Shown: in pieces, positions 1 through 64,000 of the stretch
Numbering within the stretch: the stretch's first letter is position 1
Layout: every line of letters starts with the position of its first letter
Source of the DNA: Squalus acanthias
Lineage: Eukaryota
DNA length: 64,000 bases
Direction of reading: 5' to 3'
Assembly: GCA_030390025.1 (NCBI GenBank)
Contig: JASTWF010000033.1
Span: forward strand, 1,800,001 to 1,864,000
Position numbers and translations under genes: made by a program
The notes under the pieces: generated by a model
What the model saw: the letters and a program-made list of their open reading frames with translations, nothing else
Told to the model about the DNA's origin: nothing
The model's database searches: none

Positions 1-3000
1 GTGGTCGGGGGATGGTCGGGTGGGGCTGTGGTCGGTGGATGGTCGGTTGGGGTCGGGGTCGGTGGATGATCGGGTGGGGTCGGTGGATGGTCGGGTGGGG
101 CCGGTGGATGATCGGGTAGGGTCGGTGGATGGTCGGGTGGGGTCGGTGGATAGTCAGGTGGGGTCGGGGTCGGTGGATGGTCGATTGGGGCCGGGGTCGG
201 TGGATGGTCGGGTGGGGTCGGGTCGGTGGATGGTCGGGTGGGGTAGGGGTCGGTGGATGGTTGGTTGGGGTCGGGTTAGGTGGATGGTCGGGTGGGGCCT
301 GGGTCGGTGGATGGTCGGGTGGGGTCTTGGTCGGTGGTTGGTCGGGTGGGGCTGGGGTCGGTGGATGGTCGGTTGGGGCCGGGGTCGGTGGATGGTCGGG
401 TGTTTCGGTGGGTGGTCGGGTGGGGTCGGGGTCGGGGGATGGTCGGGTGGGGTCGGTGGATGGTCGGGTGGGGTCGGTGGATGGTCGGGTGGGGCCGGGG
501 TCGGTGGATGGTCGGTTGTGGCCGGGGTCGGGGGATGGTCAGGTGGGGCCGGGGTCGGGGGATGGTCGGGTGGGGCCGGGGTCGGGGGACGATCAGGTGG
601 GGCCGGGGTCGGAGGACGGTCGGGTGGGGTCGATGTCGGTGGATGGTCGGGTGGGGTCGGGGTCGGTTGTTGGTCGGGTGGGGCCGGGGCCGGGTGGTTC
701 CGGGATCGGTGGATGGTCGGGTCGGGGGAGGGGGAGGGTCGGGTGGGGCCGGGGTCGGTGGATGGTCGGGTGGGGCCGGGGTCGGGGGATGGTCGGGTGG
801 GGCCGGGGTCGGGGGATGGTCGGGAGGGGCCGGGGTCGGTGGATGGTCGGGTGGGATCGGGTTCGTGGATGATCGAGTGGGGTCGGTGGATGGTCGGGTC
901 GTGCCGGGGTCGGTGGATGGTCGGGTGGGGTCGGTGGATGGTCGGGTGGGGCCAGTGGAAAATCGGGTAGGGTCTGTGGATGGTCGGGTGGGGTCGGGGC
1001 CGGTGGAAGATCGAGTGGGACCGGTGGATGGTCGGGTGGGGCCGGGGTCGGTGGATGGTCGGGTGGGGCCAGTGTCAAGTGGGGCCGGGGTCGGTGGATG
1101 GTCGGATGGGGCTGGTGTCGGGGGATGGACGGGTGGGGTCGGGGTCGGGGGATGGTCGGGTGGGGTCGGTGGATGGTCGGGTGGGGTCGGTGGATGTTCG
1201 GGTGGGGCCGGGGTCGGTTACTGGTCGGGTGGGGTCGGGGTCGGGGATGGTCAGGTGGGGCCGGGGTCGGGGGATGGTCGGGTGGGGTCGGGGTCGGTGG
1301 ATGGTCGGGTGGGGCCGGGGTTGGTGAATGGTCGGGTCGGGGGAGGCGGAGGGTCGGGTGGGGTCGGTGGATGGTCGGGTGGGGTCGAGGGATGGTCGGG
1401 TGGGGTCGGGGGATGGTCGGGTGCGGTCGGGGTCGGTGGATGGTCGGGTGGGGCCGAGGTCGGGGATGGTCGGGTGGGGCCGGGGATGGTCGGGTGGGGT
1501 CGGTGGATGGTCGGGTGGGGCCGGAGTCGGGGGATGGTCGGGTGGGCCGGGGTCGGTGGATGGTCGGGTGGGGTCGGGGATGGTCGGGTGGGGTCGGTAG
1601 ATGGTCGGGTGGGGCCGGGGTCGGGGATGGTCGGGTGGGGCCGGGTCGGGTCGAGTGGGGTCGGGTCGGGGGATGGTCGGGTGGGGCCGGGGTCGGGGGA
1701 TGGTCGGGTGGGGCCGGGGTCGGGGAATGGTCGGGTGGGGCCGGGGTCGGGTCGAGTGGGGTCGGGGTCGGGGATGGTCGGGTGGGGCCGGGGTCGGGGG
1801 ATGGTCGGGTGGGGCCGGGGTCGGGGAATGGTTGGGTGGGGCCGGGGTCTGGTCGAGTGGGGTCGGGGTCGGGGGATGGTCGGGTGGGGCCGGGGTCGGG
1901 GGATGGTCGGGTGGGGCCGGGGGTCGGGGGACGGTCAGGTGGGGCCGGAGTCGGTGGACGGTCGGGTGGGGTCGGTGGATGGTCGGGTGGGGTCGGTGGA
2001 TGGTCGGGTGTGGCCGGGGTCGGGGGATGGTCAGGTGGGGCCGGGGTCGGGGGATGTCGGGTGGGGCCGGGGTCGGGGGACGGTCAGGTGGGGCCGGGGT
2101 CGGAGGACGGTCGGGTGGGGTCGGTGTCGGTGGATGGTCGGGTGGGGTCGGGGTCGGTTGTTGGTCGGGTGGGGCCGGGCCGGGTGGTTCCGGGGTCGGT
2201 GGATGGTCGGGTCGGGGGAGGGGGAGGGTCGGGTGGGGCCGGGGTCGGTGGATGGTCGGTGGGGTCGGGGTCGGTTGTTGGTCGGGTGGGGCCGGGGCCG
2301 GGTGGTTCCGGGGTCGGTGGATGGTCGGGTCGGGGGAGGGGGAGGGTCGGGTGGGGCCGGGGTCGGTGGATGGTCGGGTCGGGGAGGGGGAGGGTCGGGT
2401 GGGGCCGGGGTCGGTGGATGGTCGGGTGGGGCCGGGGTCGGGGGATGGTCGGGTGGGGCCGGGGTCGGGGGTTGGTCGGGTGGGGCCGGGGTCAGGGGAT
2501 GGTCGGGTGGGATCGGGGTCGTGGATGATCGAGTGGGGTCGGTGGATGGTCGGGTCGGGCCGGGGTCGGTGGATGGTCGGGTGGGGTCGGTGGATGGTCA
2601 GGTGGGGCCAGTGGAAAATCGGGTAGGGTCTGTGGATGTTCGGGTGGGGTCGGGGCCGGTGGAAGATCGAGTGGGGCCGGTGGATGGTCGGGTGGGCCGG
2701 GGTCGGTGGATGGTCGGGTGGGGCCAGTGTCAAGTGGGGCCGGGGTCGGTGGATGGTCGGGTGGGGCTGGTGTCGGGGGATGGACGGGTGGGGTCGGGGT
2801 CGGGGATGGTCGGGTGGGGTCGGTGGATGGTCGGGTGGGGTCGGTGGATGTTCAGGTGGGGCCGGGGTCGGTTAATGGTCGGGTGGGGTCGGGGTCGGGG
2901 ATGGTCAGGTCGGGTCGGGGTCGGGGGATGGTCGGGTGGAGCCGGGGACGGGGATGGTCGGGTGGGGCAGGGGTCGGGGATGGTCATCTGGGGCCGGGGT

Positions 3001-6000
3001 CGGTGGATGGTCGGGTGGGGTCGGTGGATGGTCGGGTGGGGTCGGGGTCGGTGGATGGTCGGATGGGGCCGGGGTCGGTGGATTTTCGGGTGTGTCGGGT
3101 CGGTGGATGGTCGGGTGGGGTCGGGGTCGGTGGATGGTCGGGTGGGGTCGGGGTCGGTGGATGGTCGGGTGGGGTCTTGGTCGGTGGATAGTCGTGTGGG
3201 GCCGGGGTCGGTGGATGTTCGGGTGGTGCCGGGATCGGTGGATGGTCGGGTGGGGCCGGGGTCGGTGGATGGTCGGGTGGGGCCGGGGTCGGTAGATGGT
3301 CGGGTGGGTCGGTGGGTAGTCGGTTGGGGCCGGGGTCGGCGGATGGTCGGGTGGGGTCGGGGTCGGTGGGTGGTCGGTTGGGGCCGGGGTCGTGGGATGG
3401 TCGTGTGGAGTCGGGGTCGGTGGATGGTCGGGTGGGGTCGGTGGATGGTCGTGTGGGGCCGGGGTCGGGGGATAGTCGGGTGGAGTCGGTGGATGGTCGG
3501 GTGGGGCCGGGGTCGGTGGATGGTCAGGTGGGGCCGGGGACGGGGGATGGTCGGGTGGGGCCGAGGGCGGGGGATAGTCAGGTGGGGCTGGGGTCGGGGA
3601 ATGGTCGGGTGGGGTCGGGGTCGGTGGATGGTCGGGTGGGGCCGGGGTCGGTGGATGGTCGCGTCGGGGTCGGGGAAGGGTCGGGTGGGGCCGGGGTCTG
3701 TGGATGGTCGGGTGGGGCCGGGTTCGGGGAATGGTCGGGTGGGGCCGTGGTCGGGGGATGGTCGGGTGGGGCTGGGGTCGGTGGATGGTCGGTTGGGGTC
3801 GGGGTCGGTGGATGATCGGGTGGGGTCGGTGGATGGTCGGGTGGGGCCGGTGGATGATCGGGTAGGGTCGGTGGATGGTCGGGTGGGGTCGGTGGATAGT
3901 CAGGTGGGGTCGTGGTCGGTGGATGGTCGATTGGGGCCGGGGTCGGTGGATGGTCGGGTGGGGTCGGGTCGGTGGATGGTCGGGTGGGGTCGGGGTCGGT
4001 GGATGGTTGTTTGGGGTCGGGTTAGGTGGATGGTCGGGTGGGGCCTGGGTCGGTGGATGGTCGGGTGGGGTCTTGGTCGGTGGTTGGTCGGGTGGGGCTG
4101 GGGTCGGTGGATGGTCAAGTGGGGTCGGGTTCGGTGGATGGTCGGTTGGGGCCGGGTCGGTGGATGGTCGTGTGTTTCGGTGGGTGGTCGGTTGGGGCCG
4201 GGGTCGGGGGATGGTCGGGTGGGGTCGGGGTCGGTGGATGGTCGGGTGGGGTCGGTGGATGGTCGGTTGGGGCCGGGGTCGGGGGATGGTCGGTTGGGGT
4301 CGGGGTCGGTGGATGGTTGGGTGGGGTCGGTGGATGGTCGTGTGGGGCCGGGGTCGGGGGATGGTCGGGTGGAGCGGGTGTCGGTGGATCGTCGGGTGGG
4401 TCCGGGTCGGTCGGGTGGGGCCGGGGGTCGGTGGATGGTCGGTTGGGTCGGTGATGGTCGGGTGGGGCCAGGGTCGGTGGATGGTAGGGTGGGGTCGGTG
4501 GATGGTCGGGTGGGGCCGGGGTCGTTTGATGGTCGGGTGGGGCCGGGGTCGGTGGATGGTCGGGTGGGGGCGGGGTCGGTGGATTGTCGGGTGGGGCCGG
4601 GGTCGGTGGATGGTCGGGTAGGGACGGGTCGGTGGATGGTCGGGTGGTTCGGTGGGTGGTCGGTTGGGGCCGGGGTCGGGGGATGGTCGGGTGGGTTTGG
4701 GGTCGGTGGATGGTCGCGGGGGTCGGTGGATGGTCGGTTGGGGCCGGGGTCGGGGATGGTCGGGTGGGTCGGGGTCGGTGGATGGTCGGGTGGGGTCGGT
4801 GGATGGTCGTATGGGGGCCGGGTCGGGGGATGGTCGGGTGGATTCGGGTGTCGGTGGATGGTCGGGTGGGTCCGGGGTCGGATCGGGTGGGGTCGGGGTC
4901 GGTGGATGGTCGGGTGGGGCCGGGGTCGGTGGATGGTCGGGTGGGGTCGGTGGATGGTCGGGTGGGGCCGGGGTCGTTTGATGGTCGGGTGGGGCCGAGG
5001 TCGGTGGATGGTCGGGTGGGGCCGGGGTCGGGGGATGTTCGGGTGGGGCCGGGGGTCGGGGGATGGTCGGGTGGGGCCGGGGTCGGGGTCGGGGGATGGT
5101 CGGGTGGGGCCGGGGTCGGGGGATGGTCGGGTGGGGCTGGGGGATGGTCGGGTGGGGTCGGTGGATGGTAGGGTGGGGTCGGGGTCGGGGTCGGGGGATG
5201 GTCGGGTGAGGTCGGGGGATGGTCGGGTGGGGTCGGTGGATGTTCGGGTGGGGTCGGGGTCGGTGGATGGTTGGGTGGGGCCGGGTCGGGGATGGTCGGG
5301 TGGGACCGAGGTCGGGGGATGGTCAGGTGGGGCTGGGGTCGGGCAATGGTCGGGTGGGGTCGGGGTCGGTGGATGGTCGGGTCGGGGGAGGGGAGGTTCG
5401 GGTTGGGCCGGGGTCGGTGAATGTTCGGGTGGGGCTGTGGTCGGTGGATGGTCGGGTGGGGTCGGGGTCGGTGGATGATCGGGTGGGGTCGGTGGATGGT
5501 CGGGTGGGGCCGGGGTCGGTGGATGGTCGGGTGGGTTCGGTGGATGGTCGGGTGGGGCTGGTGGATGATCGGGTCGGGTCGGTGGATGGTCGAGTGGGGT
5601 CGGGGCCGGTGGATGATCGGGTGTGGTCGGTGGATGATCGGGTGGGGGCCGGTGGATAATTGGGTGGGGTCGGGGTCGGTGGATGGTCGGATGGGGCCGG
5701 GGTCGGTGGATGGTCGGGTGGGGTCGGGTCGGTGGATGGTCGGGTGGGGTCGGGGTCGTTGGATGGTCGGGTGGGGTCGGGTTCGGTGGATGGTCGGGTG
5801 GGGCCTGGGTCGGTGGATGGTCGGGTGGGGTCCGTGGATGGTCGGGTGGGGCTGGGGTCGGTGGATGGTCGGTTGGGGCCGGGGTCGGTGGATGGTCGGG
5901 TGGGGACGGGGTCGCTGGATGGTCGGGTGGGGCCGGGGTCGGTGGATGGTCGGGTGGGTCGGTGGGTGGTCGGTTGGGGCCGTGGTCGGGGGATGGTCGG

Positions 6001-9000
6001 TTGGGGCCGGGGTCGGGGGATGGTCGGGTGGGGTCGGGGTCGGTGGATGGTCGGGTGGGGTTGGTTGATGGTCGTGTGGGGCCGGGGTCGGGGAATGGTC
6101 GGGTGGAGTCGGGTGTCGGTGGATGTTCGGGTGGGGCCGGGGTCGGGTCGGGTGGGGCCGGGGTCGGTGGATGGTCGGGTGGGGCCGGGGTCGGTGGATG
6201 GTCGGGTGGGGTCGGTGGATGGTCGGGTGGGGCCAGGGTCGGTGGATGGTCGGGTGGGGTCGGTGGATGGTCGGGTGGGGCCGGTGTCGGTGGATGATCG
6301 GGTGGGGCCGGTGGATACTCGGGTGGGGTCGGGGTCGGTGGATGGTCGGGTGGGGTCGGGTTCGGTGGATGGTCGGGTGGGGTCTTGGTCCGTGGATAGT
6401 CGGGTGGGGCTGGGGTCGGTGGATGGTCGGTTGGGGCCGGGGTCGGTGGATGGTAGGGTGGGGCCGGGGTCGGTGGATGGTCGGGTGGGGACGGGTCGCT
6501 GGATGGTCGGGTGGGGCCGGGTCGGTGGATGGTCGGGTGGGTCGGTGGGTGGTCGGTTGTGGCCGGGGTCGGGGGATGGTCGGGTGGGGTCGGGGTCGGA
6601 GGATGGTCGAGTGGGGTCGGTGGGTGTTCGGTTGGGGCCGGGTGGGGGGATGGTCGGGTGGGGTCGGGGTCGGTGGATGGTCGGGTGGGGTTGGTTGATG
6701 GTCGTGTGGGGCCGGGGTCGGGGGATGGTCGGGTGGAGTCGGGTGTCGGTGGATGTTCGGGTGGGGCCGGGGTCGGGTAGTGTGGGGCCGGGGTCGGTGG
6801 ATGGTCGGGTGGGGCCGGGGTCGGTGGATGGTCGGGTGGGGTCGGTGGATGGTCTGGTGGGGCCAGTGTCGGTGGATGGTCGGGTGGTGTCGGTGGATGG
6901 TCGGGTGGGGCCGGGGTCGGTTGATGGTCGGGTGGGGCCGGGGTCGTTGGATGGTCGGGTGGGGCCGTGGTCGGGGGATGGTCGGGTGGGGCCGGAGGAT
7001 GGTCGGTTGAGGTCGGTGGATGGTAGGGTGGGGCCGGGGTCGGGGGATGGTTGGGTGGGGCCGGGGGATGGTCGGGTGGGGTCGGTGGATGGTAGGGTGG
7101 GGCCGGGGTCGGGGGATGGTTGGGTGGGGCCGGGGATGGTCGGGTGGGGTCGGTGGATGTTAGGGTGGGGCTGGGGTCGGGGGATGGTTGGGTGGGGCCG
7201 GTGTCGGGGGATGGTCGGGTAGGGCCGGGGTCGGGGTCGGGGGATGGTCGGGTGGGGCCGGTGTCGGGGGATGGTCGGGTGGGGCCGGGGTCAGTGGATG
7301 GTCGGGTGAGGTCGGGGGATGGTCGGGTGGGCTGGGGTCGGTGGATGGTCGGGTGGGGTCGGTGGATTGTCGGGTGGGGTCGGTGGATGTTCGGGTGGGG
7401 TCGGGGTCGGTGGATGGTCCGGTGGGGTCGGGGACGGTGGATGGTTGGGTGGGGCCGGGGTCGGGGGATGGTCGGGTGGGGCCGGTGGGTGTTCGGGTGG
7501 GGCCGTGGCCGGGGGATGGTCGGGTGGGGCCGGGTTCGGTGGCGGGTCGGGGCCGGTGGATGGTCAGGTGGGGCCGGGGTCGGTGGATGGTCGGGTGGGG
7601 CCGGGGTCGGGGGATGGTCGGGTGGGGTCGGGGGATGGTCGGGTGGGGCCGGTGTCGGTGGATGGTTGGGTGGGGCCGGGGGTCGGGGGATGGTCGGGTG
7701 GGGCCGGTGGGTGTTCGGATGGGGCCGTGGTCGGGGGATTTTCGGGTGGGGCCGGGGTCGGTGGGTGTTCGGGTGGTGCCGGGGTCGGGAGATGGTCGGG
7801 TGGGGCCGGGGTCGGTGGCGGGTCGGGGCCTTTGGATGGTCAGGTGGGACCGGGTCGGTGGATGGTCGGGTGGGGCCGGGGTCGGGGGATGGTCGGGTGG
7901 GGTCGGGGGATGGTCGGGTGGGGTCGGGGTCGGTGGATGGTCGGGTGGAGCCGGGGTCGGTGGATGGTCGGGGCCGGTGGATGGTTGGGTGGGGCCGGGG
8001 TTGGTGGATGGTCGGGTTGGGCCGGGGTCGGGGGATGGTCGGGTGGGGCCGGGGTCGGGGGATGGTCGGTTGGGGTCGGTGGATGGTCGGGTGGGGCCGG
8101 TGGGTGTTCGGGTGGTGCCGTGGTCGGTGGATGGTCGGGTGGGGCCGGGGTCGGGGGATGGTCGGGTGGGGTCGGGGGATGGTCGGGTGGGGTCGGGGTC
8201 GGTGGATGGTCGGGTGGGGGCCGGGGTCGATGGATGGTCGGGGCCGGTGGATGGTTGGGTGGGGCCGGGGTCGGTGGATGGTCGGGTTGGGCCGGGGTCG
8301 GGGATGGTCGGGTGGGGCCGGGGTCGGGGGATGGTCGTGTGGGGTCGGGGGATGGTCAGGTGGGGCCGGGGTCGGAGAATGTTCGTGTGGGGCGGGGTCG
8401 GGGGATTGTCGGGTGGGGCCAGGGTCGGTGGGTGGTCGGGTCGGGGGAGGGGGAGGGTCGGGTGGGGCCGGGGTCGGAGGATGGTCGGGTGGGGTCGGTG
8501 GATGGTCGGGTGGGTCGGGGTCGGTGGATGGTCGGGTGGGGTCGGGGGATTGTCGGGTGGGGCCGTGGTCGGTGGATGGTCGTGGTCGGTGGATGGTCGG
8601 GTGGGGCCGGGGTCGGGGGATGGTCGGGTGGGGCCGGGGTCGGGGGATGGTCGGGTGGGGTCGGTGGATGGTCGGGTGGGGTCGGAGGATGGTCGGGTGG
8701 GGCTCGGGTCGGGGGATGGTCAGGTGGGGCCGGGGTCGGGGAATGTTCGGGTGGGGCCGGGGTCGGGGGATTGTCGGGTGGGGCCGTGGTCGGTGGATGG
8801 TCGGGGTCGGTGGATGGTCGGGTGGGGTCGTGGTCGGTGAATGGTCGGGTGGGGCCGCGGTCGGTGGGTGGTCGGGTCGGGGGAGGGGGAGGGTCGGGTG
8901 GGGCCGGGGTCGGTGGATGGTCGGGTGGGGCCGGGGTCAGTGGATGATCGGGTGGGACCGGGTTCGGGGGATGGTCTGGTGGGGCCGGGTTCGGTGGATG

Positions 9001-12000
9001 GTCATGTGGGGCCGGGTCGGTGGATGGTCGGGTGGGGCCGTGGTCGGGGGATGGTCAGGTGGGGCCGGGGTCGGAGGATGGTCGGGTGGGGTCGGGGTCG
9101 GGAGATGGTCGGGTGGGGCCGGGTCGGTGGCGGGTCGGGGCCTTTGGATGGTCAGGTGGGGCCGGGGTCGGTGGATGGTCGGGTGGGGCGGGGGTCGGGG
9201 GATGTTCGGGTGGGGTCGGGGGATGGTCGGGTGGGGTCGGGTTCGGGGGATGGTCGGGTGGAGCCGGGGTCGGTGGATGGTCGGGCCGGTGGATGGTTGG
9301 GTGGGGCCGGGGTTGGTGGATGGTCGGGTTGGGCCGGGGTCGGGGGATGGTCGGGTGGGGCCGGGTCGGGGGATGGTCGGGTGGGGTCGGTGGATGGTCG
9401 GGTGGGGCCGGTGGGTGTTCGGGTGGGGCCGTGGTCGGTGGATGGTCGGGTGGGGCCGGGGTCGGGGGATGGTCGGGTGGGGTCGGGGGATGGTCGGGTG
9501 GGGTCGGGGTCGGTGGATGGTCGGGTGGGGCCGGGGTCGGTGGATGGTCGGGTAGGGTCGGGGGATGGTCGGGTGGGGTCGGAGTCGGTGGATGGTCGGG
9601 TGGGGCCGGGGTCGGTGGATGGTCGGGGCCGGTGGATGGTTGGGTGGGGCCGGGTCGGTGGATGGTCGGGTGGGGCCGGGGTCGGGGATGGTCGGGTGGG
9701 GCCGGGGGATTGTCGGGTGGGGCCGTGGTCGGTGAATGGTCGGGTGGGGCCGGGGTCGGTGGATGGTCGGGTGGGGCCGGGTCGGTTGGTCTGGTGTGGC
9801 CGGGTTCGGTGGATGGTCGGGTCGGGGGAGGGGACGGTCGGGTGGGGCCGGGGTCGGTGGGTGGTCGGGTCGGGGGAGGGGAGGGTCGGGTGGGCCGGGT
9901 CGGTGGATGGTCGGGTGGGGCCGGGGTCGGTGGATGATCGGGTGGGGCCGGGGTCGGGGGATGGTCTGGTGGGGCCGGGTTCGGTGGATGGTCATGTGCG
10001 GCCGGGGTCGGTGGATGGTCCGGTGGGGCCGTGGTCGGAGGATGGTCGGGTGGGGTCGGGTCGGGGGATGGTCGGGTGGGGCCGTGGTCGGTGGATGGTC
10101 TGGGTCGGTGGATGGTCGGGTGGGGTCGTGGTCGGTGGATGGTCGGGTGGGGCCGGGTCGGGGGATGGTCGGGTGGGGCCGGGGTCGGGGGATGGTCGGG
10201 TGGGGTCGGAGGATGGTCGGGTGGGGTCGGAGGATGGTCGGGTGGGGCTCGGGTCGGGGGATGGTCAGGTGGGTCCGGGGTCGGGGAATGTTCGGGTGGG
10301 GCCGGGGTCGGGGGATTGTCGGGTGGGGCCGTGGTCGGTGGATAGTCGGGGTCGGTGGATGGTCGGGTGGGGTCGCGGTCGGTGAATGGTCGGGTGGGGC
10401 CGGGGTCGGTGGGTGGTCGGGTCGGGGAAGGGGGAGGGTCGGGTGGGGCCGGGGTCGGTGGATGGTCGGGTGGGGCCGGGGTCGGTGGATGATCGGGTGG
10501 GGCCGGGGTCGGGGGATGGTCAGGTGGGGCCGGGGTCGGAGGATGGTCGGGTGGGGTCGGGGTCGGTGGATGGTCGGGTGGGGTCGGGGGAGGTTCGGGT
10601 GGGGCCGGGTCGGGGGATTGTCGGGTGGGGCCGTGGTCGGTGGATGGTCGGGGTCGGTGGATGGTCGGGTGGGGTCGTGGTCGGTGAATGGTCGGGTGGG
10701 CCGGGGTCGGTGGGTGGTCGGGTCGGGGGAGGGGGAGGGTCGGGTGGGGCCGGGGTCGGTGGATGGTCGGGTGGGGCCGGGGGAGGTGGATGGTCGGGTG
10801 GGGCCGGGTCGGGGGTTGGTCGGGTGGGGCCGGGTTCGGTGGATGGTCGTGTGGGGCCGGGGTCGGTGGATGGTCGGGTGGGGCCGTGGTCGGGGGATGT
10901 TCAGGTGGGGCCGGGGTTGGAGGATGGTCGGGTGGGGTCGGGGTCGGTGGATGGTCGGGTGGGGTCGGGGGAGTTTCGGGTGGGGCCGTTGTCGGTGGAT
11001 GGTCGGGTGGGGTCGGTGGATGGTCGGGTGGGGCCGGGGTCGGTGGATGATCGGGTGGGGTCGGGGTCGGTGGATGGTCGGTGGGTCCGGTGGATGGTTG
11101 GGTGGGGCCGGGGTCGGTGGATGGTCGGGTGGGGTCGGTGGATGGTCGGGTGGGGCCGGGGTCGGTGGATTGTCGGGTGGGGCCGGGGTCGGTGGGTGTT
11201 CGGGTGGTTCCGGGGTCGGAGGATGGTCGGGTGGGGCAGGGGTCGGTGGCGGGTCGGGGCCGGTGGATGGTCAGCTGGGGCCGGGGTCAGTGGATGGTCG
11301 GGTGGGGCCGGGGTCGGTGGATGGTCGGGTGGGGTCGGGGCCGGTGGATGATCGGGTGGGGCCGGTGGATGATCGGGTGGGGTCGGGGTCGGTGGATGGT
11401 CGGGTGGGTCGGTGGATGGTCGGGTGGGGTCGGGGCCGGTGGATGAAGTGGTGGGGTCGGTGGATCGGGTGGGGCTCGGGTCGCGGGATGGTCAGGTGGG
11501 GCCGGGGTCGGGGAATGTACGGGTGGGGCCGGGTTCGGTGGATGGTCGTGTGGGGCCGGGGTCGGTGGATGGTCGGGTGGGGCCGTGGTCGGGGGATGGT
11601 CAGGTGGGGCCTGGGTCGGAGGATGGTCGGGTGGGGTCGGGGTCGGTGGATGGTCGGGTGGGGTCGGGGTCGGTGGATGATCGGGTGGGGTCGGTGGATG
11701 GTCGGGTGGGGCCGGGGTCGGTGGATGGTCGGGTGGGTTCGGTGGATGGTCGGGTGGGGCTGGTGGATGATCGGGTCGGGTCGGTGGATGGTCGAGTGGG
11801 GTCGGGGCCGGTGGATGATCGGGTGTGGTCGGTGGATGATCGGGTGGGGCCGGTGGATAATTGGGTGGGGTCGGGGTCGGTGGATGGTCGGATGGGGCCG
11901 GGGTCGGTGGATGGTCGGGTGGGGTCGGGGTCGGTGGATGGTCGGGTGGGGTCGGGGTCGTTGGATGGTCGGGTGGGGTCGGGTTCGGTGGATGGTCGGG

Positions 12001-15000
12001 TGGGGCCTGGGTCGGTGGATGGTCGGGTGGGGTCCGTGGATGGTCGGGTGGGGCTGGGGTCGGTGGATGGTCGGTTGGGGCCGGGGTCGGTGGATGGTCG
12101 GGTGGGGACGGGGTCGCTGGATGGTCGGGTGGGGCCGGGGTCGGTGGATGGTCGGGTGGGTCGGTGGGTGGTCGGTTGGGGCCGTGGTCGGGGGATGGTC
12201 GGTTGGGGCCGGGGTCGGGGGATGGTCGGGTGGGGTCGGGGTCGGTGGATGGTCGGGTGGGGTTGGTTGATGGTCGTGTGGGGCCGGGGTCGGGGAATGG
12301 TCGGGTGGAGTCGGGTGTCGGTGGATGTTCGGGTGGGGCCGGGGTCGGGTCGGGTGGGGCCGGGGTCGGTGGATGGTCGGGTGGGGCCGGGGTCGGTGGA
12401 TGGTCGGGTGGGGTCGGTGGATGGTCGGGTGGGGCCAGGGTCGGTGGATGGTCGGGTGGGGTCGGTGGATGGTCGGGTGGGGCCGGTGTCGGTGGATGAT
12501 CGGGTGGGGCCGGTGGATACTCGGGTGGGGTCGGGGTCGGTGGATGGTCGGGTGGGGTCGGGTTCGGTGGATGGTCGGGTGGGGTCTTGGTCCGTGGATA
12601 GTCGGGTGGGGCTGGGGTCGGTGGATGGTCGGTTGGGGCCGGGGTCGGTGGATGGTAGGGTGGGGCCGGGGTCGGTGGATGGTCGGGTGGGGACGGGGTC
12701 GCTGGATGGTCGGGTGGGGCCGGGGTCGGTGGATGGTCGGGTGGGTCGGTGGGTGGTCGGTTGTGGCCGGGGTCGGGGGATGGTCGGGTGGGGTCGGGGT
12801 CGGAGGATGGTCGAGTGGGGTCGGTGGGTGTTCGGTTGGGGCCGGGGTGGGGGGATGGTCGGGTGGGGTCGGGGTCGGTGGATGGTCGGGTGGGGTTGGT
12901 TGATGGTCGTGTGGGGCCGGGGTCGGGGGATGGTCGGGTGGAGTCGGGTGTCGGTGGATGTTCGGGTGGGGCCGGGGTCGGGTAGTGTGGGGCCGGGGTC
13001 GGTGGATGGTCGGGTGGGGCCGGGGTCGGTGGATGGTCGGGTGGGGTCGGTGGATGGTCTGGTGGGGCCAGTGTCGGTGGATGGTCGGGTGGTGTCGGTG
13101 GATGGTCGGGTGGGGCCGGGGTCGGTTGATGGTCGGGTGGGGCCGGGGTCGTTGGATGGTCGGGTGGGGCCGTGGTCGGGGGATGGTCGGGTGGGGCCGG
13201 AGGATGGTCGGTTGAGGTCGGTGGATGGTAGGGTGGGGCCGGGGTCGGGGGATGGTTGGGTGGGGCCGGGGATGGTCGGGTGGGGTCGGTGGATGGTAGG
13301 GTGGGGCCGGGGTCGGGGGATGGTTGGGTGGGGCCGGGGGATGGTCGGGTGGGGTCGGTGGATGTTAGGGTGGGGCTGGGGTCGGGGATGGTTGGGTGGG
13401 GCCGGTGTCGGGGATGGTCGGGTAGGGCCGGGGTCGGGGTCGGGGGATGGTCGGGTGGGGCCGGTGTCGGGGGATGGTCGGGTGGGGCCGGGGTCAGTGG
13501 ATGGTCGGGTGAGGTCGGGGGATGGTCGGGTGGGCTGGGGTCGGTGGATGGTCGGGTGGGGTCGGTGGATTGTCGGGTGGGGTCGGTGGATGTTCGGGTG
13601 GGGTCGGGGTCGGTGGATGGTCCGGTGGGGTCGGGGACGGTGGATGGTTGGGTGGGGCCGGGGTCGGGGGATGGTCGGGTGGGGCCGGTGGGTGTTCGGG
13701 TGGGGCCGTGGCCGGGGGATGGTCGGGTGGGGCCGGGTTCGGTGGCGGGTCGGGGCCGGTGGATGGTCAGGTGGGGCCGGGGTCGGTGGATGGTCGGGTG
13801 GGGCCGGGGTCGGGGGATGGTCGGGTGGGGTCGGGGGATGGTCGGGTGGGGCCGGTGTCGGTGGATGGTTGGGTGGGGCCGGGGTCGGGGGATGGTCGGG
13901 TGGGGCCGGTGGGTGTTCGGATGGGGCCGTGGTCGGGGGATTTTCGGGTGGGGCCGGGGTCGGTGGGTGTTCGGGTGGTGCCGGGGTCGGGAGATGGTCG
14001 GGTGGGGCCGGGGTCGGTGGCGGGTCGGGGCCTTTGGATGGTCAGGTGGGACCGGGGTCGGTGGATGGTCGGGTGGGGCCGGGGTCGGGGGATGGTCGGG
14101 TGGGGTCGGGGGATGGTCGGGTGGGGTCGGGGTCGGTGGATGGTCGGGTGGAGCCGGGGTCGGTGGATGGTCGGGGCCGGTGGATGGTTGGGTGGGGCCG
14201 GGGTTGGTGGATGGTCGGGTTGGGCCGGGGTCGGGGGATGGTCGGGTGGGGCCGGGGTCGGGGGATGGTCGGTTGGGGTCGGTGGATGGTCGGGTGGGGC
14301 CGGTGGGTGTTCGGGTGGTGCCGTGGTCGGTGGATGGTCGGGTGGGGCCGGGGTCGGGGGATGGTCGGGTGGGGTCGGGGGATGGTCGGGTGGGGTCGGG
14401 GTCGGTGGATGGTCGGGTGGGGCCGGGGTCGATGGATGGTCGGGGCCGGTGGATGGTTGGGTGGGGCCGGGGTCGGTGGATGGTCGGGTTGGGCCGGGGT
14501 CGGGGGATGGTCGGGTGGGGCCGGGGTCGGGGGATGGTCGTGTGGGGTCGGGGGATGGTCAGGGTGGGGCCGGGGTCGGAGAATGTTCGTGTGGGGCCGG
14601 GGTCGGGGGATTGTCGGGTGGGGCCAGGGTCGGTGGGTGGTCGGGTCGGGGGAGGGGGAGGGTCGGGTGGGGCCGGGGTCGGAGGATGGTCGGGTGGGGT
14701 CGGTGGATGGTCGGGTGGGGTCGGGGTCGGTGGATGGTCGGGTGGGGTCGGGGGATTGTCGGGTGGGGCCGTGGTCGGTGGATGGTCGTGGTCGGTGGAT
14801 GGTCGGGTGGGGCCGGGGTCGGGGGATGGTCGGGTGGGGCCGGGGTCGGGGGATGGTCGGGTGGGGTCGGTGGATGGTCGGGTGGGGTCGGAGGATGGTC
14901 GGGTGGGGCTCGGGTCGGGGGATGGTCAGGTTGGGCCGGGGTCGGGGAATGTTCGGGTGGGGCCGGGGTCGGGGGATTGTCGGGTGGGGCCGTGGTCGGT

Positions 15001-18000
15001 GGATGGTCGGGGTCGGTGGATGGTCGGGTGGGGTCGTGGTCGGTGAATGGTCGGGTGGGGCCGCGGTCGGTGGGTGGTCGGGTCGGGGGAGGGGGAGGGT
15101 CGGGTGGGGCCGGGGTCGGTGGATGGTCGGGTGGGGCCGGGGTCAGTGGATGATCGGGTGGGGACCGGGGTCGGGGGATGGTCTGGTGGGGCCGGGTTCG
15201 GTGGATGGTCATGTGGGGCCGGGGTCGGTGGATGGTCGGGTGGGGCCGTGGTCGGGGGATGGTCAGGTGGGGCCGGGGTCGGAGGATGGTCGGGTGGGGT
15301 CGGGGTCGGGAGATGGTCGGGTGGGGCCGGGGTCGGTGGCGGGTCGGGGCCTTTGGATGGTCAGGTGGGGCCGGGGTCGGTGGATGGTCGGGTGGGGCCG
15401 GGGTCGGGGGATGTTCGGGTGGGGTCGGGGGATGGTCGGGTGGGGTCGGGTTCGGGGGATGGTCGGGTGGAGCCGGGGTCGGTGGATGGTCGGGGCCGGT
15501 GGATGGTTGGGTGGGGCCGGGGTTGGTGGATGGTCGGGTTGGGCCGGGGTCGGGGGATGGTCGGGTGGGGCCGGGGTCGGGGGATGGTCGGGTGGGGTCG
15601 GTGGATGGTCGGGTGGGGCCGGTGGGTGTTCGGGTGGGGCCGTGGTCGGTGGATGGTCGGGTGGGGCCGGGGTCGGGGGATGGTCGGGTGGGGTCGGGGG
15701 ATGGTCGGGTGGGGTCGGGGTCGGTGGATGGTCGGGTGGGGCCGGGGTCGGTGGATGGTCGGGTGGGGTCGGGGGATGGTCGGGTGGGGTCGGAGTCGGT
15801 GGATGGTCGGGTGGGGCCGGGGTCGGTGGATGGTCGGGGCCGGTGGATGGTTGGGTGGGGCCGGGTCGGTGGATGGTCGGGTGGGGCCGGGGTCGGGGGA
15901 TGGTCGGGTGGGGCCGGGGGGATTGTCGGGTGGGGCCGTGGTCGGTGAATGGTCGGGTGGGGCCGGGGTCGGTGGATGGTCGGGTGGGGCCGGGTCGGGG
16001 GTTGGTCTGGTGTGGCCGGGTTCGGTGGATGGTCGGGTCGGGGGAGGGGGACGGTCGGGTGGGGCCGGGGTCGGTGGGTGGTCGGGTCGGGGGAGGGGGA
16101 GGGTCGGGTGGGGGCCGGGGTCGGTGGATGGTCGGGTGGGGCCGGGGTCGGTGGATGATCGGGTGGGGCCGGGGTCGGGGGATGGTCTGGTGGGGCCGGG
16201 TTCGGTGGATGGTCATGTGCGGCCGGGGTCGGTGGATGGTCCGGTGGGGCCGTGGTCGGAGGATGGTCGGGTGGGGTCGGGGTCGGGGGATGGTCGGGTG
16301 GGGCCGTGGTCGGTGGATGGTCTGGGTCGGTGGATGGTCGGGTGGGGTCGTGGTCGGTGGATGGTCGGGTGGGGCCGGGGTCGGGGGATGGTCGGGTGGG
16401 GCCGGGGTCGGGGGATGGTCGGGTGGGGTCGGAGGATGGTCGGGTGGGGTCGGAGGATGGTCGGGTGGGGCTCGGGTCGGGGGATGGTCAGGTGGGTCCG
16501 GGGTCGGGGAATGTTCGGGTGGGGCCGGGGTCGGGGGATTGTCGGGTGGGGCCGTGGTCGGTGGATAGTCGGGGTCGGTGGATGGTCGGGTGGGGTCGCG
16601 GTCGGTGAATGGTCGGGTGGGGCCGGGGTCGGTGGGTGGTCGGGTCGGGGAAGGGGGAGGGTCGGGTGGGGCCGGGGTCGGTGGATGGTCGGGTGGGGCC
16701 GGGGTCGGTGGATGATCGGGTGGGGCCGGGGTCGGGGGATGGTCAGGTGGGGCCGGGGTCGGAGGATGGTCGGGTGGGGTCGGGGTCGGTGGATGGTCGG
16801 GTGGGGTCGGGGGAGGTTCGGGTGGGGCCGGGGTCGGGGGATTGTCGGGTGGGGCCGTGGTCGGTGGATGGTCGGGGTCGGTGGATGGTCGGGTGGGGTC
16901 GTGGTCGGTGAATGGTCGGGTGGGGCCGGGGTCGGTGGGTGGTCGGGTCGGGGGAGGGGGAGGGTCGGGTGGGGCCGGGGTCGGTGGATGGTCGGGTGGG
17001 GCCGGGGGAGGTGGATGGTCGGGTGGGGCCGGGTCGGGGGTTGGTCGGGTGGGGCCGGGTTCGGTGGATGGTCGTGTGGGGCCGGGGTCGGTGGATGGTC
17101 GGGTGGGGCCGTGGTCGGGGGATGTTCAGGTGGGGCCGGGGTTGGAGGATGGTCGGGTGGGGTCGGGGTCGGTGGATGGTCGGGTGGGGTCGGGGGAGTT
17201 TCGGGTGGGGCCGTTGTCGGTGGATGGTCGGGTGGGGTCGGTGGATGGTCGGGTGGGGCCGGGGTCGGTGGATGATCGGGTGGGGTCGGGGTCGGTGGAT
17301 GGTCGGGTGGGGCCGGTGGATGGTCGGGTGGGGCCGGGGTCGGTGGATGGTCGGGTGGGGTCGGTGGATGGTCGGGTGGGGCCGGGGTCGGTGGATTGTC
17401 GGGTGGGGCCGGGGTCGGTGGGTGTTCGGGTGGTTCCGGGGTCGGAGGATGGTCGGGTGGGGCAGGGGTCGGTGGCGGGTCGGGGCCGGTGGATGGTCAG
17501 CTGGGGCCGGGGTCAGTGGATGGTCGGGTGGGGCCGGGGTCGGTGGATGGTCGGGTGGGGTCGGGGCCGGTGGATGATCGGGTGGGGCCGGTGGATGATC
17601 GGGTGGGGTCGGGGTCGGTGGATGGTCGGGTGGGTCGGTGGATGGTCGGGTGGGGTCGGGGCCGGTGGATGAAGTGGTGGGGTCGGTGGATGGTCGGGTG
17701 GGGCTCGGGTCGCGGGATGGTCAGGTGGGGCCGGGGTCGGGGAATGTACGGGTGGGGCCGGGTTCGGTGGATGGTCGTGTGGGGCCGGGGTCGGTGGATG
17801 GTCGGGTGGGGCCGTGGTCGGGGGATGGTCAGGTGGGGCCTGGGTCGGAGGATGGTCGGGTGGGGTCGGGGTCGGTGGATGGTCGGGTGGGGTCGGGGGA
17901 GGTTCGGGTGGGGCCGTTGTCGGTGGATGGTCGGGTGGGGTCGGTGGATGGTCGGGTGGGGCCGTGGTCGGGGGATGGTCAGGTGGGGCCGCGGTCGGAG

Positions 18001-19230
18001 GATGTTCGGGTGGGGTCGGGGTCGGTGGATGGTAGGGTGGGGTCGGGGGAGGTTCGGGTGGGGCCGTTGTCGGTGGATGGTCGGGTGGGGTCGGTGGATG
18101 GTCAGGTGGGAACGGGGTCGGTGGATATTTGGTGGGGTCGGGGTCGGTGGATGGTCGGGTGGGGCCGGTGGATGGTCGGGTGGGGTTGGTGTCGGTGGAT
18201 GGTCGTGTGGGGCCGGGGTCGGTGGATGGTCGTGTGGGGCCGGGGTCGGTGGATGGTCGGGTGGGGTCGGTGGATGGTCGGGTGGGGTCGGTGGATGGTC
18301 CGGTGGGGCCGGGGTCGGTGGATTGTCGGGTGGGGCCGGGGTCGGTGGATGGTCGGGTGGGGTCGGTGGTTAGGTCGGGTGGGGCCGGTGGATGATCGGG
18401 TAGGGTCGGTGGATGGTCGGGTGGGGTCGGGGCCGGTGGATGATCGGGTGGGGCCGGTTGATGATCGGGTGGGGTCGGTGTCGGTGGATGGTCGGGTGGG
18501 GTCGGTGGATGGTCGGGTGGGGTCGGGGCCGGTGGATGATCGGGTGGGGCCGGTGGATGATCGGGTGGTGTCGGGGTCGGTGGATGGTCGGGTGGGTCGG
18601 TGGATGGTCGGGTGGGGTCGGGGCCGGTGGATGAAGTGGTGGTGTCGGTGGATGATCGGGTGGGGCCGGTGGATGATCGGGTGGTGTCGGGGTCGGTTGA
18701 TGGTCGGGTGGGTTCGGGGTCGGGGGATGGTCGGGTGGGGTCGGTGGATGGTCGTGTGGGGCAGGGGTCGGTGGATGGTCAAGTGGGGTCGGTGGATGGT
18801 CGGGTCGGGCCGGGGTCGGTGGATGGTCGGGTGGGGTCGGTGGATGTTCGGGTGGGGTCGGGGTTGGTGGATGGTCGGGTGGGGCTGGGGTCGGTGAATG
18901 GTCGGGTGGGGCCGGGGTCAGTGGATGGTCGGGTGGGGCCGGGGTCGGTGGATGGTCGGGTGGGGCCGGGGTCGGTGGATGGTCGTGTTGGGCCGGGGGA
19001 TGGTCGGGTGGCGCCGGGGTCGGGGGATGGTCGGGTGGGGCCGGGGTCGGTGGATGGTCGGGTGGGGCCGGGGTCGGTGGATGGTCGGGTGGGGCCGGGG
19101 TCGGTGGATGTTCGGGTGGGTCAGTGGATGGTCGGGTGGGGCCGGGGATGGTCGGGTGGGGACGGGGTCGGTGGATGGTCGGGTGGGGCCTGGGGATGGT
19201 CGGGTGGGGTCGGTGGATGTTCGGGCCGGG
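1..19230. repeat. G-rich compound minisatellite/satellite array (interleaved 21-bp GGGTCGGTGGATGGTCGGGTG and 27-bp GGGCCGGGGTCGGTGGATGGTCGGGTG units); runs off the left edge
   Basis: Continuous repetition, with 7- and 9-codon periodicity (GSVDGRV / GPGSVDGRV) in the ORF track. Strong G-strand bias and many CpGs. Confidence 0.97.
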
Positions 19231-19245
19231 CTGCGGTCGGTTTAC

Positions 19246-19347
19246 CTGAATTGACTCCCCCGCCGCTACGTGTTGGGTCTGCTCAGCGCTGACAGACCCG
19301 ACATTTGGGAAAGGCACGTGGCCCCGACCCGCTGGGGAAAAATCCAT
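19246..19347 (-). CDS. Candidate short coding exon of an unidentified gene (MDFSPAGRGHVPFPNVGSVSAEQTQHVAAGESIQ)
   Basis: ATG at 19347, 34 open codons, then a phase-0 donor CAG|GTAAAC (GT at 19245-19244) about 15 bp before the G-rich array. Unique, CpG-containing sequence. The peptide is not recognised. Confidence 0.35.
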
Positions 19348-19555
19348 CCACTGATCGCTCCCGCTGACCCCTGCGAAACTCCCCCCTCACTGGGAATGTA
19401 TCTCATTCTGTCCAACTGCCCATATATTCAGGGACTGTCTGTAAATGTATTTATTAAATAAAGTGCTGTCCCTGATGATCAGAATTACCCTCCTGGAGTC
19501 AGTGACCGGCTCCGTCATGTTTGGAGAATCTTGTCTCATTTCTGCTGCTCCTTAA

Positions 19556-19593
19556 TTCCCGGATTTTCTGGGAATGAGGCGATTTTCCCGGAA
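19556..19593. promoter_or_regulatory. Cluster of GAS (STAT-binding) motifs
   Basis: TTCTGGGAA (19566-19574) and TTCCCGGAA (19585-19593) match TTCN3GAA exactly; TTCCCGGAT (19556-19564) has one mismatch. Function not shown. Confidence 0.4.
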
Positions 19594-19744
19594 TTAAATG
19601 ATAAAGCGGTGATTCCCTGTACTTTATACTCTGTGCATTATATTAATCTGTATAATATCTCGGGGTGAGTTATATTGTGAAACGCTAACTGCTGCTGTAA
19701 AATCAGTCCCCCAGGATTTTATATAACACGGAGAATTTATTCTG

Positions 19745-21045
19745 AAATAAAAACTGGAAATGCTGGAAATACCCAGCAGGTCAGGCAGCATCGATAGAGA
19801 GAGAAACAGAGTTAATGTTTCAGGTCGAGGACCCTTGGTCAGAACTGGAAAAAGTTACAGATGTAACAGATTATTCAGCAAGTGTCGGGGCCGGGAAAGG
19901 TGGGGGGAGCGGAGGAAAGAACAAAAGGGAAGGTCTGTGATAGGGTGGAAGACAGGAGAGGTTAAAAGACAAAAGGGATGATGGTGCAGCAAAAGGAGAT
20001 GGTAATGGGACAAGTTAAAAATCAAAAGATGAATCTAGATGAGGTGTGAATGGCAATGGCAGAATCATCAACAGCTGTCATGCGAGAGAGAAAAAGGGAA
20101 AAGGAAAAACAATGAAAAAAATAAAATAGCGGCCGAGTTTATAGTCTGAAATTGTTGAAGTCGATGTTGAGTCCAGAAGTCTGTAAAGTGCCTAATTGAA
20201 AGATGAGGTCTGTTCCTCGATCTTATGTTGTACTTTGTTGGAAGAGTGTAAGAGGCCGAGAATGGAGAGGTCAGAGTGGGAGTGGAGCGGAGAATTAAAG
20301 CGATAGGCGACCAGAAGCTCGGGGTCACACTTATGGACTGAGCGGAGGTGTTCCGCAAAGCGGCCACCCAATCTGCGTTTGGTCTCCCCAATGTAGAGGA
20401 GACCGCATCGTGAGCAGCGAATACAGTATACTAAATTGCAAGAAGTACAAGTAAATCGCTGTTTTACCTGGAAGGAGTGTGTGGGGCGACAGTGGGAAGG
20501 GAAGAGGTAAAAGGGCAGGTGTTGCATCTCCTGTGCTTGCATGGGAAGGTGCAGTGGGAAGGAGAAGGGGAAGGGTGTTGGGGGTGATTGAGGAGTGGAC
20601 CAGGGTGTCGCGGAGGGAACGATCCCTTCATGGTGCTGAAAGGGGAGGTGAGGAGAAGATGTGTTTGGTGGTGGCATCACGCTGGAGGTGGCGGAAATGG
20701 CGGAGGATGATCCGTTGAATGTGAAGGCTGGTGGGGTGAAAGGTGAGGACAAGGGGAACCCTATCGTGGTTCCGGGTGGAAGGGGAAGGGATGAGGGCAG
20801 AAGTGCGGGAAATAGAACAAACACGGTCAAGAGCCGTGTCAACCATGGTAGCGGGGAATCCTCGGTTGAGGAACAAGGAAGACATGTCGGAAGCACGAGT
20901 ATGGAACGTGGCATCGTCAGAGCAGATGCGGCAGTGACGGAGAAACTGGGAGATTGGACCAGCGTCCTTACACGAAGCGAGGTGGGAGGAAGTGCATTCA
21001 AGGTAGCTGTGGGAGTCAGAGGGCTTATAGTGAATGTTTGTCAAT
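19745..21045 (-). mobile_element. 5'-truncated, degenerate Penelope-like retroelement (Neptune-like): RT C-terminus, Cys-rich linker, GIY-YIG endonuclease and 3' terminal repeat
   Basis: Frameshifted peptides IHYKPSDSHSYL..SQFLRHCRICSDD..RVPLVLTFHP and FTCTSCNLVYCIRCSRCGLLYIGETKRRLGGRFAEH (VY-YIG motif with the Arg-containing motif). Typical terminal tract at 19745-19850. Confidence 0.92.
19810..19846 (-). ncRNA. Decayed minimal type I hammerhead ribozyme in the Penelope terminal repeat
   Basis: Minus strand reads AGTT-CTGACCA-AGGGTCCTCGACCT-GAAACATT-AACT. Stem I is AGTT/AACT and stem II is GGGTC/GACCT. The core has CUGANGA changed to CUGACCA and the palindromic ACGU changed to ACAU. Confidence 0.7.
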
Positions 21046-21217
21046 AACAGCAATATAGTTTATTCTGTCCCGTTACAAGTTTCAAATGTCCCTGTGCTCC
21101 TAGTTTATAGGGGAGGGGAGTCTCTCACTTTATTCCCATTAAACTGGCTCTAAATTTATTTCAGGTGTAACTGGCCCGACAGTTTTTGGGGAATTTTCGG
21201 AAGTTCCCTCCCCGAGC

Positions 21218-21297
21218 GGGGCCTCACACACAGGGGGTGGATTATGGGTTCACTGCCCCCGGTTTACCCAGGAGCCGCCCGCTGTGTGCGAGGCCCC
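21218..21297. repeat. Imperfect inverted repeat / ~80-nt hairpin
   Basis: Arms 21218-21240 and 21275-21297 match at 20/23 as reverse complements; an inner TGGGT/ACCCA pair is also possible. Confidence 0.7.
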
Positions 21298-21915
21298 ACT
21301 GCTGGCCGGTGTGTGTCTGTACTCCGTTTAGATTGGAACCTTTTCACCGGCAGGTTTAAGATCCTGAATAGCAATCTTTACTCAATCTTCAGGACTGTGA
21401 TAATTGTAAACATTTACAGCTGAAAGAATTCCCGATTCCCCAATATTCCCAATCCAGGAAACTACCCCCTCGACAGGACACACCCTGCACGTTATTGAAG
21501 TAAATATTGAACTGTTAGTGATTTAAACTCAGGTTTCTCTCCTGTTTCTAGTTGAAATGGTGGATGTGGAAAATATTTTAAATTAATTTTATCTTTACTG
21601 CCGGATTATATTTTATGTTTACATTCTGCTGTCCAGCCTTATTAAATATGATTTATTGTAATTAAATTATCAGACTCTCAGTGAGCTGTATTTGCTGATC
21701 CGATAAAGACTGTAAAATCCCGACTTGTTCACAAGGATCCATTTTAGATTCTCCAGTCCTTAGGGAATTACTGACCGATCCTCTTATTATTGGACATATT
21801 GGTGTTGAATCTGCTTCTCTCTGGTTTAACTGAACTGTTTCCCTACATTACGGAGCAACACAATCCGTGACTGTTCTGCAATTCACCCAACAGTTAGAGA
21901 CAAATAAACAGTTAC

Positions 21916-23653
21916 CTCAACTCCTGGCATTTGTGCAGTACGGGTCCCAGCTGCTGGAGTCCTTCACAGTGAATGGAGCAGCCTCCTAGATCGAGTTCTT
22001 TTATTGTATCACAGGGTCCAATGACATGAGACAGGATCGCACAGTCAATCGGGGTCAATCTCAATTCACTAAATGTAAGTATTTCCACAGATACCACTGT
22101 TCTCCGAGCCAGTGCTCGATTCTGAGACTCAAACAGGTAGTGGAATGTGTTCAGGAGGTTCCTTTTCCCAGTTTCACTCTCTGTGTTCCCAATCTGTCCC
22201 TCAACCTTCTCCATCATCCATTCAATCACTCGGCAGGTGGTTTGATGAAGAAATGGACCCAGAAACTCCTCCAGGGGCCGAGCTGCCTGTGGGGAGGAGA
22301 GACCAGCAACAAAACGGAGAAATATCTCAAATCGCCCATCTTCCTTGCTGTGGGCTACTCTGAGGAGTTTCAGGATGTCCCCGGGATCTGGAGACAGGAA
22401 TTGTGTGAGTGCGGCTACAAACTCTTGGATGGTGAGGTGTGGGAATGTGTACACCACGCTCTGGGCAGATTCATCTCTGTCTAAAAGTTCCATCATGAAC
22501 CCAGACAGGAACTGGGAAGGTTGCAGATTGTACTTGATCAAATCTCCATTTCCAAACACAATCTTCTTCTCGGAGACTCCTGTGAAGGCCATCTCACCAA
22601 GCTTCAGTAACACATCTCGGGGGCTTTCAATCTCTCGGCCATGGTTTTTCAGAATGTTGTAAATATAGTAGGAATATATTTGGGTGATGGTCTTTGGAAC
22701 TCGCTGCTGATTCCTGTCTCTTTGTGTAAAGAAGGGACCCAGTGACAGACCGAGGATCCAGCAGTAGGAAGGGTTGTAGCACATGGTGTACAGGATCTCG
22801 TTCTCCTCCACGTGTTTGAAAACAGCTGCTGCCACCGTCTGATCTTCAAAAAACTTGTTGAAATATTCCTTCCGTTCCTCACCAACAAATCCCAGGATTT
22901 CAGCCCAGACACTGATCTCAGCCTTTTCCAATAAATGTAATGCAGAAGGGCGGCTGGTCACTAGCACTGAACATCCTGGGAGCAGCTTATGCTGTATTAA
23001 ACTGTACACAATGTCAGACACTTCACACCAGCATTCAGGATCTGTGCACATGTGGTGAGGTTCTGTATTTCTCCGATTGTCAGTAAAATTGATCCCGTCC
23101 TTGAATTCATCCAAACCATCGAATATAAACAGCAATCCCTCTGGGTTCTTCCAGAGCTCTCTCAGAATATTCCCAAAGTAAGGATACAGATCTAGTATCA
23201 GATTCCTCAGGTTTATTCTACAGTTAATAGCGTTCAAATCCCGGACTTTAAAGCTGAAAACAAATTGAAAGTTTGGGTATATTTTCCCAGTGGCCCAGTC
23301 ATGAACAATTTTTTGTACCATTGTTGTTTTTCCAATCCCCGGGACTCCGCTCACTGCTCCTGAACTCCCAGATTTGGATTCTCTCCGGGAATAACTGCTG
23401 TGGAATAATTGATCTGTTCGGATTTTCTCCAGTTCTCCCCGGAGATGTTTCTCTCTCCAATCTTCATGGTCTCGGCCTCTTGCCAGCAGTTCATGTTCTA
23501 CAAGTTTACGATCTCGAACAGTAGAAATGACCGTTAGCTCAGCGTATCGATCAACCAGCTGGAAAATCTTAACCTTCTCCTTTATTAGGATAGTGTTCAC
23601 TCTCAGTGTTTCAGTTTGTACTCAGAGTGTTTCCTTGTGTTTCTGCTGAACAT
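21916..23653 (-). pseudogene. NLR (NLRC3/NLRP3-like, chondrichthyan-type) NACHT exon: pre-NACHT region, NACHT, WH/HD2 and first LRR; carries a premature stop
   Basis: Walker A GVPGIGKTT, Walker B LLFIFDGLDE, sensor-1 VLVTSR, WH motif FPHLTIQEF, LRR start IKELDLGGCSI. Acceptor ttgaag|AT at 23653 and donor TTGAG|GTAAC at 21916. In-frame TGA at 23624-23622 (DVQQKHKETL*VQTETLRVNT). Family call is firm; pseudogene status is likely, not proven. Confidence 0.88.
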
Positions 23654-24070
23654 CTTCAATTAGAACAGACAGAAAGTGGTCTCAATGTTAGTAGTATTGA
23701 CAAAAAACAACTTCTCAATACTATTTAATGTTCAGTAAAATACTGCAAGATTTAATTCACAGCTTTAATAGAGGTGCGTGTAGAAATTAAATCTCAATTA
23801 ATGGAAACCTCATTTGAAAGTGAACAATGGCTGAGAAAAGTTTCGAATCCACACTTGATTCTAATATTCACTGAACATGGAGATTTGAATGAAGGTGATA
23901 TTTTCCCTCTGATGGTTAATACAACCCGGCCAGCCTGTGCTTTAGAAATCACATTACAAATCCACACATGATTCTGTTTATAAGATATTAGAAGTTCCAG
24001 TGGATCAATCTGTGAAACCGTCACTGGTGCTTTCCTTCTGCAGCAATGGAAAACCGGGTTGATTGCTCAC

Positions 24071-24144
24071 CGAGAGGGACAATGTGCAGAAGATCCGCCG
24101 TTGCTGTACAGACCGTGGGCAGGTTATCTGGGGTAGTGTGCGCA
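24071..24144 (-). other. Possible small upstream exon of the NLR locus (74 bp, or 57 bp from an alternative acceptor at 24127)
   Basis: Donor TCG|GTGAGC at 24071, acceptor tctgtccctctcccag and a CACTAAC branch motif. Frame (AHTTP)DNLPTVCTATADLLHIVPL is open and ends in phase 1, compatible with the NACHT exon. No homology recognised. Confidence 0.3.
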
Positions 24145-24546
24145 CTGGGAGAGGGACAGACTGTGAATGGACAGAAGTTCCACCGTTAGTGTGTCAGGTC
24201 CTGGGCAGGTTATCTGGGATAGTGTGGGCACTGGGAGAGGTACAGACTGTGAATGTACAGAAGTTCCACCGTTAGTGTGTCAGGTCCTGGGCAGGTTATC
24301 TGGGGTACTGTGTGCACTGGAAGAGGGACAGACTGTGAATGTACAGAAGTTCCACCGTTATTGTGTCAGGTCCTGGGCAGGTTATCTGGGGTAGTGTGGG
24401 CACTGGGAGAGGGACAGACTGTGAATGGACAGAAGTTCCACCGTTAGTGTGTCAGGTCCTGGGCAGGTTATCTGGGGCAGTGTGGGTACTGGGAGAGGGA
24501 CAGTCTGTGAATGGACAGAAGTTCCACCGTTAGTGTGTCAGGTCAT
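24117..24546. repeat. 86-bp minisatellite, 5 copies
   Basis: GGGCAGGTTATCTGGG recurs at 24117, 24203, 24289, 24375 and 24461. Confidence 0.95.
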
Positions 24547-25538
24547 GGCAGTTATTGTGTGCACTTCTAATCACAGGAAGAATATTATTGAAATGGTGAA
24601 GGTGCAGAGAGAAATAAGATGATTGTGTGTGTCAGGAATTGATCAGAATATCTAACGGAAGTCAAAAATTAATGCGGAATGAGACTCACAATGAACAGAA
24701 TTAATTAAGAGAAAACTGACACTAACACGCCAGGACTAAGAAGGGAAATCAGGGAAATCTTGTTCACCAAAGGGTAATAGAGCGGGAGACCAGTTACCAG
24801 GGAGGACACTAAGCGGCAGGTTAATTGGGGACAAGAGACAATTGGATGTGTTTCTGTGGATACACTGAGAGGAGGGGCAGGTGGGTTCATCTCTAACAGG
24901 ACAGACTGGATTGGACCAAAGTGGCCTTTTGTTCCCCTAAACATCCTCCTGTTGTGTTTCAGAAAATGCGATCAGCTTTCAGTGATTTTACATTTATATT
25001 ATTTTTAGATAACAGTCTCATCAGATAACCGATCAGAATCAGAAATAGAACTACTGCCCACTTCACTTAGTCTTACGTTAGGGAAGAAAAGACAGAGTTC
25101 ATTTCAACAGTTACTATTATTAAACTCCATCGTTTCATTTGGATACGAGTTTCCTATAATGCAGTTTTGAAAATTACAAATATGTTTCTGATAATCAGTA
25201 AATTGGGATTCAAAATGCCCCTGAATGAAATGACGGTTCATTCAGTACAAGATTCTCTGTGCCGAGTTTGTCTGTTTTACTGCCAGAGGTAATCGGCCCG
25301 ATCAATTTCAAATCACCCATAACATGGCCTTTTCCTCATGTTCCTCCTCAGTTAATGTTTGATTGTGTGAAACTCTGAACATCTGCTCAGATTAGATCGA
25401 ACACTATCTGACTTTCATGATGTGATGTACAATGGTAATGCGTAACATTTTCCCATTTCTCCAACTGGTTTCTGACATTTTGTGCTGAATAGCAGCCCAG
25501 GGGCAGAGACAACTTCCACATCAGGCACAAAGGCATTT

Positions 25539-28500
25539 GTTTCACACGGAATAATGATCTTGCCAGGTGTATATGTGGTTTCACAGTGTATCAGGATCCT
25601 GCCAGGTGTGTATGGTGTTTCACAGTGTATCAGGATCCTGCCAGGTGTGTATGGAGTTTCACAGTGTATCAGAATCCTGCCACGTGTGTATGGAGTTTCA
25701 CAGTGTATCAGGATCCTGCCAGGTGTGTATGGGGTTTCACAGTGTATCAGGATCCTGCAAGGTGTGTATGTGGTTTCACAATGTATCAGGTATCCTGCCA
25801 GGTGTGTATCGGGTTTCACAGTGTATCAGGATCCTGCCTGGTGTGTATGGGGTTTCACAGTGTATCAGGATCCTGCCAGGTGAGTATGGGGTTTCACAGT
25901 GTATCAGGATCCTGCCAGGTGTGCATGGGGTTTCACAGTGTATCAGGATGCTGCCAGGTGTGTATGGGGTTTGAGTTTATCAGGATCCTGCCAGGTGTGT
26001 ACGGGGTTTCACAGTGTATCAGGTTCCTGTCAGGTGTGAATGTGAATTAACAATGTATCAGGATCCTGCCAGGAGTGTATGGGGTTTCACAGTTGATCAG
26101 GATCCTGCCAGGTGTGTATGGGGTTTCACAGTGTATCGGGATCCTGCCAGGTGTGTATGGGGTTTCAGTGTATCAGGATCCTGCCTGGCGTGTATGGGGT
26201 TTCACAGTGTATCAGGATCCTGCCAGGTGTGTATGGGGTTTAGGTGTATCAGGATCCTGCCAGGTGTGTAAACATAGAAACATAGAAACATAGAATCTAG
26301 GAGCAGGAGTAGGCCATTCGGCCCATCGAGCCTGCTCCACCATTCAATACGATCATGGCTGATCATCCAAATCCAGTACCCTGTCCCTGCTTTAATCCCC
26401 ACAGTACACATATCCCACCCGACCCCCGTAACCCCACGTATTTTATTCCCCCTAACATATCCCATCCTATCCCCATAACCCCACATATTCAATCCCCCTC
26501 TAACACTAAGGGTCAATTTATCATAGCCAAATCAACCTAACCCGCACATTTTTGGACTGTGGGAGGAAACCGGAGCACCCGGAGGAAACCCACGCAGACA
26601 CGGGGAGAATGTGCAAACTCCACACAGACAGTCACCCGAGGTCAGATTCGAACCCGGGTCTCTGGCGCTGTGAGGCACCAGTGCTAACCACTATGCCACC
26701 GTGTTGCCCATGGGGTTTCACAGTGTATCAGGGTCCTACCAGGTGAGTATTGGGTTTCACAGTGTATCAGGATCCTGCCAGGTGTGAATGGGGTTTCACA
26801 GTATATCAGGGTCCTGCCAGGTGTGTTTGGGGTTTCACAGTGTATCAGGATCCTGCCTGGTGTGTTTGGGGTTTCACAGTGTATCAGGATCCTGCCAGGT
26901 GTGTATGGGGTTTCACAGTGTATCAGGATCCTGCCTGGTGTATATGGGGTTTCACAGTGTATCAGGATCCTGCCAGGTGTGTATGGGGTTTCACTGTTTA
27001 TCAGGATCATGCCAGGTGTGTATGGGGTTTCATTGTGTATCAGGATCCTGCCAGGTGTGTATGGGGTTTCACAGTGTATCAGGATCCTGCCAGGTGTGTA
27101 TGGGGTTTCAAAGTGTATCAGAATCCTGCCAGGTGTGTATGGGTTTTCAAAGTGTATCAGAATCCTGCCAGGTGGATATGGGGTTTCACAGTGTATCAGG
27201 ATCCTGCCAGGTGTGTATGGGGTTTCAGTGTATCAGGATCAAGTCAGGTGTGTATGGGGTTTCTCATTGTATCAGGATCCTGCCAGGTGTGTATGGTGTT
27301 TCTCAGTGTATCAAGATCCTGTCAGGTGTGTTTGTGTTTTCAGTGTATCAGGATCCTGCCAGGTGTGTATGGGGTTTCTCAGTGTATCAAGATCCTGTCA
27401 GGTTTGTATGGAGTTTCACAGTGTATCAGGATCCTGCCAGGTGTGTATGGGGTTTCACAGTGTACCAGGATCCTGCCAGGTGTGTATGGGGTTTCTCAGT
27501 GTATCAAGATCCTGTCAGGTGTGTATGGAGTTTCACAGTGTACCAGGATCCTGCCAGGTGTGTATGGTGTTTCACAGTGTATCAGGATCCTGCCAGATGT
27601 GTATGGGGTTTCTCAGTGTATCAAGATCCTGTCAGGTGTGTATGGGGTTTCACAGTGTATCAGGATAGTGCCAGGTGTGTATGGGGTTTCACAGTGTATC
27701 AGGATCCTGCCAGGTGTGTATGGGGTTTCAGTGTATCAGGATCCTGCCAGATGTGTATGGGGTTTCACAGTGCATCAGGATCCTTCCAGGTGTGTTTGGG
27801 GTTTCACAGTCTATCAGGAGCCTGCCAGGTGTGTATGGGGTTTCACAGTTGATCAGGATCCTGCCAGGTGTGTATGGGGTTTCACAGTGTATCGGGATCC
27901 TGCCAGGTGTGTATGGGGTTTCAGTGTATCAGGATCCTGCCAGGAGTGTATGGGGTTTCACAGTTGATCAGGATCCTGCCAGGTGTGTATGGGGTTTCAT
28001 TGTATCAGGATCCTGCCAGGTGTGAATGGGGTTTAGGTGTATCAGGATCCTGCCAGGTGTGTATGGGGTTTCACAGTGTATCAGGGTCCTACCAGGTGAG
28101 TATTGGGTTTCACAGTGTATCAGGATCCTGCCAGGTGTGTATGGGGTTTCACAGTGTATCAGGATCCTGCCAGGTGTGTTTGGGGTTTACAGTGTATCAG
28201 GATCCTGCCAGGTGTGTATGGGGTTTCACAGTGTATCAGGATCCTGCCAGGTGTATATGGGGTTTCACAGTGTATCAGGATCCTGCCAGGTGTGTATGGG
28301 GTTTCACAGTGTATCAGGATCCTGCCAGGTGTGTATGGGGTTTCATGTGTATCAGGATCCTGCCAGGTGTGTATGGGGTTTCACAGTGTATCAGGATCCT
28401 GCCAGGTGTGTATGGGGTTTCTCAGTGTATCAGGATCCTGTCAGGTGTGTATGGGGTTTCTCAGTGTATCAGGATCCTGCCAGGTGTGTATGGTGTGTCT

Positions 28501-31500
28501 CAGTGTATCAGATCCTGTCAGGTGTGTATGGGTTTCAGTGTATCAGGATCCTGTCAGGTGTGTATGGGGTTTCACAGTGTATCAGGATCCTGCCAGGTGT
28601 GTATCGGGTTTCACAGTGTATCAGGATCCTGCCAGGTGTGTATGGGTTTCACAGTGTATCAGGATCCTGCCAGGTGTGTATGGGGTTTCACAGTGTATCA
28701 GGATCCTGCCAGATGTGTATGGGGTTTCACAGTGTATCAAGATCCTGCCAGGTGTGTATGGGGTTTCACAGTGTACCAGGATCCTGCCAGGTGTGTATGG
28801 TGTTTCACAGTGTATCAGGATCCTGCCAGGTGTGTATGGGGTTTCACAGTGTATCAGATCCTGCAGGTGTGTATGGGGTTTCACAGTGTATCAGGATCCT
28901 GCCAGGTGTGTATGGGGTTTCAGTGTATCAGGATCCTGCCAGGTGTGTATGGGGTTTCACAGTGTATCAGGATCCTTCCAGGTGTGTATGGGGTTTCACA
29001 GTGTATCAGGATCCTGCCAGGTGTGTATGGGGTTTCACAGTGTATCAGGATCCTGCCAGGTGTGTATGGGGTTTCACAGTGTATCAGGATCCTGCCAGGT
29101 GTGTATGGGGTTTCACAGTGTATCAGGATCCTGCCAGGTGTGTATGGGGTTTCACAGTGTATCAGGATCCTGCCAGGTGTGTATGGGGTTTCACAGTGTA
29201 TCAGGATCCTGCCAGGTGTGTATGGGTATTCACAGTGTATCAGGATCCTGCCTGGTGTGTATGGGGTTTCACAGTGTATCAGGATCCTGCCAGGTGTGTA
29301 TGGGGTTTCACAGTGAATCAGGATCCTGCCAGGTGTGTATGGGGTTTCAGTGTATCAGGATCCTGCCAGGTGTGTATGGGGTTTCACAGTGTATCAGGAT
29401 CCTGCCAGGTGTGTATGGGGTTTCACAGTGTATCAGGATCCTGCCAGGTGTGTATGGGGTTTCACAGTGTATCAGGATCCTGCCAGGTGTGTATGGGGTT
29501 TCACAGTGTATCAGGATCCTGCCAGGTGTGTATGGGGTTTCAGTGTATCAGGATCCTGCCAGGTGTGTATGGGGTTTCACAGTTGATCAGGATCCTGCCA
29601 GGTGTGTATGGGGTTTCATTGTATCAGGATCCTGCCAGGTGTGTATGGGGTTTCAGTGTTTCAGGATCCTGCCTGGTGTGTATGGGGTTTCACAGTGTAT
29701 CAGGATCCTGCCAGGTGTGTATGGGGTTTAGGTGTATCAGGATCCTGCCAGGTGTGTATGGGGTTTCACAGTGTATCAGGGTCCTACCAGGTGAGTATTG
29801 GGTTTCACAGTGTATCAGGAACCTGCCAGGTGTGTATGGGGTTTCACAGTGTATCAGGGTCTTGCAAGGTGTGTTTGGGGTTTCACAGTGTATCAGGATC
29901 CTGCCAGGTGTGTATGGGGTTTCACAGTGTATCAGGATCCTGCCAGGTGTGTATGGGGTTTCACAGTGTATCAGGAACCTGCCAGGTGTGTATGGGGTTT
30001 CACAGTGTATCAGGATCCTGCCAGGTGTGTATGGGGTTTCACAGTGTATCAGGATCCTGCCAGGTGTGTATGGGGTTTCACAGTGTATCAGGATCCTGCC
30101 AGATGTGTATGGGGTTTCTCAGTGTATCAGGATCCTGCCAGGTGTGTATGGAGTTTCACAGTGTATCAGGATCCTGCCAGGTGTGTATGGGGTTTCACAG
30201 TGTATCAGGATCCTGCCAGGTGTGTATGGGGTTTCTCAGTGTATCAGGATCCTGTCAGGTGTGTATGGGTTTCACAGTGTATCAGGATCCTGCCAGGTGT
30301 GTATGGGGTTTCAGTGTATCAGGATCCTGCCAGGTGTGTATGGGGTTTCACAGTGCATCAGGATCCTTCCAGGTGTGTTTGGGGTTTCACAGTGTATCAG
30401 GAGCCTGCCAGGTGTGTATGGGGTTTCACAGTGTATGAGGAACCTGCCAGGTGTGTATGGGGTTTCACAGTGTATCAGGAACCTGCCAGATGTGTATGGG
30501 GTTTCACAGTGTATCAGGAGCCTGCCAGGTGTGTATGGGGTTTCACAGTGTATGAGGAACCTGCCAGGTGTGTATGGGGTTTCACAGTGTATCAGGATCC
30601 TGCCAGATGTGTATGGGGTTTCACAGTGTATCAGGATCCTGCCAGGTGTGTATGGGGTTTCACAGTGTATCAGGATCCTGCCAGGTGTGTATGGGGTTTC
30701 ACAGTGTATCGGGATCCTGCCAGGTGTTTAGTGTAATTCACAGTGTATCAGGATCCTGCCTGGTGTGTATGGGGTTTCACAGTGTATCAGATTCCTGCTA
30801 GGTGTGTATGGGGTTTCACAGTGAATCAGGATCCTGCCACGTGTGTATGGGGTTTCAGTGTATCAGTATCCTGCCAGGTGTGTATGGGGTTTCACAGTGT
30901 ATCAGGATCCTGCCAGGTGTGTATGGGGTTTCACAGTGTATCAGGATCCTGCCAGGTGTGTATGGGGTTTCACAGTGTATCAGGATCCTGCCAGGTGTGT
31001 ATGGGGTTTCACAGTGTATCAGGATCCTGCCAGGTGTGTATGGGGTTTCAGTGTATCAGGATCCTGCCAGGTGTGTATGGGGTTTCACAGTGTATCAGGA
31101 TCCTGCCAGGTGTGTATGGGGTTTCACAGTGTATCAGGATCCTGCCAGGTGTGTATGGGGTTTCAGTGTATCAGGATCCTGCCAGGTGTGTATGGGGTTT
31201 CACAGTGTATCAGGATCCTGCCAGGTGTGTATGGGGTTTCAGTGTATCAGGATCCTGCCAGGTGTGTATGGGGTTTCACAGTGTATCAGGATCCTGCCAG
31301 GTGTGTATGGGTTTCACAGTGTATCAGGATCCTGCCAGGTGTGTATGGGGTTTCACAGTGTATCAGGATCCTGCAGGTGTGTATGGGGTTTCACAGTGTA
31401 TCAGGATCCTGCCAGGTGTGTATGGGGTTTCACAGTGTATCAGGATCCTGCCAGGTGTGTATGGGGTTTCACAGTGTATCAGGATCCTGCCAGGTGTGTA

Positions 31501-34500
31501 TGGGGTTTCACAGTGTATCAGGATCCTGCCAGGTGTGTATGGGGTTTCACAGTGTATCAGGATCCTGCCAGGTGTGTATGGGGTTTCACAGTGTATCAGG
31601 ATCCTGCCAGGTGTGTATGGGGTTTCACAGTGTATCAGGATCCTGCCAGGTGTGTATGGGGTTTCACAGTGTATCAGGATCCTGCCAGGTGTGTATGGGG
31701 TTTCACAGTGTATCAGGATCCTGCCAGGTGTGTATGGGGTTTCACAGTGTATCAGGATCCTGCCAGGTGTGTATGGGGTTTCACAGTGTATCAGGATCCT
31801 GCCAGGTGTGTATGGGGTTTCACAGTGTATCAGGATCCTGCCAGGTGTGTATGGGGTTTCACAGTGTATCAGGATCCTGCCAGGTGTGTATGGGGTTTCA
31901 CAGTGTATCAGGATCCTGCCAGGTGTGTATGGGGTTTCTCAGTGTATCAGGATCCTGCCAGGTGTGTATGGGGTTTCACAGTGTATCAGGATCCTGCCAG
32001 GTGTGTATGGGGTTTCCAGTGTATCAGGATCCTGCCAGGTGTGTATGGGGTTTCACAGTGTATCAGGATCCTGCCAGGTGTGTATGGGGTTTCACAGTGT
32101 ATCAGGATCCTGCCAGGTGTGTATGGGGTTTCAGTGTATCAGGATCCTGCCAGGTGTGTATGGGGTTTCACAGTGTATCAGGATCCTGCCAGGTGTGTAT
32201 GGGGTTTCACAGTGTATCAGGATCCTGCCAGGTGTGTATGGGGTTTCACAGTGTATCAGGATCCTGCCAGGTGTGTATGGGGTTTCACAGTGTATCAGGA
32301 TCCTGCCAGGTGTGTATGGGGTTTCACAGTGTATCAGGATCCTGCCAGGTGTGTATGGGGTTTCACAGTGTATCAGGATCCTGCCAGGTGTGTATGGGGT
32401 TTCACAGTGTATCAGGATCCTGCCAGGTGTGTATGGGGTTTCACAGTGTATCAGGATCCTGCCAGGTGTGTATGGGGTTTCACAGTGTATCAGGATCCTG
32501 CCAGGTGTGTATGGGGTTTCACAGTGTATCAGGATCCTGCCAGGTGTGTATGGGGTTTCACAGTGTATCAGGATCCTGCCAGGTGTGTATGGGGTTTCAC
32601 AGTGTATCAGGATCCTGCCAGGTGTGTATGGGGTTTCACAGTGTATCAGGATCCTGCCAGGTGTGTATGGGGTTTCACAGTGTATCAGGATCCTGCCAGG
32701 TGTGTATGGGGTTTCACAGTGTATCAGGATCCTGCCAGGTGTGTATGGGGTTTCACAGTGTATCAGGATCCTGCCAGGTGTGTATGGGGTTTCACAGTGT
32801 ATCAGGATCCTGCCAGGTGTGTATGGGGTTTCACAGTGTATCAGGATCCTGCCAGGTGTGTATGGGGTTTCACAGTGTATCAGGATCCTGCCAGGTGTGT
32901 ATGGGGTTTCACAGTGTATCAGGATCCTGCCAGGTGTGTATGGGGTTTCACAGTGTATCAGGATCCTGCCAGGTGTGTATGGGGTTTCACAGTGTATCAG
33001 GATCCTGCCAGGTGTGTATGGGGTTTCACAGTGTATCAGGATCCTGCCAGGTGTGTATGGGGTTTCACAGTGTATCAGGATCCTGCCAGGTGTGTATGGG
33101 GTTTCACAGTGTATCAGGATCCTGCCAGGTGTGTATGGGGTTTCACAGTGTATCAGGATCCTGCCAGGTGTGTATGGGGTTTCACAGTGTATCAGGATCC
33201 TGCCAGGTGTGTATGGGGTTTCAGTGTATCAGGATCCTGCAGGTGTGTATGGGGTTTCACAGTGTATCAGGATCCTGCCAGGTGTGTATGGGGTTTCACA
33301 GTGTATCAGGATCCTGCCAGGTGTGTATGGGGTTTCAGTGTATCAGGATCCTGCCAGGTGTGTATGGGGTTTCACAGTGTATCAGGATCCTGCCAGGTGT
33401 GTATGGGTTTCACAGTGTATCAGGATCCTGCCAGGTGTGTATGGGGTTTCACAGTGTATCAGGATCCTGCCAGGTGTGTTTGGGGTTTCACAGTGTATCA
33501 GGATCCTGCCAGGTGTGTATGGGGTTTCACAGTGTATCAGGATCTGCCAGGTGTGTATGGGGTTTCACAGTGTATCAGGATCCTGCCAGGTGTGTATGGG
33601 GTTTCACAGTGTATCAGGATCCTGCCAGGTGTGTATGGGGTTTCACAGTGTATCAGATCCTGCCAGGTGTGTATGGGGTTTCACAGTGTATCAGGATCCT
33701 GCCAGGTGTGTATGGGGTTTCAGTGTATCAGGATCAAGTCAGGTGTGTATGGGGTTTCACAGTGTATCAGGATCCTGCCAGGTGTGTATGGGTTTCTCAG
33801 TGTATCAGGATCCTGTCAGGTGTGTTTGGGTTTCAGTGTATCAGGATCCTGTCAGGTGTGTATGGGGTTTCACAGTGTATCAGGATCCTGCCAGGTGTGT
33901 ATGGGGTTTCACAGTGTATCAGGATCCTGCCAGGTGTGTATGGGTTTCACAGTGTATCAGGATCCTGCCAGGTGTGTATGGGGTTTCACAGTGTATCAGG
34001 ATCCTGCCAGGTGTGTATGGGGTTTCACAGTGTATCAGGATCCTGCCAGGTGTGTATGGGGTTTCAGTGTATCAGGATCCTGCCAGGTGTGTATGGGGTT
34101 TCACAGTGTATCAGGATCCTGCCAGGTGTGTATGGGGTTTCACAGTGTATCAGGATCCTGCCAGGTGTGTATGGGGTTTCACAGTGTATCAGGATCCTGC
34201 CAGGTGTGTATGGGGTTTCACAGTGTATCAGGATCCTGCCAGGTGTGTATGGGGTTTCACAGTGTATCAGGATCCTGCCAGGTGTGTATGGGGTTTCACA
34301 GTGTATCAGGATCCTGCCAGGTGTGTATGGGGTTTCACAGTGTATCAGGATCCTGCCAGGTGTGTATGGGTATTCACAGTGTATCAGGATCCTGCCAGGT
34401 GTGTATGGGGTTTCACAGTGTATCAGGCATCCTGCTAGGTGTGTATAGGGGTTTCACAGTGTATCAGGATCCTGCCACGTGTGAATGGGGTATCAGTGTA

Positions 34501-37500
34501 TCAGGATCCTGCCAGGTGTGTATGGAGTTTCACAGTATATCAGGATCCTGCCAGGTGTGTATGGGGTTTCACAGTGTATCAGGATCCTGCCAGGAGTGTA
34601 TGGCGTTTCACAGTTGATCAGGATCCTGCCAGGTGTGTATGGGGTTTCACAGTGTATCGGGATCCTGCCAGGTGTGTATGGGGTTTCAGTGTATCAGGAT
34701 CCTGCCAGGAGTGTATGGGGTTTCACAGTTGATCAGGATCCTGCCAGGTGTGTATGGGTTTTCATTGTATCAGGAGCCTGCCAGGTGTGTATGGGGTTTC
34801 ACAGTGTATCAGGATCCTGCCAGGTGTGTATGGGGTTTCAGTGTATCAGGATCCTGCCAGGAGTGTATGGGGTTTCACAGTTGATCAGGATCCTGCCAGG
34901 TGTGTATGGGGTTTCATTGTATCAGGATCCTGCCAGGTGTGAATGGGGTTTAGGTGTATCAGGATCCTGCCAGGTGTGTATGGGGTTTCACAGTGTATCA
35001 GGGTCCTACCAGGTGAGTATTGGGTTTCACAGTGTATCAGGATCCTGCCAGGTGTGTATGGGGTTTCACAGTGTAACAGGGTCCTGCCTGGTGTGTTTGG
35101 GGTTTTACAGTGTATCAGGATCCTGCCAGGTGTGTATGGGGTTTCACAGTGTATCAGGATTCTGCCTGGTGTATATGGGGTTTCACAGTGTATCAGGATC
35201 CTGCCAGGTGTGTATGGGGTTTCACAGTGTATCAGGATCATGCCAGGTGTGTATGGGGTTTCATTGTGTATCAGAATCCTGCCAGGTGGATATGGGGTTT
35301 CACAGTGTATCAGGATCCTGCCAGGTGTGTATGGGGTTTCAGTGTATCAGGATCAAGTCAGGTGTGTAAGGGGTTTCTCATTGTATCAGGATCCTGCCAT
35401 GTGTGTATGGTGTGTCTCAGTGTATCAAGATCCTGTCAGGTGTGTTTGTGTTTTCAGTATATTCGGATCCTGTCAGGTGTGTATGGGGTTTTACAGTGTA
35501 TCAGGATCCTGCCAGGTGTGTATCGGGTTTCTCAGTGTATCAAGATCCTGTCAGGTTTGTATGGAGTTTCACAGTGTATCAGGATCCTGCCAGGTGTGTA
35601 TGGGGTTTCTCAGTGTATCAAGATCCTGTCAGGTGTGTATGGGTTTTCACAGTGTATCAGGATAGTGCCAGGTGTGTATGGGGTTTCAGTGTATCAGGAT
35701 CCTGCCAGGTGTGTATGGGGTTTCACAGTGCATCAGGATCCTTCCAGGTGTGTTTGGGGTTTCACAGTGTATCAGGAGCCTGCCAGGTGTGTATGGGGTT
35801 TCACAGTGTATCAGGAACCTGCCAGGTGTGTATGGGGTTTCACAGTGTATCAGGATCCTGCCAGATGTGTATGGGGTTTCACAGTGTATCAGGATCCTGC
35901 CAGGTGTGTATGGGGTTTCACAGTGTATCAGGATCCTGCCAGGTGTGTATGGGGTTTCACAGTGTATCAGGATCCTGCCAGGTGTTTATGGGTATTCACA
36001 GTGTATCAGGATCCTGCCAGGTGTGTATGGGGTTTCACAGTGTATCAGGATCCTGCTAGGTGTGTATAGGGTTTCACAGTGAATCAGGATCCTGCCACGG
36101 TGTGAATGGGGTATCAGTGTATCAGGATCCTGCCAGGTGTGTATGGAGTTTCACAGTATATCAGGATCCTGCCAGGTGTGTATGGGGTTTCACAGTGTAT
36201 CAGGATCCTGCCAGGAGTGTATGGCGTTTCACAGTTGATCAGGATCCTGCCAGGTGTGTATGGGGTTTCACAGTGTATCAGGATCCTGCCAGGTGTGTAT
36301 GGGGTTTCAGTGTATCAGGATCCTGCCAGGAGTGTATGGGGTTTCACAGTTGATCAGGATCCTGCCAGGTGTGTATGGGTTTTCATTGTATCAGGAGCCT
36401 GCCAGGTGTGTATGGGGTTTCACAGTGTATCGGGATCCTGCCAGGTGTGTATGGGGTTTCAGTGTATCAGGATCCTGCCAGGAGTGTATGGGGTTTCACA
36501 GTTGATCAGGATCCTGCCAGGTGTGTATGGGGTTTCATTGTATCAGGATCCTGCCAGGTGTGAATGGGGTTTAGGTGTATCAGGATCCTGCCAGGTGTGT
36601 ATGGGGTTTCACAGTGTATCAGGGTCCTACCAGGTGAGTATTGGGTTTCACAGTGTATCAGGATCCTGCCAGGTGTGTATGGGGTTTCACAGTGTAACAG
36701 GGTCCTGCCTGGTGTGTTTGGGGTTTTACAGTGTATCAGGATCCTGCCAGGTGTGTATGGGGTTTCACAGTGTATCAGGATCCTGCCTGGTGTATATGGG
36801 GTTTCACAGTGTATCAGGATCCTGCCAGGTGTGTATGGGGTTTCACAGTGTATCAGGATCATGCCAGGTGTGTATGGGGTTTCATTGTGTATCAGAATCC
36901 TGCCAGGTGGATATGGGGTTTCACAGTGTATCAGGATCCTGCCAGGTGTGTATGGGGTTTCAGTGTATCAGGATCAAGTCAGGTGTGTAAGGGGTTTCTC
37001 ATTGTATCAGGAGCCTGCCATGTGTGTATGGTGTGTCTCAGTGTATCAAGATCCTGTCAGGTGTGTTTGTGTTTTCAGTATATTCGGATCCTGTCAGGTG
37101 TGTATGGGGTTTTACAGTGTATCAGGATCCTGCCAGGTGTGTATCGGGTTTCTCAGTGTATCAAGATCCTGTCAGGTTTGTATGGAGTTTCACAGTGTAT
37201 CAGGATCCTGCCAGGTGTGTATGGGGTTTCTCAGTGTATCAAGATCCTGTCAGGTGTGTATGGGTTTTCACAGTGTATCAGGATAGTGCCAGGTGTGTAT
37301 GGGGTTTCAGTGTATCAGGATCCTGCCAGGTGTGTATGGGGTTTCACAGTGCATCAGGATCCTTCCAGGTGTGTTTGGGGTTTCACAGTGTATCAGGAGC
37401 CTGCCAGGTGTGTATGGGGTTTCACAGTGTATCAGGAACCTGCCAGGTGTGTATGGGGTTTCACAGTGTATCAGGATCCTGCCAGATGTGTATGGGGTTT

Positions 37501-39406
37501 CACAGTGTATCAGGATCCTGCCAGGTGTGTATGGGGTTTCACAGTGTATCAGGATCCTGCCAGGTGTGTATGGGGTTTCACAGTGTATCGGGATCCTGCC
37601 AGGTGTTTAGTGTAATTCACAGTGTATCAGGATCCTGCCTGGTGTGTATGGGGTTTCACAGTGTATCAGCATCCTGCTAGGTGTGTATAGGGTTTCACAG
37701 TGAATCAGGATCCTGCCACGTGTGAATGGGGTATCAGTGTATCAGTATCCTGCCAGGTGTGTATGGAGTTTCACAGTATATCAGGATCCTGCCAGGTGTG
37801 TATGGGGTTTCACAGTGTATCAGGATCCTGCCAGGAGTGTATGGCGTTTCACAGTTGATCAGGATCCTGCCAGGTGTGTATGGGGTTTCACAGTGTATCG
37901 GGATCCTGCCAGGTGTGTATGGGGTTTCAGTGTATCAGGATCCTGCCAGGAGTGTATGGGGTTTCACAGTTGATCAGGATCCTGCCAGGTGTGTATGGGT
38001 TTTCATTGTATCAGGAGCCTGCCAGGAGTGTATGGGGTTTCACAGTGTATCAGGATCCTGCCAGGTGTGTATGTGGTTTCATTGTGTATCAGGATCCTGT
38101 CAGGTGTGAATGTGAATTAACAATGTATCAGGATCCTGCCATGAGTGTATGGGGTTTCACAGTTGATCAGGATCCTGCCAGGTGTGTATGGGGTTTCACA
38201 GTGTATCGGGATCCTGCCAGGTGTGTATGGGGTTTCACAGTGTATCAGGGTCCTACCAGGTGAGTATTGGGTTTCACAGTGTATCAGGATCCTGCCAGGT
38301 GTGTATGGGGTTTCACAGTGTAACAGGGTCCTGCCTGGTGTGTTTGGGGTTTTACAGTGTATCAGGATCCTGCCAGGTGTGTATGGGGTTTCACAGTGTA
38401 TCAGGATCCTGCCTGGTGTATATGGGGTTTCACAGTGTATCAGGATCCTGCCAGGTGTGTATGGGGTTTCACAGTGTATCAGGATCATGCCAGGTGTGTA
38501 TGGGGTTTCATTGTGTATCAGGATCCTGCCAGGTGTGTATGGGGTTTCACAGTGTATCAGGATCCTGCCAGGTGTGTATGGGGTTTCAGTGTATCAGGAT
38601 CCAGTCAGGTGTGTATGGGGTTTCTCAGTGTATCAGGATCCTGCCATGTGTGTATGGTGTGTCTCAGTGTATCAAGATCCTGTCAGGTGTGTTTGTGTTT
38701 TCAGTGTATTCGGATCCTGTCAGGTGTGTATGGGGTTTTACAGTGTATCAGGATCCTGCCAGGTGTGTATCGGGTTTCTCAGTGTATCAAGATCCTGTCA
38801 GGTTTGTATGGAGTTTCACAGTGTATCAGGATCCTGCCAGGTGTGTATGGGGTTTCACAGTGTATCAGGATCCTGACAGGTGTGTATGGGGTTTCTCAGT
38901 GTATCAAGATCCTGTCAGGTGTGTATGGAGTTTCACAGTGTACCAGGATCCTGCCAGGTGTGTATGGTGTTTCACAGTGTATCAGGATCCTGCCAGGTGT
39001 GTATGGGGTTTCTCAGTGTATCAAGATCCTGTCAGGTGTGTATGGGTTTTCACAGTGTATCAGGATAGTGCCAGGTGTGTATGGGGTTTCAGTGTATCAG
39101 GATCCTGCCAGGTGTGTATGGGGTTTCACAGTGCATCAGGATCCTTCCAGGTGTGTTTGGGGTTTCACAGTGTATCAGGAGCCTGCCAGGTGTGTATGGG
39201 GTTTCACAGTGTATCAGGAACCTGCCAGGTGTGTATGGGGTTTCACAGGTATCAGGATCCTGCCAGATGTGTATGGGGTTTCACAGTGTATCAGGATCCT
39301 GCCAGGTGTGTATGGGGTTTCACAGTGTATCAGGATCCTGCCAGGTGTGTATGGGGTTTCACAGTGTATCGGGATCCTGCCATGTGTGTATGGGGTTTAT
39401 CAGTGT
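25539..39406. repeat. 39-bp satellite CACAGTGTATCAGGATCCTGCCAGGTGTGTATGGGGTTT (roughly 340 copies, with 37-bp variants); ends at the gap
   Basis: 13-codon periodicity (SQCIRILPGVYGV). Most monomers carry the palindrome CAGGATCCTG (BamHI site). Confidence 0.98.
26271..26709 (-). mobile_element. Full-length tRNA-derived V-SINE (HE1-type) with CR1-derived 3' tail
   Basis: A box TGGCATAGTGG (26698-26688), B box GGTTCGAATC (26654-26645), V-domain TGTGGAGTTTGCACATTCTCCCCGTGTCTGCGTGGGTTTCCTCCGGGTGCTCCGGTTTCCTCCCACA, CR1-like 3' end and (CTATGTTT)n tail. Confidence 0.92.
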
Positions 39407-39606
39407 NNNNNNNNNNNNNNNNNNNNNNNNNNNNNNNNNNNNNNNNNNNNNNNNNNNNNNNNNNNNNNNNNNNNNNNNNNNNNNNNNNNNNNNNNNNNNN
39501 NNNNNNNNNNNNNNNNNNNNNNNNNNNNNNNNNNNNNNNNNNNNNNNNNNNNNNNNNNNNNNNNNNNNNNNNNNNNNNNNNNNNNNNNNNNNNNNNNNNN
39601 NNNNNN
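39407..39606. other. Assembly gap (200 N)
   Basis: Fixed-length N run between two different satellites; true distance and adjacency are unknown. Confidence 0.99.
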
Positions 39607-42600
39607 CCCTCAAACTAATACAGCCCCTCAAACTAATACAGCCCCTCAAACTAATACAGACCCTCAAACTAATACAGCCCCTCAAACTAATACAGCTCCT
39701 CAAACTAATAGAGACCCACAAACTAATACAGCTCCTCAAACTAATACAGACCCTCAAACTAATACAGACCCTCAAACTGATACAGACCCTCAAACTAATA
39801 CAGTACCTCAAACTAATACAGCCCCTCAAACTAATACAGACCCTCAAACTAATACAGTACCTCAAACTAATACAGACCCTCAAACTAATACAGATCCTCA
39901 AACTAATACAGCACCTGAAACTAATACAGCCCCTCAAGCTAATACAGCTCCTCAAACTAATACAGACCCTCAAACTAATACAGCCCCTCAAACTAATACA
40001 GAAGCTCAAACTAATACAGCCAATCAAACTAATACAGTACATCAAACTACTACAGCCCCTCAAACTAATACAGACCGACAAACTAATAGAAAACCTCATA
40101 CTAATACAGCCCCTCAAACTAATACAGACCCTCAAACTAACACAGCCCCTCAAACTAAAACAGTACCTCAAACTAATACAGCCCCTCAAACTAATACAGA
40201 CCCTCAAACTAATGCAGTACCTCAAACTCATACAGCTCCTCAAACTAATACAGCCCCTCAAACTAATACAGCCCCTCAAACTAATACAGCCCCTCAAACT
40301 AATACAGACCCTCAAACTAATACAGACCCTCAAACTAATACAGCCCCTCAAAATAATACAGACCCTCAAACTAATACAGATCCTCAAACTAATACAGTAC
40401 CTCAAACTAATACAGCACCTCAAACTAATACAGACCCTCAAACTAATACAGTACCTCAAACTAATACAGACCCTCAAACTAATACAGACCCTCAAACTAA
40501 TACAGCATCTCAAACTAATACAGTCCCTCAAACTAATACAGCTCCTCAAACTAATACAGACCCTCAAACTAAAACCGTACCTCAAACTAATACAGCCCCT
40601 CAAACTAATACAGCTCCTCCAACATATACAGTACATCAAACTAATACAGCTCCTCAAACTAATACAGCCCCTCAAACTAATACTGACCCACAAACTAATA
40701 CAGCCCCACAAACTAATACAGCCCCTCAAACTAATAGAGACCCTCAAACTAATACAGGCCCTCAAACTAATACAGCACCTCAAACTCATACAGCCCCTCA
40801 AACTAATACAGACGTTCAAACTAATTCAGCCCCTCAAACTAATACAGTACATCAAACTACTGCAGCCCCTCAAACTAATACAGACCGACAAACTAATAGA
40901 AAACCTCATACTAATACAGCTGCTCAAACTAATACAGACCCTCAAACTAATACAGTAGCTCAAACTAATACCCCCCTCAAACTAATACAGCTCCTCAAAC
41001 TAATACAGACCCTCAAACAAATACAGCACCTAAAACTAAGACAGGCCCTCAAACTAATACAGCTCCTCAAACTAATGCAGACCCTCAAAATAATACAGTA
41101 CCTCAAACTAATATAGCCCCTCAAACTAATACAGACCCTCAAACTAATACAGCTCCTCAAACTAATACAGCACCTCAAACTAATACAGCCCCTCAAACTA
41201 ATACAGCCCCTCAAACTATTACAGCCCCTCAAACTAATACAGCCCCTCAAACTAATACAGACTCTCAAACTAATACAGACCCTCAAACTATTACAGCCCC
41301 TCAAACTAATACAGCCCCTCAAACTAATACAGACTCTCAAAATAATACAGCCCCTCAAACTATTACAGATCGTCAAAATAATAAAAAACCTCAAACAAAT
41401 ACAGCTCCTCAAACTAATACAGATCCTCAAACTAATACAACTCCTCAAACTAATACAGCAGCTCAAACTAATACAACTCCTCAAACTAATACAGCCCCTC
41501 AAACTAAAACAGACCCTCAAACTAATACTGCCCCTCAAACTAATACAGCCCCTCAAACTAATACAGACCCCAAAACTAATACAGCCCCTCAAACTAATAC
41601 AGCCACTCAAACTAATTCAGCCCCTCAAACTAATACAGCCCCTCAAACAATTACAGCTCTTCAAACTAATAGAGACCCACAAACTAATACAGCTCCTCAA
41701 ACTAATACAGACCCTCAAACTAATACAGACCCTCAAAATAATAGAGCACCTCTAAGTAATACATCCTCTCAAATTAATACAGTACCTCAAACTAATACAG
41801 CTCCTCAAACTAATACAGACCCTCAAACTAATAAAGCCCCTCAAACTAATACAGACCCTCAAAATAATACAGCCCCTCAAACTAATACAGATCGTCAAAC
41901 TAATAGAAAACCACAAACTAAAACAGCTGCTCAAACTAATACAGTCCCTCAAACTAATACAGCCCCTCAAACTAATACATATCCTCAAACTAATACAACT
42001 CCTCAAACTAATAGAGCACCTCAAACTAATACATATCCTCAAACTAATACAACTCCTCAAACTAATACAGCCCCTCAAACTAATACAAATCCTCAAACTA
42101 ATACAGCCCCTCAAACTAATACAGACCGTCAAACAATTACAGCTCCTCAAACTAATACAGACCATCAAACTAATACAGCCCCTCAAACTAATACAGCCCC
42201 TCAAACTAATACAGTACCTCAAACTAATACAGACCCTCAGACTAATTCAGCACTTCAATCTAATACAGACCCTCAAACTAATACAGCCCCTCAAACTAAT
42301 ACAGTACCTCAAACTAATACAGAACTTCAAACTAATACAGCCCCTCAAACTAATACAGACCCTCAAACTAATTCAGCACCTCAATCTAATACAACACCTC
42401 AAAACTAATACAGCCCCTCAAACTAATACAGACCCTCAAACTAATAGAGCTCCTAAAACTAATACAGCACCTCAAACTAATACAGTACCTCAAACTAATA
42501 CAGACCGTCAAACGAATACAGACCCTCAAACTAAAACAGTACCTCAAACTAAAACAGCCCCTCAAACTAATACAGACCCTCAAACTAATACAGCCCCTCA

Positions 42601-45580
42601 AACTAATACAGACCCTCAAACTAATACAGACCCTCAAACTAATACAGTACCTCAAACTAATACAGCCCCTCAAACTAATACAGACCCTCAAACTAATGCA
42701 GTATCTCAAACTAATACAGCTCCTCAAACTAATACAGCCCCTCAAACTAATACAGCCCCTCAAACTAATACAGCCGCTCAAACTAATACAGACCCTCAAA
42801 GTAATAGAGCTCCTCAAACTAATACAGACACTCAAACTAAAACAGTACCTCAAACTAATACAGCCCCTCAAACTAATACAGACCCTCAAACTAATACAGC
42901 CTCTCAAACTAATACAGAACCTCAAACTAATACAGCCGCTCAAACTAATACAGTACCTCAAACTAATACAGCCCCTCAAACTAATACAGACCCTCAAACT
43001 AATACAGTACCTCAAACTAATACAGACCCTCAAACTAATACAGACCCTCAAACTAATACAGCACCTCAAACTAATACAGCCCCTCAAACTAATACAGACA
43101 CTCAAACTAATACAGACCCACAAACTAATACAGCCCCTCAAACTAATACAGACCCTCAAACTAATACAGACCCTCAAACTAATACAGACCCACAAACTAA
43201 TACGGCACCTCAAACTCATACAGCCCCTCAAACTAATACAGCCACTCAAACTAATACAGTACATCAAACTACTACAGCCCCTCAAACTAATACAGACCGA
43301 CAAACTAATAGAAAACCTCATACTAATACAGCCCCTCAAACTAATACAGACCCTCAAACTAATAGAGCTCCTCAAACTAATACAGACCCGCAAACTAATA
43401 CAGTACCTCAAAATAATACAGACCCTCAAACTAATACAGACCCTCAAACTAAAACAGTACCTCAAACTAATACAGCCCCTCAAACTAATACAGACCCTCA
43501 AACTAATACAGCCCCTCAAACTAATACAGATCCTCAAACTAATACAGACCCTCAAACTAATGCAGTACCTCAAACTAATACAGCCCCTCAAACTAATACA
43601 GACACTTAAACTAATGCAGTACCTCAAACTAATACAGCTCCTCAAACTGATACAGCCCCTCAAACTAATACAGCCCATCAAACTAATAAAGCCGCTCAAA
43701 CTAATACAGACCCTCAAAGTAATAGAGCTCCTCAAACTAATACAGCACCTCAAACTAATACAGACCATCAAACGAATACAGACCCTCAAACTAAAACAGT
43801 ACCTCAAACTAATACAGCCCCTCAAACTAATACAGACCCTCAAACTAATACAGCCCCTCAAACTAATACAGACCCTCAAACTAATACAGACCCTCAAACT
43901 AATACAGTACCTCAAACTAATACAGCCCCTCAAACTAATACAGACCCTCAAACTAATACAGTACCTCAAACTAATACAGACCCTCAAACTAATACAGACC
44001 CTCAAACTAATACAGCACCTGAAACTAATACAGCCCCTCAAGCTAATACAGCTCCTCAAACTAATACAGACCCTCAAACTAAAACAGTACCTCAAACTAA
44101 CACAGCCCCTCAAACTAATACAGACCCTCAAACTAATACAGCCCCTCAAACTAATAAAGAAGCTCAAACTAATACAGCCACTCAAACTAATACAGTACAT
44201 CAAACTACTGCAGCCCCTCATCTAATACAGACCCTCAAACTAACACAGCCCCTCAAACTAAAACAGTACCTCAAACTAATACAGCCCCTCAAACTAATAC
44301 AGACCCTCAAACTAATGCAGTACCTCAAACTCATACAGCTCCTCAAACTAATCCAGCCCCTCAAACTAATACAGCCCCTCAAACTAATACAGCCCCTCAA
44401 ACTAATACAGACCCTCAAACTAATACAAACCCTCAAACTAATACAGCCCCTCAAAATAATACAGACCCTCAAACTAATACAGATCCTCAAACTAATACAG
44501 TACCTCAAACTAATACAGCACCTCAAATTAATACAGACCCTCAAACTAATACAGTACCTCAAACTAATACAGACCCTCAAACTAATACAGACCCTCAAAC
44601 TAATACAGCACCTCAAACTAATACAGTCCCTCAAACTAATACAGCTCCTCAAACTAATACAGACCCTCAAACTAAAACCGTACCTCAAACTAATACAGCC
44701 CCTCAAACTAATACAGCTCCTCCAACTAATACAGTACATCAAACTAATACAGCTCCTCAAACTAATACAGCCCCTCAAACTAATACTGACCCACAAACTA
44801 ATACAGCCCCACAAACTAATACAGCCCCTCAAACTAATAAAGACCCTCAAACTAATACAGGCCCTCAAACTAATACAGCACCTCAAACTCATACAGCCCC
44901 TCAAACTAATACAGACGTTCAAACTAATTCAGCCCCTCAAACTAATACAGTACATCAAACTACTTCAGCCCCTCAAACTAATACAGACCGACAAACGAAT
45001 AGAAAACCTCATACTAATACAGCTGCTCAAACTAATACAGCCCCTCAAACTAATATAGCTCCTCAAACTAATGCAGCCCCTCAAACCAATACAGCCCCTC
45101 AAACTAATATAGCTCCTCAAACTAATACAGACCCTCAAACTAATACAGTAGCTCAAACTAATACCCCCCTCAAACTAATACAGCTCCTCAAACTAATACA
45201 GACCCTCAAACTAATACAGCACCTAAAACTAAGACAGGCCCTCAAACTAATACAGCTCCTCAAACTAATACAGACCCTCAAAATAATACAGTACCTCAAA
45301 CTAATACAGCCCCTCAAACTAATACAGCCCCTCAAACTAATACAGCTCCTCAACCTAATATAGTACATCAAACTAATACAGCCCCTCAAACTAATACAGA
45401 CCCTCAAACTAATACAGCCTCTCAAACTAATACAGACCGTAAAACTAATGCAGACCCTCAAACTAATACAGCCCCTCAAACTAATACAGCCCCTCAAACT
45501 ACTGCAGCCCCTCAAACTAATACAGTCCCTCAAACTAATACAGACCCTCAAACTAATACAGCCCCTCAAACTAATGCAGT
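39607..45580. repeat. 18-bp satellite CCTCAAACTAATACAG(CC/AC/TA/CT), left block
   Basis: 6-codon periodicity (PQTNTA / LKLIQP) with scattered 1-bp indels. Confidence 0.97.
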
Positions 45581-46485
45581 AAAAAGGGTTGTAGTCAGAA
45601 GTCTGGAAATTATAGACCTGTCAGCCTAACATCTGTGATGGGAAAAATTTTGTAGTCTATTATTAAGGTGACAATAACGGATAATTTAGAAAAGTTAGTA
45701 TGCAGGTGCAGCAGGTGATCAAGAAAGCCAATGGAATGTTGGCTTTTATTGCTAGGGGGATAGAATATAAAAATAGGTAGGTATTGCTGCAGTTGTGTTG
45801 GGTATTGTTGAGACCGCCCCTGGAGTACTGCATACTGTTTTGGTGTCCACACTTAAGAAAAGACACACTTGCTCTCGAGGCAGTACAAAGAAGGTTCACT
45901 CGGTTAATTCCGGGGATGAGGGGGTGGACATACGAGAAGATGCTGAGTAGATTGGGACTCTACTCATTGGAGTTCAGAAGAATGAGAGGCGATCTTATTG
46001 AAACATATAAGATTGTGAAGGGGCTTGATCGGGTGGACGCGGTGAGGATGTTCCCAATGATGGGTGAAACTACAACTGGGGGACATAATCTTAGAATAAG
46101 GGGCTCCTCTTTCAAAACTGAGATGAGGAGAAACTTTTTCACTCAGAGGGTAGTGGGTCTGTGGAATTTGCTACCCCAGGAAGCTGTGGAAGCTACTTCA
46201 TTAAATAAATTTAAAACAGAAATAGACCGTTTCCGAGAAGTAAAGGAAATCAGGGGTTACGGGGAGCGGGCTGGAAATTGGACATGAGTTTGTGTTCGGA
46301 TCAGTTAAGGCCCTGTGGGTGGCGGAGCTGGCCCAGGGGCCGAGTGGCCTGGTCCTGCTCCTGCTTCTTGTGTTCTTTAGAGTTGAGGTTGGATCAGATC
46401 AGCCATGATCTCATTGAATGGCGGAGCAGGTCGAGGGGCCGATTGGTCTACTCCTGCACCTATTTCTTATGTTCTTATGTTCTTA
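45581..46485 (+). mobile_element. CR1-clade LINE 3' fragment with internal deletion of the RT core, inserted in the 18-bp satellite
   Basis: KKG..GNYRPVSLTSVMGKIL*SII joined near 45692 to KVSMQVQQVIKKANGMLAFI..RPPLEYC..LEAVQRRFTRLIPG..RRMRGDLIETYKI..FFTQRVVGLWNLLP. 3' UTR ends in TTCTTATG repeats. Confidence 0.93.
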
Positions 46486-46487
46486 TT

Positions 46488-47195
46488 TACCTCAAACTAA
46501 TACAGTACCTCAAACTAATATGGTACCTCAAACTAATACAGCCCCTCAAACTAATACAGCCCCTCAAACTAATACAGCCCCTCAAACTAATACAGCCCCC
46601 CAAACTAATACAGACACTCAAACTAATACAGCTCCTCAAACTAATACAGACCCTCAAACTAATACAGCTGCTCAAACTAATACAGACACTCAAACTAATA
46701 GAGAACTTCAAACTAATACAGACGCTCAAACTAATAGAGAACCTGAAACTAATACAGCCCTTCAAACTAATACAGACCCTCAAACTAATACAGCCCCTCA
46801 AATTAATACAGCTCCTCAAACTAATACAGTACCTCAATCTAATACAGCCCCTCAAACTAATACAGCCCCTCAAACTAATACAGCCCCTCAAACGAATACA
46901 GTACCTCAAACTAATACAGCCCCTCAAACTAATACAGCCCCTCAAACTAATGCAGACCCTCAAACTAATACAGCCCCTCAAACTAATACAGTACCTCAAA
47001 CTAATACAGCCCCTCAAACAAATACAGCCCCTCAAACTAATACAGCCCCTCAAACTAATACAGCCCCTCAAACTAATACAGCTCCTCAAACTAATACAGC
47101 CCCTCAAACTAAGACAGCCCCTCAAACTAATACAGCCCCTCAAACTAATACAGCCCCTCAAACTAATACAGCTCCTCAAACTAATACAGTTCCTC
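46488..47195. repeat. 18-bp satellite, right block
   Basis: The same monomer resumes in register after the CR1 tail. Confidence 0.96.
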
Positions 47196-47428
47196 TAACT
47201 AGTAGACAGACCCACCCACCACCTTTCTGGTCCAAAGTCCTGTAATCTCCTGTTCCCACAAAGTCACAGTGCATGGGATATCCATTGCCAGACACCATGA
47301 GGTCGTTACCAGGCTAACAACTCATTGTACAGATTATTTGAACAGTTTAACAATGCGAATTCTAAATATAAATTTAAAAGTCTTGTGTTTATTTCTGTTA
47401 AGTTAGTAATGGTCTATTAAATAAAGGC

Positions 47429-48675
47429 ATGGCAGGGCACCTCATCCCCGTGGAATGCACATCTTGTGCCATGTGGGAACTCCAGTACACTTCCCGTGTC
47501 CTGGACAATCACATGTGCAGGAAGTGTCGTCAGCTGGAGGAGCTCTAACTCCGGGTTTAGGAGCTTGAACATCAACTGGCGTCACTGCGGTGCATCCGTG
47601 ATGCTGAGAGCTACGTGGATAGCACGTTTCAGGAGATGGTCACCCCGCAACCTAAGAGTGCGCAGGCAGAGAGGGAATGGGTGATCGCCAGACAGACAAG
47701 GTGGACCAGGCAGTTAGTGCAGGAGTCTCCTGGGTGCATCTCACTCTCTAACCGATATTCAGTGGTACATACTGGAGAGGGAGTTGGTTCCTCTGGCGAG
47801 TATTTCCAGAGCCAAGTCCAGAGCACCACGGGTGGATCAGCTCTACAGAGGGGGTTGGGGGGTGGGGGGGGGGCGGAGGAGAAAGATCAGGAAAGCAATA
47901 GTGATCGGGGATTCAATAGTTAGGGGAACAGACAATCGTTTCTGCGGCCGCAAACGTGGCTCCAGGATGGTATGTTTCCTCCCTGGTGCCAGGGTCAAGG
48001 ACTGAAGAACATTCTGAGGAGGGTAGTTGAACAGCCAGGGGTCGTGGTCCATATCGGTACCAATGACATTTGTAGAAAGAGGGATGACGACCTACAGGCA
48101 GATTTTAGGGAGCTAGGAAAGAGATTAAAATCAGGACCTCAAAGGTAGTAATCTCCGGATTACTCCCGGTGCCTGTGCTGTGATTATTGAAATAGGAGGA
48201 TAGAGCAGATGAATGAGTGGCTGGAGAGATGGTGCATTAGGGAGTGCTTTAGATTCCTGGGACATTGGGACCGGTTCTCGGGGAGGTGGGGCCTGTACAG
48301 GCCGGGAAAGTTTGCACCTCAACAGGGCCGAAACCAATGGCCTCGACGGGGAGGGGGGTGGGTTGCACGGAGTGTTGGGGAGGATTTAAACTAATTTGGC
48401 AGTGGGTGGGCACCAGGCTGTAGCATTAGAAAGGAGAATCAAGGTGCACAAAGGATTGGGAGAGACGGATAGCACAAGAGTAATAAATAATAAGGTCCTA
48501 TGTGGGGTCAGACTAAGAGAATACAAGACAGGTTTACAGTGCATGTGGGTAAATGCATGAATTGTGGTTAATAAGGTTGTTGAGCTGCAGGCCACATGGC
48601 AATATGTTGTCGTGATGATAATGGAGACATGCTCAAAAAAGGGTAGGATTGGGTACCAAATATTCCTGGGGAGAA
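47429..48675 (+). mobile_element. Degenerate CR1 LINE 5' part: ORF1 (Cys zinc finger, coiled coil, SGNH/GDSL esterase) and the start of the ORF2 AP-endonuclease
   Basis: ATG 47429 MAGHLIPVECTSCAMWE..CRKC, then AIVIGDSIVRG..CFLPGARVKD, VVVHIGTND and NEWLERWC..FRFLGHWD, stop at 48394. Followed by LQCMWVNA..NKVVEL. Multiple stops and frameshifts. Confidence 0.88.
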
Positions 48676-48677
48676 GG

Positions 48678-49474
48678 TCATAGTCTTAGTCACAGAGTCA
48701 TAGATTTATACAGCACAGAAAGAGGCCCTTTGGCCCATCGTGTCCGCGCTGGCCATGAAGCCCCATCTATTCTAATCCCATTTTCCAGCACTTGGTCCGT
48801 AGCCTTGTGTGCTATGGCATTTCAAGTGCTCATCTAAATGCTTCTTGAATGTTGTGAGGTTCCTGCCTCTACCACCCTTTCAGGCAGTGAGTTCCAGATT
48901 CCAACCACCCTCTTGGTGAAAACGTTTTTCCTCAAATCCCCTCTAAACCTTCTGCCCCTTACATTGAAACTATGCCCCCTGGTTATTGACCCCTCTGCTA
49001 AGGGGAAGAGTTCTTTTCTATCTACCGTATCAATGTCCCTCATAATTTTGTACACCTCAATCAGGCTCCCCCCTCAGCCTTCTCTGCTCTAAGGAAAACA
49101 ACCCCAGCCTGTTCAGTTTCTCTTCATAGCTGAAGCGCTCCAGCCCAGGTAACAATCCTGGTGAATCTCCTCTGCACCCTGTCAAATGCAATCACATCCT
49201 TCCTATAGTGTGGCGACCAGAACTGCTCACAGTATTCCAGCTGTGGCCTAACTAGCGTTTTGGACAGCTCCGTCGTAACCTCCCTGCGCTTATATTCTAT
49301 GCCTCGGCGAATGAAGGCAAGTAACCCATTTGCCTTTTTAACCACCTTATCTACCTCTCCTGCTGCCTTCAGGGATCTATGTACATGCACACCAAGGTCC
49401 CTCTGAACCTCCCTCCTTCCTACGGTCCTACCATTCATGGTGTATTCCCTTGCCTTGTTAATCTTCCCAAAATG
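48678..49474 (-). mobile_element. Second CR1 LINE 3' fragment (different subfamily, opposite orientation)
   Basis: QRDLGVHVHRSLK..VVKKANGLLAFI..LVRPQLEYCEQFWSPHYRKD and YKIMRDIDTVD..FTKRVVGIWNSLPERVVEAG, with a degenerate short-repeat tail at 48678-48705. Confidence 0.92.
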
Positions 49475-52400
49475 CTCATTTCAAAAACACAGACAACTCA
49501 TTTCACAAACTCAGGAAGTTCATTTCAGAGACCCAGACAGCTCCATTCACAGATTAGGACAGATCCATTCACAGACTCAGACAGCTCCAATCACAGAAAC
49601 AGACAGCAACATTCACAGACATGGAAAGCTGATTTCAAAAACCCAGACAGCTCATTTCAAAAACAGAGAAAGTTCATTTCACAGATCTAGACGTCTCCAT
49701 TCACATACACGGACAACTCATTTCGGAGATTAAGTCAGCTAAATACACAGACCCAGATAGCTCCATTCACAGACCCAGACATCTCCAATCACAGATCCAG
49801 ACAGCTGCATTCACAGACCCAGACAGCTCCATTCACAGACTCAGACAGCTCCATTCACAGACCCAAACATCTCCATTCACAGACACAGACAGCTCCATTC
49901 ACAGATCCAGACAACTCCATTTAGAAACTCAGACAGCTCCATTCACAGACTCAGACAGCTCCATTTAGAGACTCAGACAGCTCCATTCACAGACTCAGAC
50001 AGCTCCATTTAGAGACTCAGACAGCTCCATTCACAAACTCAGACAGCTCCATTTAGAGACTCAGACAGCTCCATTCACAGACCCAGACAGCTCCATTTAC
50101 AGACCCAGACAGCTCCTTTCACAGACCCAGACAGCTCCATTCACAGACTCAGTTAGCTTCATTCACGGACCCAGGCAGCTGATTTCACAGACCAAGACAG
50201 CACATTTCACAGATCCAGACAGCTCTATTCAAAGACACAGATAGCTCATATCATCGACCAAGACAGCTCCATTTACAGACCCAGACAGCTCCATTTACAG
50301 ATCCAGACAGCTCCATTGACGATAGGTCTTCGACCTGAGACGTTAACTCTGTTTCTCTCTCCACGATTTGTGCCTGGCCTGCAGAGTTTTCCAGCGTTTT
50401 CTGTTGTTAGATTCATTCACAGATTCAGCCAGCTCCATTCACAGACTCAGAAAGTTCATTTCAGAGACCTAGATAGCACCATTCACAGACCCATACAGCT
50501 CCATTCACAGACTCCGAAAGTTCATTTCACAGACCCAGACAGCTCCATTTACAGACTCTGACAGCTCCATTAACAGACCCAAACAGCTCATTTCACAGAC
50601 CCAGACAGCTCCATTTACAGACCCAGACAGCTCCATTGACGATAGGTCTTCGACCTGAAACGTTAACTCTGTTTCTCTCTCCACGGATTGTGCCTGGCCT
50701 GCAGAGTTCTCCAGCGTTTTCTGTTGTTAGATTCATTCACAGATTCAGACAGCTCCATTCACAGACTCAGAAAGTTCATTTCAGAGACCTCGATAAAACC
50801 ATTCACAGACACAGACAGTTCCATTCAGAGACCCAGACAGCTCCATTCACAGACTCCGAAAGTTCATTTTACAGATCCAGACAGTTCCATTCACAGACCC
50901 AGACAGATCCATTCAGAGACTCAGACAGCTCCATTCACAGACCCAGACAACTCCATTCACAAACCCAGACAGCTCCATTTACAGACATGGAAAGCTGATT
51001 TGAACAAAAAACAGACAGCTCATTTCACGAACAGATTCAGACAATTCATTTGACAGACCCAGACATCTGCATTCAGAGACTCAGAAAGCTCATTTCAGAC
51101 ACTCAGACAGCTCCATTCAAAGATCCAGATGGCTGACTTCAAAGATTGTGAAAGCTCAGGTCACAGACGCAGACAGCTCCATTAACCACGTCAGACAGCT
51201 CTATTCACAGACCCAGACAACTCAATTTTCAGACCCAGACAGCTCCATTCACAGACCCAGACAGCTCCATTTAGAGACTCAGACAGCTCCATTCACAGAC
51301 TCAGACAGCTCCATTTAGAGACTCAGACAGCTCCATTCACAGACCCAGACAGCTCCATTTACAGACCCAGACAGCTCCTTTCACAGACCCAGACAGCTCC
51401 ATTCACAGACTCAGTCAGCTTCATTCACGGACCCAGGCTGCTGATTTCACAGACCCAGACAGCACATTTCACAGATCCAGACAGCTCCATTCAAAGACAC
51501 AGACAGCTCATATCATCGACCAAGACAGCTCCATTCACAGATTCAGACAGCTCCATTCACAGACTCCGAAAGTTCATTTCACAGACCCAGACAGCTCCAT
51601 TTACAGACTCCGACAGGTCCATTCACAGACCCAAACAGCTCATTTCACAGACCCAGACAGCTCCATTTACAGACCCAGACAGCTCCATTGACGATAGTTC
51701 TTCGACCTGAAACGTTAACTCTGTTTCTCTCTCCACGGATTGTGCCTGGCCTGCAGAGTTCTCCAGCGTTTTCTGTTGTTAGATTCATTCACAGATTCAG
51801 ACAGCTCCATTCACAGACTCAGAAAGTTCATTTCAGAGACCTCGATAGAACCATTCACAGACACAGACAGTTCCATTCAGAGACCCAGACAGCTCCATTC
51901 ACAGACTCCGAAAGTTCATTTTACAGATCCAGACAGTTCCATTCACAGACCCAGACAGATCCATTCAGAGACTCAGACAGCTCCATTCACAGACCCAGAC
52001 AACTCCATTCACAAACCAAGACAGCTCCATTTACAGACATGGAAAGCTGATTTGAAAAAAACAGACAGCTCATTTCACGAACAGATTCAGACAATTCATT
52101 TGACAGACCCAGACATCTCCATTCAGAAACTCAGAAAGCTCATTTCAGACACTCAGACAGCTCCATTCAAAGATCCAGATGGCTGACTTCAAAGATTGTG
52201 AAAGCTCAGGTCACAGACGAAGACAGCTCCATTAACCACGTCAGACAGCTCTATTCACAGACCCATACAACTCAATTTTCAGACCCAGACAGCACATTTC
52301 ACAGACCCAGACAGCTCATTCACAGACACAGACAGTTCCATTCACAGATCCAGACAGCTCCATTTACAGACTCAGACAGCTCCATTCACAGACCCACACA

Positions 52401-55400
52401 GCTCCATTCACAGACCCAGACAGCTCATTCACAGACACAGATAGCTCCATTCACAGACCCAAACTGCACCATTCTCAGACTCAGACAGCTCCATTCACAG
52501 ATCCAGACAGCTCATTCACAGACACAGATAGCTCAATTCACGGACCAAACAGCACCATTCACATACTCAGACAGATCCATTCACAGACTCAGACATCTCC
52601 ATTCACAGACCCAGAGAGCTCCATTCACAGACCCAGGCAGCACCTTTCACAGACCCAGGCAGCTCCATTCACAGACTCAGACAACTCCATTCACAGACCC
52701 AAACATCTCCATTCACAGACACAGACAGCTCCATTCACAGACCCAGACAACTCCATTTAGAGACTCAGACAGCTCCATTCACAGACTCAGACAGCTCCAT
52801 TTAGAGACTCAGACAGCTCCATTCACAGACTCAGACAGCTCCATTTAGAGACTCAGACAGCTCCATTCACAAACTCAGACAACTCCATTTAGAGACTCAG
52901 ACAGCTCCATTCACAGACCCAGACAGCTCCATTTACAGACCCAGACAGCTCCTTTCACAGACCCAGACAGCTCCATTCACAGACTCAGTCAGCTTCATTC
53001 ACGGACCCAGGCAGCTGATTTCACAGACCCAGACAGCACATTTCACAGATCCAGACAGCTCTATTCAAAGACACAGACAGCTCATATCATCGACCAAGAC
53101 AGCTCCATTTACAGACCCAGACAGCTCCATTTACAGCTCCAGACAGCTCCATTGACGATAGGTCTTCGACCTGAAACGTTAACTCTGTTTCTCTCTCCAC
53201 GATTTGTGCCTGGCCTGCAGAGTTTTCCAGCGTTTTCTGTTGTTAGATTCATTCACAGATTCAGCCAGCTCCATTCACAGACTCAGAAAGTTCATTTCAG
53301 AGACCTAGATAGCACCATTCACAGACCCATACAGCTCCATTCACAGACTCCGAAAGTTCATTTCACAGACCCAGACAGCTCCATTTACAGACTCTGACAG
53401 CTCCATTCACAGACCCAAACAGCTCATTTCACAGACCCAGACAGCTCCATTTACAGACCCAGACAGCTCCATTGACGATAGGTCTTCGACCTGAAACGTT
53501 AACTCTGTTTCTCTCTCCACGGATTGTGCCTGGCCTGCAGAGTTCTCCAGCGTTTTCTGTTGTTAGATTCATTCACAGATTCAGACAGCTCCATTCACAG
53601 ACTCAGAAAGTTCATTTCAGAGACCTCGATAAAACCATTCACAGACACAGACAGTTCCATTCAGAGACCCAGACAGCTCCATTCACAGACTCCGAAAGTT
53701 CATTTTACAGATCCAGACAGTTCCATTCACAGACCCAGACAGATCCATTCAGAGACTCAGACAGCTCCATTCACAGACCCAGACAACTCCATTCACAAAC
53801 CAAGACAGCTCCATTTACAGACATGGAAAGCTGATTTGAAAAAAAACAGACAGCTCATTTCACGAACAGATTCAGACAATTCATTTGACAGACCCAGACA
53901 TCTGCATTCAGAGACTCAGAAAGCTCATTTCAGACACTCAGACAGCTCCATTCAAAGATCCAGATGGCTGACTTCAAAGATTGTGAAAGCTCAGGTCACA
54001 GACGCAGACAGCTCCATTAACCACGTCAGACAGCTCTATTCACAGACCTAGACAACTCAATTTTCAGACCCAGACAGCTCCATTCACAGACCCAGACAGC
54101 TCCATTTAGAGACTCAGACAGCTCCATTCACAGATTCAGACAGCTCCATTTAGAGACTCAGACAGCTCCATTCACAGACCCACACAGCTCCATTCACAGA
54201 CCCAGACAGCTCATTCACAGACACAGATAGCTCCATTCACAGACCCAAACTGCACCATTCTCAGACTCAGACAGCTCCATTCACAGATCCAGACAGCTCA
54301 TTCACAGACACAGATAGCTCAATTCACGGACCAAACAGCACCATTCACATACTCAGACAGATCCATTCACAGACTCAGACATCTCCATTCACAGACCCAG
54401 AGAGCTCCATTCACAGACCCAGGCAGCACCTTTCACAGACCCAGGCAGCTCCATTCACAGACTCAGACAACTCCATTCACAGACCCAAACATCTCCATTC
54501 ACAGACACAGACAGCTCCATTCACAGACCCAGACAACTCCATTTAGAGACTCAGACAGCTCCATTCACAGACTCAGACAGCTCCATTTAGAGACTCAGAC
54601 AGCTCCATTCACAGACTCAGACAGCTCCATTTAGAGACTCAGACAGCTCCATTCACAAACTCAGACAACTCCATTTAGAGACTCAGACAGCTCCATTCAC
54701 AGACCCAGACAGCTCCATTTACAGACCCAGACAGCTCCTTTCACAGACCCAGACAGCTCCATTCACAGACTCAGTCAGCTTCATTCACGGACCCAGGCAG
54801 CTGATTTCACAGACCCAGACAGCACATTTCACAGATCCAGACAGCTCTATTCAAAGACACAGACAGCTCATATCATCGACCAAGACAGCTCCATTTACAG
54901 ACCCAGACAGCTCCATTTACAGCTCCAGACAGCTCCATTGACGATAGGTCTTCGACCTGAAACGTTAACTCTGTTTCTCTCTCCACGATTTGTGCCTGGC
55001 CTGCAGAGTTTTCCAGCGTTTTCTGTTGTTAGATTCATTCACAGATTCAGCCAGCTCCATTCACAGACTCAGAAAGTTCATTTCAGAGACCTAGATAGCA
55101 CCATTCACAGACCCATACAGCTCCATTCACAGACTCCGAAAGTTCATTTCACAGACCCAGACAGCTCCATTTACAGACTCTGACAGCTCCATTCACAGAC
55201 CCAAACAGCTCATTTCACAGACCCAGACAGCTCCATTTACAGACCCAGACAGCTCCATTGACGATAGGTCTTCGACCTGAAACGTTAACTCTGTTTCTCT
55301 CTCCACGGATTGTGCCTGGCCTGCAGAGTTCTCCAGCGTTTTCTGTTGTTAGATTCATTCACAGATTCAGACAGCTCCATTCACAGACTCAGAAAGTTCA

Positions 55401-58400
55401 TTTCAGAGACCTCGATAAAACCATTCACAGACACAGACAGTTCCATTCAGAGACCCAGACAGCTCCATTCACAGACTCCGAAAGTTCATTTTACAGATCC
55501 AGACAGTTCCATTCACAGACCCAGACAGATCCATTCAGAGACTCAGACAGCTCCATTCACAGACCCAGACAACTCCATTCACAAACCAAGACAGCTCCAT
55601 TTACAGACATGGAAAGCTGATTTGAAAAAAAACAGACAGCTCATTTCACGAACAGATTCAGACAATTCATTTGACAGACCCAGACATCTGCATTCAGAGA
55701 CTCAGAAAGCTCATTTCAGACACTCAGACAGCTCCATTCAAAGATCCAGATGGCTGACTTCAAAGATTGTGAAAGCTCAGGTCACAGACGCAGACAGCTC
55801 CATTAACCACGTCAGACAGCTCTATTCACAGACCTAGACAACTCAATTTTCAGACCCAGACAGCTCCATTCACAGACCCAGACAGCTCCATTTAGAGACT
55901 CAGACAGCTCCATTCACAGATTCAGACAGCTCCATTTAGAGACTCAGACAGCTCCATTCACAGACCCAGACAGCTCCATTTACAGACCCAGACAGCTCCT
56001 TTCACAGATCCAGACAGCTCCATTCACAGACTCAGTCAGCTTCATTCACGGACCCAGGCAGCTGATTTCACAGATCCAGATAGCACATTTCACAGATCCA
56101 GACAGCTCCATTCAAAGACACAGACAGCTCATATCATCGACCAAGACAGCTCCATTCACAGATTCAGACAGCTCCATTCACAGACCCAGACAGCTCCATT
56201 CACAGACTCCGAAAGTTCATTTCACAGACCCAGACAGCTCCATTACAGACTCCGACAGCTCCATTCACAGACCCAAACAGCTCATTTCACAGACCCAGAC
56301 AGCTCCATTTACAGACCCAGACAGCTCCATTGACGATAGGTCTTCGACCTGAAACGTTAACTCTGTTTCTCTCTCCACGGATTGTGCCTGGCCTGCAGAG
56401 TTCTCCAGCGTTTTCTGTTGTTAGATTCATTCACAGATTCAGACAGCTCCATTCACGGACTCAGAAAGTTCATTTCAGAGACCTCGATAAAACCATTCAC
56501 AGACACAGACAGTTCCATTCAGAGACCCAGACAGCTCCATTCACAGACTCCGAAAGTTCATTTTACAGATCCAGACAGTTCCATTCACAGACCCAGACAG
56601 ATCCATTCAGAGACTCAGACAGCTCCATTCACAGACCCAGACAACTCCATTCACAAACCAAGACAGCTCCATTTACAGACATGGAAAGCTGATTTGAAAA
56701 AAACAGACAGCTCATTTCACGAACAGATTCAGACAATTCATTTGACAGACCCAGACATCTCCATTCAGAGACTCAGAAAGCTCATTTCAGACACTCAGAC
56801 AGCTCCATTCAAGGATCCAGATGGCTGACTTCAAAGATTGTGAAAGCTCAGATCACAGACGCAGACAGCTCCATTAACCACGTCAGACAGCTCTATTCAC
56901 AGACCCAGACAACTCAATTTTCAGACCCAGACAGCACATTTCACAGTCCCAGACAGCTCATTCACAGACACAGACAGTTCCATTCACAGATCCAGACAGC
57001 TCCATTTACAGACTCAGACAGCTCCATTCACAGACCCAGACAGCTCCATTCACAGACCCTGACAGCTCCATTCACAGACCCAGACAGCTCATTCACAGAC
57101 ACAGATAGCTCCATTCACAGACCCAAACTGCACCATTCTCAGACTCAGACAGCTCCATTCACAGATCCAGACAGCTCATTCACAGACACAGATAGCTCAA
57201 TTCACGGACCCAAACAGCACCATTCACATACTCAGACAGATCCATTCACAGACCCAGACAGCTCCATTCACAGACCAAGACAGCTCCATTCACAGACCCA
57301 GACAGCTCCATTCACAGACCCAGACAGCTCCATTCACAGACTCAGACAGCTCCATTCACAAACCCAGACAGCTCGATTCACCGACCCAGTCAACTCCATT
57401 CACAGACTCAGACAGCTCCATTCACAGACCCAGATAGCTCCATTCACAGACCCAGACAACTCCATTCACAAACCCAGACAGCTCATTCACCGACACAGAT
57501 AGCTCCATTCACAGACCCAAACAGCACCATTCACAGACACAGACAGCTCCATTCACAGATCCAGACAGCTCCATTTAGAGACTCAGACAGCTCCATTCAC
57601 AGACTTAGACAGCTCCATTTAGAGACTCAGTCAGCTTCATTCACAGACCCAGACAGCTCCATTTACAGACCCAGACAGCTCCTTTCACAGACACATACAG
57701 CTCCATTCACAGACTCAGTCAGCTTCATTCACGGACCCAGGCAGCTGATTTCACAGACCCAGACAGCACATTTCACAGATCCAGACAGCTCCATTCAAAG
57801 ACACAGACAACTCATTTCATCGACCAAGACAGCTCAATTTACAGACCCAGACAGCTCAATTTACAGACCCAGACAGCTCCATTGACGATAGGTCTTCGAC
57901 CTGAAACGTTAACTCTGTTTCTCTCTCCACGATTTGTGCCTGGCCTGCAGAGCTTTCCAGCGTTTTATGTTGTTAAATTCATTCACAGATTCAGACAGCT
58001 CCATTCACAGACTCAGAAAGATCATTTCAGAGACCTTGATAGCACCATTCACAGACACAGACAGTTCCATTCACAGACCCATACAGCTCCATTCGCAGAC
58101 TCCGAAAGTTCATTTCACAGATCCAGACAGCTCCATTCACAGACCCAGACAACTCCATATACAAACCCAGACAGCTGCATTGCAGACCCAGACAGCTGCA
58201 TTTACAGACTCAGGCAGCTCAATTCACAGACCCAGACAGCTCCATTCACAGACACAGACAGCTCCATTTACAGACTCTCGCAGCTCCATTCACAGACATA
58301 GACAGCTCCATTCACAGACCCAGAGAGCTCCATTCACAGACACAGACAGCTCCATTCACAAATCCAGACAGCTCAATTCACAGCCCAAGAAAGCTTCTTT

Positions 58401-61400
58401 CACAGACCCAGACAGCTAGATTTACATACCCAGACAGCTCCATTCACAGACCCAGACAGCTCCATTTACAGACTCTGGCAGCTCCATTCACAGACACAGA
58501 CACAGACAGCTCCATTCACAGACCCAAAAAGCTAGATTTACAGACCCAGACAGCTCCATTTAGAGACCCAGACAGCTCCATTTACAGATTCTCGCAGCTC
58601 CATTCACAGACCCAGACAGCTTTTTCACAGACCCAGACAGCTCCATTCACTGACCGAGTCAGCTCCATTCACAGACTCTGGCAGCTCCATTCACAGACAC
58701 AGACAGCTCCATTTACAGAGCCAGACAGCTCCATTCACAAACTCAGACAGCTCCATTCACAGACCTAGACAGCTCATTCACAGACACAGATAGCTCCATT
58801 CACAGACTCAGACATGTCCATTCACAGATCCAGACATCACCATTCACAGACCAGAAAACACATTTCACAGACCCAGACAGCTACATTCACATACTCGGTA
58901 ACCTCATTTCACAGACACAGACAGCTCCATTCACAGACTCAGACAGCTCCATTCACAGACTCAGACAGCACCATTCACAGACTCAGACAGCCGCATTCAC
59001 AGACTCAGACAGCTCCATTCACAGACTCAGACAGCACAATTCACAGACTCAGACAGATCCATTCACAGACTCAGACAGCACCATTCACAGACCCAGGCAG
59101 CTACATTCACAGACCCAGACAGCTCCAGTCACAGACCCAGACAGCTCCACTCACAGACCGAGACATCTCCATTCACAGATCCAGACATCACCATTCACAG
59201 ACCAGACAACTCATTTCACAGACTCAGACGTCTTCAATCACAGACCGAGACAACTCCATTCACAGACTCAGGCAGCTCCATTCACAGACCCAGACAGCAC
59301 ATTTCACAGATCCAGACAGCTCCATTCACAGATTCAGACAGCTCATTTCACAGATTCAGACAGCTCATTTCACAGACGCAGACAGCTCCATTCACAGACC
59401 CAGACAGCTCATTTCACAGATTCAGACAGCTCATTTCACACACACAGACAGCTCCATTCACAGACACAGGCAGTTCCATTCACAGGCCCAGACAGCACCA
59501 TTCACAGACCCAGACAGCTCCATTCACAGACCCAGACAGCTCCATTCACAGACACAGACAGCTCATTTCACAGATTCAGACAGCTCATTTCACAGACGCA
59601 GACAGCTCCATTCACAGACACAGGCAGTTCCATTCACAGGCCCAGACAGCTCCATTCACAGACACAGACAGCTCCATTCACAGATGCAGACATCTCTATT
59701 CACAGACTCAGACAGCACAATTCACAGACCCAGACAGCACCATTCACAGACCCAGACAGCTCCATTCAGAGACCCAGACAGCTCAATTCACAGATCCAGA
59801 CATCACCATTCACAGACCAGACAACTCATTTCACAGACTCAGACAGCACCATTCACAGACCCAGACAGCTCCATTCACAGACCCAGACAGCTCCATTTAA
59901 AGACTCAGACAGCTCCATTCACAGACCCAGACAGCTCAATTCACAGACCCAGACAGATACATTCACAGACCGAGACAGCTCCATTTGCAGACTCAGACAT
60001 CTCCATTCACAGACTCAGACAGCTCCATTCACAGACGCAGACAGCTCCATTCACAGTCTCAGAAAGCTAATTTCACAGACCCAGACAGCTGCATTCACAG
60101 ACTCAGACAGCTCCATTCACAGTATCCGAAACATAATTTCACAGATCCACACAGCTCCATTCACAGATCCAGACAGATCCATTCACAGACCCAGACTGCT
60201 AAATTCAGAGAAACAGACAGCAACATTCACAGACATGGAAAGCTGATTTCAAAAACACAGACAGCTCATTTCACAAATCTCAGAAAGTTCATTTAACAGA
60301 CCCAGACAGCTCCATTCATGACACAGACAATTCATTTCATGACCTGTACAGCTCCAATCGCAGACTCAGTCATCTAAATTCACAGACCCAGGCTTCTCCA
60401 ATCACAGACCCAGACAGCTCCATTCACAGACCCAGACAGTTCCATTCACAGACTGAGAATGTTCATTTCACAGAACCAGACAGCTCCATTCACAGACCCA
60501 GACAGCTCATTTCACAGACCCAGACAGCTCCATTCACAGACTCTGACAGCTCCATTCACAGACCAAGACAGCTCATTTCACAGACACAGACAGCTCATTT
60601 CACAGACCCAGACAGCTTCAATCACAGACCGAGACAACTCCATTCACAGACTCAGACAGCTCCATTCAGAGACCCAGACATCACATTTCACAGACTCAGA
60701 CAGCTCCATTCACAGATTCAGACAGCTCATTTCACAGACCCAGACAGCTCCATTCACATACTCTGACAGCTCCATTCACAGACCCGGACAGCTCATTTCA
60801 CAGACCGAGACAGCTCATTTCACAGACCCAGACAGCTCCATTCACAGACTCAGACAGCTCCATTCACAGACCCAGACAGCTCCAATCACAGACCCAGACA
60901 GCTCCATTCACAGACCCAGACAGCTCCATTCACAGATTCAGACTGCTCCATTCACAGACGCAGACAGCTCTATTCACAGACTCAGACAGCTCAATTCACA
61001 GACCCAGACAGCACCATTCACAGACCCAGACAGCTCCATTCAGAGACCCAGACAGCTCAATTCACAGACCCAGACAGCACCATTCACAGAACCAGACAGC
61101 TCCATTCACAGACACAGACAGCTCCAATTAAAGACTCAGACAGCTCCATTCACAGACCCAGACAGCTCAATTCACAGACCCAGACAGATACATTCACAGA
61201 CCGAGACAGCTCCATTTGCAGACTCAGACATCTCCCTTCACAGACTCAGACAGCTCCATTCACAGACGCAGACAGCTCCATTCACAGTCTCAGAAAGCTA
61301 ATTTCACAGACAAAACAGCTGCATTCACAGACTCAGACAGCTCCATTCACAGTATCCAAAACATAATTTCACAGATGCACACAGCTCCATTCACAGATCC

Positions 61401-64000
61401 AGACAGATCCATTCACAGACCCAGACTGCTACATTCAGAGAAACAGACAGCAACATTCACAGACATGGAAAGCTGATTTCAAAAACACAGACGGCTCATT
61501 TCACAAATCTCAGAAAGTTCATTTAACAGACCCAGACAGCTCCATTCATGACACAGACAATTCATTTCATGACCTGTACAGCTCCAATCGCAGACTCAGT
61601 CATCTAAATTCACAGACCCAGGCTTCTCCAATCACAGACCCAGACAGCTCCATTCACAGACCCAGACAGTTCCATTCACAGACTCAGAATGTTCCTTTCA
61701 CAGAACCAGACAGATCATTTCACAGACCCAGACAGCTCATTTCACAGACCCAGACAGCTCCATTCACAGACTCTGACAGCTCCATTCACAGACCCAGACA
61801 GCTCATTTCACAGACACAGACAGCTAATTTCACAGACCCAGACAGCACAATTCAAAGACCCAGACAGCTCCATTCACAGACTCAGACAGCTCAATTCACA
61901 GACCCAGACAGCTCCATTCACAGACCCAGACAGCTCCATTCACAGACCCAGATAGCTCCATTCACAGACCCAGACAGCTCCATTCACAGACTCAGACAGC
62001 TCAATTCACAGACCCAGACAGCTCCATTCACAGACCCAGACAGCTCCATTCACAGACCCAGATAGCTCCATTCACAGACCCAGACAGATCCATTCACAGA
62101 CTCAGACATCAACATTCACCGACATGGAAAGCTGATTACAAAAACACAGACAGCTCATTTCCCAAATTCATTAAGTTCATTTAACTGATCCAGACATTTC
62201 CATTCACAGAAAAGATAACTCATTTCACAGACTCAACAGCTCCATTCACAGATTCAGACAGCACCATTCACAGACTCAGACAGCTCCATTCACAGACTCA
62301 GCCAGCTCCATTCACAGACTCAGACAGCACCATTCATAGACTCAGACAGCTCTATTCACAGTCACAGAAAACTCCATTCTCAGACCCAAACAGCTCATTT
62401 CACAGACAGAGACAGCTCCATTCACAGACCCAGACAGCTCCAATCACAGACCGAGACATCTCCATTCACAGATCCAGACATCACCATGCACAGACCCAGA
62501 CAGCACATTTCACAGATCCAGACAGCTCCATTCACAGAATCAGACAGCTCAATTCACAGATTCAGACAGCTCATTTCACACACCCAGACAGCTCCATTCA
62601 CAGACACAGGCAGTTCCATTCAAAGGCACAGACAGCTCCATTCACAGAACCAGACAGCTCCATTCACAGACCCAGGCAGCTCCATTCACAGACCCAGACA
62701 GCTCCATTCACAGACTCTGACAGCTCCATTCACAGACCCAGACAGCTCATTTCCCAGACCCAGACAGCTCATTCCACAGACCCAGACAGCTCCATTCACA
62801 GACTCAGACAGCTCCATTCACAGACCCAGACAGCTCCATTCACAGACCCAGACAGCTCCATTCACAGACCCAGACAGCTCCATTCACAGACTGTGACAGC
62901 TCCATTCACAGACCCAGACAGGTCATTTCACACACCCAGACAGCTCATTTCACACACCCAGACAGCTCATTTCACAGACTCAGACAGCTCCATTCACAGA
63001 CCCAGACAGCTACAGTCACAGACCCAGATAGCTCCATTCACAGACCCAGACAGCTCCATTCACAGACCCAGACAGATCCATTGAAAGACTGTGACAGCTC
63101 CATTCACAGACCCAGACAGGTCATTTCACACACCCAGACAGCTCATTTCACACACCCAGACAGCTCATTTCACAGACTCAGACAGCTCCATTCACAGACC
63201 CAGACAGCTACAGTCACAGACCCAGATAGCTCCATTCACAGACCCAGACAGCTCCATTCACAGACCCAGACAGATCCATTGAAAGACTCAGACAGCAACA
63301 TTCACCGACATGGAAAGCTGATTACAAAAACACAGACAGCTCATTTCAAAAATTCATTCAGTTCATTTCACTGACACAGACATTTCCATTCACAGACCCA
63401 GAAAGCTCATTTCACCGAACCAGACAGCTCCATTCACAGACCCAGACAGCTCCATTCACAGACCCAATCACTGACCAAGACAGCTCCTTCCACAGACACA
63501 GACAGTTCCATTCACAGACCCAGGCAGCTCCATTCACAGATGCCGAAAGATCATTTCACAGATACAGACAGCTCCATTCACAGACCCAGACAGATCCATT
63601 CACAGACTCAGACAGATCCATTCACAGACTCAGATAGGTCCATTGACAGACCAGACAGCTCCATTCACTGACCCAGGCAGCTCCATTCACAGACCCAGAC
63701 AGCTCCAGTCACAGACCCAGACAGCTCCAGCCAACACCCAGACAGCTCCAATCACAGACCAAGACATCTCCATTCACAGATCCAGACATCACCATTCACA
63801 GACCAGACAACTCATTTCACAGACTCAGACAGCTCATTTCACAGACCCAGACAGCTGATTTCACAGACCCAGATAGCTACATTCACATACTCGGTAATCT
63901 CATTTCACAGACACAGACAGCTCCATTCACAGACTCAGACAGCACCATTCACAGACTCAGACAGCCGCATTCACAGACTCAGACAGCTCCATTCACAGAC
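49475..64000. repeat. 22-bp satellite CAGACAGCTCCATTCACAGAC(C/T) with many variants and kb-scale block duplications; runs off the right edge
   Basis: 22-bp period giving a 22-aa cycle (QTQTAPFTDPDSSIHRPRQLHS). Block offsets of 1786, ~1230 and 198 bp are visible from recurring ORF starts. Confidence 0.97.
50316..57979 (+). mobile_element. Nine ~97-bp Penelope terminal-repeat / hammerhead fragments embedded in the 22-bp satellite (starts 50316, 50636, 51688, 53152, 53472, 54938, 55258, 56330, 57882)
   Basis: TTGACGATAGGTCTTCGACCTGAAACGTTAACTCTGTTTCTCTCTCCAC...CCAGCGTTTTCTGTT aligns by eye to the reverse complement of 19750-19842. Confidence 0.85.

Follow-up and report, generated by a model that had tools for sequence, protein, structure and literature searches.

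The window (the whole 64,000-nt stretch of DNA analysed here) ends in a satellite array with a 22-bp unit and some 21-bp variants, which occupies the + strand from 49474 to at least 64000, the window end, and holds ∼620 units. Nine of these are interrupted by a foreign insert, here called the module, always within the segment 50318–57979. By homology the module corresponds to the 3′ terminus of a Penelope-like element, that is, a fragment of its terminal repeat (pLTR); a decayed relative lies elsewhere in the window. The features are as follows, with hammerhead anatomy after PMC4209133.

19748..21040, − strand: decayed Penelope-like element outside the array, in-window relative of the module
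19748–19846, − strand: pLTR end of that element, C3 and a 4-bp stem I present, G8 and G16.2 changed
20195–20485, − strand: its GIY-YIG remnant (PF01541, 23.8 bits, cut-off 22.6)
20515–20541, − strand: its C-X4-C-X2-C linker motif
49474..64000, + strand: satellite array, 22-bp unit, running on to the window end
49761..51564, + strand: higher-order block, recurring at 54383–56185 (98.5%) and in part at 52597–54244 (98.2%)
51468..56031, + strand: higher-order tandem duplication, 51468–54244 matching 53252–56031 (offset 1784, 98.5%)
50318..50413, + strand: copy 1, 96-bp Penelope pLTR fragment, type A, A14 changed to G
50634..50637, + strand: CATT direct repeat to the left of copy 2, part of the satellite
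50638..50733, + strand: copy 2, 96-bp Penelope pLTR fragment, type B, the reference copy
50638..50668, + strand: hammerhead remnant of copy 2
50734..50737, + strand: CATT direct repeat to the right of copy 2, an apparent target-site duplication
51690..51785, + strand: copy 3, type B, stem II mismatch
53154..53249, + strand: copy 4, type A
53474..53569, + strand: copy 5, type B
54940..55035, + strand: copy 6, type A, same sequence as copy 4
55260..55355, + strand: copy 7, type B, same sequence as copies 2, 5 and 8
56332..56427, + strand: copy 8, type B
57884..57979, + strand: copy 9, type A, with three changes of its own in the tail

A foreign insert is present in three of the four large arrays of the window. 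The literature searched yielded no published account of the satellite or its module junction; cartilaginous-fish retrozyme families in the supplement of a preprint (bioRxiv 10.64898/2026.07.22.740005) could bear on this.

The sequence-only reading had described nine ∼97-bp modules, each beginning at a hammerhead core, in a retrozyme-like layout. The nine hammerhead-derived modules are real, with starts in that numbering at 50316, 50636, 51688, 53152, 53472, 54938, 55258, 56330 and 57882: a 29-nt core pattern allowing one mismatch matches nine times, seven times exactly, and never in 100 shuffled controls. Their size and start need correction, in that the two leading T's are satellite unit sequence and the insert, 96 bp in all nine copies, begins two bases later. 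The constant start at the core was rightly observed; nine independent insertions are nevertheless rejected, because the junctions are identical in all copies, so that a single junction has been copied nine times. A CATT direct repeat stands on each side of every insert. At copy 2 the apparent ‘U3’ is the first T of the left repeat and U4 the second, which matches the element too, and the first bases of the right repeat may match the element's end as well; with bases shared at both ends, the repeat is ambiguous as a target-site duplication.

The hammerhead remnant of copy 2 comprises, in order, G5–A9, an unpaired base, a 5-bp stem II, GAAA, the palindromic ACGT, H17 (U at 50664) and an orphan 3′ strand of stem I (50665–50668). 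Stem II, G12-A13-A14, A15.1/U16.1, the palindromic 15.2–16.2 and H17 are complete in seven of the nine copies, the exceptions being, as previously described, the A14-to-G change in copy 1 and the stem II mismatch in copy 3. What is missing is the 5′ side. The Watson–Crick 3–8 pair is absent throughout, U3 standing opposite G8 in all nine copies; a core pattern with C3 (C3-U4-G5-A6-N7-G8-A9) has no match across the 64-kb window; and none of the four core-proximal stem I pairs can form in any satellite copy, against four of four in the dispersed in-window copy. The loss of C3 and stem I noted earlier is therefore confirmed, but a mutation of C3 to U is rejected, as that position is the insert junction: 5′ truncation cut off C3 along with the 5′ side of stem I, and the apparent ‘U3’ is satellite DNA. 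A natural core that combines U3 and G8 with a 2-nt insertion has been listed (PMC7151607); the literature searched gave no measured cleavage rate for U3 with G8 (C3U). The suggested covariance search with Rfam found nothing at gathering score in the whole window, hammerhead or other, a result of little weight, since the dispersed copy was likewise missed; on 50000–52000 it gave four weak matches, all unrelated, and no hammerhead.

The Penelope-type minimal type I origin proposed earlier is well founded. The module is 79.8% identical over 94 bp to 19748–19841 (E 3e-18), and this homolog directly follows the GIY-YIG remnant of the in-window element, a truncated and frameshifted copy whose upstream 137-aa frame has no Pfam match; homology to the terminal repeat of a GIY-YIG element is one mark of a pLTR fragment. 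The other, a high-copy dispersed family that shares the hammerhead and extends 5′ of it, was found in contigs of every one of the four sequencing runs covered (X1, X9, X12 and X14, out of 24), two of which we guess to be RNA, the contigs carrying no RNA ends, strand or level. In all four, family contigs (369, 66, 49 and 94) join the module at 50637, where their loose 5′ consensus, which carries C3 and the 5′ stem I strand, ends in CCAGTTC, and family copies bearing C3 and stem I abound in each run. Satellite contigs, among the matches listed, leave at 50637 in at least two of the four runs and re-enter at 50734 in at least one; run X14 has no junction-bridging piece among the eight listed for it (32 of >27,000 pieces were listed in total), which says nothing about expression. 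The 3′ junction seems to be present in another organism, so the module would have persisted for some time, and related organisms may share the same junction. Pattern scans for relatives found no loci in metagenome contigs (two scans) or in viral contigs. The core remnant differs from the dispersed family at ∼1 of 31 positions, in proportion fewer than the tail (7–9 of 65; p 0.16–0.43), a point against a dead relic.

Successive modules are spaced by 320, 1052, 1464, 320, 1466, 320, 1072 and 1552 bp, and the array around them is built from duplicated blocks of 0.3–2.8 kb, 94–98.5% identical, that contain the module plus its flanks. The check proposed for a dead insertion, core divergence no lower than that of the flanks, comes out as such an insertion would have it: variable sites number 2/31 in the hammerhead part, 6/65 in the tail and 12/137 in the flanks (Fisher p = 1.0), in a test of low power (2.7 sites expected in the hammerhead part). 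Both hammerhead-part changes fall on functional positions. Counted by blocks, mismatch is 0–3.2% in the core and 1.5–5.8% in the satellite, figures in which the two core changes are simply counted again, so that they add no independent evidence.

Copy number might be inflated if the youngest duplication (offset ∼1785) were one block assembled twice. The blocks holding copies 4/6 and 5/7 differ by only five mismatches over ∼1880 bp, and the window has an assembly gap elsewhere (39407–39606); even so, these blocks do show differences, the remaining blocks diverge by 1.5–6%, and in the DNA run of organism A letters specific to the module account for 16% and 54% of the summed contig depth at two positions, an excess that fits real amplification (0.3–4.7% in the other three runs; depth is not copy number). 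We consider such an artefact very unlikely, and it would leave the verdict on function unchanged.

Most likely, then, the nine ribozyme-like motifs are dead passengers rather than a functional self-cleaving RNA system: a single truncated retro-insertion would have been amplified passively and is predicted to be catalytically dead, a reading to which we give a probability of about 85% and which agrees with the earlier caveat that the modules may be passive relics. A heavily 5′-truncated Penelope-like cDNA of 96 bp, reaching from hammerhead G5 to the element's usual 3′ end, would have entered a CATT site in one 22-bp unit. Since the truncation took with it C3 and the 5′ side of stem I, the ribozyme would have been disabled on arrival. 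Unequal exchange or slippage would then have multiplied insert-bearing blocks of 0.3–2.8 kb, giving two sub-lineages (A and B) and the nine copies in the window, the modules themselves having no role. Entry was probably by endonuclease cut and reverse transcription, rather than by capture in microhomology-guided DNA repair. Penelope insertions are frequently 5′-truncated (PMC8557442), and an anole Penelope element cuts at ATT and uses uncleaved RNA; breaking the 3–8 pair of its hammerhead abolishes cleavage (PMC11167929).

Could the satellite be cut all the same? The sequence-only reading held that its transcripts could be processed into unit RNAs. In the fuller rival considered here, neighbouring modules, for example the A–B pairs 320 bp apart, would dimerise through the palindrome and cut the transcript with a slipped, satellite-supplied stem I. 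The parts from G5–A9 to the palindrome are indeed kept in seven of nine copies, three module pairs are exactly 320 bp apart, within the retrozyme monomer size range (PMC7229834), and skipping three bases upstream of U3 allows three of four stem I pairs, the best register available; hammerheads with a 2-nt insertion there are weakly active at very high Mg2+ (PMC3088659). This arrangement must, however, tolerate simultaneously a 3-nt insertion, a stem I mismatch, a U3–G8 wobble and an A–U pair at the stem II base, and five of the eight spacings exceed 1 kb. In predicted folds the core pairs with itself (G8–C15.2 probability 0.57–0.98), a forced dimer costs ∼17 kcal/mol, and the inter-copy stem III has a probability of ∼1e-8. 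The control in these folds, the dispersed in-window copy, is not an intact hammerhead and is itself not predicted to form stem I (probability 0.001), which makes it a poor one. Of 100 shuffled versions of the 320-nt unit, 95 fold better than the unit itself (z +1.52), and as predicted circles the units are only 38–49% paired. Intact minimal Penelope hammerheads themselves cut poorly (PMC4209133), and eight of nine predicted frog retrozymes showed no cleavage (bioRxiv 10.64898/2026.07.22.740005). A working retrozyme-like satellite is accordingly highly improbable, and processing into unit RNAs finds no support in these predictions. The distal satellite–module helix offered earlier as a remaining stem is predicted to form, but as a selected feature it is rejected: 2264 of 5800 windows of module-free satellite (39%) form a helix of at least 6 bp with the same 14 downstream bases.

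Alternatively, RNA of intact dispersed Penelope elements might pair with the module's substrate half as a heterodimer and cut satellite transcripts in trans. That half is kept whole (palindrome, cleavage triplet and 3′ strand of stem I) and none of the nine copies has a change in it, A15.1 through the last stem I base, the abundant family sequence would supply the partner in all four runs (including the two guessed to be RNA), and minimal hammerheads are believed to act as dimers (PMC4209133, PMC6765202). Against this, only ∼8 intermolecular base pairs would hold the complex, the half is buried in a predicted self-hairpin (pair probabilities 0.85–0.98 in short folds of copies 1 and 2), its 12 unchanged bases are what the module's divergence leads one to expect, and transcription of the module strand, putative here, is presupposed; we regard cutting in trans, too, as having very little chance. 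Hardly more probable is the broader proposal that the satellite captured a substrate half and kept it across related species, its putative transcripts being cut in trans by intact elements or weakly in cis through the slipped stem I.

If dead passengers they are, the modules matter little in themselves, being a tidy case of a Penelope terminal fragment multiplied in tandem DNA with, by prediction, no working ribozyme. They caution surveys that hammerhead-like motifs in tandem are not necessarily retrozymes, and the insert can serve as a marker to date duplications of the satellite within and between species. Were trans or residual cleavage true, the array would offer a naturally split hammerhead that acts on satellite RNA and ties a retroelement to the processing of that RNA, and possibly an early step from satellite to retrozyme.

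Among the closest known systems are the minimal type I hammerheads of metazoan Penelope pLTRs (Cervera and de la Pena 2014, PMC4209133). Shared with these are a 4-bp stem I in the intact family, the unpaired base between A9 and stem II, a palindromic 15.2–16.2 replacing stem III, a position at the element end after the GIY-YIG domain, and numerous solo truncated copies. In contrast, the satellite copies lack C3 with its 3–8 pair and the adjoining stem I of 4–5 bp, their stem II base is A–U rather than G–C, and their number comes from satellite duplication rather than transposition. The in-window relative resembles Neptune/Nematis-type EN+ Penelope-like elements (PMC8557442) in its C-terminal GIY-YIG with an internal CxxC and in the upstream linker motif, which is missing from Penelope/Poseidon elements and, as a motif, no more than suggests this clade; unlike them it has no usable reverse transcriptase.

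With non-LTR retrozymes and the hammerhead satellites of newt, axolotl, coral and frog (PMC7229834; bioRxiv 10.64898/2026.07.22.740005) the array shares a hammerhead-derived motif in tandem DNA, some spacings near 300 bp and descent from a Penelope pLTR, which the preprint suggests for retrozymes too. The retrozyme unit, though, itself bears a complete type I hammerhead, in at least two consecutive units (a criterion taken from the preprint's methods), with a regular monomer of ∼150–450 bp (to 972 in the preprint) and a highly self-paired unit RNA that is expressed in linear and circular form. Here the repeating unit measures 22 bp, modules interrupt 9 of ∼620 units at irregular intervals, none of the motifs is complete, and the would-be unit RNA is, by prediction, poorly paired; the retrozyme-like layout is not supported.

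Retroelement fragments are known to be carried along in higher-order duplications of satellite arrays. The module behaves like such passengers: a single insertion whose junctions are fixed has been duplicated, flanks included, in ever larger blocks; it differs from the usual ones in being the remnant of a ribozyme.

Most of the window is tandem DNA, in arrays with 27-, 39-, 18- and 22-bp units. The sequence-only reading had counted nine copies of a hammerhead-bearing module, two of them variant, and both points were confirmed: a 29-nt core pattern matches nine times at no more than one mismatch (7/9 exactly), with no match in 100 shuffles. When the 22-bp array was searched without bias for segments not made up of its frequent 9-mers, the result was nine inserts of exactly 96 bp each (50318–50413 through 57884–57979), and also a 50-bp stretch (56812–56861) that is not a module. 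All nine modules lie within the 22-bp array, at spacings of 320, 1052, 1464, 320, 1466, 320, 1072 and 1552 bp, and its final 6 kb is module-free. No module copy matched in an Rfam search.

Features of the window (the four arrays other than the 22-bp array are unrelated and have strong strand skews)
1–19241: tandem array, 27-bp unit
19748–21040 (−): decayed, 5′-truncated Penelope-like element retaining traces of its GIY-YIG domain and Cys linker
21915–23621 (−): 569-codon open stretch flanked by satellite arrays; its domains (NACHT, NOD2 winged-helix, NLRC4 HD2) identify the large exon of an immune gene of the NLR type
24116–24555: tandem array, 86-bp unit
25556–39406: tandem array, 39-bp unit
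26271–26709: 439-bp insert, the only one in the 39-bp array; it begins with a short 8-bp tandem repeat, and we take it to resemble a LINE tail fused to a SINE; no tRNA found in it by ARAGORN
39407–39606: 200-N assembly gap between the 39- and 18-bp arrays
39607–47201: tandem array, 18-bp unit
45576–46487 (+): 912-bp insert, the only one in the 18-bp array; it has a 168-codon frame plus a short tandem tail and presumably resembles a CR1/L2-type LINE 3′ end; no match in a Pfam search
47350–49473: between the 18- and 22-bp arrays, what we assume to be LINE-like fragments on both strands (CR1-type 5′ part on +, 3′ part on −); sole Pfam match weak, OSK/SGNH-like, below cut-off
49474–window end: 22-bp array

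Since three of the four large arrays contain a foreign insert, insertion into an array is ordinary in this window.

The module has one other homolog in the window, at 19748–19841 (−; 79.8%, E 3e-18); the remaining 11 non-array matches have E values of at least 0.055. Upstream of this homolog, a disrupted reading frame encodes a GIY-YIG domain that narrowly exceeds the Pfam cut-off and is preceded by a C-X4-C-X2-C motif. Such a linker is described as a mark of Neptune/Nematis-type Penelope-like elements (PMC8557442). The module is therefore the 3′ terminal part of a Penelope-like element, putatively of the Neptune/Nematis type. The module and this relative end within a few bases of each other; the relative's own hammerhead retains C3 and stem I, with G8 and G16.2 changed.

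Four of the 24 runs, two from organism A and one each from C and D, all in the form of assembled contigs, were compared with the reference copy (copy 2, 50638–50733) at 80% likeness. In every run many contigs (369, 66, 49 and 94) meet the module at 50637, their loose 5′ consensus ending CCAGTTC: the dispersed family has C3 and the strand that pairs with the first four bases beyond the cleavage site. Among the matches listed, satellite contigs part from copy 2 at 50637, running on as plain satellite (runs X1 and X9), and match it again from 50734 (run X1). The earlier statement that C3 is replaced by U must thus be revised: the apparent U3 is a satellite base, and truncation removed both C3 and stem I's 5′ strand. 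CATT flanks the module on both sides in all nine copies, and excising the insert with one CATT gives back a normal satellite unit; the array has 266 such sites, nine of them followed by a module. The repeat looks like a 4-bp target-site duplication, ambiguously so because the element shares bases with both ends. Within 50626–50637, the satellite hexamer immediately before the junction is one base off what the family itself has upstream of the core, and this microhomology may have set the truncation point. The anole Penelope element is reported to cut at ATT, with fixed internal reverse-transcription starts and use of uncleaved RNA (PMC11167929). A 96-bp cDNA running past the cleavage site and stopping in the core would fit this behaviour, an insertion route proposed by analogy with a different clade.

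We consider it probable (roughly 85%) that a single truncated Penelope copy was already disabled when it inserted and was then multiplied along with its satellite. Duplicated blocks carry modules (51468–54244 versus 53252–56031, and 49761–51564 versus 54383–56185, both 98.5%), older ones being 94–97% alike, and a tree of the nine shared blocks gives two groups, types A and B. A further higher-order duplication (59501–61846, offset 1230, 94.9%) lies in the module-free part of the array, so block duplication proceeds without the module. In the block common to all nine, variable sites number 2/31 in the hammerhead part, 6/65 in the tail and 12/137 in the flanks (Fisher p = 1.0). The core thus varies like its flanks, as the sequence-only reading expected of a dead insertion passively amplified, in a weak test where 2.7 sites are expected in the hammerhead part and even zero would have probability 0.058. 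Both changes in that part harm the motif. Hand counts of differences from the dispersed family give about 1/31 in the hammerhead part and 7–9/65 in the tail. The hammerhead part's apparent closeness to the family would count against a passive relic (p = 0.16–0.43); variation among subfamilies in the tail, or chance, accounts for it as well as selection does. Nor is persistence of the module in a self-homogenising array evidence of function.

Words of 50250–51700 occur in runs of 11 coded organisms (A–K; shares 0.11–0.55), which means that related species share either the satellite or the element. One organism C contig bridges the 3′ junction (107 nt, 16 differences, no gaps, more than 31 bases either side), and the insertion may therefore predate these lineages; a contig from organism D (95 nt with 1 difference, depth 93) reaches about 22 bases past the junction and was not counted as bridging. 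Module-specific letters make up 16% (50689) and 54% (50703) of summed depth in an organism A DNA run and 0.3–4.7% in the other three, which hints at more than nine copies, depth not being a copy number and this run possibly being the source. A literature search found no paper on the 22-bp satellite or the module junction.

Core-proximal stem I has 4/4 pairs in the dispersed copy in the window and 0/4 in every satellite copy. The best slipped register gives 3/4 and needs three extra bases; natural hammerheads with two extra bases at stem I are reported as strongly impaired (PMC3088659). Position 3 must pair with 8, with natural covariation from C-G to U-A (PMC4209133, PMC3088659), and breaking this pair abolishes cleavage in the anole element (PMC11167929). 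A natural core with U3 and G8 is recorded (PMC7151607); our literature search found no cleavage rate for that combination. Predicted folds place a helix between the first six core bases and the cleavage-site strand, with an inter-copy stem III probability near 1e-8 and a dimer cost of about 17 kcal/mol in all three natural pairs of neighbouring type A and B modules. The missing bases weigh more than these energies because the folds have no positive control, the decayed dispersed copy's stem I probability also being just 0.001. The proposed distal satellite–module helix can form in prediction, at chance level: 2264 of 5800 satellite windows equal it. That intact Penelope RNA and the module form a split ribozyme, in which the former cleaves satellite transcripts at the substrate half still present in the latter, seems to us very improbable.

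Non-LTR retrozymes are described as tandem repeats whose units, a few hundred bases long, each contain a complete type I hammerhead and yield highly self-paired circular RNA (PMC7229834; bioRxiv 10.64898/2026.07.22.740005; PMC6155905; PMC6765202); the bioRxiv report traces their origin to Penelope pLTRs and records them in the only cartilaginous fish it covers. The locus shares this pLTR origin, but the retrozyme-like layout first proposed is not supported: the motif is incomplete in all copies, there is no regular monomer, and the 320-nt unit is poorly self-paired, folding worse than 95 of 100 shuffles, with circular forms predicted to be 38–49% paired. On these three features the locus falls outside the retrozyme family, and most likely it does not work as retrozymes do.
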